Assembly (NCBI GenBank): GCA_002269645.1
Contig: NIVC01003469.1
Span: 32,377 to 96,376, forward strand
From: Macrostomum lignano
Lineage: Eukaryota
Direction of reading: 5' to 3'
DNA: 64,000 bases
In this document: piece by piece, positions 1-64,000 of the stretch
Numbering within the stretch: position 1 is the stretch's first letter
How the letters are laid out: every line of letters begins with the position of its first letter
Translations under genes and position numbers: made by a program
The notes under the pieces: generated by a model
The model's input: only the letters and a program-made list of their open reading frames with translations
Database searches by the model: none
What the model was told of the DNA's origin: nothing

Positions 1-151
1 ACAAGATTAAAACAATAGAGAAGAATTTTTCTGATTGGTAGGAATAAAATACACATGGTTAATTACTATTAGTAGAATAATTAGATTACTTATACAACCC
101 TGCCTCAAATTTTTAAAACTAAAAGCAGGCCTATTTTGTATGGCACATAAG

Positions 152-937
152 TAGGCATTCCAATCCTTTTATTTTTTAGGGACTTGAAATTTTGGGATTT
201 ATGATCCTCGGGATTACAACAGTGCGGGATTGGGATCCCGGGATTCAAACTGATTTTAATTCTCTTTTTTCAACTAAAATAATCATGTAAAATTTGAAAA
301 AAAAGATTCAACTTTAAAAAATATGAAATAATACAACTGCAGCCTGCATGTCTGTATCGAAATCACACATAAAAAGTAGCAAAATTTGTTAGAGCACTTT
401 GTTAAGCAGAAATTTAATTTTTTTTTCATTTTCATAAAGTGTAATTTAATTTCACATGTTCATCTGTTGCGTGATGTCTAACACTGTAATGTGGCATTAA
501 ACATGACATTCACTTAGATAATTTACATTGATATTGCATAGCTAGCTATATAATCTATATTAAAACAAGTTATTATTGTTGTAATCAATTATTTTCAATT
601 ATCTTTTATGGATAAATATTATTAATAATTATCAAACAATTTTCTATTTCTAATTGTACAATAACTAAGCAAAGAGAAGTTTATTGCATAAATATACCAG
701 TTTAGACCATTAGCTATCATTATAAATATCATAATTATACTTTGTGGTCGTGGTGGAAGCTGGATGTAGATGTTTCAATACATTTGATATCGAGATCCTG
801 GGATTTTTTGAACTTCGAAGCAGGATCCCAGGATTACTCTCAGTCAGGATTTTCTAGGATCAATGATCCTGGGATTTTAGAGATTTCAGGATTTTCAAAT
901 TTTAGGATTGTAAATTGTTGGGATTTTTGAATCCCTA
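152..937. mobile_element. hAT-type non-autonomous element (MITE), 786 bp
   Basis: 8-bp TSD CACATAAG at 144-151 and 938-945; imperfect TIRs TAGGCATTCC / (rc) TAGGGATTCA; subterminal GGGAT(T/C) repeats at both ends. Confidence 0.75.
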
Positions 938-1079
938 CACATAAGTTTCCATAGGTAGTTCTATGTCATAAAAAGCACAAAAAGCTTTTGAAGACAAGCT
1001 ATATATTATCTGTGTATTAGTTCTATAGATATCTTATCAAAAGACTATATAAAAGATAGATAGGATTAAAGTTGTCTCT

Positions 1080-2250
1080 GCATTGTACAAGATAGTCTTG
1101 GTCACTGCCTGTAACAATGCCACTCTCTAGTAGTCAGGTAGGGCTTTAGACTGTAAGACTGCCTTCACAGAATGAAAGGCAACCCAAGCAAGCCTGTGGC
1201 AATGCAGCAAATTCTTGCAAATGCCAAGAACCAGACCACCTAGTCACACAAACTGCTGACAATGGGGAAGCTTTGTCGCCAGTCCATTAGCACTTCAACA
1301 CAAGATTGCAGCCTCACAGTTGTCTAGCATATAGAGCATGATGGTTTTCTGTGTGTTGACCTTGACCACCAGGTTGACACTTGCTGCAATAGCAATTAGC
1401 ATATCTAGTTAGCAGGGCAAGATAAGCCAAGCATACTGAGCCACCTCTCTAGTTAATATATTCTATGCATTAACACAATAGAGAGCCATTATTGTTGGTA
1501 AGAAAAGCAGTCCATACCACACAGTCAAGCACAAGAAAGAACAGGATTGGTATAAGAATATCTCCCTGAAGCACCCCAGAATATTTTCCAAATTATAATA
1601 GGCTGTCTAATGTTGAAATGGCAGCTTTTGTATTGAAGTACATTGCCATGATGGTAGAAATCAACTGCTCTGGCAGATTGTATTTACAGAGCACCTTTGG
1701 AAGCACAGACCTAACAACCAAGCTAAGTGCCTTCTTGAAATTATGAAGATGACAATCAGGATTGGCTGGCATGTCCGCGCCTCCTTGATGACTCAGCAAA
1801 GAGATCTACAATTTGCATCACTATGTCACAATGGGGCCAAAAGCCATTCTCTTCAGGACATAGGCATAGATCTAGCAACAGCTGCAACCACAATTATAGC
1901 ATCTAGTTGAACAACTTTGCAACGTAGGAGTCAAGACTAAAGGTAGATACTTCAATGATCCTCAAGCCTTGTGGTGTCTAGCTTCTTAGGAATTGTGATA
2001 ATATGTATATAGTGGTCCATTTTTTGGGTTGGATGCCTTTTTACTAAAGAACAATTCATCATTGGCCACTTCATTGGCCATACAATGGATAGGCCTATAT
2101 AGCACTTCAATAAGCATCTTGTCTAGACCCAGTGCTTTCCTGTCTGGTGACTATTAGGCAAGCCTCATAATGTCAACTATGCTAACTGGTGCTAAACTGA
2201 AACTTTTCTCTATTTGCAAAGGTAGGCCTATCTCTTGTAATAGCATTAGA
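1080..2250 (-). mobile_element. Heavily degraded non-LTR (RTE/CR1-like) reverse-transcriptase remnant; boundaries approximate
   Basis: Minus-strand peptide HNFKKALSLVVRSVLPKVLCKYNLPEQLISTIMAMYFNTKA resembles RT motif DFxKAFDSV..YGxP..LI..I..MY; further along KVNTQKTIML resembles GLxINxxKT; many stops. Confidence 0.55.
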
Positions 2251-4344
2251 CTGTTTGCCAATGAGGTAGTAGTGCATATTGACACAAACTAATACTATAT
2301 AATAGGCATCAAGCAACAATATAATATGCTTGTATTTCATATTGTACAATCTATAGGGGCTTAGTCATCCATAGAATATTATACTTATTTATGCAATAGA
2401 CCATAGATAGGCCTAGGCCCTATGGCTATTTGTTTTGTCTAGAGGCTAGAGGCTAGAGCTAGGTCTAACATTAACAATATTACTTTTTCTTTTCTTTCTA
2501 TCAAAATAGGCCTAGGCCAGGCTTATACCCATAATTTATAATTAGGCCCTGCCCCTAGCCTAGACCCTCGGAGTCTAGGACTTAGGACTAGGGGCCTAGG
2601 CCTAAGCGTAACCTAGGATTGCTGCTCTGCATTCTATTATATGGCCAATATGGTAAATATATATAACTTTGGCCAATTTGTTTTTTACCAATGTTAAACC
2701 AGTTTCAAAAAGTACATAAAGGGACTGGGGTGGCTGTACACTGATGACAAGTAGAATTATATACATATTATTTGCAGCCATTTGTTAGGCCTAATGTTAG
2801 CATTACTACCATTAGGCCTATATTTAAAGAATAAATTGACTTTGGACATAGCCATAAAGCCCATAAGTATAAATATTGTTGTGTGGCTGGCTTAAAACGT
2901 CTATAAAAATACAAGGCACAAGTCAAATGATATTAAGTCTGCAGATTATGCAGAGAAAAATGCAAGTGGTATGCCTAGCTGTTAAATACAATCGCAATCC
3001 TATTAGTTGCTGAATTCTAAAAATAGGCCCCCTATTTAACTCATACAAGCAATTATAAAGGCTTAACTACATCCCTCCACTAGTATCTATTGAACCCTAT
3101 ATATTACTTTGTATAAACGCCGTCGCCATCGATACGAGATACGAAGAAATATCGGAAAACTGCACTGGTCACGTGTTGAAAGACGAACGCAGCGCCGCGC
3201 AAGTAAAATAAAAACATTTTAAACAAATATTTTATTGGAAGTAAAAAATAACGCAGTAAATGCCTACAAACGATCAAGTACATATATATGCGTTACAAGT
3301 AAGGCAAAATAGCATTTTTTTAAAAAGAATTATTAATTTAGTAAAAATCGATAATAAAACTTATCGAAATTCAAAATAGCTTCGCATGTACGCTCGGATT
3401 TGTTTTGACTCTGACTTTCTGGGCCTCAAAAAAGCAATTTTAACGTTTTAATTTCTTTTATAGCAAGTTGAATATAGATTTAGCTATGAATTTTCTTATC
3501 CATGTATCAGAGTGGAATAAAAATTCTTTGCGAGGATAATCAATATTTTAATTTGCGTGCTAAAACCAAATAGTACTTTTGCGTTCTATAAGTTGTAGTA
3601 GTTATAGCACTATACAGAAAAAAAACAGATTGTCAATAAGTAAATCAAAGTCAATGAAAGCATCGATATTTGATGGTTTATGCATAGGATTATGTTTATT
3701 AAAGAGAAGTGTATCAAATACCAAAAAATACAGTATCTTACAAAACTTCTCTTCGCATGACGACTGAACAAAAATTAAGCCAGTAAGGCGGAAATACGGT
3801 AATAAAATAATGTTCATAAGGTTGCATTTGCATTAGATGAGTAATTAGAAAAAATCTACTCAAATTCGTAGTACGAGCGTATAAGTAGGCTAAAATGAGC
3901 TTCAAATTAAAAAAAGATATCGCTGAAAGTGCTACTCCTCACAATGGCTTGCACTGAAAAGTTTAAATAAATTAACAAGCATGTGTACTAGCGTACTATT
4001 CAAGGCTCACAGTCACAGTTATTGTCTTCATTGAGCAGAAATGTTCATGTGTTTATTTAACTCCGAGCTCTCCCTATTGACATTCGGACTACTCGGGGAA
4101 GTATTACCTGTTGGTTCCGGCCTTTTTGAGTCTCTGCTAATGCTACCGATTTTCTCTTGTATTTTTGCCACGGCGCGGTCAACTAAAGGCTTGGTGGTGG
4201 TCCGGGCAACTGAAAGTTAATAAATAAATTTCAGTTGTTCAGCTACAAAGCTTTCAAATGGGATTAAGAATGTGGGTCTCTTAAAGTTAATAAACTGGGC
4301 GCCTGTTGCTGGCGCCTCTGGTACTAAAAGCCCTGTTGCTAAAG

Positions 4345-5508
4345 CCTCTGGCGCTGCATAGTGCCCCTGGTGCTGGCGCCTCTGGTGCTGGTGCGCCTGG
4401 TGCTGGCGCCCCTGGTGCTGGCGCCTCTGGTGCTGGTGCGCCTGGTGCTGGCGCCCCTGGCGCTGCATAGTGCCCCTGGTGCTGGCGCCTCTGGTGCTGG
4501 TGCGCCTGGTGCTGGCGCCCCTGGCGCTGCATAGTGCCCCTGGTGCTGGCGCCTCTGGTGCTGGTGCGCCTGGTGCTGGCGCCCCTGGTGCTGGCGCCTC
4601 TGGTGCTGGCGCCCCTGGTGCTGGCGCCCCTAGTGCTGGCGCCCCTGGTGCTGGCGCCCCTGGTGCTGGCGCCTCTGGTGCTGGTGCGCCTGGTGCTGGC
4701 GCCCCTGGTGCTGGCGCCCCTGGTGCTGGCGCCCCTGGTGCTGGCGCCTCTGGTGCTGGTGCGCCTGGTGCTAAAGCCCCTGGTGCTAAAGCCCCTGGTG
4801 CTAAAGCCCCTGGTGCTAAAGCCCCTGGTGCTAAAGCCCCTGGTGCTAAAGCCCCTGGTGCTGGTGCGCCTGGTGCTAAAGCCCCTGGTGCTAAAGCCCC
4901 TGGTGCTAAAGCCCCTGGTGCTAAAGCCCCTGGTGCTAAAGCCCCTGGTGCTAAAGCCCCTGGTGCTAAAGCCCCTGGTGCTAAAGCCCCTGGTGCTAAA
5001 GCCCCTGGTGCTAAAGCCCCTGGTGCTAAAGCCCCTGGTGCTAAAGCCCCTGGTGCTAAAGCCCCTGGTGCTAAAGCCCCTGGTGCTAAAGCCCCTGGTG
5101 CTAAAGCCCCTGGTGCTAAAGCCCCTGGTGCTAAAGCCCCTGGTGCTAAAGCCCCTGGTGCTAAAGCCCCTGGTGCTAAAGCCCCTGGTGCTAAAGCCCC
5201 TGGTGCTAAAGCCCCTGGTGCTAAAGCCCCTGGTGCTAAAGCCCCTGGTGCTAAAGCCCCTGGTGCTAAAGCCCCTGGTGCTAAAGCCCCTGGTGCTAAA
5301 GCCCCTGGTGCTAAAGCCCCTGGTGCTAAAGCCCCTGGTGCTAAAGCCCCTGGTGCTAAAGCCCCTGGTGCTAAAGCCCCTGGTGCTAAAGCCCCTGGTG
5401 CTAAAGCCCCTGGTGCTAAAGCCCCTGGTGCTAAAGCCCCTGGTGCTAAAGCCCCTGGTGCTAAAGCCCCTGGTGCTAAAGCCCCTGGTGCTAAAGCCCC
5501 TGGTGCTA
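4345..5508. repeat. 15-bp minisatellite (GGTGCTAAAGCCCCT and GC-rich variant GGTGCTGGCGCCCCT)
   Basis: Direct reading; homogeneous block of roughly 50 units from ~4770 to 5508, variant units to the left. Confidence 0.95.
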
Positions 5509-5992
5509 CAGCAGCGCGCATAAGAGGAAATTTTGGTCAAAAATGCTTACCATAAGCACAAGTGTCTCCGGTCTCGATTAACAGTGCCAAAACCAGCAGT
5601 GTTGCAAGCGACAGAACGATCTGGCCAATCTGCATTACTTCGGTGTTTTTAGTTAACACTAATGCAGCTTAGAGGTACTGTAGCTACTACTAAAAGCATT
5701 ACTAATTTTATTTATTTAATGCGTCTTGAAACACGCTTTTATAAGCTTTGAAAGCAGATTCGGCAAGGTGACTCATTGCAAGATTTCCCATAGACAGCCA
5801 TAGGAATCTTTGAGCATAAGTTCGAATTCTATATTGCGAATGTTCTCTAATTATTAAAAACTCAAATAATTTTATGATTAATGAACATATTTCTGAGCCT
5901 TGCAAAACTAGACGCCCAAAATTGACAGTTCAATGTGTAGCTTATCTCTAGTTCCCTTTCCGCAGCTCAGTGCTGCAGCCAGGGAACCAGGC

Positions 5993-7257
5993 TGTAACCC
6001 TACTAGCACTACTGCAACCCTACTAGCACTACTGCAACCCTACTAGCACTACTGCAACCCTACTTAGCACTACTGTAACCCTACTAGCACTACTGCAACC
6101 CTACTAGCACTACTGCAACCCTACTTAGCATTACTGCAACCCTACTAGCACTACTGCAACCCTACTAGCACTACTGCAACCCTACTAGCACTACTGCAAC
6201 CCTACTAGCACTACTGCAACCCTACTAGCACTACTGCAACCCTACTAGCACTACTGCAACCCTACTAGCACTACTGTAACCCTACTAGCACTACTGTAAC
6301 CCTACTAGCACTACTGTAACCCTACTAGCACTACTGCAACCCTACTAGCACTACTGCAACCCTACTAGCACTACTGTAACCCTACTAGCACTACTGTAAC
6401 CCTACTAGCACTACTGCAACCCTACTAGCACTACTGCAACCCTACTAGCACTACTGCAACCCTACTAGCACTACTGCAACCCTACTAGCACTACTGCAAC
6501 CCTACTAGCACTACTGCAAACGTACTCGTACACTGTAACCCTACTAGCACTACTGCAAACGTACTCGTACACTGTAACCCTACTAGCACTACTGCAAACG
6601 TACTCGTACACTGCAACCCTACTAGCACTACTGCAACCCTACTTAGCATTACTGCAACCCTACTAGCACTACTGCAACCCTACTAGCACTACTGCAACCC
6701 TACTAGCACTACTGCAACCCTACTAGCACTACTGCAACCCTACTAGCACTACTGCAACCCTACTAGCACTACTGCAACCCTACTAGCACTACTGTAACCC
6801 TACTAGCACTACTGTAACCCTACTAGCACTACTGTAACCCTACTAGCACTACTGCAACCCTACTAGCACTACTGCAACCCTACTAGCACTACTGTAACCC
6901 TACTAGCACTACTGTAACCCTACTAGCACTACTGCAACCCTACTAGCACTACTGCAACCCTACTAGCACTACTGCAACCCTACTAGCACTACTGCAACCC
7001 TACTAGCACTACTGTAACCCTACTAGCACTACTGTAACCCTACTAGCACTACTGCAACCCTACTAGCACTACTGCAACCCTACTAGCACTACTGCAACCC
7101 TACTAGCACTACTGCAACCCTACTAGCACTACTGCAACCCTACTAGCACTACTGCAACCCTACTAGCACTACTGCAAACGTACTCGTACACTGTAACCCT
7201 ACTAGCACTACTGCAAACGTACTCGTACACTGTAACCCTACTAGCACTACTGCAACC
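5993..7257. repeat. 20-bp minisatellite ACTGCAACCCTACTAGCACT, left part (continues 11606-~11720 after the retrotransposon)
   Basis: About 63 units by direct reading; resumes immediately after the 3' LTR. Confidence 0.95.
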
Positions 7258-10200
7258 TGCTGCGGGCTGGCTTCTGCCCGAGCAGATTGAACTTTAATTT
7301 GTAATTGCCATAGACAAGTTTATTTGCCTGTACTGCGATTAGTTGGCGCAAGTGTCAAAGAGCCTTCGTGACAAAAAATAGAAACACATAAGTATTCAAG
7401 AAGACTCTGATAAGAGCAACGGCTGCAAGAGCCGAGAGTGCACGGCACACAACTTGCGTAAATATAACGCAATACAAAAGACAGACTTGTAACAGTGGCG
7501 TCGCAAGCAGTATGAAGAGCGGTGTGAAACAACCGTCGGCTACTGACAAGTCTCCTGCTTCGCCGCTCAAACACGCCAAAATGGTGGTGATGGCGGATGC
7601 TGAAGCACAAAGTCAGCCAATAAAAGGCTCGGATGGACCAGCGCGTGCGGTAGCTGGAGCTATGGAAATCGAGCGCCTGGAGTTAGGAAACAACTACTCC
7701 CGGTGGCTGGACAGATTTACAATCGTCGCGAAGTTCTACAGATGGGACTCGACGGCGAAGGCTCAGATGCTTCTGATGCGTCTCTCGACAGCATTGTACG
7801 ACACGCTCGCAGATCAAGCTTCTCCGAAGAAACCAAGTGAGTTGTCTTACTCGGAGATAGAAACAGCTCTGACAAGCATCCTGGTCCCAGCTACGTTTGT
7901 TCTGGCGGAAAGATACTCTTTCCAGCTGTGCTCTCGAAAGTCAGGGGAAAGCGTTCGCACATATGCGGAGCGAGTCCTCAAGGCTGCGGAGAAGTGCGAA
8001 TTTATAAACAAGGACGAGCGTCTGAGAGACCAATTTATTTGCGGACTGGCTGACCAAAACGTCATCGGCAAGCTGCTGGTCAAGGACCATCTGAGGCTCA
8101 GCTTCAAGGAGGCAGTTGCTGAGGCTGAAGCACATTCAGCATTAGTCTCAACGGACATCATGAAGAGTGCCCCGAAATCTGAAAATTCTGGGATAATGAG
8201 CATTGGAATGTTAAAATCGTCATCAAAACCGCGGATCAAGGGAGTGAATCGACAACAGTCACAGACTCAAAGCTCATCAAAATGCTCGCGCTGTGGAACA
8301 AGCCACGGAAAAGACGCGTGTCCAGCTTATGGAAAGACATGTCGTAAGTGTGGGAAGCAGAACCATTTTCAGAAAATGTGCCGCTCAAAGTTTGTTGTCC
8401 CGAACCAGAAAAACACAGCTGCAGTTCAGCACTTAGACGAGCACTCGCAGTCAGATCATGTCTTCATGGTTGGTGCAACTTCAAGGCAACCTTTGTCTAC
8501 GGATGCAGTCACAGTGACCCTTGACTTCATATCATCAAGTGATAAGGTATCAATTCCGTGCCAGGTGGATACTGGGGCAGCAGTTTCAGTTATGTCTGAC
8601 CGGGTCTGGAAGCAAATCGGCACCCCTGAACTGCAGCCTAGCAGCATCACTTTGACAGGATATACCGACGCGCATCAATTCAAAATGTTGGGCCATTTCA
8701 TCAGCAAAGTGAGTTACCAAAGAAAAGTGCACCGAATACCATTCAAAGTGGTTCGTTCTGATCGACCGTTTGCTCTACTCGGCAGGGACATTTTGACCAT
8801 AGAAATAGATTTCAGCAAGGCTGATGGAAGCGAAGCGACTAGAGTATTCAGAGCGAGACTAGAATTGATTCCGGATGCTCAGCCAAAGTACATCAAGGCA
8901 CGGTCGATCCCTTTTGCCTATAAAGATCGACTGAAAGATGAGATTGACAAGTTGCTAGCTGAGGGAATCATTGAGCCAGTGACTTTTTCTCAATGGGCCT
9001 CACCCATTGTCATCGTTCCTAAGGCTGATGGTAGGCTGAGACTCTGTGTGGACTACAAGCAAACATTGAATCCACAGCTCATGAAGGACAGTCATCCAAC
9101 ACCGACCCCGGAAGAAGCTTTCAGTACAGTAGCAGGATGCCGAATGTACACCATCTTGGACTTAAAAGCAGCGTACAACCAGGTGGAATTGGAGGAGGAC
9201 TCAAAGCCTCTCACGGTCATGTCTACACCTTTCGGCAACTACCAGTACAACCGTTTGGTGTTTGGGATACGGACTGCTCCGAGTATTTTCCAGCGCTACA
9301 TCAGTCAGGTCATACAGGATGTTGATGGTGCAATTGCCTACGTCGATGACATTTTAATTGGTGGTGAGTCAGAGAAGCAGCTTAAGGATCGTGAGAGTCA
9401 AGTGCGAGAGCGTCTGGAACAACATGGCCTCAAGGTCAACGAAGAGAAATGCCAGATTTGTCAGTCTCGGGTTCGCTTTCTCGGGTTTATCCTGGACAAT
9501 GGCATGATCCTGCCCGACCCGGAGAAAGTGAGAGCCCTGCAAGAAATGGAGACTCCCAAGACGATGGCAGAACTAGAATCGCTCATCGGACTCGTCAGGT
9601 TCAGTGGCCGGTTTGTGCCCAATCTGTCGCACTACCTGGAGCCGTTGACTCGATTAATGCGCGGCAGAAGAGAATTCCAATGGGATTCTGAGCAAGATGA
9701 AGCTTTTCAGCGTATCAAGTCCTTGCTGACAGAAGATTCAGCTCTGGCTAATTACGACCCCAAGAAACCTGTGGCTCTGGAGTGTGATGCTTCCCAAAAA
9801 GGACTGGGCGGAGTTCTGATTCAAGACAACAGACCGGTTTTGTACATCAGCAAGAGGTTATCAGAAGCCGAGAAGAAGTATTCTCAGATCGAAAGGGAGG
9901 CCCTTGCAATTGTCTGGTCAACTCAGAGGTGTCAGCGGTTCTTAGCGGGACGTCATTTCAAGCTGATCACGGATCACAGACCATTAACCTACATCTTTGG
10001 GCCGAACGAGGGCTTGCCTACGCGCGTATCAGCACGCCTTCAAAGATGGGCCATATCGCTAATGGCTTTTGACTACACCATCGAGTATCAACGGTCGCAG
10101 CTTATGAAATCAGACGCTCTGTCCCGGTTGCTTAACAACGAGACGGCTCGGACGTATACAATCGGGAGCATCCAACTACCCTCAACGATCATATCCATTC

Positions 10201-11605
10201 AAGAGGTTAGAGACCAATCACAGGATTGCCCAGAGATTGTTCTGTTAAAAAAAGCCATCCGGACGAGCAACTTTAACGACCCGAGAATCCGCCCCTACAA
10301 GGCAGTGGCGGACGAACTGACGATCGAGTCGGACGTGGTACTCCGGGAGATGCGAGTCATTCTTCCAAAGACGTTGCGGTTATCGGCAGTCCAAACGGCA
10401 CACAGCACACATCTAGGCATTGACCAAACCAAGTCACTGTTAAGAGCACAATTTTGGTGGCCCGGCTTGGATCGAGATGTAAAACAACTCATCGGAAATT
10501 GCAAGACGTGCAAAATGGTCAAGGCTAGCAATCGAAACTACCTAAAATCTTGGCCGACAGCAATGGACGCTGGAGAGCGCGTTCATGCGGATTTTGCGGG
10601 TCCAATAGATGGCCAATATTTGTTGGTGCTGGTGGACGCCATGTCGAACTACCCTGAGGTGCATCTGACCGCCAACATGGAGTCATCTACAGTCATCTCT
10701 AGGCTACGGAGAACTTTTTCGCAGTGGGGTGTGCCAAGGACACTTGTCACCGACAACGGCCCAAGCTTCGTCTCAGCTGAAACAACACAGTGGCTGAAAG
10801 CAATCGGGTGCAGCCATGTGACCACACCTCCATATCACCCTCAGAGCAACGGACTCGCAGAGAGATTTGTCCGCACAATGAAAGAATCTGTGTCAGCGTT
10901 GGGTCTGAGTCAACACAACATTGACAAGTTCCTACTGTTCTACCGATCATCCAAAGGAAACGATGGTCGCACACCGTCGGAGAAGTTTCTAGGTCGAAAC
11001 ATCCGGACTCCTTTGATGACAGAGTTTTCTGGAGATGACAATGTGGTGTACAGGACACAAGGAGCTACGTCACTAGCCAGAATCGTCCTGCCTACAGGCC
11101 GCAACACGGCAATCATCAAGCTTGAGAACGGCTTGTACAAGAAGGCTCACAGAGACCAGATACAGAGCTTCAAGGGCAGCGATGACAAGGACGTTGGCCC
11201 GGAACAAGCTACCACTGGTGCTGCTGGTGAGGTCGATCACCCTCCAGCTATGCGCCCTGGAGAAGAGGAGCGGGAGCAGCAGCAGCAGCAACCCAGAAGA
11301 AGTGAAAGACTGATGAACAGACCGACTGTGAATTATAAGGAGTGAACTGTAATTTTGAAGCAGGGAGGTGCTGCGGGCTGGCTTCTGCCCGAGCAGATTG
11401 AACTTTAATTTGTAATTGCCATAGACAAGTTTATTTGCCTGTACTGCGATTAGTTGGCGCAAGTGTCAAAGAGCCTTCGTGACAAAAAATAGAAACACAT
11501 AAGTATTCAAGAAGACTCTGATAAGAGCAACGGCTGCAAGAGCCGAGAGTGCACGGCACACAACTTGCGTAAATATAACGCAATACAAAAGACAGACTTG
11601 TAACA
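7258..11605 (+). mobile_element. Full-length Ty3/Gypsy LTR retrotransposon (Mag-like), 4348 bp
   Basis: Identical 237-bp LTRs (7258-7494, 11369-11605; TG..CA); 5-bp TSD CAACC (7253-7257, 11606-11610); PBS TGGCGTCGC at 7496; PPT GAAGCAGGGAGG 11357-11368. Confidence 0.97.
7512..11345 (+). CDS. gag-pol: Single gag-pol polyprotein, 1277 aa
   Basis: Two Zn knuckles (CSRCGTSH..C, CRKCGKQNHFQKMC), protease DTGA, RT YVDD, RNase H (CDAS..EREAL..TDHRPL), integrase HHCC plus D-D-E; order RT-RH-INT. Confidence 0.97.
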   Translation: MKSGVKQPSATDKSPASPLKHAKMVVMADAEAQSQPIKGSDGPARAVAGAMEIERLELGNNYSRWLDRFTIVAKFYRWDSTAKAQMLLMRLSTALYDTLADQASPKKPSELSYSEIETALTSILVPATFVLAERYSFQLCSRKSGESVRTYAERVLKAAEKCEFINKDERLRDQFICGLADQNVIGKLLVKDHLRLSFKEAVAEAEAHSALVSTDIMKSAPKSENSGIMSIGMLKSSSKPRIKGVNRQQSQTQSSSKCSRCGTSHGKDACPAYGKTCRKCGKQNHFQKMCRSKFVVPNQKNTAAVQHLDEHSQSDHVFMVGATSRQPLSTDAVTVTLDFISSSDKVSIPCQVDTGAAVSVMSDRVWKQIGTPELQPSSITLTGYTDAHQFKMLGHFISKVSYQRKVHRIPFKVVRSDRPFALLGRDILTIEIDFSKADGSEATRVFRARLELIPDAQPKYIKARSIPFAYKDRLKDEIDKLLAEGIIEPVTFSQWASPIVIVPKADGRLRLCVDYKQTLNPQLMKDSHPTPTPEEAFSTVAGCRMYTILDLKAAYNQVELEEDSKPLTVMSTPFGNYQYNRLVFGIRTAPSIFQRYISQVIQDVDGAIAYVDDILIGGESEKQLKDRESQVRERLEQHGLKVNEEKCQICQSRVRFLGFILDNGMILPDPEKVRALQEMETPKTMAELESLIGLVRFSGRFVPNLSHYLEPLTRLMRGRREFQWDSEQDEAFQRIKSLLTEDSALANYDPKKPVALECDASQKGLGGVLIQDNRPVLYISKRLSEAEKKYSQIEREALAIVWSTQRCQRFLAGRHFKLITDHRPLTYIFGPNEGLPTRVSARLQRWAISLMAFDYTIEYQRSQLMKSDALSRLLNNETARTYTIGSIQLPSTIISIQEVRDQSQDCPEIVLLKKAIRTSNFNDPRIRPYKAVADELTIESDVVLREMRVILPKTLRLSAVQTAHSTHLGIDQTKSLLRAQFWWPGLDRDVKQLIGNCKTCKMVKASNRNYLKSWPTAMDAGERVHADFAGPIDGQYLLVLVDAMSNYPEVHLTANMESSTVISRLRRTFSQWGVPRTLVTDNGPSFVSAETTQWLKAIGCSHVTTPPYHPQSNGLAERFVRTMKESVSALGLSQHNIDKFLLFYRSSKGNDGRTPSEKFLGRNIRTPLMTEFSGDDNVVYRTQGATSLARIVLPTGRNTAIIKLENGLYKKAHRDQIQSFKGSDDKDVGPEQATTGAAGEVDHPPAMRPGEEEREQQQQQPRRSERLMNRPTVNYKE

Positions 11606-12433
11606 CAACCCTACTTAGCACTACTGTAACCCTACTAGCACTATTGCAACCCTACTAGCACTACTGCAACCCTACTAGCACTACTGCAAACCTACTAGCA
11701 CCACTGTAATCCTATTATAGCGCCACTGTAGGTCTACTATGGCGCCATAAATATGATGCTTCCATCGCCACTAGAGTTTTGAATTTAATTCCTGTCCAGT
11801 GCCTGTCTATCGGGGCAAATTGAATAAAAGTCAGCAGATTCTGCGTTTCCTGCAGTTTCAGAGCTGTCCCAGAGTGTATTAGATAGGCTCAGATAAGCAC
11901 TGTGCAAGCATAATTGATTGCTAGTTCTAACCCAAAACACCGGATCAATCATAAAGTGGTATGGTTCCAGGGAGACAGAGTCAGTTCTGTCACGAGTATG
12001 CGAGCGTATTCAATAGTCTGTCAATAGTTTATATCAATATAAAATTGCAACATTAAAGAATAGAGATTATGTTTGGTCGCTTTTTACGAGGAGAAGCCAG
12101 AAACACTGTTCTAGATTATTATAGTTTAGGAGCATGTAACTAAAGCTAGACATAATCAGTAAAATAAAAGTTCAATTAAGTGTAGACTTACACTCAACGT
12201 ATTGTAATACATTTAATATAAAGTTTGACGTCAATGCACAATAATCGTAATGGTTATTAAAGCTTATGACGAGTTTTGTCTTCCAACTTGATCAACAAAT
12301 ACGGCTCGTAGTCTATATATGAATAAGCAAGATTGCCCAACCTGACATGGTCAGGCTGTTCAGAAGAAGCCAGTGCAAACCAATCATATTTGAGAGTCAT
12401 TCGTCGTTCTGTAGTCGATATTCGCCATCCCCA

Positions 12434-14137
12434 TCAGCTCCTAAGTTCGATTTCCTCAGCATTTTCTCCACCCAGCGCTTGTTTCTCTCCGACATCGCAT
12501 TCTGCAGTCTCTTGATCGCCGGTCCTTGAGCTGCTTCTCTTGGCCGACCTACGCTTGAGCAGCAGGGACACGCAGATGTAGACGAGTTCGAACATTTCGC
12601 AAACGGTGAGCACGCTGCAGCCGATGTACAGACCCAGCAAACCTCCGGTGTCAGCCAGAAGGTCAGCGAATGTGTAAGACCAGGCTAGCATGACTTGTGG
12701 CGAGAGAAGCGAGTCGATAGTAATTTGGACACTGAGCATCGACTCGGACACGTAGGAGTGGAAGATACCCTCCAGGTGGGCTGAGTGGTCACCCATTTGA
12801 AGCTGCTTTGCAATATCGGACACCCTAGCCAAAGCTGGCGCCTCAGCCTTGCTTACAGAGGTGCGGTTGAAGTATTCGGCGAAGTACCTTAAAATCGAAC
12901 TGCCGGCGCTTGGCCACTTGCCAAACGAGTAACTGGTGGAATAAATCGGATACGAGCAGGGGATTCTAGTTTTGCAGTACTTTTGGGCAAGAGTCTCAAG
13001 CTCGATTCGTCGTCCAGAGCCAGCTTTTCTCATTCTTTTGACAGTAGCTGCTGTCATCTCAGACATGTTGTTGCAGTGCGGATAGTCGCGAAATTCCCAA
13101 AACGACGGCCGCTGACTCAGCTGACATCCAATCTCGTCAACTACCTGTACGTTAACATTTCTATAGTAGCAGGCAGCATTGCTGTAGTTGAATCGTTCCC
13201 GCTTGCCTGATAGCGAGTTCATGAACTCGACTGGCGGAGTTTCCAACAGGCAGAACTTATCGTGCAGCTCCTCACTGCAGGTGCTTTCTGTCATCTTGAG
13301 CTGAACCGAGTACTCAAAGCCTGGAGACATGTGGAAGCTCTCCTCGAACCTTAGCGACGGATAAGCTCCTGGTGGCACAATCAGCATAGTAAAGCCGGAT
13401 GTTCTCAACTGTTCATGATAGCGGTATGGGTGCCACTCAAGAAACGGAACCGAATTTCCATTGCTGTCAGCAATGGGCTGAATCGGATGCCCAGTGAAGT
13501 TGAGCTCAGCCAAGTAAGGGTCAGTTGACAGTCGCAACTTCAGCGTGCTACCTGGATTCATGATCATCTTTTTTAGTTTGTCACTGAGAATCAGCCGAAA
13601 GCAAACTAGATTCTCGTAGTTGTAAAACGCTTCCACATCAACATTATGCGCTACAAAATCATCGGTGATGGCCGCGAATTGAACTGATTCCTCCTTTCGA
13701 ACCAGCAAATACTTTGCCAGCAGATCAAATGGAAGCGACAACTGCACTAGAGGCGTCCACAAGAAGGCATGAAATAAAATGCTTTTCGGAACATCATACA
13801 GTTCTCCGAAGCGGTCAATCAGCTGTTTGATGCGGCTGTTTACCAAATCAGCCTCTTCCTTTGTCAGTGTGAAGGGATAGCTGCCCGAGTACGGGTTGAT
13901 GGGACAAAAGTACAGATCTGGGAGCACGAAAGTTGCCTGATCCAATTGGTATTTCTTTGTCATCTCGCTCTTTTGCAGTTTGAGCACAAGGTTGATGCCG
14001 CTTTTCAGAAAAACGGCCAGGCAAATGAGGAATAGCAGAATCCACATCACTCGAAGCAGTTTGTTCTCCGAGGCAGCTGCTCGACTGATGCCGTGAGCCG
14101 AGCTGGAGGCGATTGTCTCCGCTAACTTTTTCGCCAT
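12434..14137 (-). CDS. Intronless DEG/ENaC (ASIC/degenerin-family) channel subunit, 567 aa
   Basis: Pre-TM1 HG motif (SSAHGISR), TM1 VMWILLFLICL, post-TM1 LPDLYFCPINPY, Cys-rich ectodomain, TM2 LLADTGGLLGLYIGCSVLTVCE with GxS filter; ATG 14137 preceded by a TTTTTCAG acceptor. Confidence 0.92.
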   Translation of the reverse strand: MAKKLAETIASSSAHGISRAAASENKLLRVMWILLFLICLAVFLKSGINLVLKLQKSEMTKKYQLDQATFVLPDLYFCPINPYSGSYPFTLTKEEADLVNSRIKQLIDRFGELYDVPKSILFHAFLWTPLVQLSLPFDLLAKYLLVRKEESVQFAAITDDFVAHNVDVEAFYNYENLVCFRLILSDKLKKMIMNPGSTLKLRLSTDPYLAELNFTGHPIQPIADSNGNSVPFLEWHPYRYHEQLRTSGFTMLIVPPGAYPSLRFEESFHMSPGFEYSVQLKMTESTCSEELHDKFCLLETPPVEFMNSLSGKRERFNYSNAACYYRNVNVQVVDEIGCQLSQRPSFWEFRDYPHCNNMSEMTAATVKRMRKAGSGRRIELETLAQKYCKTRIPCSYPIYSTSYSFGKWPSAGSSILRYFAEYFNRTSVSKAEAPALARVSDIAKQLQMGDHSAHLEGIFHSYVSESMLSVQITIDSLLSPQVMLAWSYTFADLLADTGGLLGLYIGCSVLTVCEMFELVYICVSLLLKRRSAKRSSSRTGDQETAECDVGEKQALGGENAEEIELRS

Positions 14138-15288
14138 GAGCAGGTATTCAATCTGAAAAAGTGCCACAGGTTTGCTTGCTGTAGGCAATTTCAAACAAAT
14201 AAAGGCGTTACGTTTGTGGCTTGTTTGTTGTATTATTAGGCAGTGTATATACATATGATACGATTCGCTCGTGTGCGCCTTGGGACTGACTCTCATGAGT
14301 CTAAATCGCCAGAGAGAAAGTCTAATATTACCTGATGTGCACACAGACGCCAGATTTAAATTTGAGTTCAGCTAAACCTGAATTCGGATTTGCTTTAAAG
14401 GAGCTTAAAAAGTTCAGAAATAGCCTAAAAAGCTACCAACTAAAAACTTGCAACTGGTGGGGGCAGGGACTATGTGCATAAAGCAGACGCATGGTCAATT
14501 ATATAGCTGTTTTCCGGTATGCCGTCTAGTGCAGCATCCATCAGATCATCTGATTCCCTATCCCAGTTGTCGGCTGTTGCTGCCTTGCTAAAATGCTAAA
14601 GCTCCCATTGACTGCCCGCTGCGCCTGTGTGGAGCGACGAGAGAGGAGGTACAGAAAAATTCGGTGGCCGTCTGGCCCACTGGCATGCACTGTGAGTGCA
14701 GCAATGTTCAGCAGAATACTATGTGGGTTCCTGTATTGATTTTTTACTGCACAACACGCGGCGCGCTTCTTCCTGCTGGATGCCGGAACTTACTGAAGCA
14801 AGCAGTTTGCGACAATATTTTGTGACGAATATTGTGGTGGCCTCGAAAATAATCGACAAGACAAATACGGCAGAGCCAAATTTGTAGGCGGTAGCACTTG
14901 GCAATAATGGCGACTGATGCGGGCAATGGCCGCAGATTTTGTTTATTGTAACGGAGACAGACCAAAGTACTACTGAATTCGCAAACGATGCACTGGCGGC
15001 TACACAACAATAAGTTAGATGGTAGGAGGCAGAGGGGGTCGATGAGTGTGAGGCAACGGTGACGAAGTGATGGCGGTGAACGTACGGTGGCGGTGCTCGT
15101 AGTAAGAGCTCGAACTGACAGTAGAAGTGGCGTGACTGAGGCTGGCGAAGGCGTAGCTAGAACCGTGGCGGAGAGAGAAGGCAAGTAAAGAAGGAGTGAG
15201 AGCCCAAGGGCGGGCAGAGCAGCGCGGGGCAGGGTAGGGCTTGACGCGGGAGAACGGGTCTAACCCCGAGCGCTCAGCCAGACAGGAC

Positions 15289-15979
15289 GGGGGCGCTTCA
15301 TAAGACCTAAATTTCACAACGCCTAAAGCACATGACTTCACATCACCTAAATTTCATAACGCCTAAATTTCATAACGCCTAAAACCGAAAATGCATCCTA
15401 CTTCATTTCACCTAAATTTCATATCGCCTAAATTTCATAACGCCTAAAACCGAAAATGCATCCTACTTCATTTCGCCTAAATTTCATATCGCCTAAATTT
15501 CATAACGCCTAAAACCGAAAATGCATCCTACTTCATTTCGCCTAAATTTCATATCGCCTAAATTTCATAACGCCTAAAACCGAAAATGCATCCTACTTCA
15601 TTTCGCCTAAATTTCATATCGCCTAAATTTCACAATGCCTAAAAATCTGCATGCTCTTTCATATCGCCTAAACTTCATATCGCCTAAATTTCATATCGCC
15701 TAAATTTCACAACACCTAAAACTGAATGTGAAGGAGAGAAGCAAAGATTTTAGGCGTTGTGAAATTTAGGCGATATGAAATTTAGGCGATGTGAAGGATG
15801 CTGCATTTTCGGTTTTAGGCGTTGTGAAATTTAGGCGATATGAAATTTAGGCGATGTGAAGGAGGCTGCACTTTTGATTTTAGGCGTTGTGAAATTTAGG
15901 CGATATGAAATTTAGGTGATGTGAAAGAGCGTGCAAATATTTTAGGCGTTGTGAAATTTAGGTCTTATTAAAGCGTCCC
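15289..15979. mobile_element. Foldback-type non-autonomous DNA transposon, 691 bp
   Basis: 8-bp TSD GACAGGAC (15281-15288, 15980-15987); GGG-starting imperfect TIRs continuing into inverted arrays of CGCCTAAATTTCA(T/C)A. Confidence 0.85.
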
Positions 15980-16419
15980 GACAGGACAGATAAAGAGCGG
16001 GCTGGGGGTGGTCGCGCGAGGAGAACTTAACATAATCAATGCGCGGCTTTTCTATTGGCCGGCTGGAAAAAAACAGTAAACAGAAATTATCGATCGCGCA
16101 CTGTACGCATGCTTTACAAATGTACGCAAGCTGATTAAAATTCTTTGGACACTATTTTAAGCAGACGTGACAGTACGAAACCAACAATATTATAGATTGG
16201 TACCGTATGCTAAAACGGCCCTTGGCGGGGCTACTTAGACTGACAACGTCACAGTTTGACTGCCAGAGGCTTATAGTTCAGCAATATTATAACTGCCAAC
16301 TAAGAAATTACCAAGCTACTCAGTCATCCACCACCTTTTAATTTTAAAAAGTGCTTTTAGGCCAAAGGAAATAGTATTCTTCACAGATACTATATACTAG
16401 ATACTATATACTCGTAGCC

Positions 16420-19400
16420 AAACCTTCGAGAGCACGAATGCCTGTAGCTGTCGTGATCTCTGTCGAATGTGCTGACCTCTTCTCTTTGTGGTAGAGAAAC
16501 TCGTTGCCCAGTGCTGACCGGCCGACCTGCTGTCCGACGCGCAGGCGGTACTGCTGCTCAGGACCGAGCACTTGGAACATTCTGAACTCGGCTTTGTACT
16601 TCTTGCCTCTTAAGCTCTGGACCTCGATTCTCAACCGGCACCGCGAAGTCAAGGCGTAGCCGTTCTTTTCACCAGTTTTTGTCATCTCGGACAGACGAGC
16701 CAAGCCTGTGGGTTTGAAATACCACAAATACTATATAGTGGTATCTGTGGTATTCTTCTGCGAATCATAGCTCGGACTAGCAATCTAGTGCCCCCCTTCG
16801 GGGCAAAGTTCAAGAAGAAGTTCAAGATTCAGGAAAGAGCAAAATATATTTATTTAAATTCTGGTAGCGATTAATATGGGGTCACTGGTAAAAATAAGCG
16901 TGGTTTCTTAAAGTATGAATACACTTCGAAAACTTTTGAAACATTTATAAAATTGCTAATCCACATTGCAGAATCAGTTTCTAAGAATCTACCAACAATC
17001 CCCCAATCAGGATTGCAATAATCCCCAGTCAGGCTTGCAATGATCCCAGTCAGGTTTGCAATGATCTACCTGTCAGGTGTGAAAAGATCCCAGTCAGATT
17101 TGCAATGATCCCCCCCAGTCAGGTTTGCAATAATCACAGTCAGGTTTGCAATAATCACAGTCAGGTTTGAAATGATCGCCCAGTCAGGTTTGCAATGATC
17201 TAGGCCTACCTGTCAGGTGTGAATGATCGCCCAGTCAGGTTTGCAATGATCTAGGCCTACCTGTCAGGTGTGCAAAGATCCCAGTCAGGTTTGCAATGAT
17301 GAGTCAGGTTTTCTCATCTCGTGCAGTGTTGTCTAATCTAGTGCAATAACTGTTTTCTAATCTAGTGCAATAATAGATGTCTAATCTAGTGCAATAATTG
17401 TTTTCTAATCTAGTGCAATTATAGATTTCACATCTAGTGCAGTAATGGTTTTGTCATCGAGTACAATATTTTTTAAATTGCATGATTTAAATATTTTATT
17501 TATAACTTTTAATAAAAAAGTTTACACTACAAAGATTCGAACCCTGGCCACTGCAGAAGCACTCCAATCTGTTCACATCTAGGCTAGCCCTCATTGAATT
17601 AATAGAATGAATTGTAGCAGTTATATAATTCAACACTCACACGAAACAGTTTATGACATAATCAGTTTCTCAGCCAGTCAATATCAGCCTCAGTTAAATT
17701 TAACCATATGTTAACCATATGTAAAGTTAACAATTACACAAGTGATGCGTTTTGTACAAGACATGAAGTTTTGTTGACTACTCCGTGACTATTAGCTGCG
17801 TTTTGTACTCGTAGGCTAAGCAAAGGTCGGCAGTTCGAGTCTGCATTGAAGCAGATAACTTCGGTGAAATATTTGTGACATTTATTACTGTCTCCCATAC
17901 ATATTCAATATTTTAACAATCTGCTGTGAGTAATTGCTTATCTGGCGGGAACCTGATGGTAGTCGTGTCATAGCTATCACACGCAATGGTAGGGAAATTT
18001 ATAGTTGCTTAACAAGACAAGACTGGACTTATTAATTTAAGCAATAAATGTTAATACGAATTAAGAGGATTGTAACAAAAATTTACGAGCGTGGAAGTGG
18101 CCTAAAAATAAATAGGAAATTCAAAATCACAGTAGTTAAAAACTTCTTTTGATTCTACTGAATGCGGGTGGTAAAGGGGACATTAAGCAATGTACTTTGT
18201 GTTGGCGTTGCCATCTGAATCCGCAACAGCCCTAGCAGTCTGGTTCTTGTACATCCGCCTGTAGTTGTCGATATCCGTCTGAGATATGCCGACATCACCA
18301 CCAACTGATCCGTCATCCTTGATGCCGAGTGCATTTCGCAACTGCGCAACGAAGGCGCGCAAAGCCGGGCTGGCTTGAGTTTTGCTAACTGAAATGAATT
18401 CAGAATTGCGCTCTCATTTATTTTATAATACTCATTTCTAGGAATTCTATTGATTTTTATCTTCTTCAATCTTCGTTTTTCTTTGTATTTAAAAAGCTCG
18501 ATCGTCTTTTGAAGGCCCAGCAAATAAGTGGTATCAACATTCAGCAAAGTCGTAAGCCAGATACTTTTTTATGCTTGTCTGTCATTGTTTACAAAAACTC
18601 TTGTCTTCCTAAAAACTGACAGAAAGGAATTGTGCACGTGGAAAAAATTTATTAGAACCACCCTTTGAACCGGCGTATTGTTAATAAAACTGACTACTTC
18701 AATCCAGGGGGATCGCCACGGCTTTTATGGTGGGGCGACAAAACCAAGAGTTTTGAGATCATTTAACCAATGATTAAATAAAATTCGTTCTAAATTTTGG
18801 GAATAGGTGTTGTTAGCACTAGGAGTTACGCACTCATTTTGGCGCCACAGACACTCATTTTGGCGCCACAGACACTCATTTTGGCGCTACATACACTCAT
18901 TTTGGCGCTACAGACACTCATTTTGGCGCCACAGACACTCATTTTGGCGCCACAGACACTCATTTTGGCGCCACAGACACTCATTTTGGCGCCACAGACA
19001 CTCATTTTGGCACCACAGACACTCATTTTGGCGCCACAGACACTCATTTTGGCGCTACATACACTCATTTTGGCGCTACAGACACTCATTTTGGCGCCAC
19101 AGACACTCATTTTGGCGCTACATACACTCATTTTGGCGCTACAGACACTCATTTTGGCGCCACAGACACTCATTTTGGCGCCACAGACACTCATTTTGGC
19201 GCTAAATACACTCATTTTGGCGCCACAGACACTCATTTTGGCGCTAAATACACTCATTTTGGCACCACAGACACTCATTTTGGCGCCATAGACACTCATT
19301 TTGGCACCACAGACACTCATTTTTGCACCACAGACACTCATTTTGGCGCCACAGACACTCATTTTGGCGCCACAGACACTCATTTTGGCGCCACAGACAC

Positions 19401-19849
19401 TCATTTTGGCGCCACAGACACTCATTTTGGCGCTAAATACACTCATTTTGGCGCCACAGACACTCATTTTTGCACCACAGACACTCATTTTGGCGCTAAA
19501 TACACTCATTTTGGCGCCACAGACACTCATTTTGGCGCTACATACACTCATTTTGGCGCCACAGACACTCATTTTGGCACCACAGACACTCATTTTGGCG
19601 TCTGGAAGCTAAAATTATTGATTTATATAACGGGTCACGAGGTAGGGTGGGGAGGGTAAAGCATTGGCGTGTTTCAGCCCGGTTTTGAATAGCTATCAGT
19701 ATTTTAGCAAAAATTATAGTATGTTTATATAAGGCCCAGTCGATGTTCAACTTACCGTTAAATCTCGAAAAGCAACCCTGGGAGCTGTGAATGGTAGACA
19801 GCATCAGCACAAACAGCGACCACGTGACTAGTAAATTTTTTCCAATCAT
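16420..19849 (-). CDS. Putative secreted fibrinogen-related (FReD) protein gene, partial; exons 19849-19756 (signal peptide), 18388-~18197, ~16718-16420 (FBG domain)
   Basis: MIGKNLLVTWSLFVLMLSTIHSSQG then GTAAGT donor; phase-compatible open exon 2; FBG motifs GLARLSEMT..LRIEVQ..AEF..F.V..YRL.VG and, after a 1-nt shift, STFDRDHD..C; exons 2 and 3 are not phase-compatible, so an exon is missing or unrecognised. Confidence 0.5.
17010..17440. repeat. Degenerate tandem repeats (CCCAGTCAGGTTTGCAATGAT-type, then CTAATCTAGTGCAAT-type)
   Basis: Direct reading. Confidence 0.8.
18831..19600. repeat. 21-bp minisatellite GACACTCATTTTGGCGCCACA, about 37 units, intronic
   Basis: Direct reading; lies between exons 1 and 2 of the FReD-like gene. 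Confidence 0.95.
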
Positions 19850-20401
19850 TGAAACGTAGGCTACATTTGTTCAAGTTTGTACTTACTTAGTTATTTATCA
19901 TAAATTTGTTAAAAGCGATTCCTACCTTATCATAAATGGGTCCTGACCAGAGCCCATAGAACAAGATAATGGCATCTAGGCATGAAAAAGAAAGTCAACA
20001 AATATTTTTGTCTGCATGTAGACTAAAAATACTGGCCCCTTGAATAGCCAGTCCCTATAAATAAAACTTATATCGTCCACACACAGTGTCGTTATATTTG
20101 CAAAGAAATAAATTAATTACATAAAGTGCGTCAGTAAAGCAGCGCATTTTGTTGGGGGCAAAGAAACTTACAGAATTGTACAGATCCAGTTTTGCGCAAT
20201 CGGTTTTTGATTAAATAAAAAATCAAATTTATCCGTGCGAAAAGCATATCGACGTATTGTTAACTAAAAAAGTAACTAGAGTACATAGAGTAAGCTGAAG
20301 TAGGGCCACTATCATTGCTCTTAGTTATAAAAACAATATTTGCAAGTTTGTTTACTAAATTTGTGTTTGAGTTTTAGTGCGGCTCCCACCTGACAGCTGC
20401 G

Positions 20402-22606
20402 TCACTGCCTGACAGATGGTTTTCTTTCACGCCTCTGCTGCTTGCCCGGCTTCTCGTCCAAAGTTTTGCTGCCGCTGCCCAGTTCGTCAGCCGTGGGCTC
20501 TTTGGTCTCCAACAGTCGAGGCGGTCGCGGACCCGTCCGACGGATGAGCACGGGGATTTGGCTGCCACCCGCTGGGTTGCTGCCCGCATTGGCGATTCGA
20601 ACTCTGGCACTGCGGGTGCTCCTCTTCACTGACCGCTGGCCCGCCAGTGCCGGCTGCGGCAGCGGCGGCAGAAGCCGAGGCAGCTGCTCCGGTGACGGAG
20701 TGGTCGAAACGGGCTGCTCAGGCACCACCTCGGCGGTCAGGAGGTACTCGCTCAGGTTCTGCCTGTGCAAATCGTCACTGCTGCAGCTGCTGTTGCTGGC
20801 CGTGTCCGTGGCAGCACTGTGGTCGCCCTTGTTGCTGAGATTCTGAAAAGCTTCAGCTTCCTTAGCCATTTTGTGAACGAAAAAGTCAGAGTCAGAGTCG
20901 GAAGAGGAGCCGGCACCGGTGCCGCTGGACTCCTCAGTGTTGGCGGTGTTGGTCATGACGGTCTTGGTAGATTCTCTGGGGAACTCCAGCCGGTCCATGT
21001 AGTATTTGTTCTTGGGGTCGTCGCGTCCAACGCCGCGAGTTCGTTTGCCACCGATGATTGTCCCTGCGGCTTTGAGCTCCTCGCCCTTGTCCAAGATCAC
21101 GTAGTTAGTAATGTTCTCGTCGTTGCACATCAGCATCCGGGTTAGCACGGCCGGGTCCTGCACATCGTTCAGGGCGTGCAGCTCGCGGTCCAGGCGCTCC
21201 TCGGTGAAGAAGCGAGCCAGCTCGTGCCGCTGGTCGATGACGGTGATCCGAGCGCATTCGCGGACGAACGAGAACACCTCAGGTTGGAAGCGAACCTTTT
21301 CGGCGTCATCCAGTCCCATGAAGTAGTCTTTGAACTCCAGATCGCTGATGATGTCGAAATAATTCAGCCAGCCGGCATCAGCCAGAGTTTTGACGATCGT
21401 CTTGATGATCACGGCGAAGGTTGGCATCTTGGCTAGACGGTAGCACTTCGCCAGGAGACCAACCATGAGAGCGATGCAGCAGTCTGCATCGAACTCAAAG
21501 AGAGCCTGCGGCCATTCAATGTTGATTCCGCGGCTTCGTTCTCTGTAGACTGGGATGGTCTCGAGACGCTTGCGCCGGCCGGGGCGGGGTACGAATGGCA
21601 TAGCGGGATCGCCCACGAGTTTAAAGATGCCCATGTTGATAAACTGACTGGCCGCTCGAACCAAATTAGCCGTCGATTTCAGCTTCTTGTCTGCGTAGAA
21701 GGCGCATCGTAGCAGCCGTCGCGGATAGGTTTTGCAATTGTTGATGATGCGCTCAGCGTCCCGAAGCAAAGTCATGGGATTTGCTCGGCTCGGCTGGCTC
21801 ATGTAGTTGAAGCGAAAATGCTCAGTCGGGCATTTGAGCACAGCGGAGCACAGGCTGGGAATGTCTATCGAGCTGCGCTTCGTGAACATCACGTAGAACG
21901 CGTAGTCAAGAAAGTCGTCAAAGTTCAGGTAGGTCTCAACGAAGCGCTTCCGGTAGACGAGGGCGTATGGCTCCATTGGGAACCAGTTTTCGTGCTGCAG
22001 CATGGCCTGAAGAATGTCGTAGGTCTCATTCAGCATTGCCAGATTGTGGTCGTACAGGCACATCAGGTCGCCGAATCGCTCGTTGATGAAGGTGATGAAC
22101 TGCGGCTGTCGTGCCATAATGTGCTTCTTGTTGGTGTCGCGGTCGATGCATCGCACCAGCATGGTTGCCGCTTTGGGCTTTCGCAGGTAAATAGCCAGGC
22201 CTAGAGGCGTCAGGTACATCACAGCGTGCCGGTTAAACAGCGAAGATCGATCCAGAGAATAGAATTCCGGCCTGTCAATCACCTGGAAGTACTTCGCCTT
22301 GGTGATGATAAATTCTTTCTTGCCGCCAATTACAGTCTTCTTGGCCTGCAAAGCTCGCGGGTCCGGCTCGAACTTGAGCAGGCCTTTTGATTCTTTGTCC
22401 ATGAGCACGCGGTTCAGCTCCTTCTCGTTCTCAGTCCTGATGGCGTTCACCAGCCACGATGTGGTCGGATGGTACAGATCGAAGAATCTCGGCACCATGT
22501 GGTAAAAGTTTTGCGACTTTTTCTCCGCTTTGCTGAACTTTCGGCCGCTGTGGGGCTTCTGCCGGAAGAACATGGGGTCCGGCAGGCGAATCGTGCCCTT
22601 AGTCAT
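20402..22606 (-). CDS. Intronless 734-aa protein of unknown function; one ankyrin-like motif, disordered Ser/Pro-rich C-terminus
   Basis: Long GC-rich ORF with host-like codon use; LTPLGLAIYLRKPKAATMLV resembles an ankyrin repeat. Confidence 0.75.
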   Translation of the reverse strand: MTKGTIRLPDPMFFRQKPHSGRKFSKAEKKSQNFYHMVPRFFDLYHPTTSWLVNAIRTENEKELNRVLMDKESKGLLKFEPDPRALQAKKTVIGGKKEFIITKAKYFQVIDRPEFYSLDRSSLFNRHAVMYLTPLGLAIYLRKPKAATMLVRCIDRDTNKKHIMARQPQFITFINERFGDLMCLYDHNLAMLNETYDILQAMLQHENWFPMEPYALVYRKRFVETYLNFDDFLDYAFYVMFTKRSSIDIPSLCSAVLKCPTEHFRFNYMSQPSRANPMTLLRDAERIINNCKTYPRRLLRCAFYADKKLKSTANLVRAASQFINMGIFKLVGDPAMPFVPRPGRRKRLETIPVYRERSRGINIEWPQALFEFDADCCIALMVGLLAKCYRLAKMPTFAVIIKTIVKTLADAGWLNYFDIISDLEFKDYFMGLDDAEKVRFQPEVFSFVRECARITVIDQRHELARFFTEERLDRELHALNDVQDPAVLTRMLMCNDENITNYVILDKGEELKAAGTIIGGKRTRGVGRDDPKNKYYMDRLEFPRESTKTVMTNTANTEESSGTGAGSSSDSDSDFFVHKMAKEAEAFQNLSNKGDHSAATDTASNSSCSSDDLHRQNLSEYLLTAEVVPEQPVSTTPSPEQLPRLLPPLPQPALAGQRSVKRSTRSARVRIANAGSNPAGGSQIPVLIRRTGPRPPRLLETKEPTADELGSGSKTLDEKPGKQQRRERKPSVRQ

Positions 22607-23323
22607 GGCTGCTGGTTGAAGGCTGGCGGTGTTGCAAGTTGAAATGCAGCAGTCGAAAAGACCGAACTAGTAACTTTTGTCTGGAATATGGAAGCTGCTG
22701 ATACAAATCAAATTTATATGTTCATTACAATATGGTTTCTAAGCCTTTTATTAGGCGAGCTAAAACCTTTCATAAAGAATGCTACAGTTCTTGAATTTGC
22801 CATAGACTAACGGGATGTTGACAGCGGAAATGTGAATGTTAACTTGGTAGGCTGGCAGGCTTTAACTCGAATTGAAAATCTATAATTTATTTTATTTTTT
22901 TATGAAACAATACTGAGCAAATGTGAAACGCAAAGCGAAATGGGCTGGTATCTGATGTAAACACGCTCTGGTCGCGGGATAGGGCAGGGAGAACTTTTTC
23001 GAGAAGTGCCGCCCATCACCGCGCACCTCCTGCGCAGAGCCGTCGAGACTGGGCCAAGTCTTCGACCAGGCCTGCAGACTCTCGCTCTGCTGCACCCCCT
23101 GCTGCCTTGGCTTCGTCTCCCCTGCCGCCACACTTGCCTTTCCGGAGCTCCCTGTCCCTCTCTGTACCTCCCCCTCTACCCTATCTCCTCTGCGCTCCAC
23201 CCTATTTTCTCTGTACCTCCCCTGTCTCCCCTCTTTTTGCCCCTTTTCACACTATTTTCCTGCGCTGTCCCCCCTTTTTCTGCGTCTACTTACAGTATTT
23301 TGCGCGCTCACCGTGCCATCATC

Positions 23324-23656
23324 AGTAGTATTTACGGTACAAAATTGCCAGCAAACCGCTCTCATAATTCAAAGAGAATTAACCCTTTATCAGTGTGAAA
23401 TGGCTCGTTTTCCCTTCATTATCGCTCGTCTTCACTTCGCTTAACTCGCTTCTCTCATCCTCGCTTCATTTCGGTCAATCTCCTCATTTCACACTTACAA
23501 CGATTAATTCTCTTTGAATTATGAGAATACGCCCTCGTCGTTCGCTTTGGTTTGCTGGCAATTTTGTACCGTACCCAACACTTCTAACACTTCCAAATCT
23601 CTATAACCCCTCGCACGCGCCGCAGGCGCGAAGGGTCTTTTTCTGTTACTAAAAAT
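23324..23656 (+). repeat. Left TIR, 333 bp
   Basis: Reverse complement of 38952-39284. Confidence 0.97.
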
Positions 23657-23667
23657 AGAACAAAAAA

Positions 23668-24066
23668 ATGACACACGTTACTTATATGCAAAATCTGAAT
23701 GAATTGCAGGTAGGAGACCCAGTTGAATACCGAGGTGAGGGGCTTTTTGATGTGGTTGGAACAGCAGCGAATTTTGTTAAAGACAATATGGGTCTTATAG
23801 GGCAAGCAGGCTCCGCAGCAGGTTCTATAACAAATGCTGTAAAAGGAGGAATTGAAGCAGCTAGAGCGGCAGAAGAACTAAAGAAATTGAGAGATTTTAA
23901 CGACACCCTCTCACAAATAAATGCAATAAAAGATTTAAAGCTGGCACAAGCCGCACAACCAACAGAAACCCCCACGAAAAGCGCGCCAATAAGTAATAAA
24001 GATATTCAGGATTTTAATAAAATGTTAACCACAATTAAAGGCGGAAAAGGATTAAAGAAATTTTAA
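23668..24066 (+). CDS. Polinton ORF, 132 aa, Gly/Ala-rich, possible virion core/membrane-active protein
   Basis: AAAATG start; amphipathic Gly/Ala segment; GEGLF and GKGL motifs. Confidence 0.75.
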   Translation: MTHVTYMQNLNELQVGDPVEYRGEGLFDVVGTAANFVKDNMGLIGQAGSAAGSITNAVKGGIEAARAAEELKKLRDFNDTLSQINAIKDLKLAQAAQPTETPTKSAPISNKDIQDFNKMLTTIKGGKGLKKF

Positions 24067-24076
24067 CAATATAAAA

Positions 24077-25051
24077 ATGGACACAGATAATAACCGCTTA
24101 TATTTTATAGGAGAAATTGTAGATACTTTAGATCTAGATGATAATAAACATAGCCACACAATGTTAAAAAGATTGGATCGTTTAGGTAAAAAACTTGACT
24201 ACGATATCGATACATTTAAACTTGCTGCAAAATATGCACAAGAAGGAAGGCCAATATCCTTTAAGAATCATGGTAGAAATTATAGGTTGACAGACTCCGA
24301 TGTAAAATTTTTATTGGAGACTCACACTAAAAAAGACGGTGGGTTGTTACCTATTTTACCAATTCTTTTAGGCCTCGGAGCAGCCGGAGCAGCCGGTTTA
24401 GCAGGTAAAAGAATTCATGATAACCGAAAACAGTTAGCAGAATTAAAAGCAAAACAAGGAGGAATATTGCCATTAGCAACTTTATTACCAATAATTTTTG
24501 CAGGAATAGGAGCAGCTGGTGGAATAGCAGGGGGCGCAGCCGGAATCACAAAAGCAGTAAATGATAAAAAAGCTGCGGATGAAAAAGCTAAACGAGATGC
24601 AGAATTTCAAAGACAGCAAATAACACAGGACGCACAATTCAAACAGAAACTTATTGATACCATTAATAGTAGTTCAGCAACAGCAGAGCAAAAAAGAAAT
24701 GCAGAAGCTAGGTTAGCAGCCGGAAAAGGTTTACTGTTAAATGGCAACGGTTTGGTACTAAAAGGAACGACCCAAGGAAGCGGAGTTGTCGCAGATAAAC
24801 TACAGGAATTTGGTCAAACTTTAGAAAAAACGGGTGAGAAAGCTAAAGGATTTTTTGATAATATTGGAGCTAATTTTAGGCCAGCAGTTCAGAAGATTTT
24901 TAATAAGTTAGGAAAAGATTTTAACATAATTGAAAAACACGATGGAAGCGGATTATATCTCGAAATGAGACCAAAAGCAGGTTCAGGAATTTTCTTAAAT
25001 TCAAATGTTATGGGAAATGGATTGCTATTACCAAAAGCAGATCTCGAATAG
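24077..25051 (+). CDS. Polinton core-protein precursor, 324 aa, with two adenovirus pX/mu-like hydrophobic segments
   Basis: GGLLPILPILLGLGAAG and GGILPLATLLPIIFAGIGAAGG resemble adenovirus pX (GGILPLLIPLIAAAIGA); repeated GxG-hydrophobic motifs. Confidence 0.75.
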   Translation: MDTDNNRLYFIGEIVDTLDLDDNKHSHTMLKRLDRLGKKLDYDIDTFKLAAKYAQEGRPISFKNHGRNYRLTDSDVKFLLETHTKKDGGLLPILPILLGLGAAGAAGLAGKRIHDNRKQLAELKAKQGGILPLATLLPIIFAGIGAAGGIAGGAAGITKAVNDKKAADEKAKRDAEFQRQQITQDAQFKQKLIDTINSSSATAEQKRNAEARLAAGKGLLLNGNGLVLKGTTQGSGVVADKLQEFGQTLEKTGEKAKGFFDNIGANFRPAVQKIFNKLGKDFNIIEKHDGSGLYLEMRPKAGSGIFLNSNVMGNGLLLPKADLE

Positions 25052-25135
25052 GCTCCTGGGGGGAGGGTCTGGACACCAAAAACCCAAAATTAAAAAATCA
25101 ATAATTCAAACATTATATAAATTTTATTCTATAAA

Positions 25136-28100
25136 ATGGAACAAAGAATGACCCCAGATCAGATTCGACAACTTCTTGCAAATGAGCGCCAACAGTTCAA
25201 TCGATTACAAAGACAGATTGAACAAATTGAACAGCGCCAAAGACAACAACGCCGCCAAAGAGCAAGAGAAAGACAGAGAGAAAGGCAGAGAGAAAGAGAA
25301 ATACAAGAACAGCAAATAAATGCATTAGCAAATAATATAAGGGCAGAATATGAAATGAAGCGATTAATAGAAAAGGCTGAATATGAAAAAAGAATAGCAG
25401 AATTAGAAAAAAACCAAAAGAAACCCACACGTCGGAAACCTCGGAATAAATCGGATGAAAAACCATTAGATGAGTTTATTAGGGTTTATCGATTTGAACC
25501 AATGCAGAATGTCCTAGATTTTATTGAAACCCAGCTTTCAAACGGATATAGTGTTGAAATTACTAATGCGAGGGTACAATATTTTTATAATAAAACCGGA
25601 GATGATCGCGAAGAGATTAATCAATACTTAGCAACATTTTATAATATAAGCCAATTTCAAGCTTGGTTTAAGCATTTGGTAGAAAACTACGACATGAATT
25701 TAAGTGTGTTTTCTGGAAGACTTAAAATGACACCAAACGAAATTACACTTAAACACGAAAGGTCAAAGCAGGGTATGGGAACAAATGTCATGTGTGAAAT
25801 TGCAGAGTATAAAGATGAGTACTGTTACATACCTAGTGATGGAAATTGTTTCTACAAGTGTGTTCAGTTTATTTATGGTGATAAAGCCCCATCCAAAGAC
25901 GAATATGGTGCTTGGTTGTACGACTCAAGAACCCAAAGAGGATTAATGACAAATTCAAGAATTGGAAAATTCAATGAATATTTTAATCTTAATATAGGGC
26001 TGTATAACCCTAATAATCGTGGAATTGAACCAAAGTCTCAAAGAGGGATTCACCACGACTGGTTATTAATAAATTACTATCACACAGCCGACTATCACAT
26101 TGGTCATTATTGCCTTATATCCAATAAACAACGAGGAATCGCCCTCGAACGGATAAAAGACAATTATAAAGTAGTATTTAAAAACCCAACGCCCGAAAAT
26201 GTTAAAGAGCTAAAAATGTTCACCACATCCACAAATCCCAAAAAATCAAATGTATACATATTTGATTTTGAAACATATTTAAATTATAATCAACAAGCAT
26301 GTCCGTATGCAGTTGGTCTTTTAAACTATAACGACTTTTCTAATAATTGTAACGAAACCCCAGAGACAATAAAGAAACTAACTAAGATCTTGATATCAGA
26401 TCGCGGTTGTGATTTTCAAACTGGTGGAGATAAAATGGACTGTGTTAGAAAAATGTTTAAATACCTTGGTACAGTTAGGTCAAAAAAGATTGTTTTGATC
26501 GCACACAACTCATCCCGCTTCGATTCATACATACCACTATTTTGTAATATAAAACCAATTAAAATTCTTAAAACCCCAAGAGGAATATTATCAATCACTT
26601 TTGTAAACGATTATATGTCAAAAGAGGTTAGAGCGTTTATAAACAAAGATAAGAAGAAGAATCATAAGGATTCGAAACAAACCATTACGATGCTTTGTTC
26701 ATATCAACACGCATCAATGAGTTTAAAAAAGTTTTGCTCATCAATGACAATTAGAGAGGATTTGCGCAAGACCTCAATGGTTCACGACATTACTGAGGAC
26801 GACTACCTAGAGCGCACGGATGAATGGTATGAATATTTACAATTTGATCTTATTTCTTTATGTGCCTGTATTCATAAGTATAATGAAATAGCATATGAAA
26901 TTGGAGGAATGACAATGTTCGATACTCTTACCTGTTCAAGTTTAACATTAAAATGTTGGTTTAAAGATTTTGTTAGAGTTGAAGACAAAATGAAACAATA
27001 CCTAAAGACAAAAGAAAAAAGTAATTACATTAAAAAAGTTGAAGAAATAATATCTCCGTTAAAAATCGAAGATTATTTTGACTTGAGCAAACTTGATAAA
27101 GCGAAATATCAAACACTATTAAGAAAAGAATTTTCGGTTCACTCTCATACCAACCCTTATATAAGAAGGTTTATGAGGGACGCAGTCAAAGGAGGCAGAG
27201 TATTTGCACTAATAAATAAATACGAAAGTGACTGTTTTCAAACAATTGTAGACGTTGTAAAAGGCCATTTAAAAATACCAACAAGCGACCCATGCGAGGT
27301 TATATCAACTTATCTCAAAAGCGATATGGAAGAAAAAAAGAAAATCGCAATTAAACTAAAAAACCAATTGGGTACCGTATCAGATTGTTTAATGAATTTT
27401 GATGGAGTCTCGTTGTACCCATCTGCTATGTCTGATAAGGATAGTGAATATCCAAGAGCAGAAACAGCCAGAGTTTTTGATATAAGCGAGGAAAAAGATT
27501 TTTTGACACAATTTAATTCACAAACCTTTCGACCAAAAACAGCGGTTTTAAAGATTATGTATGAGAACCCTACCAGCGTTTTTCTTCAACATCTCCCATC
27601 GAAAGATAAAGAGAAATTTTATAATCCGGAAACAAAAGCAAACGAAACAAAAACATTAAATAGGTTTAGAAATGGAAAGGTAATCGACACCTTAAGTTCC
27701 GTAGACATACAAGAAATTGTAAGAATGGGTGGAAAAATATTTAAGATATATAGTGGAATTGTATATGAAAAAAATTACGATTTCTCTCCGTTTCAGAATT
27801 ATATTACAAACCTTTTTGAAATGAGAAAAGTATTTAAAAAAGAAAATAACGAGGCGGGTTCTGAATTAGTAAAAACATTGTTAAATTCCTTATATGGTAA
27901 AACGGTTCAAAGAGACATTACTTTCACAACGCATCTCTGGAATTTGAATACATTAAAAACAGAATACGACGACACAATTAAGTCATATGAGAAAATATGT
28001 GACGATTTATTTTATGTTGAAAAAAAGAAAGACACACAAGAATATTTAGATGAGGATGATAATCCTACAACAGGTCTTTGTCCGGCACAATTAGGAATAT

Positions 28101-28606
28101 TTATCTTAGCTCATTCAAGAAGGATCATGAATAATTTTATCACCTCTATAGACGGTTCAAAGACTCCAGAAATTTATTACGGTGATACGGATTCGTTATA
28201 TATACATAAAAAACATTGGGACACATTAAATAAAAACGGGCATGTTGGAAATAATTTAAGTCAAGGAAAAAACGATTATGGAGAGGGCGGAATTATATTC
28301 GGATATTTTATTGCTCCTGAAATTAAATATTGTCTGTTATTGAAAGACGATTTTATTATGGAAGAGAAAAAAACATTTAAAGGATGTGCAAACGATAAGA
28401 TTAATTTTGCATCGTTTAAAACTTTATATGATGGACAGTCAATAAAAGTAAATAATAATGCTCCGTGGAAACGATCGTTTGAAGGCGGTATAAAAATTCC
28501 TCAAAGCGGATCGACCATATCAAAAACATATACTTCTACGATAAACACATTTAAAAGAGAAAAACCGGATAAAAACGGAGTTATGAAATCAATAGCCTTT
28601 TTGTAA
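25136..28606 (+). CDS. pPolB: Protein-primed family B DNA polymerase with N-terminal vOTU-like domain, 1156 aa
   Basis: Exo I FDFET, Exo II HNSSRFD, Exo III YLQFD; Pol A DGVSLYP, B KTLLNSLYGK, C YGDTDS; OTU-like SDGNCFY..GHY. Confidence 0.97.
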   Translation: MEQRMTPDQIRQLLANERQQFNRLQRQIEQIEQRQRQQRRQRARERQRERQREREIQEQQINALANNIRAEYEMKRLIEKAEYEKRIAELEKNQKKPTRRKPRNKSDEKPLDEFIRVYRFEPMQNVLDFIETQLSNGYSVEITNARVQYFYNKTGDDREEINQYLATFYNISQFQAWFKHLVENYDMNLSVFSGRLKMTPNEITLKHERSKQGMGTNVMCEIAEYKDEYCYIPSDGNCFYKCVQFIYGDKAPSKDEYGAWLYDSRTQRGLMTNSRIGKFNEYFNLNIGLYNPNNRGIEPKSQRGIHHDWLLINYYHTADYHIGHYCLISNKQRGIALERIKDNYKVVFKNPTPENVKELKMFTTSTNPKKSNVYIFDFETYLNYNQQACPYAVGLLNYNDFSNNCNETPETIKKLTKILISDRGCDFQTGGDKMDCVRKMFKYLGTVRSKKIVLIAHNSSRFDSYIPLFCNIKPIKILKTPRGILSITFVNDYMSKEVRAFINKDKKKNHKDSKQTITMLCSYQHASMSLKKFCSSMTIREDLRKTSMVHDITEDDYLERTDEWYEYLQFDLISLCACIHKYNEIAYEIGGMTMFDTLTCSSLTLKCWFKDFVRVEDKMKQYLKTKEKSNYIKKVEEIISPLKIEDYFDLSKLDKAKYQTLLRKEFSVHSHTNPYIRRFMRDAVKGGRVFALINKYESDCFQTIVDVVKGHLKIPTSDPCEVISTYLKSDMEEKKKIAIKLKNQLGTVSDCLMNFDGVSLYPSAMSDKDSEYPRAETARVFDISEEKDFLTQFNSQTFRPKTAVLKIMYENPTSVFLQHLPSKDKEKFYNPETKANETKTLNRFRNGKVIDTLSSVDIQEIVRMGGKIFKIYSGIVYEKNYDFSPFQNYITNLFEMRKVFKKENNEAGSELVKTLLNSLYGKTVQRDITFTTHLWNLNTLKTEYDDTIKSYEKICDDLFYVEKKKDTQEYLDEDDNPTTGLCPAQLGIFILAHSRRIMNNFITSIDGSKTPEIYYGDTDSLYIHKKHWDTLNKNGHVGNNLSQGKNDYGEGGIIFGYFIAPEIKYCLLLKDDFIMEEKKTFKGCANDKINFASFKTLYDGQSIKVNNNAPWKRSFEGGIKIPQSGSTISKTYTSTINTFKREKPDKNGVMKSIAFL

Positions 28607-28975
28607 TAGAGATCACATGCTCTGCCTATTAGAAGCCCTGTACATTAAGACCAAACAGCCCACGTTAAATAACCAACTTGCGATGGGTGGGGCTAGCCGT
28701 CAACTCAGAATTTTTTAGCTGATTTGTCAATGACCGGACTGGCTTGAAACTGATATGCACTTTACCCAACCAATACTGTATCAAAAATTGATTACTATGT
28801 ACAAGTTTTAAACCATCAATTAAAAACTCAATTCAACTACTCTTGTTACTCTCAACTATCTATATATACTGAATATTCGTTCAAATTGTTTCTCAATAAA
28901 AAGACCCTGACGATGTCCTAATGCAAATGGACGAAATGCATCGGCAACTCAAATAATACTTCATGTTGATATTTA
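28605..28975 (+). mobile_element. 5'-truncated Penelope-like element fragment inserted between pPolB and the convergent ORF; right boundary approximate
   Basis: 28605-28718 translates NRDHMLCLLEALYIKTKQPTLNNQL..LRIF*, matching the C-terminus of PLE GIY-YIG endonucleases; followed by AATAAA (28895) and a hammerhead-like motif. Confidence 0.75.
28903..28946 (+). ncRNA. Minimal type I hammerhead ribozyme motif (PLE-type)
   Basis: CUGACGA-(U)-GUCC..GGAC-GAAA, palindromic stem III AUGCAU, AUC cleavage triplet ending 28942; stem I weak (CC/GG only). Confidence 0.6.
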
Positions 28976-28982
28976 CCTTTAT

Positions 28983-29399
28983 TTATCTACTCTTCATCAA
29001 GCGAGCCACTTTACCTGATTTATATTTTTCCTTTCTTTTTTTAAGATATAATTTAATTGCTAAAAGTATTGATAAGTTTCTGATTAATTCAAAACCCGAT
29101 ATTGAACCAATTGCAATACCTAAAAATAATTGAGATAAATTAAGAGTTGGAATAGATTGTAAAATACCTAAAATGATTACACATAACATCGATAAGCTTC
29201 CAAAACCAATATTGAAAAAATCCATATTTCTGATATGATTTGAAACTCTTCTTACTTTTTTAGCATATAAATCATAATCATAGTTAATACGATCAACATT
29301 ACTTAACATGTGACCCTTACGTTGGTCGTGCATAGCACGCGAACCTTCGGTTCGGTCAAAATGGTCACGTTCCCTTTTATCTGCTTCAGACACCGACAT
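28983..29399 (-). CDS. Polinton two-TM membrane protein, 138 aa
   Basis: AAAATG start; two hydrophobic helices; basic C-terminus. Confidence 0.75.
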   Translation of the reverse strand: MSVSEADKRERDHFDRTEGSRAMHDQRKGHMLSNVDRINYDYDLYAKKVRRVSNHIRNMDFFNIGFGSLSMLCVIILGILQSIPTLNLSQLFLGIAIGSISGFELIRNLSILLAIKLYLKKRKEKYKSGKVARLMKSR

Positions 29400-29483
29400 T
29401 TTCGTCTATTTTTAATAGCACTAAAATGAATTCCCCGCGCTCTTTGGGGATTTGTCCCGAGCTCAATAGGTATTGTATTGGAG

Positions 29484-29714
29484 TTATTCTTTCTTTTTCT
29501 CCCATTTAAAACCTATTTTCCAAAACTCTTGAAGGATAATATGGTTTTTTAATAATTTAATTAATTCTTGAAGTTTCTTATTATCCTGAACATTCACTCC
29601 ACTAAATAAAATTCGCGTATGAGATTTAAAAGTTTTTATATTTGATTCTTGTTTAGGAATTGGAATGATAACATTATTATTTTGTCGCATCGATGGTGTT
29701 CTACTAAAAGCCAT
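29484..29714 (-). CDS. Polinton small basic ORF, 76 aa
   Basis: TATATAAAATG start; abuts the fibre stop; co-oriented with the structural block. Confidence 0.6.
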   Translation of the reverse strand: MAFSRTPSMRQNNNVIIPIPKQESNIKTFKSHTRILFSGVNVQDNKKLQELIKLLKNHIILQEFWKIGFKWEKKKE

Positions 29715-29730
29715 TTTATATAGAAATATT

Positions 29731-31716
29731 TTATATTGCTACAGGCGGTTGTTCCAAATATGCAGTCGCAGCAAAATCATAGCCTGCTGATGTGCTACCA
29801 CAAACGGCGGCACCACGAATAAAATGTGCAGCATCTGCTCCTCCAGTTCGAGCACCAAAACCCATAAGAGTTCCCGTTTTATCCAAAGTTCCCCAAGTTC
29901 CGCTATCATATGTAAAAAAGTTTTGCCCAATTAGCGTGTACACTTTGGTTGAAACATTGTATGTGCTTATTTGATACCAAATTCTTTGATTAAGAATATT
30001 TATTTCAAGCAGATGCCAATCACCATTATCAATATTTGCATAAGTTATTGTTTGATCGGCGTCGTTAAGAACATCATTACGAACTGTTGCTCCGTCTGAT
30101 TTTATATTACTCCAAACAACTCCAACTCTGTCAGTCCACTCACTCGCAAACACTATCAAGCCGGCGTTGGTTGTTAATCCAGATCCAAATTCAGTTGTTG
30201 GCCGTTCGTGACAATATGCATAAAACCAAACAGCGTCAGCACCATCTCCTGCAGAATTAGCAACTCGGAAATAGAAGGAGGCGGAGATATTACGAAAATG
30301 GGTGAAATTGAATTGTAACGCTCCAGACCGACCCGATGCTTCATCAGTAATTCTAGCACCATTTTGATAATCAATATATACAGCATCTCCAACAAAACTT
30401 CCAGTTGGAAAAATATCGCCGGCAGTGGTTGGGTTTTGATACCCAGTCCAATTACAAATTACGGGTTCGTACAAATCGGCATCAATCGCAGGTATTCCAT
30501 CCAATTTTATTTTATCGTTAAAAGACATTCGGCCATCTGCCGTTTGTGTTACAACGGTATCAACATAACCCTTAGTAACAACAGAACTGTTATCGTTTAT
30601 AGTAGAGATATTAGTAATTGTATTACCACCCATATCAATTGATTGATTAACTACTCCTAAATTTAAATCAAGAATTGTAAAAGTCTGTCTATAAATCTGA
30701 AAAGTTGCCAAGCCTGGGTTGGTAGAACCCGATGTTGATGTAAGACAGAACAATCTGAAATATGAATATGTTTTATCAAAATTTTGTGTGACATTAATTG
30801 TTTGAGTTGAATTATTTATTTCTACAGAACTATCCGCCGGTATTAAAACATCCCAACTTGTATTGTCATTACTCCCCTCAAATCGCCATGATGCTGGGTG
30901 TTCGGTTGAAGGTGATGGTCTCCCACGTAAATCAATTTTATAACACATTATCGCGGAAGGGCATTGGACTTGAATCCAATAATCAGTTTGAGTATTATTT
31001 ATTGCCCAATCTGTTGAGTCATTTCCATCAAACGCTTTCCAACTTGCAAAATCAGTTGTATTAAATGCGGTGCTTGCGGTTATTGCAAAACCATTTCCGC
31101 TCCAATCTGCCATTGTTGGTATGTGGCCAGTTTCAACCGTTTGGAATCGATCCTGTTTTGGGGCTCCACCTCCAACTAAATTATCAACTTCAGTTTTGGT
31201 ATAAGAATCAGCTATATTCCGTTTTAAATTTAAGGAATTATCCACCTCTGTTTTGGTATAGGAATCGGCAACGTTCCGTTTTAAATTTAAGGAATTATCC
31301 ACCTCTGTTTTGGTATAGGAATCTGCAACATTCCGTTTTAAATTTAATGATGTGTCGATTTCAGTTTTGGTGTAGGAATCAGTTATATCTCTTTTTAAAT
31401 TTAAGGAATTATCAACTTCAGTTTTGGTGTAGGAATCGGCAACATTTCGTTTTAAATTTAATGAATCATCTATTTGAGTTTTGGTATAGGAATCTGCAAC
31501 ATTTCTTTTTAAATTTAATGAATCATCTATTTGAGTTTTGGTATAGGAATCTGCAACATTTCTTTTTAAATTTAGTTTATTATCAATTTCAGTTTTTTTA
31601 TAACCTTCATCTTCATTAATATATCGGTTATCTCCGAATGTAACACTTATACCACCAGTTGTACCACCACCAGTACTTGTTGTTCCGTTCCATGAGGGCG
31701 TTCCAGAAAATAACAT
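29731..31716 (-). CDS. Fibre/receptor-binding-like protein, 661 aa
   Basis: Seven 19-aa repeats NLKRNVADSYTKTEVDNSL; F5/8-type C/discoidin-like module (AFDGN..W..YWIQ..W.FEGSND..W); tail-fibre-like linkers MGGNTITN..TKGYVD and GRMSFNDKIKLDGI; C-terminal L-type lectin/ConA-like region (GDGADAVWF). Confidence 0.75.
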   Translation of the reverse strand: MLFSGTPSWNGTTSTGGGTTGGISVTFGDNRYINEDEGYKKTEIDNKLNLKRNVADSYTKTQIDDSLNLKRNVADSYTKTQIDDSLNLKRNVADSYTKTEVDNSLNLKRDITDSYTKTEIDTSLNLKRNVADSYTKTEVDNSLNLKRNVADSYTKTEVDNSLNLKRNIADSYTKTEVDNLVGGGAPKQDRFQTVETGHIPTMADWSGNGFAITASTAFNTTDFASWKAFDGNDSTDWAINNTQTDYWIQVQCPSAIMCYKIDLRGRPSPSTEHPASWRFEGSNDNTSWDVLIPADSSVEINNSTQTINVTQNFDKTYSYFRLFCLTSTSGSTNPGLATFQIYRQTFTILDLNLGVVNQSIDMGGNTITNISTINDNSSVVTKGYVDTVVTQTADGRMSFNDKIKLDGIPAIDADLYEPVICNWTGYQNPTTAGDIFPTGSFVGDAVYIDYQNGARITDEASGRSGALQFNFTHFRNISASFYFRVANSAGDGADAVWFYAYCHERPTTEFGSGLTTNAGLIVFASEWTDRVGVVWSNIKSDGATVRNDVLNDADQTITYANIDNGDWHLLEINILNQRIWYQISTYNVSTKVYTLIGQNFFTYDSGTWGTLDKTGTLMGFGARTGGADAAHFIRGAAVCGSTSAGYDFAATAYLEQPPVAI

Positions 31717-31726
31717 TTTTTACTGT

Positions 31727-32194
31727 CTATTTTATAGAGTCTAAAATCGCCCCGTAGGGTCGCATACTTTGTATGATCCCTTTAAAGTCTTCGGGTCTTT
31801 CCTTAGAGTTATTAATTTTATATAAAAAATACAACGCCGCTTGCCCGCAATAACTTTTATCAAATGTTTGAAATTGTTCGTGATAATCTCCACATAAACG
31901 ATTTTTAGTATGATTAAATTTATCTTTTATTTCCTGTAACGGAGGAAGCGCGTATGAATCAAAAAAATAAACAAGTTTAGGTTTGGAATAAACTGCCGAC
32001 CAATGAACACCGTTTTCTTTTGTTGTTTCAATATTAACAATGAAAGATCCATATTTTGGTAAGTCTTTTATCTCATCCCGCATAACACATCTGAATGGTT
32101 TTATTTTTAACTGCCGCGCCCAATTTGTTAATTCGATATTGCTTGTTGTGTCTGTTCCATATCTTTGTTTAAAATCATCCCACGTTAGTGCCAT
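31727..32194 (-). CDS. PRO: Adenain-like cysteine maturation protease, 155 aa
   Basis: GVHWSA (His), FFDSY (Asp), FQ..SYCG (Gln/Cys). Confidence 0.93.
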   Translation of the reverse strand: MALTWDDFKQRYGTDTTSNIELTNWARQLKIKPFRCVMRDEIKDLPKYGSFIVNIETTKENGVHWSAVYSKPKLVYFFDSYALPPLQEIKDKFNHTKNRLCGDYHEQFQTFDKSYCGQAALYFLYKINNSKERPEDFKGIIQSMRPYGAILDSIK

Positions 32195-32195
32195 T

Positions 32196-32369
32196 TTATG
32201 TTCCTGAAAAACTCTTGGTTTTAGTTAGTTTTGTAGGTTTAGATTTTAACAGTTCCTTTCGGATTTTTTCTGCTTGAAGGTGTTTCAATTTTGTTAATTC
32301 GATTTCATAATTATCCTTTGCATTTTGAACTTTATCTGATTGTTTTTTTAAAACATTGTTGTTACCCAT
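32196..32369 (-). CDS. Small Lys-rich ORF, 57 aa (MGNNNVLKKQ...KSFSGT), absent from the ORF track
   Basis: Hand-translated; CTATAGTAAAAATG start; fills the mCP-PRO gap, stop 1 nt before the PRO ATG. Confidence 0.65.
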   Translation of the reverse strand: MGNNNVLKKQSDKVQNAKDNYEIELTKLKHLQAEKIRKELLKSKPTKLTKTKSFSGT

Positions 32370-32413
32370 TTTTACTATAGGAAACGGACGAAGTCCTCGC
32401 CCCTACGGGGCGG

Positions 32414-33199
32414 TTAAACCTGTTTTATCCGTAAAATTACCGTTATTGATTGCCCACCAAAACTTATTAATCTATCGCTTTCATCTACAATCCTAATATA
32501 AATTGATTGAACACTATATTGAGTTAAAGGATAATATATTGGGGTTTGGGGTGAAACAATCATTTTCTCTCCAATTGGAACAGCAAGAAACGGGATTGAA
32601 TAAATAATTCCACGTTGAACCAAAACTCCGTTATCGTCTGTTATATAACCACCGTTTGATATGTCGGTTGTTATATTAATTGTATTAACTCCACCCTCAA
32701 TATTTCCAACTGTATCGCCGGTGCTTGATGTGGTAACGATTCGGGAATTAAATCCGAGTATGGTTCTGAGTGAATTTGCAATTGTGAAATCAACCTGATA
32801 TCCGGATTCGAGTGATAGTGTGAATCTGCCAGATGGTAAATCAACCCCTATAACAATTGCGCCTGCAACCCAATCTCCATTAGCTGTTAATTCTCCTTCT
32901 ATATAAGCATTCAAATCGGTATAAGAATATGCTCCTGGGTTAACGCTAAATGTTGTCCAATTGGCTCCGGAATCTTTAGAATATCTAAATTGATTATTTG
33001 TTGCATTAATTAATTGAGGCATGTTAAAAACTGAAAATAGTATCAAACCTATTTGATAACTTAGGCTTTGATCGAGTTGTAACGGATCACGCAATTGAAT
33101 GCGTTGTTCACTGGTTGTCATTATAAACTGTAAGGTTGTACTAAATTTTGAATTAGTTCGATCTACCAATTGTTTTATAGTATCTAAATTTGTAGCCAT
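32414..33199 (-). CDS. mCP: Minor capsid (penton) protein, 261 aa
   Basis: Start at CTATAAAAATG (33199); beta-rich; motifs NxxFxY, PGAY, VPxGEK..P..PIYYP, IxIRIVDE typical of Polinton pentons. Confidence 0.85.
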   Translation of the reverse strand: MATNLDTIKQLVDRTNSKFSTTLQFIMTTSEQRIQLRDPLQLDQSLSYQIGLILFSVFNMPQLINATNNQFRYSKDSGANWTTFSVNPGAYSYTDLNAYIEGELTANGDWVAGAIVIGVDLPSGRFTLSLESGYQVDFTIANSLRTILGFNSRIVTTSSTGDTVGNIEGGVNTINITTDISNGGYITDDNGVLVQRGIIYSIPFLAVPIGEKMIVSPQTPIYYPLTQYSVQSIYIRIVDESDRLISFGGQSITVILRIKQV

Positions 33200-33245
33200 T
33201 TTTATAGTGGGAGAATCGGACGAAGTCCGCGTTCCGAAGGAACGA

Positions 33246-34001
33246 TCACTCCTCATCGTCTTCTTTTATCAGATCTTTTAAGATTCGATTTTTCCTTTCT
33301 AACCTAGGGTTGATATATATATATTTATATTGACTATCATCCCAAATTTTTTTACACATACTTTTGAATGGTTTTGCATCCAACCCAGGATTAAATCTAG
33401 TGTGGATATTTTGTAAATCATAGTTATCTAAATCAAACATTACACAACAGCTAGCATTCTTTTTTATAATTGATTCTAATTCTCTAAAGGATTGGGTAAG
33501 ATAAAATGCTCCAATTCCATCTCCTCTACCACTAACAAAAATTTCCTTTTGCAATTCTTGATCGCCATCATTAATACAATCATCAAAAATAATTAGTGTT
33601 TTATCATGTTTTGGAATTTGATCATAGGATAATCGGGTTGATACTCTAACAGTTGGGGCTCGGTTGTTAATGTTTTCCGGTTCTTTTGCAGTTGTTTTAC
33701 ATAAATCCTCAATGTCATCGAGTGTAAATCTTGGTTCATCATCGTCCTCATATTGCTCATATGCTCTTAACATTCTAAACAAGATATCTTTTTTTAATTT
33801 GTTTTTTAATCCATGTTTAAGAAATTCATAATATTTTATTCTAGGTTTGTTAGTATATATTAATAAATTATTATAGTCTAACATTCCATCTGTTGTTAAT
33901 AAATCGTAAACAAAGTGTGTTTTTCCTTTACCTGATCCTCCGATTACTAAACAAAGAAAAGGATCATTTGGAAATATCTTATCGTGTTTTGCCTTTACCA
34001 T
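33246..34001 (-). CDS. ATPase: A32/FtsK-HerA-family genome-packaging ATPase, 251 aa
   Basis: Walker A GGSGKGKT, Walker B LIIFDD, GRG (usually GRH) and TQ motifs. Confidence 0.95.
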   Translation of the reverse strand: MVKAKHDKIFPNDPFLCLVIGGSGKGKTHFVYDLLTTDGMLDYNNLLIYTNKPRIKYYEFLKHGLKNKLKKDILFRMLRAYEQYEDDDEPRFTLDDIEDLCKTTAKEPENINNRAPTVRVSTRLSYDQIPKHDKTLIIFDDCINDGDQELQKEIFVSGRGDGIGAFYLTQSFRELESIIKKNASCCVMFDLDNYDLQNIHTRFNPGLDAKPFKSMCKKIWDDSQYKYIYINPRLERKNRILKDLIKEDDEE

Positions 34002-34020
34002 TTTTAAAGAAATAATTTAA

Positions 34021-35493
34021 CTAAATTGGGGCGTCACGAACAATCGTGCCATCAGCTTTAGCAATTGACATATATTCCTCTAGAAACAATACGTGGGCGT
34101 CGATTGCCTGATTACCGGTTTTATTAATCTCTAACATGTAATTAAGTCCAACATTGGCTACGTTTTCTTTCTGTGCCGTTAGATCATAAACAACCACTGG
34201 ATGAATGTTTAGAAATTCTGTGGGTGTGTACTGAGGGACGGCAAATGCTTCATTTTTGACATAATCTTGATAATATTTTATAAAATCATTAACATTATTA
34301 TTTGCTATGTTTAGATTAAGGGGGTCTTTAACCGGATAATATTGATCATCAACCTGCAGGCGGATATTCTGAACATTAAACTCGTTAATAGCTGCAGCCG
34401 CATTGTCTGTTGCAGTAGCTGCTTGTGCTGCTATGGCACCGGATTGAAGCCAATATAAATCCCCATTTGTTCTTTTACTCCTTCTGTTTGTTATTTTAAA
34501 CCAAACAAAAATATATCTCACCCGACGTTTTGATGTAATTATCTGCCACTGGAATGAATCCTGGTTATTATTAATGGTTCGCATAAAATGTCGACGATTC
34601 AAATAAAATATTTCCTGATCATGCGTTAACTGATTATCGATGTGTTTTAAAAGTGGGGCTGTTACCTCAATAGTTGGTACGACTAATTGAATTGAATCTA
34701 TACGAATTGCTATATCGGTTGAAATCGAGGTTCCATAAAGTATCCTAGGCTGATATCCGCCAGATATTTGCAACTGTATCCCAAATTTTAATCCTTTCCA
34801 TACCCGATTTGGTGAGAAGAACCCAAATAGTGGAAAGATTGAAAAGTCTTGCTCATATGCTGTTGCTGTGGTTAAAACCGCGACTGGGAATTTATTCTGA
34901 CGATCTATAAAACCTGTATTAATATCTTTTGTATTAGTCATGGTGGTTACAACTGGAACTATATTGGTATTAAGATAAGCTATAAGAGCTGCGGTATCTG
35001 CACCAGCTGCGTTTTGTACATTAGGGAAAACTACTGCTTGACCATTACCCTTATCAGGCATCCACCCAACATTATCACCAACTTGTTTTGATAAATAAGT
35101 ATAATTTAAATGTTTCAAAACTCCATTATTCTCTGCGGGATTTGATGCTGTCTCAACCTCGGCTCCATTAACTGACAGTTGGGCTTGGGAAAAACATTTA
35201 TAAAACCAATCATTTTCTATTATTATTCCAGAACGATCTGCGATATCGTCGGCTGCAAGAGCAGTTCCATCATTTCTAGTATACAACCATCTAACACGGA
35301 AAAATGCGTTTTTCATATCCAATATAGTGTTGGTTGCGCCGATGTCAAAAGTTACCGTTCCAGTAGTAAAGTTATTTGAATTATCACTTGTTGGTAGGGT
35401 AAAATTTAAATCTCTTGCTCTGACCTCATTAATATACTGACGGTGCTTTTTGAAATGAAATTTATCACTCCACATAGTTTTTGTTTCAGCCAT
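34021..35493 (-). CDS. MCP: Major capsid protein (double jelly-roll), 490 aa
   Basis: Size, position next to ATPase/penton, beta-rich; motifs F..AQLSVNGAEVE, F+YLNR, RYIFVWF, QYYP, P+VVYDLT. Confidence 0.85.
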   Translation of the reverse strand: MAETKTMWSDKFHFKKHRQYINEVRARDLNFTLPTSDNSNNFTTGTVTFDIGATNTILDMKNAFFRVRWLYTRNDGTALAADDIADRSGIIIENDWFYKCFSQAQLSVNGAEVETASNPAENNGVLKHLNYTYLSKQVGDNVGWMPDKGNGQAVVFPNVQNAAGADTAALIAYLNTNIVPVVTTMTNTKDINTGFIDRQNKFPVAVLTTATAYEQDFSIFPLFGFFSPNRVWKGLKFGIQLQISGGYQPRILYGTSISTDIAIRIDSIQLVVPTIEVTAPLLKHIDNQLTHDQEIFYLNRRHFMRTINNNQDSFQWQIITSKRRVRYIFVWFKITNRRSKRTNGDLYWLQSGAIAAQAATATDNAAAAINEFNVQNIRLQVDDQYYPVKDPLNLNIANNNVNDFIKYYQDYVKNEAFAVPQYTPTEFLNIHPVVVYDLTAQKENVANVGLNYMLEINKTGNQAIDAHVLFLEEYMSIAKADGTIVRDAPI

Positions 35494-35527
35494 TTTTTTA
35501 AGTTAAAAAAGTTTTTTATGTTAAAAA

Positions 35528-36199
35528 ATGAGTCAATTTATGGACGTTGATGGAGAGTTAGCGATTTATAAAGAGAAGCAAAGATATTCTGATTTTGTTA
35601 GAAATTTGCAAAAAAGAAAGTTAGGAATACAATTAGCTGGTGAAAGATTTGCTGCTCCTTTTGTTAATCCTATTACGGGGAAAATTAGTGAACTAGAAAA
35701 AACAGATAAAGACCTTCTGGAAAAAATTGCTAAGAATACCGAGCCAAAAGAGGATGAAATTTTGGATGAGCCGCCTACTTATGATGTTGATCAAGCACTA
35801 TTGAGAGTTGCAGAAATTAGGGCTGCAGAAAGGGGTAGAGTTGAACAATATCCGAGAGCTGCACCAACTAGTATTGCTGTGCGAGATTTAGAGAATAATA
35901 ATTATCGAATTGGTGGAGTTGTTAAAAATCGAAATGAACTATATAGTGAATTGGGCGGAGCATATAATATTATTATGAACCCGAGGGTAAAATTTAATCC
36001 TGAATTATATACTAGGGATGAATTAGTAAGTGCTAAAAATTTTTATGATGAGTTAGGAGTAAGAGCTGCTAAGAATACAAGTTTATATAAAAGGATTGTT
36101 GATTCTATAAATAACAAACCGGCTGTTGGAGAAGGATTTAAAACTCCACGAAAACTTGTTTTAGCTGCTGCGAAAGCTGCTGGACATACCGGTGTTTAA
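35528..36199 (+). CDS. Polinton conserved-type ORF, 223 aa, function unknown
   Basis: AAAATG start; ends GEGF..KLVLAAAKAAGHTGV, resembling the Polinton LLxASxxAGN motif. Confidence 0.7.
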   Translation: MSQFMDVDGELAIYKEKQRYSDFVRNLQKRKLGIQLAGERFAAPFVNPITGKISELEKTDKDLLEKIAKNTEPKEDEILDEPPTYDVDQALLRVAEIRAAERGRVEQYPRAAPTSIAVRDLENNNYRIGGVVKNRNELYSELGGAYNIIMNPRVKFNPELYTRDELVSAKNFYDELGVRAAKNTSLYKRIVDSINNKPAVGEGFKTPRKLVLAAAKAAGHTGV

Positions 36200-36230
36200 T
36201 TAATTAATTGTTAAATTTATTTTTTATAAA

Positions 36231-36830
36231 ATGGATGAAACAAAGATTTGTAGTCGATGTAAAGAAGAAAAGCCTATGACGAAAGAATTTTTTAGATGGA
36301 GAAATGATTCAAAAAAATTTAGAAATGATTGTCGATCTTGTGAGAACGTTATATCACAACTGTGGATAAAAAATAATAAAGAATATCTAAAAAACAAATA
36401 TCACACTGATGAAAATTACAAACTTATTATAAACACACGAAATAGAATAAATTCTCTTCTAAAATCAAATAATGGTCGAAAAAATAATCATACTATTGAT
36501 TACCTTGGTTGCTCAATTGAGTTCTTTACTGATTGGTTAAATTTCACAAAACATTATTATGTTCCAAAAAGTTATACTGGAAAGTTACATATTGATCATT
36601 TCATTCCCGCTTCTTCATTTAGTTACAAAGACGAAGATCAAAGGAAAAAGTCGGAACATTGGACAAATAAAAGATACTTAGCTGCTTTTGATAATAAAAC
36701 TAAATTTGTTAAACAACCAACCGTTGAAGAGTTTGCAAAACAATTAGTGTTAACTTGTATTTTTAAGGCTATTAAAAATGAGCAACCGAACGAAGTTCGC
36801 GAACCTTGGGTTCGACCAATTAGTATTTGA
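36231..36830 (+). CDS. Free-standing HNH/endonuclease VII-like nuclease with N-terminal CxxC..CxxC zinc finger, 199 aa
   Basis: CSRC..CRSC; RNRINSLLK..YLGCSIE; LHIDHFIPASSF..HWTN..DNKTK beta-beta-alpha-metal pattern, as in homing-endonuclease-like proteins of large DNA viruses. Confidence 0.8.
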   Translation: MDETKICSRCKEEKPMTKEFFRWRNDSKKFRNDCRSCENVISQLWIKNNKEYLKNKYHTDENYKLIINTRNRINSLLKSNNGRKNNHTIDYLGCSIEFFTDWLNFTKHYYVPKSYTGKLHIDHFIPASSFSYKDEDQRKKSEHWTNKRYLAAFDNKTKFVKQPTVEEFAKQLVLTCIFKAIKNEQPNEVREPWVRPISI

Positions 36831-38387
36831 AGGAGGATTATTGGACGTTCAAAAAGGATTAACAAGTTTACCACCAATCTTTACTACTGGAAAATATACT
36901 GGGGAACTACACCTACCATCAATGAACTTCACAGGTTAGTCCGTGGCCTGAGTGAGGAAGGCAATGTCCTTGCTAGTCACTATTTGTGGCGACATCTTCA
37001 AATTGCGTGAAACCCGTCATACAGCTTCAAGTACCACTTCAATTGAGAAATCTTTTGAAGGAACAGAGGTAACTCCTCTTCCCAAAGGTAACAAGCTTGA
37101 AGACAAGGTGGCAATGCGCAGCCAAGCTCCTAAGTATTTTAAATATAAGGAGAAGGTTCAGAGAGCAGACGGAGATGGGCGGTAATTTAACCGCTTAAGG
37201 TGTGCTCCAGCCTCTTTCGAAAGATTGAGGGTAAACTACCCGGCACTAAGTTAGATTTGAGATTAAATCCTGATGACACTCCAAAAGCTGATTCAATTCC
37301 CATTAACGGTATTGATTGGTTAGCATACTATCATGACTTAGCATACAGAGATGCTGATAAGAACTCACCCGAGGAAGCATTAAGATTAAAACATGAAGCC
37401 GATCAAAAAATGATTCAAGGATTAGATAACTTACAAGGATTGTCAATAGGCCAAAGATTAACTCGGTGGATGGTTAAAAAGATTCTGCAATCTAAAGTTA
37501 AATTTGGTTTGGGAATTAATTACAATCAACATGGAAATAATTGTGCTGAGTGTTTACTATTAAGTGGCAGTGGGTTAAGTTCTGATAAGGCAAAGATTCT
37601 TCATAAAGAATATCGAAAACCTAAATTTTATAGAAAAATCATGAACTTCAAAAAGAATGAAATTTGGTATGCTGATTTAATGTCGATGCCGAGCGACAGA
37701 GGATATAAATATATTTTAACCATATTAGATGGTTTTACTAGATACGCGTGGGCAGTTCCTTTAAAATCCAAAAAAGGAGATGAGGTTGCTGCTGCTTTTA
37801 GAAGTCTTGATGAAAAAAGCGAAAGGTTGTGTGTTGATGAAGGAAAAGAATTTTACAATCCTCATATGTATAAATTGTATCATTTTGAAAAAGGACAAGA
37901 AAGGAAAAAGGACGCGAATGGGGAGTATATTAATAAAATTTATTCTATTTATGGAGAAAGCAAAAATGCCTTTATTGAAAGATTTAATCGAACTTTAGGT
38001 AAGAAATTGTGGTTTCAGTTTAGTCTTAATGGAAATCAAAAGTGGGTAAAAATATTACCAGACGTCGTGAAAGATTATAACAATTCATATCATTCGGCTA
38101 TAAAGATGACTCCTCAACAAGCTTATATCAGTCCTGAAAAAGTTAAAGTTACTTTTGGAGAATTTGAAAAAAATAAAAAGAAATCTTTTAAGGTTGGTGA
38201 TTCTGTTTATATCTATAAATGGAAAGATAAGTTTGAAAAGGGAAGAAAAGGATATTGGAAAATAAGTGAGAAATTTACTATCAGTAAAGTTTTAAATACC
38301 AATCCTACAACCTATATAATTGCTGATAAGGATGGTGAAGAAATATTGGGTTCGTTTTATGAGAATCAAATAATATCTGCGAACTAA
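36778..38387 (+). CDS. INT: PLA2X-integrase fusion, join(36778..36936,37239..38387), 435 aa after intron removal
   Basis: Splicing restores GELHLPSMNFTG|PGTKLDLRL (PLA2 GPG loop), then HDLAY and EAD; integrase D (YADL), D (VDEGKEF), E (IERFNRTL); AAAATG start at 36778. Confidence 0.9.
36937..37238 (+). ncRNA. Group I intron, subgroup IC1, 302 nt, ORF-less, terminal omega-A
   Basis: Hand-paired P1 (U.G at 5' splice site), P2, P2.1, P3, P4, P5abc, P6, P7, P8, P9, P9.0, P10; P/Q/R/S-like motifs AAUUGCGUGAAA, AAUGCGCAGCCAAG, GUUCAGAGAGCAGA, UAAGGUGUGCUCC. Confidence 0.93.
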
Positions 38388-38397
38388 GTTCGAACAA

Positions 38398-38622
38398 TTA
38401 CTTAAGACAACAGGGTAGTAAATTTTTTATAACAAACAAAAACAATATTATTACTATTATTGTAACTAATATAATTATTGACATTTGTTCAACAGATATC
38501 AAACTTAAATTTTCATTAAGTTCATTAATCGGCACATTTCCGATGTAGGAGTAGTTTACCTTCATTTTTTTATATATATTTTTCATAATAAATGTTGTTT
38601 CTGTTATAGAATAATAGTTCAT
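38398..38622 (-). CDS. Small single-TM protein, 74 aa from ATG 38622
   Basis: AAAATG start; TM IIILVTIIVIILFLFVI followed by KNLLPCCLK. Confidence 0.6.
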   Translation of the reverse strand: MNYYSITETTFIMKNIYKKMKVNYSYIGNVPINELNENLSLISVEQMSIIILVTIIVIILFLFVIKNLLPCCLK

Positions 38623-38638
38623 TTTTTTAATATTTTTT

Positions 38639-38953
38639 TCACATAAAAATTTCAATTTCATTCTCAGAATCACTAGTTTCATATGAGCTATTTGTTGAGT
38701 TGGAATCATCTGAACGAACCTTCCAATCATCCGAATTTAAATAATCTCCAAGTTGAAATATTAACTCACCCTCTTGCTCTAAATCATACATCCCATCCAA
38801 CTCTAATGGATAAAGTTTTAGGTCGTGCTTGTCGTCATACTTTAAATAAACTTCATCAATTATTCCATTCAAAATATGTTGTTTTATTATCTCTGCATTT
38901 TTAGCAACAGTCTCAAAAGTATCACTAACAGAAAAGGTGTAAACTCGGGTCAT
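38639..38953 (-). CDS. Polinton acidic ORF, 104 aa
   Basis: ATG at the inner edge of the right TIR (AAAAATG); intact ORF. Confidence 0.65.
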   Translation of the reverse strand: MTRVYTFSVSDTFETVAKNAEIIKQHILNGIIDEVYLKYDDKHDLKLYPLELDGMYDLEQEGELIFQLGDYLNSDDWKVRSDDSNSTNSSYETSDSENEIEIFM

Positions 38954-39284
38954 TTTTAGTAACAGAAAAAGACCCTTCGCGCCTGCGGCGCGTGCGAGGG
39001 GTTATAGAGAATTGGAAGTGTTAGAAGTGTTGGGTACGGTACAAAATTGCCAGCAAACCAAAGCGAACGACGAGGGCGTATTCTCATAATTCAAAGAGAA
39101 TTAATCGTTGTAAGTGTGAAATGAGGAGATTGACCGAAATGAAGCGAGGATGAGAGAAGCGAGTTGAGCGAAGTGAAGACGAGCGATAATGAAGGGAAAA
39201 CGAGCCATTTCACACTGATAAAGGGTTAATTCTCTTTGAATTATGAGAGCGGTTTGCTGGCAATTTTGTACCGTAAATACTACT
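38952..39284 (-). repeat. Right TIR, 333 bp
   Basis: Reverse complement of 23324-23656 with 2 mismatches. Confidence 0.97.
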
Positions 39285-41651
39285 ATCATCCCTTCTCAAA
39301 CTCCCAAACGGTGACGCAAGTCGTGTGACCCCTCCTTCCCCTCGATGACTCATCGATGACTCATCCCCTTCTCTTGCACAACCTTTTCTCATGCCATTGT
39401 TCTCCTCCCCAAATTTCTCATGCGACACCCACCCCACCTCCGCTTCTATTGTTCTCGTTTTTGATTCTTTTGTTCTCTTTACCCCCACCAATGATCACAT
39501 TTTCTCCTATTTTCTCTTTCTATTGTTCTCATTTTCGCACCTAATTATCACCTTTTCCCCAATGTTTGCTTTTCTATTGTTCTCAATTCTCCCCAATTAT
39601 CCCCGATTTCCAATTCCTTTGTTCTCGACCCCCGCCCCATTGTTCTCAATGTTTGCTTGCGCAACACTTTTGCGACCTCCCGCTGCGCCAATTATCCCCC
39701 CACCCACCTCCGGATTGCGCCATTCTCCATTTCTCATGTTGCTATGCCGGTCTCATGCTTCTCATCATGACTCATTCTGACGTCATTCTGCCGGCAGCCA
39801 ATCAGAGAGAGGGAGCCATGGAAACGACCTTGGAGCGGCGGCTGGGAAGGCTATATAAGGAAGCGATTTCGGCATGAGAATCCTCAACCTTCGGGCTCCT
39901 CGTCCTTCTTTAGACTTGCTGTCAGACATTGTTCTGACCCATTCGTCTATAGGACGAACCTCTGCAGGTCCGCGGTCTGTTACCGCCCAGCATCATCAGC
40001 ATCGCCTGATCTACATCAGCGCCTCGTCGCTTCAGCGCATCGCCGCTTCACTGTCTGCCTGACTGCAGCCTACAGCCGCCCTCGGTCACTCCGCCGCTCT
40101 CTCTCTCTCTCTCTCTCTCTCTGTGCAGCTGCCGGTGAGTTCCTATTACTAATTTGTGCTCTAATCGCCTTTGCTTGTCCGGGGTTTGCCTATTTTGCCA
40201 TTACTTGATTAATGAGAGCTGAGCCAATCGTGATACCGTATCTTTTGCTGTAGTTTTACTTAATAGTGAAGCCGCCTAATTACCTGATTATTTGTCTAAG
40301 GGCCTAATTATTAACTATTAACTAACCTCATCATTATTCAATCTTTCACCATCATTTAACTCATGGCTTGCTAAGCCTTTCTCCCGGGGTGGCAAAGCAT
40401 AAGGAAGTTCGGGTAAGCTAATGGCCTCTCCCCGTGCAAAGCCCGCCTGTGAGTGCGTGCTGCGGGTCCGTGTGTGCGTAGTGTGTGCAGTGTGTACTGT
40501 GTGTACTGTGTGCAGTATAGGGAATTAGCGAGTCTTAGCACAGAATGGCAGCAGGAAGGTTGCAACCCCATGCTAACGCGTCCCTTCGCCCTGAGCAATC
40601 TAAACTAGAGACAGTAAATGTTCGCCTCACACTACTCTTAGTAATTAGAGCCGCAAGTCAGCATCGCTCACAGCCACAAAGGATCCCCTGCTGAGAAATC
40701 CTCCAGATTGAGCTCAGAGTTCCCGATCATGCCCCAAGCAGAGTCCCTGTACTAGGCTGCATGTGTCTCCCCTGTTAGCCTAAATCTCCTGCTGGTAACC
40801 AATCCAGGCGGGGCTCTAGCCTCGAGAGGTCTGGTAGTAAGATCCAGGTGCGCCAGGTCACATAGAGTGGTGGCAGCCACTCGGTCACACCATGACCGAG
40901 TGACCAACTATTACACCTTGGCTACAGGTGGGGTCCATGTGGGTCCTTGGCCCTCTAGTCACGAAAGCGCTACCAAAGCTATCAATCATATGGGCGGGAC
41001 AGTCTGGTGCTAGAGGTCAGTCAGGTCATTGCCCGGTCATAGGCAGCCTACGGTCATTGCCCCCTCTGGTCACGCGTTCGTCTCTCAACGGAGCGGACAG
41101 GCGACAAGGGCGGTTACATCATATCGTTGAATTTATTTCTCATTTGGGAATACAAGTAATGCCTATATGTAAAGTAACACATGTCGGAACCTTGAGAGAA
41201 CACAGACAATGGCTGGGCAGAGACCGGAAGGAGCCAGACAGGGACTGAACAGGGACTGGAAGGAAGCGGACAGGGAAACAAACTTACCAGACTGTACATT
41301 AGCTGATGGGAAAGTAAGAAGGACGAGAGAATGCATCACAAATAGGGAAAATAGACTAAACTGACTTAAACGTGACGACTTACGAGTCTTGTCATTCAAT
41401 TTTTTACTTTTTCTTTCTGCTTTAAAAATTTTTCAGCCCTTGGTACCTTCCTGTCTTACAATCAAGCCCTTTGTTAGCTTTTTCTGCTTAAAAAGTACAT
41501 CGATTTTTTTTATTCAAGGACTTCTTAAACTAAAAATACTTTGGATTTATTACGGAAAAAGTGACAATCTATGGTTAAAAAATCATTACTCTCTGAATTT
41601 ACTCTCCTGCCATTAACCACATGTAGGTTGCAATGGACAAGCTGGTCAATA

Positions 41652-42401
41652 TAGCTTTTTGCAGCCCATTTGGGCTTACGCGCATTGAATTTAATCTAAG
41701 ATATGTTTGTCAAAGTAATGGAGCTTTTGTCTATGGTAGCAAGGCTGGCACAGCGGCATTTAATTTGGTCCAACAAGCATCAATTTGGTCCATTTAGTTC
41801 ATTTGCAGCTCAGTCCCAGAATTGTGGACCATATGCTAGGCTGTTGAACGGATGTCATTGGCTTGTGATGGAAGCACTCGACGGAGGTGAACACCCAAAG
41901 GACATTGCAAGGTTGCTGAATGTAAAAGAAAAGGTGGTTTATTTACAGCATCCAGCAGCGCCTTGAAACTCTGCCGACAGAGATTGCCTGCGAAAGGGTG
42001 GCAATCGCCAAGGAAAGTTGCTCGAGAGCCTCAGGTCCAACTGCTACTCGATGCAGTGGAGACGAACCCTTTGTTGACGTTGCCGAAATGCAGCAGAAGT
42101 TGAGGGAACAGCTCCAGTTGGTTATCAGATTTCGACTATCAGCAGAGCTCTGGAAAAGCAACTAAAAATTTTTGGTAGAGACGCTGACATTCCAGCGGTG
42201 CGCAACAACCTGCAGACGGTTGAGAGAAGGCAAGAGTTTGTCCAATGGCTCACGCGTGTTTGGACCAAATGGATGCTTTTTGGACCAAATTAAATGCCGC
42301 TGCGCCAGCCTTGCTACCATAGACAAAAGCTCTGTTACATTGGCAAACGTATCTTGGATTAAATTAAATGCGCGTAAGCCCAAATGGGCTGCAAAATGCT
42401 A
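41652..42401 (+). mobile_element. Internally deleted Tc1/mariner (IS630-like) element, 750 bp
   Basis: TA TSD (41650-41651, 42402-42403); ~140-bp imperfect TIRs TAGC(T/A)TTTTGCAGCCCATTTGGGC; broken HTH remnant IARLLNVKEKVVY..LLDAVETNP..EMQQKL..STISRAL. Confidence 0.8.
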
Positions 42402-42433
42402 TACTAAACAACAGCAAGAAGATTATAACAAAA

Positions 42434-43160
42434 ATGCCGCCAATTTTGCTTCGATCGATACTGGCGACTTACTTTCTGATAGCTCTGACTTTAACCCTGT
42501 CAAACGAGGCGGAGGGTTGTCCTAGACGAGGTGAGGAGAATCAATTCATTTGAAAATTTCTTAGCTCGTATTTTTTAAAGTATATAATTAATTCATACAG
42601 TACTGACTCCGAGAGTACATCATTTTTAGCTAGAGGCAGGGGTTGTGTGCACCCTGGCGCACTTTAAGCGACATTGTCACACAACCGGCGAGAGGCATTA
42701 TTGCCCATTCCGCCGACTCCTCTGAGCAGGCACACAAGCATGTACACATCGTTAGGCATGTACACTTTACTGTGACTTGGGGGTTGGCCCTCGAGGGCGG
42801 TAATCGCACGAGCTGCAGAGCAAAGCCGAGATTCCAATTTAGCCACCAATTAATGTGACTGCACTTGGAATCGAGCCTGGGTACATTGGTGCGACCTTTC
42901 GGCGTATTACCACGGCGCTACCCATCACGTTACCACGACGATTGGAAGTAATATTTTGAAAAAATTACTGCCAAAATGCAGTTTCATCTTCAAACTGCCA
43001 TTCGCCCACCTTTGCAGTTAAAGGCGCATTTTCAAACCGGATTCCGAAGCCGCCGCCGCCAAAGGCGAAGTTCAACCCGGAGGAAGCGGGCTCGCACCTG
43101 GCAAATCCGCGACTCGCTGGACGCCTCAACAACAAGTTGCCGCCAGGGGCGGCCATGTAG
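42434..43160 (+). CDS. Secreted Pro-rich peptide, CPRR family copy 1, join(42434..42530,43018..43160)
   Basis: Signal peptide, CPRR, phase-1 GT..AG intron, then VKGAFSNRIPKPPPPKAKF... Confidence 0.75.
42645..42923 (-). mobile_element. Candidate tRNA-derived SINE; second copy at ~55530-55800
   Basis: Minus strand A-box-like TAGCGCCGTGG and B-box GGCTCGATTCC; body clearly similar to 55536-55797; related B-box segments near 44765 and 48615. Confidence 0.55.
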
Positions 43161-43357
43161 CAGCAGCTTCGAGTATCTCTTACGATCAGACGGCGAGGTG
43201 CCCAAAACAGCTATGAGCAAAGTCAGATGGGCAAACAGGCGCTGCAGGAGATAAAAAATCGACAAATGGAGATCAGTAGCCAAACGTATGCCAGGTTTAT
43301 TGATCGGTTTTCATTAAATTCATGACATTCTTCAACAATATTTTCTTTCGTTTTCTC

Positions 43358-43515
43358 CAAGGACTACTCAAGTAGGACACGAAGCTACGTTTCTTGGGAA
43401 ATTTTAGGGGCAGGTTTTACTAGTCTCCTATCACCGTAATGTTTTTTGGGTAAAATCTGTCTCCTAAATTTTCCATGAAACACAGTTTCCTGTCCTTCTA
43501 CTTGAGTAGTCCTTG
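43358..43515. mobile_element. hAT-type MITE, 158 bp
   Basis: TIR CAAGGACTACTCAAGTAG; 8-bp TSD GTTTTCTC (43350-43357, 43516-43523). Confidence 0.85.
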
Positions 43516-45002
43516 GTTTTCTCCAGCTAGCCAACACAGCTATAATACAATTTTGAAGCTTTATGGTACAATATATTCAATGCGTTCAAGTAATGTAATT
43601 AACCGATGTGTGTCAGCAGGTGAAAGGTAACTTTCTTAAATATACGGTTTTACAAATAGACATGTTTTTGTTTCGTACCGCGAGTTGTTATCTGAAGACC
43701 AAAACTAAACACCTCTGCCAATTTCTTACACTAAATTTGATTTTTACGAAGCCATTTTGAACAGTTAGGGCACATTTGGAAACAAAACATTAGGATGTGA
43801 AGCCTGCTATAGTCGTAAAAACATCTTTAAAACGTTAGTGCGTTTGTGCACAGAGATAAAACATAGTTTCTTGGAGCGTATATTTAATCGAGCTACGGTA
43901 ATATATTGTCACTGCCAACGGGCGGCTACAATGTTACTCAATAGTTGAAGGGGCCAGCGCTAGTGCACGTTTGTCGAGAGAGTTATAGCTAGTCAGAGAA
44001 AAGCTTCAAGGCTGGAGGAGCGTGCACTACATCTCTTCTCGAACCAAAAAAGTACAAAGCCCATAATGCGATAATTTCGCAGATTAGCGGAACGACATTA
44101 GGGAACAGGTGTGTCAGCCAGTGGTTGGGTTTAATTTACGTAAGCATGTACATGCGATGCGTTTAGTTTGTAGGGTGCGGCTGTGTTGCTATGACATTGT
44201 GGTTTGTGGACGTGCTGTCGAGCAGAGCAGCCAGTCGACCTCTCAGAGACCGTCGCACAGCTTTGGTCACTTTCTGGCGAAGTACCAGTCAAAATTAGCG
44301 GCGTGCACCGTCTGATTATCAGCTTCCAGCCGCTGAACGCTTGCACGATGTCCTGGTGCTGGCGTCTCCTTGACGGAACCGCCTGCGCCTGCCGCGCCAT
44401 GGGGGGGGCAGCCAGAATTTCCTCTGCAGCCGATCGATGGCCTTCCTCCGGCCAACTGAAGCGCTGCGGCTACAACGATCCTGCTGTCCGTGAGCAGCAC
44501 CGTTTCATTCGCGGGGGCACCTTGGAGCAGCTTTACGAGGCCTTGGTGGAATCGTAGAATGACGTCATGCACTTTAGCACCGTATGGGTCGGAGACAGGG
44601 AACTGGCGCTGAATTATCTGGTACCGACAGACAGAGGAACTCCTTCAAGTTGTTCGTACGTGACCTGGACTAGCGAGGCGCTGGAATGGACTAATATGTT
44701 CGCAGGAGGACTGCAAGCCGAAACAATGGCGCAACTAATTTTCGTGCACACAAGCCCCAAATGAATGCGGCCGCACATGGAATCCAACCAAGGGTCGAGG
44801 AGTGAGGAATCAGACTTTTTTGCTGCGCCTCTCTGCTCCCGAAGCTGCTGCTTAAATAAACACATCATGCTTTAAACTGAGCAAAAAATCACCAAAACCA
44901 AAATCTGTCTTCAAATCTATGGCGAAAGCTTTCTCAAATGTTACTGAGTAAAAAGAACCAATAATTATGAATGAAGAGAAATTTGAAAGTGAAACCGATG
45001 CC

Positions 45003-45882
45003 ATGCCTTCTGATGCGGTTCAATCTGTGCTCGCCGTCTACCTATTGGTTGCTCTGTTTTTTATTCTACCTCGAGATGCCGACAGCTGCCCTAGGAGAGG
45101 TAACTGAGTCTAAGGACTTCTTAAACTCATGCTTAAGCTCATGCTTCTATTAAAACTGAAATTATTGCATGTGTATACACCCTTATTCTTTGTAAATTAT
45201 TAATCTATTTTAACCTTCAAAGCCGCAAACCTTGCACTTAAGGGCACATTCTCAATCAATGTACCACACCCTTGTCCCTCCGTCACACATCTAACAGTGC
45301 AGGGCGCATTCTCAATGTGTCACACACCTGTCTCTCCGTCACACACCTGCAGTGAAGGGCACATTCTCAATCAATGTATCACACCCTTGTCTCTCCGTCA
45401 CACACCTGCAGTGAAGGGCGCATTCTCAATGTGTCTCATTCCTGTCTCTCCGTCACACACCTGCAGTGAAGGGCGCATTCTCGATGTGTCACACCCCTGT
45501 CCCTCCGTCACACACCTGTAGTGAAGGGCGCATTCTCAATGTGTCTCATTCCTGTCTCTCCGTCACACACCTGCAGTGAAGGGCGCATTCTCAATGTGTC
45601 ACACCCCTGTCTCTCCGTCACACACCTGCAGTGAAGGGCGCATTCTCAAAGAGAGTCCCCAAGCCTCCGAGCCCGCCAGCCACAAAGTATGAAACGCAAG
45701 CAATGGCGCAACAGTTGAAAAGGCTTAAAGAGGCCGGAAAAGTCAAGGTTGTCAACATGAAGCAGCAGAATGCTTTCAGCAAGAACCCGACGCCAAATTT
45801 CAACTCAGCGCCAAAGCCCCCAGCAATGGCTAGCGGCTTTCAGGACGCCGTGAAGATGATGAGCAACGATAAGACCAGGTAG
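45003..45882 (+). CDS. Secreted Pro/Lys-rich peptide, CPRR family copy 2, join(45003..45099,45632..45882)
   Basis: MPSDAVQSVLAVYLLVALFFILPRDADS-CPRR, GT donor at 45100, acceptor at 45630-45631, then VKGAFSKRVPKPPSPP... Confidence 0.75.
45233..45650 (+). repeat. ~55-bp tandem array (8 units) spanning the intron-exon 2 boundary of copy 2
   Basis: Units of type CACACCTGCAGTGAAGGGCGCATTCTCAATGTGTC..; most carry YAG plus the first codons of exon 2. Confidence 0.9.
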
Positions 45883-47347
45883 CATCACGGACAAAGGATG
45901 CGTTCAGTACTTGTTCGCCAAATTCAAAACACAGTTCTAGACATGAGACTGTAAACGTTTCTACGGGCACAAGACCAACACTGTTGTGCCACCGGTTTAT
46001 CTTATTTGCCTTTTAGAACGTTTTATACCTAATTGTTTATTTGACAAGTAGCATCAAATTTGATAAATTTTAAGAGCTGAGCTTATAGCTAAGTGACTAT
46101 ACATATTGCACTACAATATTTTTGTTTTGTAAAGAATACAGTACTGGTTGATATACGAGCAGAGTACTCTGATATCATTTCTTGCGTTCAATATTCATTT
46201 ATTCATTTAAAATTTGACTCAGAGTCGAAAATCAGAGCAACGACAGGCCTCTCAAAGCCGTCAACAACTTCTTCAAGGCGTCGGCCAGTAAGTAGACGAC
46301 AAAACAACGGAGTGTGCGCGCATGTGATTGGGCGTCTGCAGCATCAGCAGCAGCCAGGGACTACGGGAAACGACAATATTTGGAGGCCGATCTATTAATA
46401 AGTTCGCATAACTTTGACAGGCTCTACCTTGTAATCAGTGAGTTTGTGTCTGTGGTAAAAACCTAGAGCCCCTAGTCTGCAGTCTTTTTGAGCAAGTCTA
46501 TCCGAAACTTGATCTCGGCCATGTACAGCTGGACGATCTCGACCATCACTTCGGCGATCACCGTGATCTGGTGAAACAGGTTTCACCTCGGACAGCCGGA
46601 ATACCGTTGTAGACAGCACACCTTGCAGGTCGGAAGGATACAGGTGACGTAAAAGAATCACGGAAAGTTCCGTCACCTGACCGTCAGCACCTTTGTCGAA
46701 AATCATGGCCTCAATTTTGTTCGACACCTAATTGCAGAGCAGAACTTAATGCTATGCTTTGATTCTCCTCATCTGGTCGAGCCCAGCTTCCAAGAAATAG
46801 CACCGATGCATGCCGTGGCTCATTCGTTTTCATGCCACCTCACTGAAGAGCCCACTCTTCATCATCCTCTTCATCACACGGACTCAAACCCAGGTGATGT
46901 CGCGAGACATGACACCTACATGTACTTTAAATGAGCCCGATTTAAATTAACTAAACGCTGGTAAAAACATCAAATCAAATTTTGTTCTAGCTTTTGGTCG
47001 TAATTTTTGCATTAAAATAAAGTAGCTACTTTTATTTTCTATTGGGATTGCGATAAGCTAAACTACTTGCGCGTAGATGCAAGCTTGTTGAGCCGTTGTA
47101 CTTTAGCTCAACCCGAAGTTTCAGTTATTGATTTAAAATCTCTGGAAGCTTAAAAGTCGACTTGAACTTTTTCGTGCCGTCTTTCTCTTTGACTGAAACA
47201 GTCTAAGGCTGCTTGTAGGCTGTTCTGATATGTCTATGGCTTAACCGTGTGCGACAGCTTAGTTGAGGTTGGAGTTAGTTGAGCTTTATGAAAGCTGCCT
47301 GCGAGACAAAGATTACTCACAACATAAAGCAACCGATAGCAACAAAC

Positions 47348-47864
47348 ATGCCTTCGTTAACGCTGCAAATACTGCTTGCTGTGTGCCTACTGGTGGCTCT
47401 GACTCTGCCAAGTGATGTGGAGTCCTGCCCTAGGCGAGGTAAGTGCAGAACAGATCTAGATTTTATCGGGGTTCTTGAATAATCTGATAGAAACTGATGT
47501 TTCCAGTAGATAACTTCCTGACCCCTTGCTCATAAAAATTTCCTAGAAACGTAGTTTCCCCTCCATGATGTCGCTGAAGGCGGTTCGCCAGGTTGCCCCC
47601 AGCTCTTCGGCAGATATTTGATTACATAATATTCAATATATGAACTTTCTGAAGCTGTCACCAACTTCTCTAAACACTGCTCACAATTTTGCAGTGAGGG
47701 GCGCGTTCTCGGGCAAGGTCCCCAAGCCGCCGCCTCCGAGGGCCCGAGTCACTCCGAAGTTAGCTAATAAATTGAAGCGACAAAATGCGTTCAAGAGGCC
47801 GAAGCCGCCGCCACGGCCAAAGTCGCCACAGGGTAGCACGCAGGCTGGTGCGAAAGCATTGTAA
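47348..47864 (+). CDS. Secreted cationic Pro/Arg/Lys-rich peptide, CPRR family copy 3, join(47348..47438,47695..47864)
   Basis: MPSLTLQILLAVCLLVALTLPSDVES-CPRR, GTAAGT donor, then VRGAFSGKVPKPPPPRARVTPKLANKLKRQNAFKRPKPPPRPK... Confidence 0.78.
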
Positions 47865-49883
47865 CGTTCCCAATCGGCTCGAGGCCCTTTGATGATCGCC
47901 ACAAAAGTAAAAAATTAATAGCTAGGCTTCGTCGAGCTGATGAGACGTCAAGTAACAGTATTGATATTCAGAAACCCTTGCAAAAAAATAAGTATTTTTT
48001 ATTATTTTTCATTAGTTTATTAAGACTTATTGTTATATCCTATCAGGCTTTAAGTAAAAGTCTGCGATTATCGTAATGTACAACATCCAGGTGTACTTTT
48101 TGTGCAGTACTATATGTACTTTTATTCCCGAATTCACGATGCAAACAAGCGTTGGATGCTTCAATGAAGTTATCGACACTAAGCAAAGACAAAGGCTTCG
48201 GGTCAAAGATTTTTTCCCCTTTGAAAAAATCGACCGAACACGACCCGTAAATCCAATGTGTTTTTTTGACGCGGTTTTGACTTCGTTGCGAGTGCAAGCA
48301 AATAAAATAAACAACTGAACCATAAGGAACTAAACTAGACAGGGATGCAAGTTGGGTGCAAATATTGATATCCGAGTAGTTTATTTTAAAACAAATGTAG
48401 CAAACTAATATATTTTTTAATTAATTACGTTCTACGCAATATTTTAATTTTTTTAAACCAACGTCAATTTGAGACCGTTTTGGTCGCGTAAAAAAGCTAA
48501 AAGCCAAAATGATTTCACTTGTTGACTACTTCAGTAAAAAACGAACGGTTCGATAATGCAAATGGCATGCAAAGTTCACTAGTAACAAGTGCACTATTTA
48601 ACCCCGAATGAATTCGGCCGCACTTGGAATCGAACCAAGGGCACAAGAGAATCAGATTCGTTGTTGCGCCTCTCTGGCCCTCTCTGGCCCTCCGAGTGTA
48701 ATCTGATTTGTCTTTTAGAAAGTTTCATACTTATTTGTGGATTTCACAAGTTGCATCAGATTTGATAAATTTTAAAAGATAAGCTTTTAGCTAAGTGACT
48801 GCATGACGCACTTTTTGTTATGTTCAGAAACCAGTACTAATTAATAGAGAAAATGTACTCTGATATCATTTATTGCGTTCCATATTCCTTTATTCATTTT
48901 AAATTTGATGGTAGAGTCGAAAAGCAGCGCAGCAGCACACCCTCAGGGCCGTCGACGACTATCTAATCGTCGGGCGAAGTACACTCTGTACCTTAGAGGT
49001 TGGCCCTCATGGAGTGAATCGCACACAGCAACCCACCGGCAACGTGTTCCCGCACAAGATTCTATTTAATGTGGAATCAAGCCATGGTGATTGTTTCAGA
49101 CACGACACATGCATGTACTCGTACTTTTAAGGGCCCGATCAAAATGAACCGAACACTCTTAAAAACAGCGAATTGAATTTCATTTAATTTGATTGAAAAA
49201 ATAAAAAAACATTGAAATTGATTTGATTGAGAAAGTTTGGCCGTAATTTTTTCATTAAAATAAAGTAGCTACTTTTCTTTTTGGAATCGCGGTAATTTGA
49301 ACTACGAGCGCGTAGGTGCAAGCTTATTGAGCTTTTGTGCTTTAGCTCAACGCGAAGTTGCAGTATTGATTAAAAATCTCTGGAAGCTCGAAAGTCGACT
49401 TGCCGTATCCTCTTTGACAGAAACGGTCCAAGGCTGCTCGTAAACATTCTGACATGTCTATGGTTTAAACGTGTGCGACAGCTTAGTTTAGGTACGAATT
49501 ACGAGATTGATGCGAGACAAAGATTGTCCACAACATATCGCAACAGATAGCAACACACACATACAGATAGCAACACACAATTTTATACGCAAAAAGCTCT
49601 TACGGGTTTGAATATCAATAAAGCTATAAGAAACGCAGGACTATACTAAAAGCTGAAAACTTAGCAGTCTTAGAAAGTCATGGCCGCTGTAATACCCTGT
49701 GAGGGTATGCATGAGTGCATTCCAGCGTACAATTATTGGCGTGCTTTGGAGTGCAGATTGCGGGGGAAGATTTCGCAAAGGCGTTTTGCTAGCCTTCAGC
49801 TCTTCGGCAAATATTTAATTACATAGTATATGGCCCTTCTGAAGCTGTCACCAACTTCTCTAAACACTGCTCACAATTTTGCA

Positions 49884-50174
49884 ATGAGGGGCGCGTTCTC
49901 GGGCAAGGTCCCCAAGCCGCCGCCTCCGAGGGCCCGAGTCACTCCGAAGTTAGCTAATAAATTGAAGCGACAAAATGCGTTCAAGAGGCCGAAGCCGCCG
50001 CCACGGCCAAAGTCGCCACAGGGGAGCACGCAGGCTGGGGGATTAAAGCGGTCGCATTCCAATGTTGATCAACTCACTAAAAACGGGCCGCCGCCACCAA
50101 AGCCGCCAAAAGGGCTCCTGGGTGGAAAAGTTTCGAAAGGATTGCAGCGTTCCCAATCAGCTCGAAGCCGTTAG
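49884..50174 (+). pseudogene. CPRR family copy 4: exon 2 only, signal exon lost, acceptor mutated
   Basis: Near-identical to copy 3 exon 2; GCAG|TG changed to GCAATG; no signal-peptide exon after the conserved upstream leader at ~49510-49570. Confidence 0.7.
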
Positions 50175-50899
50175 ATGACCGCCACAAAAGTCAAAAATCA
50201 ATAGCTAGGCTTCGAAAAGCTGATGAGACATCAAGTAACAGTATCGATTCGACATTCAGAAACCCCTACATAAACAAACTATTACTAAAAAGTATTTCGA
50301 TTCATTTTTTCATTAGTTTTTTTAAGATTTTTACCAGCAGGCTTTAGTAGAAGTCTGCGATCATCTTAATGTACTCGTACAAAATTCTGGCGTACTTTTG
50401 TGCAGTACTAAATGTACTTTAATTCACGGCTCCACAATGCAAACCAGCGTTGGATGCGTCATTGACGTTATCGACTAATCAAAGAGAAGAATTGGGTTAA
50501 AGAATTATTCCCGTATTTAAAATGTATCGAACGTGACCTGTGAAGCGAAGGTGTTCTTGGACGCGGTTCTGACTTCGTTGCGGGTGCAAATAAACAAAAT
50601 CAACAACTCAACCCCAAGCAACTTAACTTGAATGTAATTTGAATGTAAATATTCAAAAGCAAATATATTTGTTTTAATTTACCTTGTACGCTTTATTTTA
50701 AAAAATTAAGCTAACGTCAAATTTGTGACCGCTTTGGTCATAAACAGACGCTAAAATCCAAAAAATGATTTCACTTTTTGACTAAGAAACGATCATTTCG
50801 ATAATGCGAATGACCTGCAAAGTTTTACAGAACTTTATGTAGCTATAGTTTTTGAGTCACCCAAAGGAGGAGTCTGCTTTTCTCTACCTAATTTCTCGA

Positions 50900-52340
50900 A
50901 AGCATTGTTTATTGTTGCAGTTACTTACCTAATTACTCACTACTGACGGGGGGCGCAGGCTATCGCAATCCCAAGGTAAGAGTGACCAAGGATTAACCCT
51001 GGGGGTGCGCCCAGCCCCCGCCAGTAGTCGGCAGGTTCACGGGGGAGGCATCGGCGACCCTCATCCGGCCGGAGTCCCGGACGAAGGCGCGAAGGTCACG
51101 GATGTTGTTCGGGTTGGTCAGCTCGTCCGTCCGCTGGGGGTGGCCGAGGTATTTATTCCGCGCCTTGTTGAAGTAAGGGCTGAAGGTGACGTGATGCTCC
51201 GCGGTCTCCTCTCCTATGCCACAAAAAGGACAGGTGGGAGGGCAACCGGTTTGCAACGAGATATGTCTCTGGAAGAATCCATGGCCGGTTAGGACGATGC
51301 ACATCTCCCTGAGGTCGGTTCTGTTAAGCGAGTTCAGATAGTCAGAGACTTTCCTGTTCAGATTAAGCATGGCAGAGCGGGTCTGCCTGTAGTCGGTACA
51401 GCTTTCCGACTGTTGATATGGTGGGTGACTTGCGACCTGGGAGTGCGTAGCCTCATCAGACGGTGGTTGCCGTCTGGGTTGCTGCCCTCCTTGGCGAGAG
51501 AGTCCGCGAGCTCGTTGCCCAGGATATTGCTGTGACGGTCTTCGTGACGCTTATTTTTAGGCCATGCTGCTTGGTCCAGTCAGCCGCCTTGTCGGCGAAT
51601 TGCTGCATCAGGTTGCGCAGAGTGGCGGGGTCGGGTCTGCTGACGACCCCGGCAACGTCCTCGGCGCAGCCCGCCCTGTTAATACTGTTGGGAATGTCAG
51701 CGGTCAGGAGCTCGTCCATGACGAGGTTCAACAGAAGTGGAGTAAGCACGCCACCTTGCGGGCCGCCTTTCATCACCGCCCGGGTGCAGGTAACGCCCAT
51801 AAGCGTAGATGTCGCAAACCTATTGCGGGTCATAAAGTAAATCCAGCGGACAATTCTGTGTCTCACATTCCTGCGGGAAAGGGAGTTTCTGAAGGAGCGA
51901 AATAGAACGTTGTCAAAGGCTCCTTCGAAGTCAACAAACATTCCGCGAATTGTTTGCTAAAGATAGCACTCTCGATCTTGGAGCTAGCGGCATGGAGAGC
52001 GTGCTCAGTCGTCTTCCCAGGCTGGAAGGCGTACTGGAACTTACTGACGGGGTCGGAGCGCAGGTCACTCTCTCGAAGCCTCCACAGGATGAGCCTCTGC
52101 ATCAGCTTAACGCAAAAAGAGGTGAGGCTGATGGGTCGGAAGGATTTCACGTTGGTGTAGTCACCCTTGGCGGGCTTCGGGATGAACACGACTCTGGACA
52201 TTCTCCAGATCGTGGGAATATAACCTGTAGTAAAACAGTCAACAAATAATTTAGAGAGAGAATCAGCAAAATTTTGCAGCTTTAGCGCTTCCTGAAGGAT
52301 ACAGGGGGCGATGTTGTCAGGGCCAGGCGATTTTGTTGCA
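50900..52340 (-). mobile_element. Degraded non-LTR retrotransposon with RNase H (I-group/LOA-like), internally deleted; boundaries approximate
   Basis: FRPISLTS, FVDFEGAFD, PQGGVLTPLL, RNase [16 protein letters not shown]-terminal LTGHG..CPFC..ETAEH; frameshifts. Confidence 0.88.
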
Positions 52341-52691
52341 GTTACGAGTGCACGCTTAGGCTAAATGGGTAAAAATATTTGCCAGTATTTAAAAATTGAT
52401 GATTACACCGGTCCCAATTTGGCCAGATGTGAAGAGAAAAAGAGTCGTCGAAAGGTTGGCGACGCTCAGCCATGCAAGAGCAGATAAAAAGTAAAGAAAA
52501 CAGAGTGTGACAGTTTAGCTTCACGGGAGAGACTTCTTTCTTTCTCTTTTTTACTCTCCACCATAGAGTCAAGAACACAGATTTTATCAGAGTCTTCGAC
52601 TTTGTCTACGTGGTCCTATCGGGTAGGCTCGGGGTGAGTGAATCTGGGGTTAGAATTGTCTATGGCCGCTCTGCAGCCAGTGGGTTTTTTC

Positions 52692-53084
52692 CATGGATGA
52701 ATGAATATTGTAGAATGGATTGCTATTCTGGCTCTGGCTATTTTCGTTTTTGACTCTTTTGCATCCGGTTCCCCCCGTGCCTTTTCATTGGTTGATGATT
52801 GCCATAGACAATTTTCGTCCTTCGCCCCTTTCTTTCGATGCACAGGCGCAAAGAACTGAGAATGTCAGTTACTTGCAGAGAATATCGAGCGCTCGTAGGT
52901 CTTCCCCCTTTATTTCAAAACACGAGCGAAAGCGCTTGTGCATCGAAAGAAAGGGGCGAAGGCCGAAAATTGTCCACGGCAATCATCAACCAATGAAAAG
53001 GCACGGGGGGAACCGGATGCAAAAGAGCCAAAAACGAAAATAGCCAGAGCCAGAATAGCAATCCATTCTATTCATTCATCCATG
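52692..53084. mobile_element. Long-TIR MITE (hAT-like), 393 bp
   Basis: ~150-bp inverted arms starting CATGGATGAATGAA; 8-bp TSD GTTTTTTC (52684-52691, 53085-53092). Confidence 0.85.
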
Positions 53085-53109
53085 GTTTTTTCAGCGTGCT
53101 TTGGATTTC

Positions 53110-53287
53110 AGGCGGAGCTTAAGTGGTTAATTGCCGCTGCTAATGCTGGCACCCATTTTACAGCTGGGTAAATTGAAGCAATGCAGAGTTGTGTTTTGCT
53201 CCCGAACACAAATTGTTCCGAGTGGATCGAGAATCGAACCCTCGACCTTTCAGTTGTGAGTCCGACGCTCTAACCTCTATAGGCTAC
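53110..53287 (-). mobile_element. tRNA-derived SINE with CORE-like segment
   Basis: tRNA-like head GTAGCCTATAGAGGTTAGAGCG..GGGTTCGATTC followed by CAATTTACCCAGCTGTAAAATGGG, similar to the MIR/CORE motif. Confidence 0.65.
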
Positions 53288-54429
53288 AAAGTTTTCAAGT
53301 TGCGCACCTGTTTCTAATAAAATTTATGGGTGTGGTCTTGCTTACCTCATCGCCTCTCCAATCCGGAACAGTTATATTCGTCTCGTATTTCGATTATTAT
53401 CAAAAGAAGTTTGTCAACGATGGATTTATAAACCCCTTTCGCATGCATGCTTGACTCATTCAGCGGCCGAAGTTGTCAGTCGACCCCTCACAACATTTCA
53501 CCCCCGGCCACACAACCTGCAACTTGAGGTTGAGCAAAAAGCGGCAAAGATCAGACTCGTACTGTACTTCCCACCTGGACTGAAAGCTAAGCCAAGGGGA
53601 AATCGAATGAGCCATGAATGGCATTCAGAACTTATCGAACACCACCTTCAACAATCAATTACATACGATCGAGCAGACCAAACTTTTGGATAATTAAACA
53701 TATGAATTCGAATTCCACTTGGCTACTATTAGTATCTAGCAGCTTAAAACCGACAAATTCATCATTGAAATTCTAGAACTGTACATTTTTGTCAACTTGA
53801 TCCAAAGGCCATCTGTCTATCGATGGCGGAGTGAATACCACAAGTCATATACAATAGTTCAACTCACAGAGCTTACAAAGGTGATCAGTGAAGATCTCGG
53901 TAGCTTTGCACTCTAAATATAGCATTGAAGTGGCCGGAATATGCCACTCTGTCTAGAGCAAGTCAAGATGGCACAGCAGCTAAGCAAGAGCGCAGTGTGT
54001 ATAGCAATTTCACAAGAAAAAAAGCAAAACAAAAAGAGCAAAATACGAGCTACATTAGTTGAATTTTTTAGCAGTGGGTATTTGGTAGATGGTAACTATA
54101 AATTATAAGTTCGCAACAATTGAAACAAAGATCGGTGCAATTAGTTTTAACAAATCACATCTTGCTGATCCGATGATTTGTGAGTCAATCGTGGGGATAC
54201 AGTAGAACGTTACAAGCTTGCTCAGGTTTTGCTCAAGCCATCGTTAATTTAGTTAATGGTTACTAAATTAATTTTATTTCATCATGCTCAGTAGCGAGAA
54301 GATTTTTCTGTTGTTTTGCGTAAAACTTTTGTACTTTTCTCGTAATTGTGTTTGGTGCGCGGCGGTTTTACAAGGCACAAAACTTATGTATTCGAAAAAA
54401 TCATTCAGGCTGATTGAGCACAGACTCAA

Positions 54430-57400
54430 TCAAGGCAGAACCCCGCAGCCGCCGGCTCCAGTCGAGCCGCTCGCCAGGCCAACCAGAGGCGTCGCGGCGC
54501 TGGACTCTCCAGGAGGAGCCGATAGCGTCGCCGAGGACGCAGTCGAGCCCAGCGCTTGTCTCAGCCTTGTCAGAGACCACTGCCGACCCGGCGACCGCCT
54601 TCTCTGCTGCTGCTGCCGCCGCGAATGGCCCGACGTAGCCAACGATGCTGACAAAGCCGTTGACCTCGCCAAAGTTCTGGCCGCCGTCAATAGTCTGGCG
54701 TGGTACTCAATCACCTCGTAGATGAACTGAAGATCGGCCTTAATTTGAGAGATAAGTGACGTTATTTAGCTAGATTTTTTTACTTATACGTGTACTGTAT
54801 GTTGTTAAATCAATCCTTCAGAGATACTAAGACCTCTAGGTGCTCTTTAAAGCTTGTAGTTAATATGTAATACGTATAATACGTACTTACGTAAAAGTTA
54901 CCTAGCCGAAATGGAGATGCGCCGTAATTGTTAGAAAGATGCTATTGAGACGTTACTTTGATATTACTTAACTAGATTTTACTTATGAGAGGATGTTACA
55001 TCTTGTCAGTTGGTAGCACCTCAAATAACAAATATTATGTGAGTTTTCGAGACGCCTACCTGTGAGTAAAAGATTCCAGGTCTCAAGCTGTGGTAGATTT
55101 TAAACAACGAGTAAGCATCGACGCAGTCCTCGTGCAGCAGCTGGTGATGAAGAGTGCAAAGACAGCAGAATATGCCGGCATAGCTGCCACCAAAACTGAA
55201 ATAATTATTGGCATATCAGTACTCAAATACGGTGCTTATATAAAAACTGAGTCTAGGCTGACCGATAAGACTCACCCGTCAACTACAATAATTGGCGAAT
55301 TTTTACCACCGGCCGGGTTCGAGGCGCAGGAAGTCTCGCCTTCAACGGCTGTCACCAGCTGCATGAGTTCGCGCGACTCGCCCAGCGTCTGCGGCCATCG
55401 TCGCAGAGTCCAGACGGCCGTGGCGAGACTGCAGTCGTCTCGGGGCGTTGATAGCTGGAGTTCCTGACGCACAGCAAACGAAAACTCTTCTCGATGGCTT
55501 TGAAAGCGAGGGTGAAAATTTTCCACTTTAAACGACATTGTCACGCAACTGTCGACAGGCATTGCTGCCCGTTCCGCCGACTCCCCTGAGCAGGCACCAA
55601 GCGCAAGGATACGTACGCAGTCATACGCACAGGCACACACTCACACAGGAGTTTACAGCGGCCCTGACTGTATTTATCGCTATAGCTAGGCATGCACACC
55701 TCACTGTTGGCCCTCGAGGGTGTCAATTGCAGGAGCCAAGCCGAAATTCCAATTTAGCCACAAATTAATGTGACTGCACTTGGAATCGAGCCTGGGCCGC
55801 TGGCACATCAGATTAACGCGTTGGTCCGTCTCCAACATATGGCTTCATAAAAAGCTAAAATGCATAGGGCATTCCGTAAATCTACAGAATTGCGAAGTTA
55901 ATCAAAGAACGAAGCGCTTATTTGTGCTGCTAAATTGACTTCAGCCTAAGTGTGATCTCAAGCTATATCGGCCCTTCGGTGACATCATCTCCATAACCAG
56001 CTGACATCCAAGACATCCACTAAAAAACATGGTGTACATCGCGGTATATTCTGTGGGTTGGAATGCACCCAAACAATTCAGAAGCCCTTACCGAAGCTGC
56101 AACTGCAGGTGTTCAGAATTGTGTTCAGCCCAAGGACAGCAAGGTAGCGGATCCTCGGGCGGCTGGAGGCACACTATTGTCGCACAGTTTTGCTCCCAGA
56201 CCATTCGAAGAAAATCTCCAGTGGTATTGACTGTCGGGTGCTGAGTTACAATGAACTCACTGGCTGAATGATAACCCTAAAATAAATGCCAGAATTCACA
56301 TTGTATTCAAAGATTATTTGTTTAAAGTTAGGCTTGTTTGGTCATGAGATGCATAATGGAATTAGGTATAGCTAGCCTTGGAGATTCGTCTTGAGACTGC
56401 GTGAGAATCCTGGTCAACTAAAGCTGATAAAGTTGTGTTGATCAAGTGGATTAAGAATTAATCAAGTGGCAACGAAACCGGCCTTAGTGTCGCTCTGTAT
56501 TAGCTCACCTGCAAAATCGTTGCGTTGATGTAGTCGGACCCCTCAACCCCAGGCTCTGGCGTCAGTTTGACTCTGCCCTCCTCGGCCGGCAAGTAGGCCG
56601 GGGAGTCCCCAGAGTTCGGATCCGCCCGGTTTTTCTGTGCATTGCACGGCTTTAGTGCCGCCTCAAAGTCACCGTGGCTGGCTTCGTGAGCAACGCAAAG
56701 CTAAGTGAGAAAGATGGGCAGGTAAAAATAGACGTAAAAATCATTTTAGCTTCTCAGGACATCGGCATTTGATTGTGAAAATCAAGACAAAAAATCAAAG
56801 AATGTGAACTGCTCAGAGTCCCTTTAAAGAGAACAAAAATAGAGCACTCTGATTCCATTGCTATTTCCATTTTTCCGAATGACGCAAGCCACGCTTTCAA
56901 CCAAAGCCATTTGTTGCAGAGTAGCTCCTAAAAGTTAAACCTGATACCGATACACTTTGGCTCTTTGAAAGCAGGCCCGTCACGCGAGAGTCGCCCTGTC
57001 CGGAAAACTCATTGAGCAATGGTTATCAAAGAAAGTGAAGGTACGTGAATCTTCAATGCTTGTTTGTTGTCGTACACTGTACACGGTGTCATGTGGCGAT
57101 GGCTTCTTCGGGAATGACGAGCTTCCTCTCCTCGTCAATTTTCGCTCGAGTGCGCGGAACTTGGATTCAATTTCCTTTATAGCACCCGAACGCCATTTCC
57201 AATCATAGCCAACTTCGGCACGGCGAGTGCTAAAATTACAGTAAGACTAGAGATTCATACACAGTGAATTTCTGCCTAAAGATAAAGGATAAGTAGGCAA
57301 CAAGAAACTGATAGAATATGGTAACTACGCCCGTGCGTTGCCAATACAAAATTAAACTCACGAGTTCCAAAATTGAAAGTGGACTTATGAAGTCAATTTT

Positions 57401-60400
57401 CAGCGAATAGCATTGTCCAGTAAGTTCTACTGGAATCGTGAACTCACCTGGAACTGAGTTTCCAATCGGCTGCAACCGCACGGCTCTCTGTCGGCCAACG
57501 ATCGAACCCAGGACGTCAGCCGATGCCGTGAGATCCTCCGTTCGGGGCACAGCAGAAACTCCAGTAGAACGTCGTGCACCAAAGCGTACTGCTGCACTGT
57601 CTGCACCAGCCGCATTCGCTGCCGCCTGGCATGAGCCAGGAAGCTGCGCACGTCGACGGACCTATCGCCGAGCATTCTGCGCATCTGAGCGTCGACAGTG
57701 ATGAAGACACCCGTGCGACCTGTGCCAGCGCTGGGGGCAAGGGAGGTTGCCGGATGTTTTGGTAAATCGTATAATTCGCTATTTGTCTTGAAAATTTCGA
57801 ATAGGAAATGCTTCATAAATAAGAAGTACCGCGCTGGTACGCTTATTTTTTGACTTTGCTAATATCCTTAGTGAAATTTCATTCGAAATACTTTAGAAGC
57901 ATTCCATTTTCGTTGACTGAGAGCACCTCACTAGTTTTAATGCATCCAAGACTCAGCTGTGAGAACTACTGAAGTAAATGGATCAAAAAACAGCAAAAAG
58001 TTTTTTCCGTGCTAAGCTCGTTCACTTAAAAATATTTGTTGTTTACACGCTCTGTAAACTCTGTAAACAACCCTCGATTTCATGAGTTGCTAATCCGCTC
58101 AATTTTGACCGTAAGTCACTAAAGCTTCAGGTAATCATTGCTTAACTAGACTTTCCTCAGACGTCAAAACTTTTATCCTTTTAATCAATCTTTTTCTCCA
58201 AACTGACTCTACATTTTCAAAGTCGCCTAGTCTTTTGAGATGAAAACTAAGAATGAAAAACAAAAACAGCTGTGAATATCAGAATTATTCGCCGACGAAC
58301 TTCCTTCGGCGACTTAGTTTCCCCACAACCTGCACTGGGGCAGTTTTGCCCATTCTGCAGACACGCACTCACACACTCGCTCACACAGGGTGTACAGCAG
58401 TCCTGACTTTCTGATCGTCAGGCATGAACACTCTCTTGACCAGGGTTGACCCTCATGGCTGCCAATCGCACGATAAACCCATCTTCCCCTCGTGCTACAC
58501 ACAGATCGTTAAAAGCTTCACCTGCAGTGCACAACGATTGGCCCACCAGTGCAGCTGGCTGTTGAGTTCATTCTGTCTTCGTCGATGCCCCCAGCCAGTT
58601 GGACGAAGTTCAGCAGCGCCAGCGGCGACGCCGGGACGCCGCAGTCGGGCCATCGGCAGTACTGGAACTGCCTCACTCGGCGGCGACTGAGCGAGCTGTC
58701 GCTGCCGCTGCCTGTCCAGTGCAGCTCGAACAGGCGCACCTTGTGATCCCACCTGACTGCTTGTCCAATTAGCTCAACAGTCACCGGACCGTAGACCTGG
58801 CTGCTGCCGCCACTAGGCCAGTATTGATCGCATTTGCGCTGTTTCGTTGGATTTAAAGCAATTTGTAAAACGGTGAATTAGTTGACAGGTTAGCATTAAT
58901 ATGTTATGCCATAGCACAAAAAGACCCTGACGAAACAATATTGCTTCGGCTATGCAAAACATCTTCAGATCCTATGGAGTCATGCAAAGCACAAAAAGAT
59001 TTTATCCAGCGATGACCATACGAGCGCAGTAACTGCAATCTTCTTTTAAACTAGCTGTTCATATTTGTTGTTCGATCCCATCTCTCCATTATAATTAGGT
59101 TTTGAGAACAGGATCTCAAAGAAGAAACTCTGCCCTTAAGATTTAATCTTGAAAAGAGAGTTAATCTTGACAAGATTTAATCTTGTCAATGAACTAATAA
59201 TAACTCACCCGACCGGCCTCAACCAGGTTGCACAGCATCACAATGCTGCTCACTCGATTCTCCCAAACCATTAGCCAGAAGTCATCAAAAGTTGACTGCA
59301 GAGGGCTCTGACAGGCGATGTAGGCTCGCTCTTTTTAAATCCCTGCTCAAAGTTTAAAATGATGGTAATAGGTGTTAGCGTATGTGCTATCAGTATACTT
59401 GAGCAAAATAAATAAACTTTACTTACACTAATATAGCTGGCGTTAATGTAGTCGGCATTTTTCTTATTAGTTGAAGTTGACCGAAGTATGACCCGGTTGT
59501 GATCGTCTGAAGTAGCGGCAGTTATTACTTCTGATTGCGACTGAGAAAAGCAGCTTATACACAGGATTATCAATACGTAAGCAGATGGGGGGCTCGGTCA
59601 GGAGGTCACCAATCGCCCCCGCGAAAATTGCGCTACCCTCAAAAACTAAATGAAACTGGTAACCAAGCTAGACTCGACGAATGACAGGAGCACATCTGAT
59701 AGCAACTTTTTGGCTCCATTTTTATGTCTAGGAGATAACAACGAACGACAGGAGCGCCTACCAAGAGACAGGAGCGCCTACCAAGAGACACGAGCTCCTA
59801 CCAAGAGACACGAGCGCCTACCAAGAGACAGGAGGGACCATCAAGAGACAGGAGCGCCTACCAAGAGACATGAGCACCTACCAAGAGACAGGAGCGCCCA
59901 CCAAGAGACAGGAGGGACCATCAAGAGACAGGAGCGCCTACCAAGAGACATGAGCACCTACCAAGAAACAGGAGCGTCTACCAAAAGACAGGAGCGACCA
60001 CCAAGAGACAGGAGTGCCTACCAAGAGACATGAGCACCTACCAAGAAACAGGAGCGACCACCAAGAGACAGGAGTGCCTACCAAGAGACAGGAGTGCCTA
60101 CCAAGAGACAGGAGCGCCTACCAAGAGACACGAGCTCCTACCAAGAGACACGAGCGCCTACCAAGAGACACGAGCGCCTACCAAGAGACAGGAGGGACCA
60201 TCAAGAGACAGGAGCGCCTACCAAGAGACATGAGCACCTACCAAGAAACAGGAGCGTCTACCAAAAGACAGGAGCGACCACCAAGAGACACGAGCGCCTA
60301 CCAAGAGACAGGAGTGTCTACCAAGAGACAGGAGCGACCATCAAGAGACATTTGTATTGACGGTTAAGAAAGGCAACTTTTGACCAACTAAGAACTGTGT

Positions 60401-63400
60401 CCTGGTAAAAATTTTATAGCAACTAGTTTAAGGATGCCATTGAAAGTACAATCAATATCTTAGATCGACAAAGGACAACGTAAATAATCAAACTTACACG
60501 GGTAAACATCTGGGTGTCGATTTTTACTCAAATTTTCTGGATATTTCCAGCACGCAGCTACAAAAGCTTCGCGCGTCGTTTTCTCCTTGTCCTCGGACTC
60601 TGGTTTGCAATCTAATGCAGTCAACGAGATCGGCGGGTCCGAGCTTTGGAGCTCCTGGAACTCCGATTGAAAGCCGGAATCGTCGTTGGCGTGACAAGCG
60701 ATCACGTGATCCCGGAATTCGGCTATAGTCATGCCCGCCGGGTTACTCAGAAGAGCCGATGTTTGAGCAGGGTCGTGTGGATCTGAAAGGATTGCATGGC
60801 TTTGGGCTAAGCTAGATGCTTGCAACTTGTGAATTGATGCTGACAGAATTAGGTCAGCAAGCAAAGTATCGAAGAGAACTTTTATGTTAAAGTGCCATGC
60901 TTCCATGACGCAATGGATTAAAAAATCGCGACAAAATGTCTAAAGCTAAAAGAATTATCTACCATGAAAATTCTAAAAAAGACTCTAATATTGAGTTCTT
61001 ATGCAGGTCAAACATGCGTCCTAACCGGAATCTCCAATCTCCACTCCGCAGCCGCTTTTGGTTCCACCGCCGCCTATGCTGCTGCCAACGGCGCGCAGCC
61101 TTCGTCTGCGATAGCTGGCACTGCCGACGCCTCGGTTCCGACGCGTCGCCCTGCCGCAGAGCCACTGCCAGGCCAGCAGCACGGCCGCCACCAGTCCCAG
61201 CGCTGCAAACAGGCAGCCAACGCCGAGTCCAATGCTCACCGACGTCACTTGCCGGCGTCGCCGATCTCCTGTAGCTATCGCCGACTCGTCGCCGTTAGAG
61301 AATTCGTTGTTAAAGTCAGCCAGGCCGTCCCAAGTCGAACGGTCGATTAACAGATATGCAAGAGGCACAGAGACGCTGACGGTTTTTGCCTTGTGCCCGG
61401 GATACCTGCGGTCGCGGTCCCACTGGGACAATCCAACGCTTGTTACCACGACGTCCAGGCTGACATGCGCTGATGGATTCGAATGCTGCTGGATTGCAAT
61501 TCCGATTGATCTTGCCAGTGTTGTCCAGGGTATTAACTCCTGAGTTGATTGAGGCAGATTTAAGAAATTGTTTCAGTGGATGTTTTTTAAAGTTGAGTTC
61601 GACCGCCAGTGCTACTGAACTTTTATCCTTGTTATTAAAGAGATATCAAATTGCCTGTTATATGTAACTGCCCAAATTCTACGAACTGGTTGACTTCTAG
61701 CAGTGCGCAGATTGACAACCCCATTTTTCCGCATTTTTAGTCAATGGAATCTGATATAAAACGATAGCGTTTTATGTCACGTTTTATAACGATTGGCGAA
61801 GCGGAAAGAGAAGGAAGTCAATGCATGCAACTAGAGTAGTACGCTCGTAGGGAGGTTCCGCAAGCGTTGTTCATTTTCAACATAAGCTTGCCGAGGTTAA
61901 GCTGTCTCTATATCTGCTATGAAAAAAACATAGCTCCTAAATAGCAGACTGTTAGCTACTAAAGACAGTGCAGACTACAATTATACAAGCACAGGATGAG
62001 AGGGCTATCATTTTGTCAACTCGTGGGAGTCAGGTTTCAGTTGCTACCTGCTGCCATCCCTACAAGACAGTCTTGCGCCCCTTCCCCAGTTCTCAAACAG
62101 CCCAGCAGCAAGCCAAAGCTCCTGAATAGATGAACAAAGAGAAAAATGATATTTTTTCGCCTACAAAGCCTCAAAATCGCCCATCAGAAACAGCAGAAAA
62201 CAGCTGCCCTTGCAGAAGCTGAAAAAGTGCATTCCGCTACGGAATTTGACGTATAAAATTAGCCATGAAATGACGAAAGCCGTCAAAGTACTATTAGGCC
62301 CCAACCTTTATTGTACGAGAAATATTCTTTCTTCTATCATCTAAAGAGCATTCGATTCATTTAACCATGCCTTTTCCTGATCTTTTGCTTGAAAATTTAG
62401 ATATGCTCTAGATTAAATTGAGCCCGTGCAAAGTCAGAGTTGTTTTTATTAGCTGACGAATGGATCCAGTGAAACTGACCAAAAAGACTCGTGTGACATC
62501 AGTCTAGGGGGATCAAGGAAATACTATTTGAAATAGATCATCTTAGGCTAGCATAAAAACCTACACAGATGCGCGTGCTCAGGTATTTAGTCCTCGCCTC
62601 TGCTGATTCATTTGGGTAGACTGTTGCATTCGCGACCTGGGCCCTGGGCCTCCACGCCGCATTGACCCGGCATTGGCCCAGCTGACTCAGCACGAGGGTC
62701 TCCCTCGAACCACCTGGACGTCCTGCCAGCCGCAGACCTTGGGAGACTTTGCGTAGCCGCCATTCAACTCTGAACAGCAGCAGGTTGGGCGGATACGGTG
62801 TTTCTGAGCGGTCAACCGCGGGCGAACCGACGAAGAAGCCGCGACTGGCCCAGGAGACCAACAGGCCGGCTTCGTAGCTTCTCTCATCCACCCGGACATC
62901 TCGCGGCCGGCTTGGCCAGCTGGGCTCCGTGGCGATGTCTACTCGGTTAGACGCGCGCCCAGGGCCTCGGACGCGAGTGACAGCTGCTATGGTGATTGAG
63001 TATCGAGTGGCCGGCTTTAGTCCAGCGATGCAGTACCGAGTGAACTCGCTGGAAATGTTGATCAACCGGCGACTGTTGAAGGGGCCGGACAACGAGAGCT
63101 GGTAGCCGGTCAGGTGGCCCGGCACTCTGGCTAGACGAGACCAGGAGACGCTGACATTCGTGTCGAACAGGGCGTGCGTGTCCTGGGCCAGCGTGGGCGC
63201 TGGGGCTTCTGCATTGAAATGTAAAGTTTGAAATCTAAGTATCCTTTTAAAACATTGATCCCGCATCGATTCAAGATGCTAAGAACTACTGAATGCATCC
63301 AAACCCAGAACGTTCTAATCGAATTGAATGTTTTATTGGTTAGAAACCAAGATCGATTGTATCACTACATTTTGCAAAGTCTTCATAAAACACGCCAGAC

Positions 63401-64000
63401 TGCACATGACGTATGTTTTCTAAATTTTCTGCACCGAAAACCACTTTATGGGGTCGTGAGATCGAAATTTCACAAGTTCAAAAAGGCTTGCATTCTAGTC
63501 TGCACTTCTGCTGAATCGAAAATTTCGAGCTTGTGAAGCTTTTCTCCGGTGAAAGTAACAATGTGAATTTTTTATTATGCAAATTTTGATTTTCTGAAAG
63601 TGACCCCACTTTAGGCACTGCATCCAGGTTCAGAGAAAAACTACAGATAAGACTCCTCACCGCCCTCCAGTGTTTCAAAAGTCAGTAGAAGCTCCGGCCC
63701 AGCGTATCTCCAGTTGTGCACGGTGCATCGCACACTGTAGCCGCTAAAAGCTTCGAGATCATCGAGCATCAGATCAACGTCCTGGCTGGCAGTGGTTCGG
63801 CTGCGAAACTGCCTAGCAACCAGTGTCTTCTCAGTCCACTGATCCTCCATGCCTGCGTGCGATTCGAGGTGGCGCGTCCGACGCCATCGCACCCGGACCT
63901 CGCGCAGTCTGCCGCCCAGAGACGGATGCCCGGCCGGTGCAACGCTCAATCGAAGCTTGGCGCTGGTGGCTTGGACGTTGGTGACGGTAGCGGACAGGGC
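54430..64000 (-). CDS. Receptor protein tyrosine phosphatase (FN3-TM-D1-D2, Ptp99A-like), multi-exon, 5' part beyond window end
   Basis: FN3 exons (63661-64000, ~62560-63208); [24 protein letters not shown] (~61200); D1 motifs [38 protein letters not shown]-loop QTVQQY; degenerate D2 [26 protein letters not shown]. Confidence 0.9.
59750..60350. repeat. 20-bp minisatellite CCAAGAGACAGGAGCGCCTA, about 30 units, in a PTP intron
   Basis: Direct reading. Confidence 0.93.

Follow-up and report, generated by a model that had tools for sequence, protein, structure and literature searches.

A Gly-Pro codon pair split by a group I intron as a putative point of nuclease conflict among Polintons of Macrostomum lignano

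Two distant families of Polintons in the genome of Macrostomum lignano have purged the word GGNCC almost everywhere. A Gly-Pro codon pair in the PLA2-integrase gene, split by a group I intron, appears to be the last such site left, and it may be contested by nucleases of competing Polintons. We lean towards the reading that a short-site nuclease lacking a methylase acts here, either in homing or as an interference weapon, and that the intron masks a site that cannot be silently recoded. Judged by sequence, the enzyme tied to the junction is an Eco47II-like protein that the copy presented here does not encode; the HNH-type nuclease of this copy would be a second, unrelated homing-type enzyme that has come and gone in a gene slot shared by the two. 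We hold more tentatively a fuller picture, in which Polintons in an animal nucleus engage in methylase-free restriction conflict. A restriction-derived GGNCC cutter would have turned into a single-site homing endonuclease through a genome-wide purge that included Gly-Pro pairs, and an active, often A-ending group I intron would mask the last site. Intron-encoded, free-standing and nuclease-swapped states would then coexist in one genome, with the HNH enzyme competing for the slot.

The element, its integrase gene and its intron

The stretch of DNA that we analyzed, here called the window, comprises 64,000 nt of M. lignano contig NIVC01003469.1 (forward strand, 32,377-96,376), from a genome of 764 Mb. 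It contains a whole Polinton of 15,961 bp (23324..39284) with the hallmarks of Polinton/Maverick elements: terminal inverted repeats of 333 nt (23324..23656 and 38952..39284), a 6-bp target duplication (copies at 23318-23323 and 39285-39290) and, by Pfam, pPolB, an A32 packaging ATPase and an rve integrase. Its capsid genes were assigned from size and position only. Each terminal repeat contains nested inverted repeats (23333-23573 and 39035-39275) that could form terminal hairpins, and a 661-aa fibre-like ORF includes 57-nt tandem repeats (31122-31653) as well as an F5/8 type C domain. In the host flanks lie genes for an fn3 protein and for an amiloride-sensitive channel (Pfam ASC, E 7e-35), the latter with a long unbroken frame (12434-14371), as well as an LTR retroelement whose pol has an open frame of 1,317 aa (7392-11345). 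The ASC family points to an animal host.

The PLA2-integrase gene, like the intron and nuclease ORF discussed below, lies on the forward strand. Exon 1 (36778..36936) has 53 codons, the last encoding Gly, and is colinear with intron-less copies, while exon 2 (37239..38387) encodes the remainder of a PLA2-like domain fused to an rve integrase; the Pfam matches of exon 2 to Phospholip_A2_4 (E 0.0047) and rve (E 1e-6) both fall below the Pfam cut-offs. The intron sits between the Gly and Pro codons, and intron-less copies have GGNCC at precisely this point. In the window, the Gly codon (36934..36936) is the 5' half of the split word and the start of the Pro codon (37239-37240) its 3' half. Under the genetic code a Gly-Pro codon pair always contains GGNCC, and the junction site therefore cannot be recoded silently. 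The first-pass annotation had named the gene PLA2X-INT, a label that does not fit, as PLA2X denotes PLA2 plus pX (PMC8502044) and the gene here joins a PLA2-like domain to rve. Elsewhere in the element, an ORF with a weak match to adenovirus pX (24077-25051) stands apart from the PLA2 domain; the adintovirus PLA2X gene is different (PMC8502044). A scan of viral contigs with the PLA2-integrase exon found no relatives.

A census seeded with the window sequence gave 156 distinct places (150 of 509 exon-2 candidates were scored; L127 and L128, which have no exon-2 match, were left out beforehand). Family 1 accounts for 140 of these places and family 2 for 16; the integrases of the two families are 59% identical and their capsid proteins about 24%. 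Because the copies are related, pooled counts are not independent. A genome-wide search with a degenerate junction motif returned 22 intron-less junctions, 3 in family 1 and 19 in family 2, and a control returned none.

The window intron (type A, 302 nt, 36937..37238) matches Rfam RF00028 with 67.2 bits (cut-off 50) and has no ORF within it, as had been reported. Its ends were set by the natural intron-less copies L137, L154 and L181 together with the P1, P7, P9.0 and P10 pairings, and it has the features of a group I intron, namely a P3-P7 core, a P1 with a U-G pair and a G-binding pair. The P1 guide (36946-36950) forms 5 of 5 pairs, P7 joins 37161-37167 with 37203-37208, P9.0 joins 37209-37210 with 37236-37237, and P9 occupies 37211-37230. 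P7 is fully paired in 108 of the 111 family-1 type-A copies that were parsed (3 were not), and both of its strands are present in all 24 type-B copies. A comparison of the window type with type B, with family 2 and with a metagenome copy shows fully compensatory changes in P7, with the G-binding G-C pair kept.

The window intron ends in A (37238) rather than the canonical G. Among 113 type-A introns of family 1, 84 end in A and 29 in G, and the P9.0 dinucleotide is kept in 84/84 of the former versus 17/29 of the latter, counts that come from related rather than independent copies. The A-ending introns are mostly tied to one exon-2 start haplotype, and both endings segregate among copies. The A ending leaves the intron in the group I class because a natural exception has been published: in the accessible part of PMC8146996, the omega-A group I intron ND5-717 of the Stichodactyla haddoni mitochondrion naturally ends in A. 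A cryptic in-frame G lying 9 nt further upstream was another candidate for the 3' splice site but is disfavored, since P9.0 and P10 indicate 37238 and the G-ending copies align there. Contigs from four runs that we guessed to be RNA (they possibly include DNA, and rare forms are dropped) showed intron removal in 0 of 5 listed joints, and unspliced contigs from these runs span both junctions.

At the same 5' site, L049, L135 and 22 more family-1 copies carry a type-B group I intron of about 330 nt with a different core. Its 3' end holds the former Pro-Gly codons, so that no in-frame splice choice restores Gly-Pro, and type-B copies may have escaped the GGNCC site at the protein level. One of them, L169, has about 830 nt of foreign DNA inserted in the intron. 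Read contigs with loose ends at window positions 36943 and 36979 suggest more families: they contain more intron variants, with different exon contexts and with longer insertions where the family-2 copy L118 has its intron ORF.

Two unrelated nucleases in one slot

Upstream of the PLA2-integrase gene lies a slot whose upstream edge is a forward-strand 223-aa ORF with no Pfam match (35528..36199); this ORF precedes either type of slot occupant. In the window, the slot is filled by a free-standing ORF of 199 aa (36231..36830) with a CxxC...CxxC zinc finger followed by D122-H123...N146...N155. Its reported placement outside the intron agrees with our coordinates: it overlaps the PLA2-integrase gene by 53 nt in a different frame, because that gene starts at the ATG at 36778, and it stops 106 nt upstream of the 5' splice site, because the intron ends are fixed at 36937-37238. 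The stop position, about 106 nt before the splice site, is common to both types of slot gene.

The zinc-finger/HNH identity proposed at first pass is supported by the conserved D-H...N...N catalytic pattern of HNH (beta-beta-alpha-metal) nucleases. H123, N146, N155 and K158 are invariant across 64 aligned homologues picked from the top 150, and among 55 distinct intact copies in this genome, D122, N146 and N155 are present in all and H123 in 54. The ORF is intact in 71 of 93 copies, with a dN/dS of 0.48 compared to 0.31 for the neighboring gene, and the protein is probably active as a nuclease. A full HMMER search found 9,436 proteins at E<=0.001; a word-indexed protein search and Pfam gave no match, and a PDB sequence search gave nothing useful. 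The structure model (pLDDT 92.8) had Cas9 HNH, BrxU and ScoMcrA as its top Foldseek rows, none at E 0.001, and a VIA comparison with HNH domains gave Z under 4, so that the fold comparisons point weakly to HNH domains.

The same first-pass annotation had placed the protein near EndoVII, in the family of F-CphI, and here we disagree. The phrog_1035 profile, which PHROGs labels endonuclease VII, does match residues 2-132 (E 1e-10), and a match to Hpy99I is limited to the finger. As defined in the portion of PMC6083498 available, the DHHRN family has a central DHDH motif and flanking cysteine pairs, CX2-4C ahead of the motif and CX2C behind it, the CX2C lying beside the catalytic Asn. The window protein reads D122-H123-F-I, with no support for a second DH in the 64-homologue consensus; its four cysteines (C7, C10, C34 and C37) are all in the N-terminal finger, and no CX2C precedes N146 or N155. 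By these motifs the window HNH falls outside the F-CphI/EndoVII (DHHRN) family.

An unrelated protein of 167 aa fills the slot in 37 of the 140 family-1 places. Pfam relates it to RE_Eco47II (PF09553), above the cut-off for the intron-encoded version in L118 (26.2 bits versus 25.9) and below it for the free-standing version in L072 (20.6 bits, E 3.8e-4). The PD-(D/E)xK residues D65, E76 and K78 are invariant in 11 of 11 sequences, and 27 of the 37 slot copies are intact. The best fold for its model is EcoO109I (Z 9.8, rmsd 3.7 over 166 residues, about 13% identity), with the next row at Z 6.1; Foldseek placed EcoO109I and AvaII at E<1e-3, below a top row, DdmD, that is no restriction enzyme. 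Eco47II has been linked to GGNCC (PMC10305163), EcoO109I cuts RGGNCCY and AvaII cuts GGWCC (PMC7337904, PMC12944874), as stated in the accessible parts of these sources. From family and fold, we infer that the Eco47II-like protein cuts GGNCC.

The same protein also occurs within the intron. In family 2, 14 of 16 copies have neither intron nor either nuclease, and in the other two (L118 and L126) the site is occupied by an intron of 880 nt that encloses a homologue of the 167-aa protein. In the metagenome contig L333, too, the Gly-Pro junction is interrupted by an intron, here G-ending, that encodes the enzyme. For 5 of the 9 homologues in databases, the reading frame continues into the core of the intron found at this site. 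A search of the M. lignano genome gave 103 matches, 13 of them with long open frames (L118 included); a viral-contig scan with the Eco47II-like alignment and a phage tblastn found no relatives.

We compared slot occupants with introns across family 1. The 98 HNH copies have intron A in 79 cases, intron B in 16 and no intron in 3, while the 37 Eco47II-like copies have intron A in 30 cases and intron B in 7; the difference in intron-less copies (3/98 versus 0/37) is not significant (Fisher p 0.56). The remaining five places have a truncated or other slot. L187 has a third, unrelated acidic ORF of 153 aa in the slot, and L188 and L189 have a tandem-repeat insertion inside the Eco47II-like gene. 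Slot type is only weakly linked to flanking exon and intron columns (r2<=0.41), and two flank trees of 109 copies imply at least 11 and 14 changes of slot type, compared to about 22 with shuffled labels, although recombination weakens such trees. On this sequence evidence, slot type is clustered yet repeatedly swapped.

Loss of GGNCC and its possible causes

Avoidance of restriction sites is familiar in phages, and restriction-modification is known in chloroviruses. The window Polinton contains no GGNCC where 19.7 are expected, making this the most depleted xxNxx word, while its host flanks contain 102 versus 116 expected. Codon shuffles of the element gave a mean of 14.4 sites and never reached zero in 1000 trials, and synonymous-only shuffles gave a mean of 5.1 and reached zero in 7 of 1000. 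Gly-Pro dipeptides are likewise absent from its 4,416 aa (8.5 expected, with the exons counted apart). A Pfam search of its 13 ORFs found no methyltransferase, and avoidance therefore appears to replace methylation; this element is itself an HNH-carrying copy.

The depletion extends across both families. Family-1 loci with the Eco47II-like gene contain no GGNCC (120 expected), and those with HNH contain 12 (275 expected). Nine sites were located in anchored loci: three are the intron-less junctions and six lie in one foreign insertion. Eight long family-1 stretches have 0, 0, 1, 0, 0, 1, 3 and 0 sites. Among 12 family-2 stretches, five intron-less ones of 9.9 kb have a single GGNCC each, which is the junction, and one beside an intron-bearing copy has none. 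Two have the junction plus one internal site, one of these with three more beyond the element, and the other four, which consist mainly of flank, are truncated elements or contain a GC-rich insertion, have more sites. Five other pPolB groups in the same genome retain GGNCC, with observed/expected values of 1/3.8, 3/6.4, 2/7.3, 6/6.7 and 11-12/16, a PLA2-bearing virus contig keeps the word (9/15.2), and control IMG/VR loci are mildly depleted (373 versus 490 expected, with 2 of 60 loci at zero). As a separate observation, virus contig L335 has an intron-less PLA2 domain that is fused after a protease-like region and keeps GGNCC, with no GGCC in 10.7 kb.

In the reading that we favor, the Eco47II-like protein, which lies inside the intron at this site and also free-standing just upstream of an ORF-less version, would be expressed during element replication and cut GGNCC. 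With all other sites purged, a short-site cutter would act as a single-site homing or interference nuclease. Intron-less rivals would be broken at the insertion point, repair templated by a carrier would spread the intron, and the intron would be spliced out. The window copy would keep its intron as a shield against the Eco47II-like enzyme of its relatives, regardless of what occupies its own slot. Several observations weigh against this reading. The same genome still contains at least 19 family-2 junctions that have no intron. Third-position diversity is 0.23-0.25 beside the junction versus 0.08-0.17 further on, so that there is no dip of the kind that a selective sweep or recent homing would leave. 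Such a cutter would also meet about 2 sites per kb of host DNA, and our guess is that the host tolerates it through restricted expression.

The first-pass annotation had proposed that the HNH enzyme cuts intron-less alleles of competing animal Polintons in a collaborative homing system, with the intron protecting self. A conflict at this exact site is well supported, but the enzyme tied to it is the Eco47II-like one. The layout of a gene outside and adjoining an ORF-less intron stands; strict co-inheritance does not, given the 3 intron-less copies among 98 HNH carriers, and neither does a specific partnership, as HNH occurs with intron A, intron B or none, and the intron occurs without HNH in all 37 other-nuclease copies. 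This failure may still be compatible with resistance by sequence difference or with silent integrated copies. That the HNH protein itself reads a longer site across the intron-less junction, alongside the proposed Eco47II-like steps, is a possibility we regard as doubtful. In its favor, the HNH gene sits in the slot of the Eco47II-like gene and overlaps the next gene as that one does, 95 of 98 copies have an intron, the catalytic residues are conserved and dN/dS is 0.48. It would, however, require two unrelated enzymes to converge on one site. Two of the three intron-less carriers have an intact ORF with all motifs, and the HNH of one carrier is 89-91% identical to those of intron-bearing copies. 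The intron-less L154/L181 lineage occupies two places that are 99.2% alike and has therefore probably multiplied without the intron, and the weak association between slot type and the exon and intron columns also counts against this account. The plain intron-less junction is probably not the target of the HNH protein. As a candidate site, GAANNNTTC was rejected because it is missing from the window element yet found inside several HNH genes, and no other word stood out.

Relatives of the HNH protein elsewhere lend this account further weight. The homologue P0006, 37-42% identical to the window protein and placed in its subgroup (SH-aLRT 94, unstarred, on a short alignment), has a tail 70% like the window intron core over 43 aa, the sole such case in 150 homologues. 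P0006 thus appears to be encoded in an intron of this family, which favors homing by HNH; a viral-contig scan with P0006 found no relatives. Among 122 IMG/VR loci with an intron motif, about 16 have HNH profile matches, and we read 8 of these. In L253 and L192, more distant relatives lie between capsid exons and run into the intron core; Rfam supports the introns of 6 of the 8 loci, the exceptions being L253 and L270. Group I introns, along with HNH ORFs that belong broadly to the family of the window protein, occur in the giant-virus capsid genes of L253, L192, L237, L234, L254, L259 and L213.

Alternatively, the GGNCC enzyme could be aimed mainly at other DNA in the manner of a restriction enzyme: that of a helper giant virus or of unrelated elements, for example, or the host's chromatin in a lytic phase. 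The intron would then serve self-protection, and homing would be a side effect or absent. We consider this somewhat less likely again. Genome-wide avoidance implies that cutting is not confined to a long site, many sites are kept in host flanks and in other pPolB elements, and the junction has no sweep signature. Intron nucleases have also been suggested to mediate interference in Bodo saltans virus (PMC5871332) and demonstrated to do so in phage (PMC11620839), in the parts of these papers available. In contrast, a gene inside or adjoining an intron at the one remaining site, found in three settings, is the layout of a homing endonuclease, and family 2 is polymorphic for intron plus ORF (2 with and 14 without, n=16). 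It is very improbable that the nucleases are hitchhikers without activity, that the intron is fixed simply because it is rarely lost, and that base composition explains the missing GGNCC: about a quarter of slot ORFs are broken and 84 of 113 type-A introns end off the canonical splice site, but the neighboring gene is equally often broken (77/105 intact), the dN/dS values are 0.48 and 0.31, codon-aware nulls reject a chance absence of GGNCC, P7 has changed in full compensation between intron types, and P9.0 is kept in every A-ending intron.

If the conflict that we favor is real, homing specificity could arise without a long recognition site, through a target population that removes all other sites, and an intron would guard the one site that protein function retains. 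Selection would clearly favor even an ORF-less intron for the immunity it confers, nuclear-integrated viruses of a probable animal would be added to the settings of group I introns and nuclease conflict, and the free-standing and intron-encoded stages of a proposed path to mobile introns would be present in one genome. The segregating A and G ends offer a natural test of 3' splice-site rules.

Relation to known systems

In the literature covered, which was mainly open access and limited to main texts (PLV introns are listed in the PMC12220804 supplements and could be relevant), we found no group I intron in a Polinton/Maverick and no Polinton restriction-endonuclease or avoidance system. Two other reports, seen in part, concern different cases: HNH domains fused to nematode pPolB (10.1101/2023.08.22.554363) and collaborative homing mentioned for poxvirus-associated PLVs (PMC11296320).

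The window layout works like intron-nuclease interference (PMC5871332, PMC11620839) and like the collaborative homing described for F-CphI and the psbA intron of cyanophage S-PM2, as far as the accessible text of PMC6083498 and PMC3984707 goes. Here, however, the host element is a Polinton of a probable animal, either of two unrelated nucleases can occupy the slot, the HNH protein has no DHHRN motif, and the better-supported partner is a restriction-fold enzyme that is both free-standing and intron-encoded at one site. In Bodo saltans virus, group I introns with HNH or GIY-YIG ORFs occur along with ORF-less offspring, and nuclease competition has been proposed, as here (PMC5871332). Protist PLVs also have ORF-less group I introns, another case of introns in eukaryotic dsDNA viruses, although their hosts are protists only and the introns have no annotated nuclease (PMC12220804). 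The available portions of these two accounts make no mention of site avoidance, unlike our case. The terminal G-to-A change is shared with ND5-717 of S. haddoni, where the intron is mitochondrial; in M. lignano, viral copies integrated in the nuclear genome segregate for A and G endings and keep the G-binding pair unchanged (compared with the accessible part of PMC8146996).

The likeness to Eco47II, EcoO109I and AvaII lies in the Pfam and fold matches of the slot protein, and the avoided word is their common core, GGNCC. Unlike these type II enzymes, the Eco47II-like protein is shorter (167 aa) and intron-linked, and no methyltransferase turned up in the 13 ORFs of the window element. The PD-(D/E)XK enzyme I-Ssp6803I likewise uses a restriction fold in intron homing, and according to the part of PMC3424549 available it reads a 17-bp site, whereas here single-site action would come from the purging of a word specified by four bases.

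Follow-up and report, generated by a model that had tools for sequence, protein, structure and literature searches.

A group I intron interrupting a Polinton's PLA2-integrase gene in animal nuclear DNA

Group I introns occur in bacteria, phages, viruses, organelles and the nuclear rDNA of fungi, plants and algae, while in animals – as far as the available text of two accounts goes (PMC3984707, PMC8393795) – they are found in the mitochondria of early-branching lineages; a single ambiguous sentence in PMC8393795 names metazoans after 'nuclear rDNA', and the sentence that follows it, like the titles cited, concerns mitochondrial or other introns. The closest described systems are endogenous Polinton-like viruses of protists (Paulinella, Desmodesmus and Rhodomonas), whose RF00028 introns are called restricted to a few protist groups in the available part of PMC12220804. 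They resemble the intron discussed here in being group I introns, ~300–380 nt long, that interrupt a protein gene of a midsize DNA virus integrated in a nuclear genome, but the gene that holds them is short and lies upstream of that for the capsid and, in that part of the paper, they have no annotated nuclease. The present locus differs in its animal host, its position at the PLA2 GPG codon of an integrase fusion, the existence of both nuclease-bearing and ORF-less forms, the presence of empty alleles, and a terminal A.

A second parallel is offered by Bodo saltans virus, in which, according to the accessible text of PMC5871332, the polr2a and polr2b genes harbour group I introns in nuclease-bearing 'parental' and derived 'offspring' forms, with splicing confirmed by RT-PCR. 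The likeness lies in the coexistence of both forms at conserved codons of a viral gene, and in homing and competition between related viruses; the differences are that Bodo saltans virus is a cytoplasmic giant virus of a protist, with HNH and GIY-YIG nucleases, whereas here the elements are integrated in animal nuclear DNA, the nuclease is probably of the PD-(D/E)xK (Eco47II-like) kind, and splicing is predicted. A parvovirus-VP1-like PLA2 domain is likewise known from the PLA2X proteins of alpha adintoviruses and Polintons of animals, where it is combined with a pX-like domain and the text available mentions no intron (PMC8502044); here it is fused to an integrase. Homing nucleases have also been described in Polintons and their relatives, the accessible portions of these papers containing no such intron (PMC10748475, PMC11296320, PMC11161782, bioRxiv 10.64898/2026.10.13.758929).

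An earlier note on this DNA, made from its letters, knew of no prior description. This holds for animals, no earlier group I intron in an animal nuclear genome having been found in the literature covered (subscription journals lay outside it), but not for endogenous Polinton-like viruses, in which group I introns are already known from protists (PMC12220804, in the part available). As far as searched, the animal-nucleus setting, the PLA2 target, the nuclease type and the A-ending majority are new.

The window – the whole stretch of DNA analysed, 64,000 nucleotides long – contains a single Rfam match at gathering level, to RF00028 (67.2 bits against a cut-off of 50, E 1.6e-15), which spans 36927–37229 in the scanned region 30000–45000 and identifies the insert at 36937–37238 of the forward strand as a group I intron (Table 1). 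The insert begins with TAG and is directly followed by CCCGGC; its GC content is 45%, against 32% in exon 2, and its folding energy taken alone is modest (z −1.97).

Table 1. Coordinates of the intron, its gene and the surrounding element within the window.
Feature	Position	Strand	Description
Group I intron	36937..37238	+	302 nt, ORF-less, IC1-like (P1, P2, P2.1, P3-P9, P5abc); remodelled P7; terminal A
Exon 1, PLA2-integrase gene	36778..36936	+	53 codons from ATG 36778; ends ...LHLPSMNFTG, first Gly of GPG loop; U36936 = 5' splice-site U
Exon 2	37239..38387	+	remaining PLA2 domain and rve integrase; 382 open codons, start PGTKLDLRL; internal ATG 37410
P1 (CAGGU / internal guide GCCUG) with U36936.G36946	36932..36950	+	invariant in 21/21 distinct 5' segments
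P2.1 hairpin	36975..36990	+	loop = place of nuclease ORF in sister type
P7, P3 3' strand, P8, J8/7	37161..37208	+	guanosine-binding pair G37163-C37207; G37200, G37202 where A usual
P9.0 (AG/CU), P9 with GAAA loop, A37238 in omega position	37209..37238	+	
Polinton/Maverick	23324..39284	.	15,961 bp; 34% GC in 46% GC host DNA; termini AGTAGT...ACTACT
Target-site duplication ATCATC	23318-23323 and 39285-39290		perfect 6 bp
Left terminal inverted repeat	23324..23656	+	333 nt, 2 mismatches vs right
Right terminal inverted repeat	38952..39284	-	
Protein-primed family B DNA polymerase	25136..28606	+	1156 aa; Pfam DNA_pol_B_2 E 8e-20
A32-like packaging ATPase	33246..34001	-	251 aa; Pfam Pox_A32 29.5 bits, cut-off 22.8
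Probable major capsid protein	34021..35493	-	490 aa; by size and position only
Free-standing endonuclease VII/HNH-like ORF	36231..36830	+	199 aa; overlaps PLA2-integrase start; PHROG 1035 endonuclease VII E 1.1e-10

The earlier note had read this insert as a self-splicing-type group IC1 intron and had named an Rfam covariance-model search as one check. The above-cut-off match and an IC1-like architecture bear out both fold and identity, and most of its details prove sound as well: removal of the insert joins ...LHLPSMNFTG to PGTKLDLRL in one frame of 435 aa (53 + 382 open codons), the unspliced frame stops at once on the initial TAG, and the helices it listed (P1 with U36936.G36946, P3, P4, P5a–c, P6, P7, P8 and P9) lie where it put them and are kept across relatives. 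Its guanosine-binding site, described as an intact G–C pair, is indeed G37163–C37207 in 26/26 window-type segments and in 37/39 overall, with the bulged base and the P3-P4-P6-P7 core present. It erred in counting two compensatory pair changes in P7, which departs from the Rfam consensus at three pairs, and, with the bounds themselves correct, it overlooked that the last base, 37238, is A and not omega-G.

The position of the intron, between G and P of the PLA2 'GPG' loop, is set by natural intron-less alleles in the same genome, which read GPG with nothing inserted between; the same is seen in three database proteins (P0018, P0020 and P0021), in which PLA2 and integrase occur naturally as an unbroken fusion with nothing inserted in GPG. 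At the other end, 37238 is the right boundary even though the Rfam model stops at G37229, because G37229 pairs within P9, P9.0 forms downstream of it (A37209–G37210 with C37236–U37237, the next base being 37238) and the intron-less alleles read GPG; the reading frame of L120, a metagenome contig described below, speaks against G37229 too. In the protein, both Pfam matches of exon 2 – rve (E 1e-6, 29.4 bits, cut-off 32.6) and Phospholip_A2_4 – remain below their cut-offs. The insert belongs to the group I introns by every membership test that could be run except omega-G, and it almost certainly belongs to a mobile family of such introns that resides in the nuclear DNA of an animal.

The hallmarks of subgroup IC1 are P5abc with an A-rich bulge, a GAAA loop on P5b, an 11-nt receptor in P6a/b, and P2 together with P2.1. 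The window copy has P5a, P5b and P5c pairs, the GAAA loop on P5b, a bulge at 37090–37095, P2 and P2.1, and in P6 a receptor-like motif, CCUAAG...UAAGG, which reads CCUAAG...UAUGG in a sister type and in L120; it is called only 'IC1-like' because the Rfam match is to the general model RF00028 alone. Compared with the IC1 rRNA intron of Tetrahymena (PMC10020454, in the part available), it shares the P1 U.G pair, P2/P2.1, P5abc, the P7 G264-C311 site, the equivalents of A261, A263 and A301-A302-G303, a 2-bp P9.0 and P10; it differs in residing in an mRNA instead of rRNA, in having a G.G-C in place of the triple A306-C266-G309, in its terminal A, and in a single short P9 without P9.1/P9.2. In J8/7, G occupies the positions equivalent to A304 and A306 (triples numbered after PMC10020454); the equivalents of A261, A263, G264-C311 and A265-U310 are present, and the G.G-C replacement is found in 26/26 type-A segments.

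Covariation was assessed for 84 pairs that were defined in the window copy and then scored across 39 distinct 3' segments (26 of type A, the window type; 12 of type B, a sister type in a different Polinton family; and L120) and across 21 distinct 5' segments, with three unparsed loci (L017, L049, L119) outside the pair analysis. Pairing is kept in 2870 of 3023 cells, and a double-sided change is seen in 26 of the 84 pairs, a raw count in which related copies are each counted and many of the changes come from L120 alone. Clean double-sided changes between types A and B affect three P7 pairs and one pair each in P3, P4, P5a, P5b and P5c; four P2 pairs show such changes within type A. The alignment of P8 is poor in type B.

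Omega-G is the usual last base of group I introns, where it is bound by the G–C site during splicing's second step. In the window copy this base is A, with the G–C binding pair unchanged. Another group I intron that naturally ends in A, Cbu.L1917 of Coxiella burnetii, reportedly splices at a reduced rate; it is a single bacterial 23S rRNA intron, whereas here most members of a multi-copy family end in A, alongside G-ending sisters in the same genome. Among 100 tails tallied by hand from 116 3'-end matches in the genome (76 of type A, 24 of type B), 56 of the listed type-A tails end in A and 20 in G, whereas all 24 listed type-B tails, as well as L120, end in G. Because G-ending type-A copies share the remodelled P7 (9/9 of those fetched) and type B and L120 end in G, the terminal A is derived, and the remodelling of the lower P7 – G.G-C for the A.C-G triple – predates it; a tree of the intron core separates types A and B but does not tell A- from G-ending copies apart. 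Constraint on the type-A 3' end looks relaxed, since P9.0 is broken in 11/76 listed type-A tails, against 0/24 in type B; it is intact in all A-ending tails.

In the assembly as a whole, exact P7-pattern matches number 114 for type A (control 0) and 47 for type B (control 16), the latter amounting to about 30 copies; the assembly is redundant, so that independent insertions are fewer than these counts. A DNA search gave 204 candidates, 40 of which were scored, and the intron was spanned in 40/40 (the 30 fetched are type A); a search with the Rfam model gave 28 scored candidates, all above the cut-off and all type B. Type-B introns occupy the same codon (HIPGYSFAG/PGT, the slash marking the intron) and measure 836–895 nt. 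Their P2.1 loop holds a 228-aa ORF in 10 of the 26 parsed, and five more have an ORF of at least 200 aa; the window copy has no nuclease ORF. The 228-aa protein matches Pfam RE_Eco47II (30.1 bits, cut-off 25.9), and over 16 aligned sequences, 15 of them environmental homologues, E76 and K78 are invariant, E49 and D65 nearly so, making it a probable homing nuclease of the PD-(D/E)xK, Eco47II-like kind.

Empty sites coexist with both types. Searching with a degenerate motif yielded 33 GPG sites that lack the intron (control 0); the 30 fetched comprise 2 of type A (90% aa identity to window exon 2), 18 of type B (91–100% aa) and 10 in other PLA2 genes. When intron-plus and intron-minus loci are compared, differences cluster at the site: between L001 and L070, 15 of the last 30 nt of exon 1 differ, against 3/90 downstream, and between L035 and L068, 4 of the 15 nt before the site differ, against 1/90 downstream (Fisher p 0.013 for one type-B pair). 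Such clustering would fit co-conversion as the intron homes, or empty alleles that have survived because they resist it.

Outside this genome, the nearest relative found is L120, in which a PLA2-integrase gene is interrupted at the same codon by the same nuclease-bearing intron (RF00028, 80.6 bits; ends in G). A profile of the nuclease retrieved 10 viral and 80 metagenome loci; among 111 loci screened no intron core beyond that of L120 was found, and Rfam, run on 20 of the 80 metagenome loci, matched L120 only. The remaining nuclease relatives (27–39% identity) stand alone, several of them in contigs named as giant-virus genomes. Searches of viral contigs with the nuclease and with exon 2 gave no match, and a pattern for P1/P2 of the intron gave 21 loci, with no Rfam match in the 20 scanned. 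Because the nearest relatives are a Polinton-type intron at the same codon and nuclease-bearing environmental sequences, spread between Polintons by homing would be a better-supported route than the protist-type origin proposed in the earlier note. Separately, a search with the junction pattern returned three loci, by pattern match alone.

These features suggest an explanation in which the window intron, itself without an ORF, belongs to a mobile group I family that targets the conserved GPG codons of Polinton PLA2-integrase genes and was brought into animal chromosomes by Polintons. The type-B nuclease encoded in P2.1 would cut empty GPG sites, and repair would copy the intron with a short tract of exon; type A, its ORF lost, would need the type-B nuclease in trans or simple inheritance. 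Splicing would proceed by two transesterifications, exogenous G attacking at U36936 in P1 and P9.0 together with P10 placing the 3' site, to yield the PLA2-integrase mRNA; in the window copy the second step would engage a terminal A in an unchanged G–C site and would probably be slow. For this explanation as a whole, accurate splicing of A-ending copies in the animal included, a probability of roughly 0.6 seems appropriate. The stronger proposition – an actively homing system in animal-nuclear Polintons, in which nuclease-bearing, ORF-less and empty alleles coexist and the dominant derivative splices on a terminal A with a rewired P7 in a polymerase II mRNA – is more tentative, and we would put it somewhat below an even chance.

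A contribution of the free-standing endonuclease VII-like ORF just upstream was also considered. It is present in 30/30 intron-plus type-A loci (two partial) and in 0/28 type-B loci, but also in both intron-less type-A loci, and for this last reason collaborative homing with it is not supported.

That A-ending copies probably splice usefully is suggested by the pattern of substitutions. Among 27 such copies, the intron differs at 0.029 per site, compared with synonymous values of 0.29 in exon 1, 0.22 over the opening 57 codons of exon 2 and 0.16 in the rest; the corresponding pN/pS ratios are 0.18, 0.14 and 0.12. The first 57 codons of exon 2 come into frame only by splicing, and exon 1 and these codons are read as one protein only if the intron leaves. 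Exon 1 is open in 26/27 A-ending copies, while exon 2 lacks an open frame in 8/26, to which assembly errors may contribute. A recent homing sweep as the cause of the low intron divergence was not borne out, third-position diversity beside the intron showing no clear dip (0.05–0.28 by bin). As the intron copies are mosaic, the exon pN/pS may predate the terminal A.

In an alternative reading, the A-ending copies would be crippled hitchhikers of functional G-ending ancestors that have lost useful splicing and multiply with integrase made from the internal ATG or supplied in trans by intron-less or G-ending copies. The terminal A facing an unchanged G site and the variable 3' tails would agree with it, as would a P10 that in the commonest A-ending haplotype (18 loci) has 3 bp and −3.3 kcal/mol, against −2.7 for the alternative pairing at G37229, while six of nine listed G-ending type-A haplotypes reach −5.6 to −10.3. 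So would the ATG at 37410, which opens a 325-aa ORF with the entire rve core – here the earlier note, in making full-length integrase expression depend on the intron, was right only for the PLA2-integrase fusion – and the intact intron-less alleles in the same genome. Contigs from runs guessed to be RNA are also unspliced, among them one from X19 (record 28) that crosses the 3' splice site; among the runs listed as containing the stretch none is recorded as RNA, and none of the four joints in assembled contigs of 4 of 24 listed runs (X1, perhaps DNA; X11, X17 and X19, perhaps RNA) is the spliced joint 36936–37239, although contigs drop rare forms, so that its absence is not implied. On the other side stand an A-ending intron core far more conserved than the adjoining synonymous sites, an exon 1 that is nearly always open and under constraint, the predominance of A among the listed type-A copies, and the intact P9.0 of every A-ending tail. 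On balance, loss of function in the A-ending copies seems unlikely, though it deserves to be kept in view.

Considerably less probable is that window-type introns splice at the upstream G37229, leaving nine in-frame bases as three extra residues of the PLA2 loop and freeing the old terminal base from selection. Besides the end of the Rfam model, this reading could draw on the nine bases themselves, which in each of the 100 listed tails keep the frame and contain no stop, with commonest variants that look synonymous. However, G37229 is paired in P9 in 38/39 segments, P10 of the window copy fits the exon after 37238 better (6 bp, −5.2 kcal/mol, vs −2.3 for the upstream G), splicing at the equivalent G in L120 would retain 8 bases and so throw the exons out of frame, and neither the 33 intron-less sites nor the three uninterrupted database proteins have anything inserted in GPG.

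Removal of most of the insert by the host spliceosome with a downstream AG as acceptor, the ribozyme fold being a relic, is very improbable: a donor-like sequence (CAG/GTTAGT at 36935) does overlap the 5' splice site, but use of the closest acceptor that preserves the frame would cost the GPG loop, which is conserved in all copies, the donor-like ends are weaker in most copies, the ribozyme pairs are conserved, and no such joint occurs among those from the assembled contigs of the four runs.

As to the setting, the earlier note's claim is supported: the PLA2-integrase gene belongs to a Polinton that has inserted into the nuclear genome of an animal. The element ends in inverted repeats with AG termini, is flanked by a 6-bp target duplication, and encodes a protein-primed polymerase, an rve integrase (below cut-off) and a packaging ATPase; the host flanks, at 46% GC, include a DEG/ENaC channel ORF. 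The 764-Mb assembly contains 86 Wnt and 140 innexin matches, with an intron copy and Wnt together on contigs C67, C506 and C952, and an intron copy and innexin on C10, C13 and C23; these shared contigs mark the host as an invertebrate animal. Models of mir-124 and bantam gave no match, an uninformative result as to its lineage. The weakest alternative, that the element comes from a symbiont, a food organism or a mis-assembly, could appeal to the environmental contigs of unassigned host that are its closest outside relatives and to a contiguity of element and flanks seen at assembly level, but is hardly credible given the perfect duplication joining element to channel-bearing flanks, intron copies on about 100 different contigs, some with Wnt or innexin genes, and the presence of the stretch in 20 sequencing runs from 7 studies of one organism.

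With more than 100 copies in animal nuclear DNA, in a protein gene, the family points to integrating DNA viruses as a route past an apparent barrier. G-ending, A-ending, nuclease-bearing and empty alleles lie side by side, so that one organism suffices to test directly the old puzzle of the lack of self-splicing introns in animal nuclear genes, and whether omega-G and the A306 triple can be dispensed with can be examined on natural variants. With the family comes, too, a eukaryotic element whose homing nuclease is probably restriction-enzyme-like (Eco47II-type). Should homing and A-ending splicing both prove true, no catalytic group I intron would have been shown to work in an animal nucleus before this one, and the omega-G rule would gain a natural series.

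As for the other genes of the element, ORFs of fitting size and place for a double jelly-roll capsid, a minor capsid protein and a protease lack a family or structure match, and the capsid candidate in particular had no meaningful match in Pfam, PHROGs or PDB sequences. For the endonuclease VII-like ORF, a protein search gave no homologue among 31 candidates, and in Atlas its only partners are unnamed phage clusters at 0.95–0.96, with HNH at 0.88.

Introns of the sister type, which occupy the same PLA2 GPG codon as the ORF-less, mostly A-ending introns of the window type, are 836-895 nt long (loci L031-L058, e.g. L035:1013-1892; contigs C67, C716 and others of the M. lignano assembly) and contain a 228-aa Eco47II-like ORF, the reading frame of which extends through the ribozyme core. 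They sit in a second Polinton family – one in which the integrase gene adjoins the terminal repeat – and the exon 2 protein of this family is 59% identical to that of the window's. Of the 15 environmental proteins homologous to the nuclease of these introns (P0003-P0017), 10 carry a C-terminal tail that resembles a translated intron core. As the tail of P0003, KVQRADG, matches the P7 reading frame of the window type, this protein suggests that the remodelled P7 also occurs together with a nuclease outside the M. lignano assembly.

Within that assembly, Wnt and innexin matches come in near-identical sets of three to four, with each member on another contig. The assembly is therefore redundant or polyploid, so that intron copy counts overstate the number of independent insertions. 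The first intron bases of the window copy are UAGU (region of 36938-36940; see also locus L002), versus UAAC in most copies; the UAGU start extends P10, the pairing with the 3' exon, to 6 bp in the window copy. This longer P10 possibly compensates for the terminal A, albeit as a single event only.

The endonuclease VII/HNH-like ORF diverges fast among copies (mostly 62-86% identity, against about 90% or more for the integrase). At two intron-plus window-type loci, L007 and L010, similarity is confined to its end, and a different nuclease may take its place there.

Palindromic repeats of about 30 nt (CGAAC...GTTCG type) behave as presence/absence insertions, both in the Polinton and in the peripheral intron loops P5, P5a and P6b (sister-type loci L031, L045, L051 and L053). 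Sequencing-run contigs aligned to the window show 33-nt skips at 36781-36816. The repeat is possibly a miniature mobile one.

Features of the Polinton and its host flanks (window coordinates)
Feature	Position	Strand	Remarks
Gypsy-like gag-pol ORF, host side	7512-11345	+	Open, 1277 aa; by inspection
DEG/ENaC channel ORF, host side	12434-14296	-	Single-exon; Pfam ASC, E 6e-35
734-aa ORF, host side	20402-22606	-	No Pfam match
Fibre-like ORF, 661 aa	29731-31716	-	Seven 57-nt tandem repeats; F5/8 type C (discoidin) domain
Endonuclease VII/HNH-like ORF	36231-36830		
Palindromic repeats	32381-32415, 36783-36815, 38381-38396		

A second class of PLA2 ORFs is short and stand-alone, with about 85-90 codons counted from the HxPGY motif and empty GPG sites (loci L061, L067, L074, L076 and L080).

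What the first reader, a model, noticed from the sequence alone, without database searches (positions are those of the whole stretch)
37205..37247. The intron ends in omega-A, not the near-universal omega-G
Seen: three independent constraints place the 3' splice site after A37238: the protein junction (G|P), P9.0 (A37209-U37237 and G37210-C37236), and P10 register (3' exon CCCGG against IGS CCGUG, 4 of 5 pairs). The P7 binding pair (G37163-C37207) is still the canonical G-specific pair. Known: a natural omega-A intron exists in Coxiella burnetii 23S rRNA and splices with an impaired second step; engineered P7 pair changes alter nucleoside specificity. Inference: either a rare natural omega-A intron that throttles integrase output, or a post-insertion G-to-A mutation that silences this copy.
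Basis: partly seen in the sequence, partly recalled or inferred. Interest (0 to 1): 0.74.

Follow-up and report, generated by a model that had tools for sequence, protein, structure and literature searches.

The report
Viral self-splicing intron ending in A
A self-splicing-type intron in the integrase gene of a virus-like element in an animal genome ends in A instead of the usual G in about three of four copies, so this is an inherited variant of the family and not an error, although its splicing has not been shown.

Summary
Confirmed. A 302-nt group I intron (36937-37238) splits the PLA2-like/integrase gene of a complete Polinton/Maverick in an animal genome. It ends in A37238, and the P7 guanosine-binding pair is unchanged. 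Intronless sister copies fix the junction independently. The A is not private: 85 of 114 family copies end in A and 29 in G (genome-wide pattern 82 versus 25), and contigs of three runs from three studies read A. The sister family (28 of 28) and two metagenome relatives end in G, so A is derived. It lies on backgrounds as diverse as the whole family, including four complete elements with target-site duplications. Omega-A copies keep P9.0 (84 of 84) and a P10 pair (77 of 84) that omega-G copies often lose. Best reading (0.6): a tolerated omega-A that splices more slowly, guided by P9.0 and P10. Main rival (0.25): a non-splicing passenger allele rescued in trans. No spliced junction was seen, but contig data cannot show absence. 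Omega-A is known from hexacoral ND5-717 and Coxiella, and this scan noted one earlier in a phage. New here: A and G alleles segregate on one ribozyme, in a protein gene of an animal endogenous virus.

The parts
23324..39284 (.). Complete Polinton/Maverick element with AGTAGT ends and a perfect 6-bp target-site duplication
   Evidence: pPolB PF03175 E 8e-20, Pox_A32 ATPase E 6e-7, rve E 1e-6
23324..23656 (+). Left terminal inverted repeat
   Evidence: 333 nt, 2 mismatches to the right arm
38952..39284 (-). Right terminal inverted repeat
36231..36830 (+). Free-standing 199-aa HNH-like ORF, optional in the family
   Evidence: No Pfam hit; HNH label from motifs by eye, recalled; 35% identical, E 2e-11, to a reading frame in intron-bearing soil contig L260; not linked to intron presence or omega state
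36778..36936 (+). Exon 1 of the PLA2-like/integrase gene (53 codons in this copy; many sisters start about 10 codons later)
36937..37238 (+). Group I intron, 302 nt, no ORF, IC1-like
   Evidence: Rfam; ends fixed by intronless copies
36932..36950 (+). P1 with the U36936-G36946 wobble at the 5' splice site; 36941-36945 is the P10 guide
   Evidence: wobble in 112 of 112 aligned copies
37161..37208 (+). P7 (37161-37167 with 37203-37208), guanosine-binding pair G37163-C37207
   Evidence: G-C in 84 of 84 omega-A and 28 of 28 omega-G copies
37209..37237 (+). P9.0 (37209-37210 with 37236-37237) enclosing hairpin P9 (37211-37230)
37238..37238 (+). Omega position, A in this copy
   Evidence: A in 85 and G in 29 of 114 family copies
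37239..38387 (+). Exon 2: rest of the PLA2-like domain fused to a retroviral-type integrase, 382 codons, open
   Evidence: PF00665 E 1e-6 and PF08398 E 0.005, both below curated cut-offs; homologues carry both domains

Best explanation
A group I ribozyme intron sits in the calcium-loop codons (G|PGT) of the PLA2-like/integrase fusion gene of an animal Polinton family. SHOWN: intron limits, intact core, unchanged guanosine site, terminal A in three quarters of copies, G in all outgroups. INFERRED mechanism: step 1 is normal (free guanosine binds G37163-C37207 and cuts after U36936). In step 2 the terminal A fits the pocket poorly, so the 3' splice site is placed by P9.0 and P10, and exons are joined accurately but more slowly, as in other natural omega-A introns. 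Unspliced RNA stops within six codons of the intron start, so splicing efficiency sets the amount of full-length fusion protein. The A allele arose once or a few times long ago and has been shuffled by recombination onto most backgrounds; whether it is neutral or favoured is open.
For: A in 85 of 114 copies, 81 of 111 in the omega-blind protein-search sample, 82 versus 25 by pattern. Diversity among A copies 7.3%, among G 8.1%, between 8.2%; at 3% clustering 29 A, 11 G, 2 mixed. A copies are not one clade on intron or exon-2 trees (14 and 11 changes; AU p 1e-4 and 8e-105). Four complete A elements with different local haplotypes have exact target-site duplications and 0-2 TIR mismatches (window, L003, L144, L136); 24 distinct right flanks among 26 A copies read. 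No other lesion spreads like this: shared exon-2 stops or frameshifts reach at most 5 of 132 copies. In A copies 53 core positions deviate at 0.18% against 3.7% elsewhere in the intron, and piN/piS is 0.07 for exon-2 codons 1-57, before the first Met. P9.0 intact in 84 of 84 A against 16 of 28 G copies; P10 pair at +3 in 77 of 84 against 2 of 28. Precedent: hexacoral ND5-717 ends in A and gives correctly ligated exons in vivo with over 70% of precursor unspliced (PMC6545197).
Against: No exon-exon joint was found in contigs of four runs, while contigs bridging both splice sites unspliced were present; the runs are only guessed to be RNA and contigs drop rare forms, so this is not proof of absence. 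Linkage to omega decays within about 10 nt (r2 0.65 at +3, 0.00 at -6, at most 0.2 beyond 25 nt), so the selection signals are family-wide and could be maintained through G copies alone. Frameshifts in the first 171 nt of exon 2 are somewhat enriched in A copies (18 of 75, expected 15%, p 0.05; G 1 of 18; Fisher p 0.11), though 61 of 75 are single-base losses typical of assembly error. Core deviations are 2.5 times higher in A than G copies (0.18% against 0.07%), private substitutions twice as many on average. The P9.0 and P10 associations rest on a few inherited events at adjacent sites. About 150 copies in one genome make rescue in trans easy.
Confidence: 0.6

Rival explanations
1. Passenger allele: omega-A copies do not join exons. 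They spread because G-type, IE-type or intronless copies supply the protein in trans, or because integrase alone is made from an internal Met while the PLA2 part is lost.
For: 29 G, 24 other-intron and 3 intronless family copies coexist. First Met of exon 2 is codon 58 in 87 of 88 open copies, upstream of the integrase domain. Free recombination lets G copies maintain the core. Mild excess of PLA2-part frameshifts in A copies. Unspliced contigs present.
Against: A far larger target of other null changes exists, yet none passes 5 of 132 copies while A holds 75%. P9.0 breaks occur only on G backgrounds. Natural omega-A introns do splice (PMC6545197).
Confidence: 0.25
2. Host-assisted rescue: the A is edited to inosine by a host deaminase and then read like G, or the spliceosome or a cryptic G removes the intron.
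For: Host is an animal (PF00858 channel gene); animals have A-to-I editing (own knowledge). A CAG-GT donor-like site lies 2 nt upstream of the ribozyme 5' site in 110 of 112 copies and an in-frame AG at +16 in 60 of 84 A copies.
Against: No A-to-G difference at omega in contigs of X1, X5, X6 (all their A>G places are listed elsewhere), though these may be DNA. The spliceosomal route would delete six residues of the conserved loop, and its acceptor is missing in 24 of 84 A copies. The only in-frame Gs shared by all copies (-9, -15) lie inside helix P9.
Confidence: 0.1
3. Private mutation after insertion, or an assembly error, in this one copy.
For: Only that G is near-universal and that 29 sisters carry it. 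Many copies lie at contig ends, where repeat consensus can be homogenised.
Against: 85 copies on 17 or more local haplotypes; A read in contigs of runs from three studies, 2015-2023.
Confidence: 0.01

Closest known systems
Hexacoral mitochondrial ND5-717 group I intron (PMC6545197: passages and section 11 read; PMC8146996: passages and discussion read)
   Same: Natural terminal A in a protein-coding gene of an animal; reported to give correctly ligated exons in vivo at low efficiency.
   Different: Mitochondrial, obligatory, described as A-ending throughout hexacorals, giant P8 insert. Here: nuclear-integrated viral element, 302 nt, optional intron, A and G alleles segregate in one genome.
Coxiella burnetii Cbu.L1917 (Raghavan et al. 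2007, title only, seen in a reference list; slower splicing is recalled, papers not held)
   Same: Group I intron lacking the canonical omega G.
   Different: Bacterial rRNA intron; no coexisting G allele known to me.
Group I introns of protist Polinton-like viruses (PMC12220804, passages read)
   Same: RF00028 introns of about 300-380 nt in protein genes of integrated Polinton-type elements.
   Different: Reported in a cryptophyte, a rhizarian and a chlorophyte, upstream of the capsid gene; the passages read say nothing on the terminal base. Here the host is an animal and the gene is a PLA2-like/integrase fusion.
Alpha adintoviruses / Polintons with parvovirus-like PLA2 genes (PMC8502044, passages read)
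   Same: TIRs, pPolB, integrase, ATPase and a PLA2-like domain.
   Different: There PLA2 is described fused to protein X; here it is fused to integrase and split by a ribozyme intron.
Nuclear IC1 rDNA introns, Tetrahymena type (PMC3679873, passages read)
   Same: Core layout, P1 wobble, P7, P9.0, P10.
   Different: That 2013 review states that nuclear group I introns occur only in rRNA genes of eukaryotic microorganisms.

Membership tests
Group I intron | Conserved P3-P9 catalytic core | tested here: met
   Rfam RF00028 full model, 67.2 bits over cut-off 50; core columns nearly invariant
Group I intron | U-G wobble at the 5' splice site in P1 | tested here: met
   112 of 112 copies
Group I intron | Guanosine-binding G-C pair in P7 | tested here: met
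   112 of 112 copies
Group I intron | Removal restores the host reading frame | tested here: met
   Intronless natural copies give the same junction
Group I intron, canonical omega-G type | Terminal guanosine (near-universal, with published exceptions) | tested here: not met
   A37238; G in 29 of 114 sisters. Not filed as the canonical type.
Group I intron | Self-splicing activity | not testable with these tools
   Needs an RNA assay
Subgroup IC1 | P2.1, P5abc extension and IC1 core motifs | tested here: inconclusive
   Long insert between P5 strands in the Rfam alignment and a P2.1 hairpin; no subgroup model was run, label rests on recall
Natural omega-A introns (ND5-717, Cbu.L1917) | Terminal A inherited in a lineage with the P7 G-C pair kept | tested here: met
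Natural omega-A introns (ND5-717, Cbu.L1917) | Accurate exon ligation in vivo | tested here: inconclusive
   No joint in contigs of 4 runs of guessed or unknown type
Polinton/Maverick | Terminal inverted repeats and 6-bp target-site duplication | tested here: met
Polinton/Maverick | Protein-primed PolB, retroviral-type integrase, packaging ATPase | tested here: met
   (integrase hit just under the curated cut-off; homologues)
Polinton/Maverick | Major and minor capsid proteins, maturation protease | not tested
   Open ORFs of 490, 280 and 155 aa had no informative Pfam hit; no fold search run
Collaborative homing (ORF-less intron plus free-standing nuclease) | Nuclease gene travels with the intron | tested here: not met
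   HNH-like ORF in 61 of 84 A, 23 of 29 G, 17 of 23 other-intron and 3 of 3 intronless copies

The most novel reading that the evidence does not exclude
Omega-A and omega-G are two working alleles of one ribozyme with different second-step rates, and the derived A allele has been favoured because it dampens or delays the membrane-active PLA2-integrase fusion of an animal endogenous virus (or blocks intron circularisation and reverse splicing). P9.0 and P10 became essential on the A background; a swapped P7/J8-7 base triple in this family, or host A-to-I editing, may license it. That would be a natural one-base RNA rheostat on viral integration in an animal nucleus.
Probability: 0.15. Interest if true: 0.85.

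Novelty: new variant of a known kind. Interest (0 to 1): 0.62.

Why it matters
The terminal G is treated as almost indispensable, and the few natural exceptions come without a G-ending twin. Here evolution supplies matched natural A and G versions of the same ribozyme on many backgrounds, so the cost of omega-A and what compensates for it can be measured on unaltered sequences. It also places a ribozyme intron in a protein gene in an animal nuclear genome, which my searches (open-licence library only) did not find in print; the nearest reports are protist Polinton-like viruses and rDNA of microbes.

Tried and rejected
RNA evidence: no RNA holder on record was listed. Four runs kept as contigs were laid on a typical A copy (L020) at 92% likeness: no joint across the intron; this is no evidence of absence. 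An apparent contig end at the 5' splice site in X1 and X5 is explained by a variant 30 nt upstream. Read-through from the GTG in P7 rejected: 10 copies have an in-frame stop 3 codons before the 3' site and only 2 have an ATG there. Omega-specific change in P7 rejected: P7 is the same in A and G copies. Stronger P10 by free energy not supported: G haplotypes form the more stable free duplex, but in a shifted register. Collaborative homing with the HNH-like ORF not supported. Single clonal burst of A rejected. IMG/VR: no relative with the single protein; 29 distant loci with an alignment, 17 of them scanned, none with an Rfam intron. DNA pattern scans: 0 of 3 viral and 2 of 24 metagenome matches were real relatives. 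First flank script failed because TIR sequences differ between copies, redone; left ends were found for 3 of 8 A and 3 of 6 G copies asked. My registers for P2, P3 and P8 were off and are not used. Rfam missed two known intron copies and the second intron type. The Coxiella papers were not held. L199 (sister family) was dropped from family counts; L135 and L194 (no 5' part) from the 112-copy alignment.

Full report
Setting. Window 23324-39284 is a complete Polinton/Maverick: 333-nt inverted repeats with 2 mismatches, AGTAGT ends and an exact 6-bp target-site duplication, with pPolB, packaging ATPase and integrase hits. The genome is a 764-Mb eukaryote; an amiloride-sensitive channel gene in the window (PF00858, E 7e-35) marks it as an animal. 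Rfam finds one RNA family in the window, a group I intron at 36927-37229.

Observation. Exon 1 ends at U36936, paired with G36946 in P1; exon 2 starts at 37239 with P-G-T and stays open for 382 codons. The base before it is A37238. Natural intronless copies (3 of this family, 10 of a sister family) read Gly codon straight into Pro codon, which fixes both splice sites without structural argument.

Is the A private? No. From three own-genome searches (150 of 514 protein candidates scored) I held 154 distinct copies: 114 with this intron (85 A, 29 G), 1 sister-family intron (G), 24 with a different intron at the same site, 13 intronless and 2 truncated. Exact patterns over the whole assembly give 82 A and 25 G, controls 0. 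Contigs from three runs of three studies cover the site and show no other letter there; G haplotypes may have been filtered by the 92% threshold, so this shows presence of A only.

Polarity and age. The sister family (59% identical exon 2) has an intron at the same site; 28 of 28 scored copies end in G. Two metagenome contigs with an intron at this site end in G (L260, L276). So A is derived (inference). It is not a recent burst: diversity among A copies (7.3%) is close to that among G copies (8.1%); clustering at 3% leaves 29 A, 11 G and 2 mixed groups; A copies are rejected as one clade on both an intron tree and an exon-2 tree. Linkage with omega is gone within about 10 nt, so the family recombines heavily and one old A allele is enough to explain the pattern. 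A-bearing elements have inserted recently: 24 distinct right flanks among 26 read, and four complete elements with exact duplications and near-identical repeats. Caveat: many copies lie at contig ends, where near-identity between copies may partly be an assembly effect.

Does it still work? Indirect evidence only. For: the core is nearly invariant in A copies (0.18% deviation against 3.7%), and the PLA2 codons before the first internal Met are under strong constraint (piN/piS 0.07). No other damaging allele passes 5 of 132 copies, while A holds three quarters. The two helices that place the 3' site are kept in A copies (P9.0 84 of 84, P10 +3 pair 77 of 84) and often lost in G copies (16 of 28, 2 of 28); three different P9.0-breaking alleles all sit on G. 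Against: recombination means G copies alone could maintain constraint; rescue in trans is easy; A copies show a slight excess of early exon-2 frameshifts (p 0.05) and of core deviations; the helix associations are few inherited events. Contigs of four runs show unspliced forms and no joint, which cannot show absence.

Mechanism. Step 1 should be normal because the guanosine site is unchanged in all 112 aligned copies. In step 2 the A binds poorly and P9.0 and P10 carry the positioning (inference; PMC2588497, passages read, notes that P9.0 and P10 strengthen substrate binding and that omega-G competes with free guanosine). Unspliced RNA stops within six codons of the intron start in all 113 copies with a mapped 5' site, so only spliced RNA gives the full fusion. 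I put 0.6 on tolerated and splicing, 0.25 on passenger, 0.1 on host-assisted routes.

Known relatives. Natural omega-A is published: hexacoral ND5-717 ends in A and gives correct ligation in vivo with over 70% of precursor unspliced (PMC6545197, passages and section 11 read; PMC8146996). Coxiella L1917 lacks omega G (title in a reference list; details recalled). Group I introns occur in protist Polinton-like viruses (PMC12220804, passages). A 2013 review restricts nuclear group I introns to rDNA of microbes (PMC3679873, passages). Searches found no report of such an intron in an animal Polinton, and (listings, some passages) none of a segregating A/G pair; subscription papers and supplements were not seen.

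Verdict. Real, inherited and family-wide. Omega-A itself is a known rarity; the segregating A/G pair on one ribozyme and the setting in an animal endogenous virus are the new points. New variant of a known kind, interest 0.62.

Noticed in passing
L093:589-913 and 23 other copies (e.g. L132, L162): A second, different intron of 321-325 nt occupies the same insertion site; its core motifs look IE-like (recalled; Rfam gave no hit) and it shares peripheral segments with the window's intron. Two candidate 3' sites, both ending in G, would each alter the GPGT motif.
   Followed up: partly
L199, L308-L335: A sister Polinton family carries a same-site intron (880 nt in L199) with a 237-codon open frame inside; 28 of 28 scored copies end in G; intronless copies coexist.
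   Followed up: partly
window 37165-37166, 37202-37205: P7 and J8/7 differ from the sister family by a swapped pair with G in place of A at 37202, which looks like a co-varied base triple (Tetrahymena layers recalled). Present in both A and G copies.
   Followed up: partly
window 36231-36830; L260: The free-standing HNH-like ORF resembles a reading frame in the intron-bearing soil contig L260, suggesting a former intron-encoded nuclease; absent in about a quarter of copies.
   Followed up: partly
P0005, P0010, P0013, P0020: Database homologues start at or just before PGT, and two begin with a translation of the intron's 3' end, so the same intron is hidden in other Polintons and mis-annotated as protein.
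   Followed up: no
L073 and L016: Two copies share a right flank but differ in intron length (333 against 303 nt): gene conversion or mis-assembly. The 30-nt insert lies 148 nt into the intron (L077 against L020).
   Followed up: no
L336 (element of L077): This copy's polymerase region looks unlike the window's pPolB, suggesting module swapping in the family; seen by eye only.
   Followed up: no
window 29731-31716 (-): 661-aa ORF with tandem repeats and an F5/8 type C domain, possibly a fibre or spike protein.
   Followed up: no
window 7512-11345 (+), 12434-14344 (-), 15297-15971: An intact LTR-retrotransposon pol ORF, a single-ORF amiloride-sensitive channel gene, and an inverted array of short repeats lie in the host flank.
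   Followed up: no
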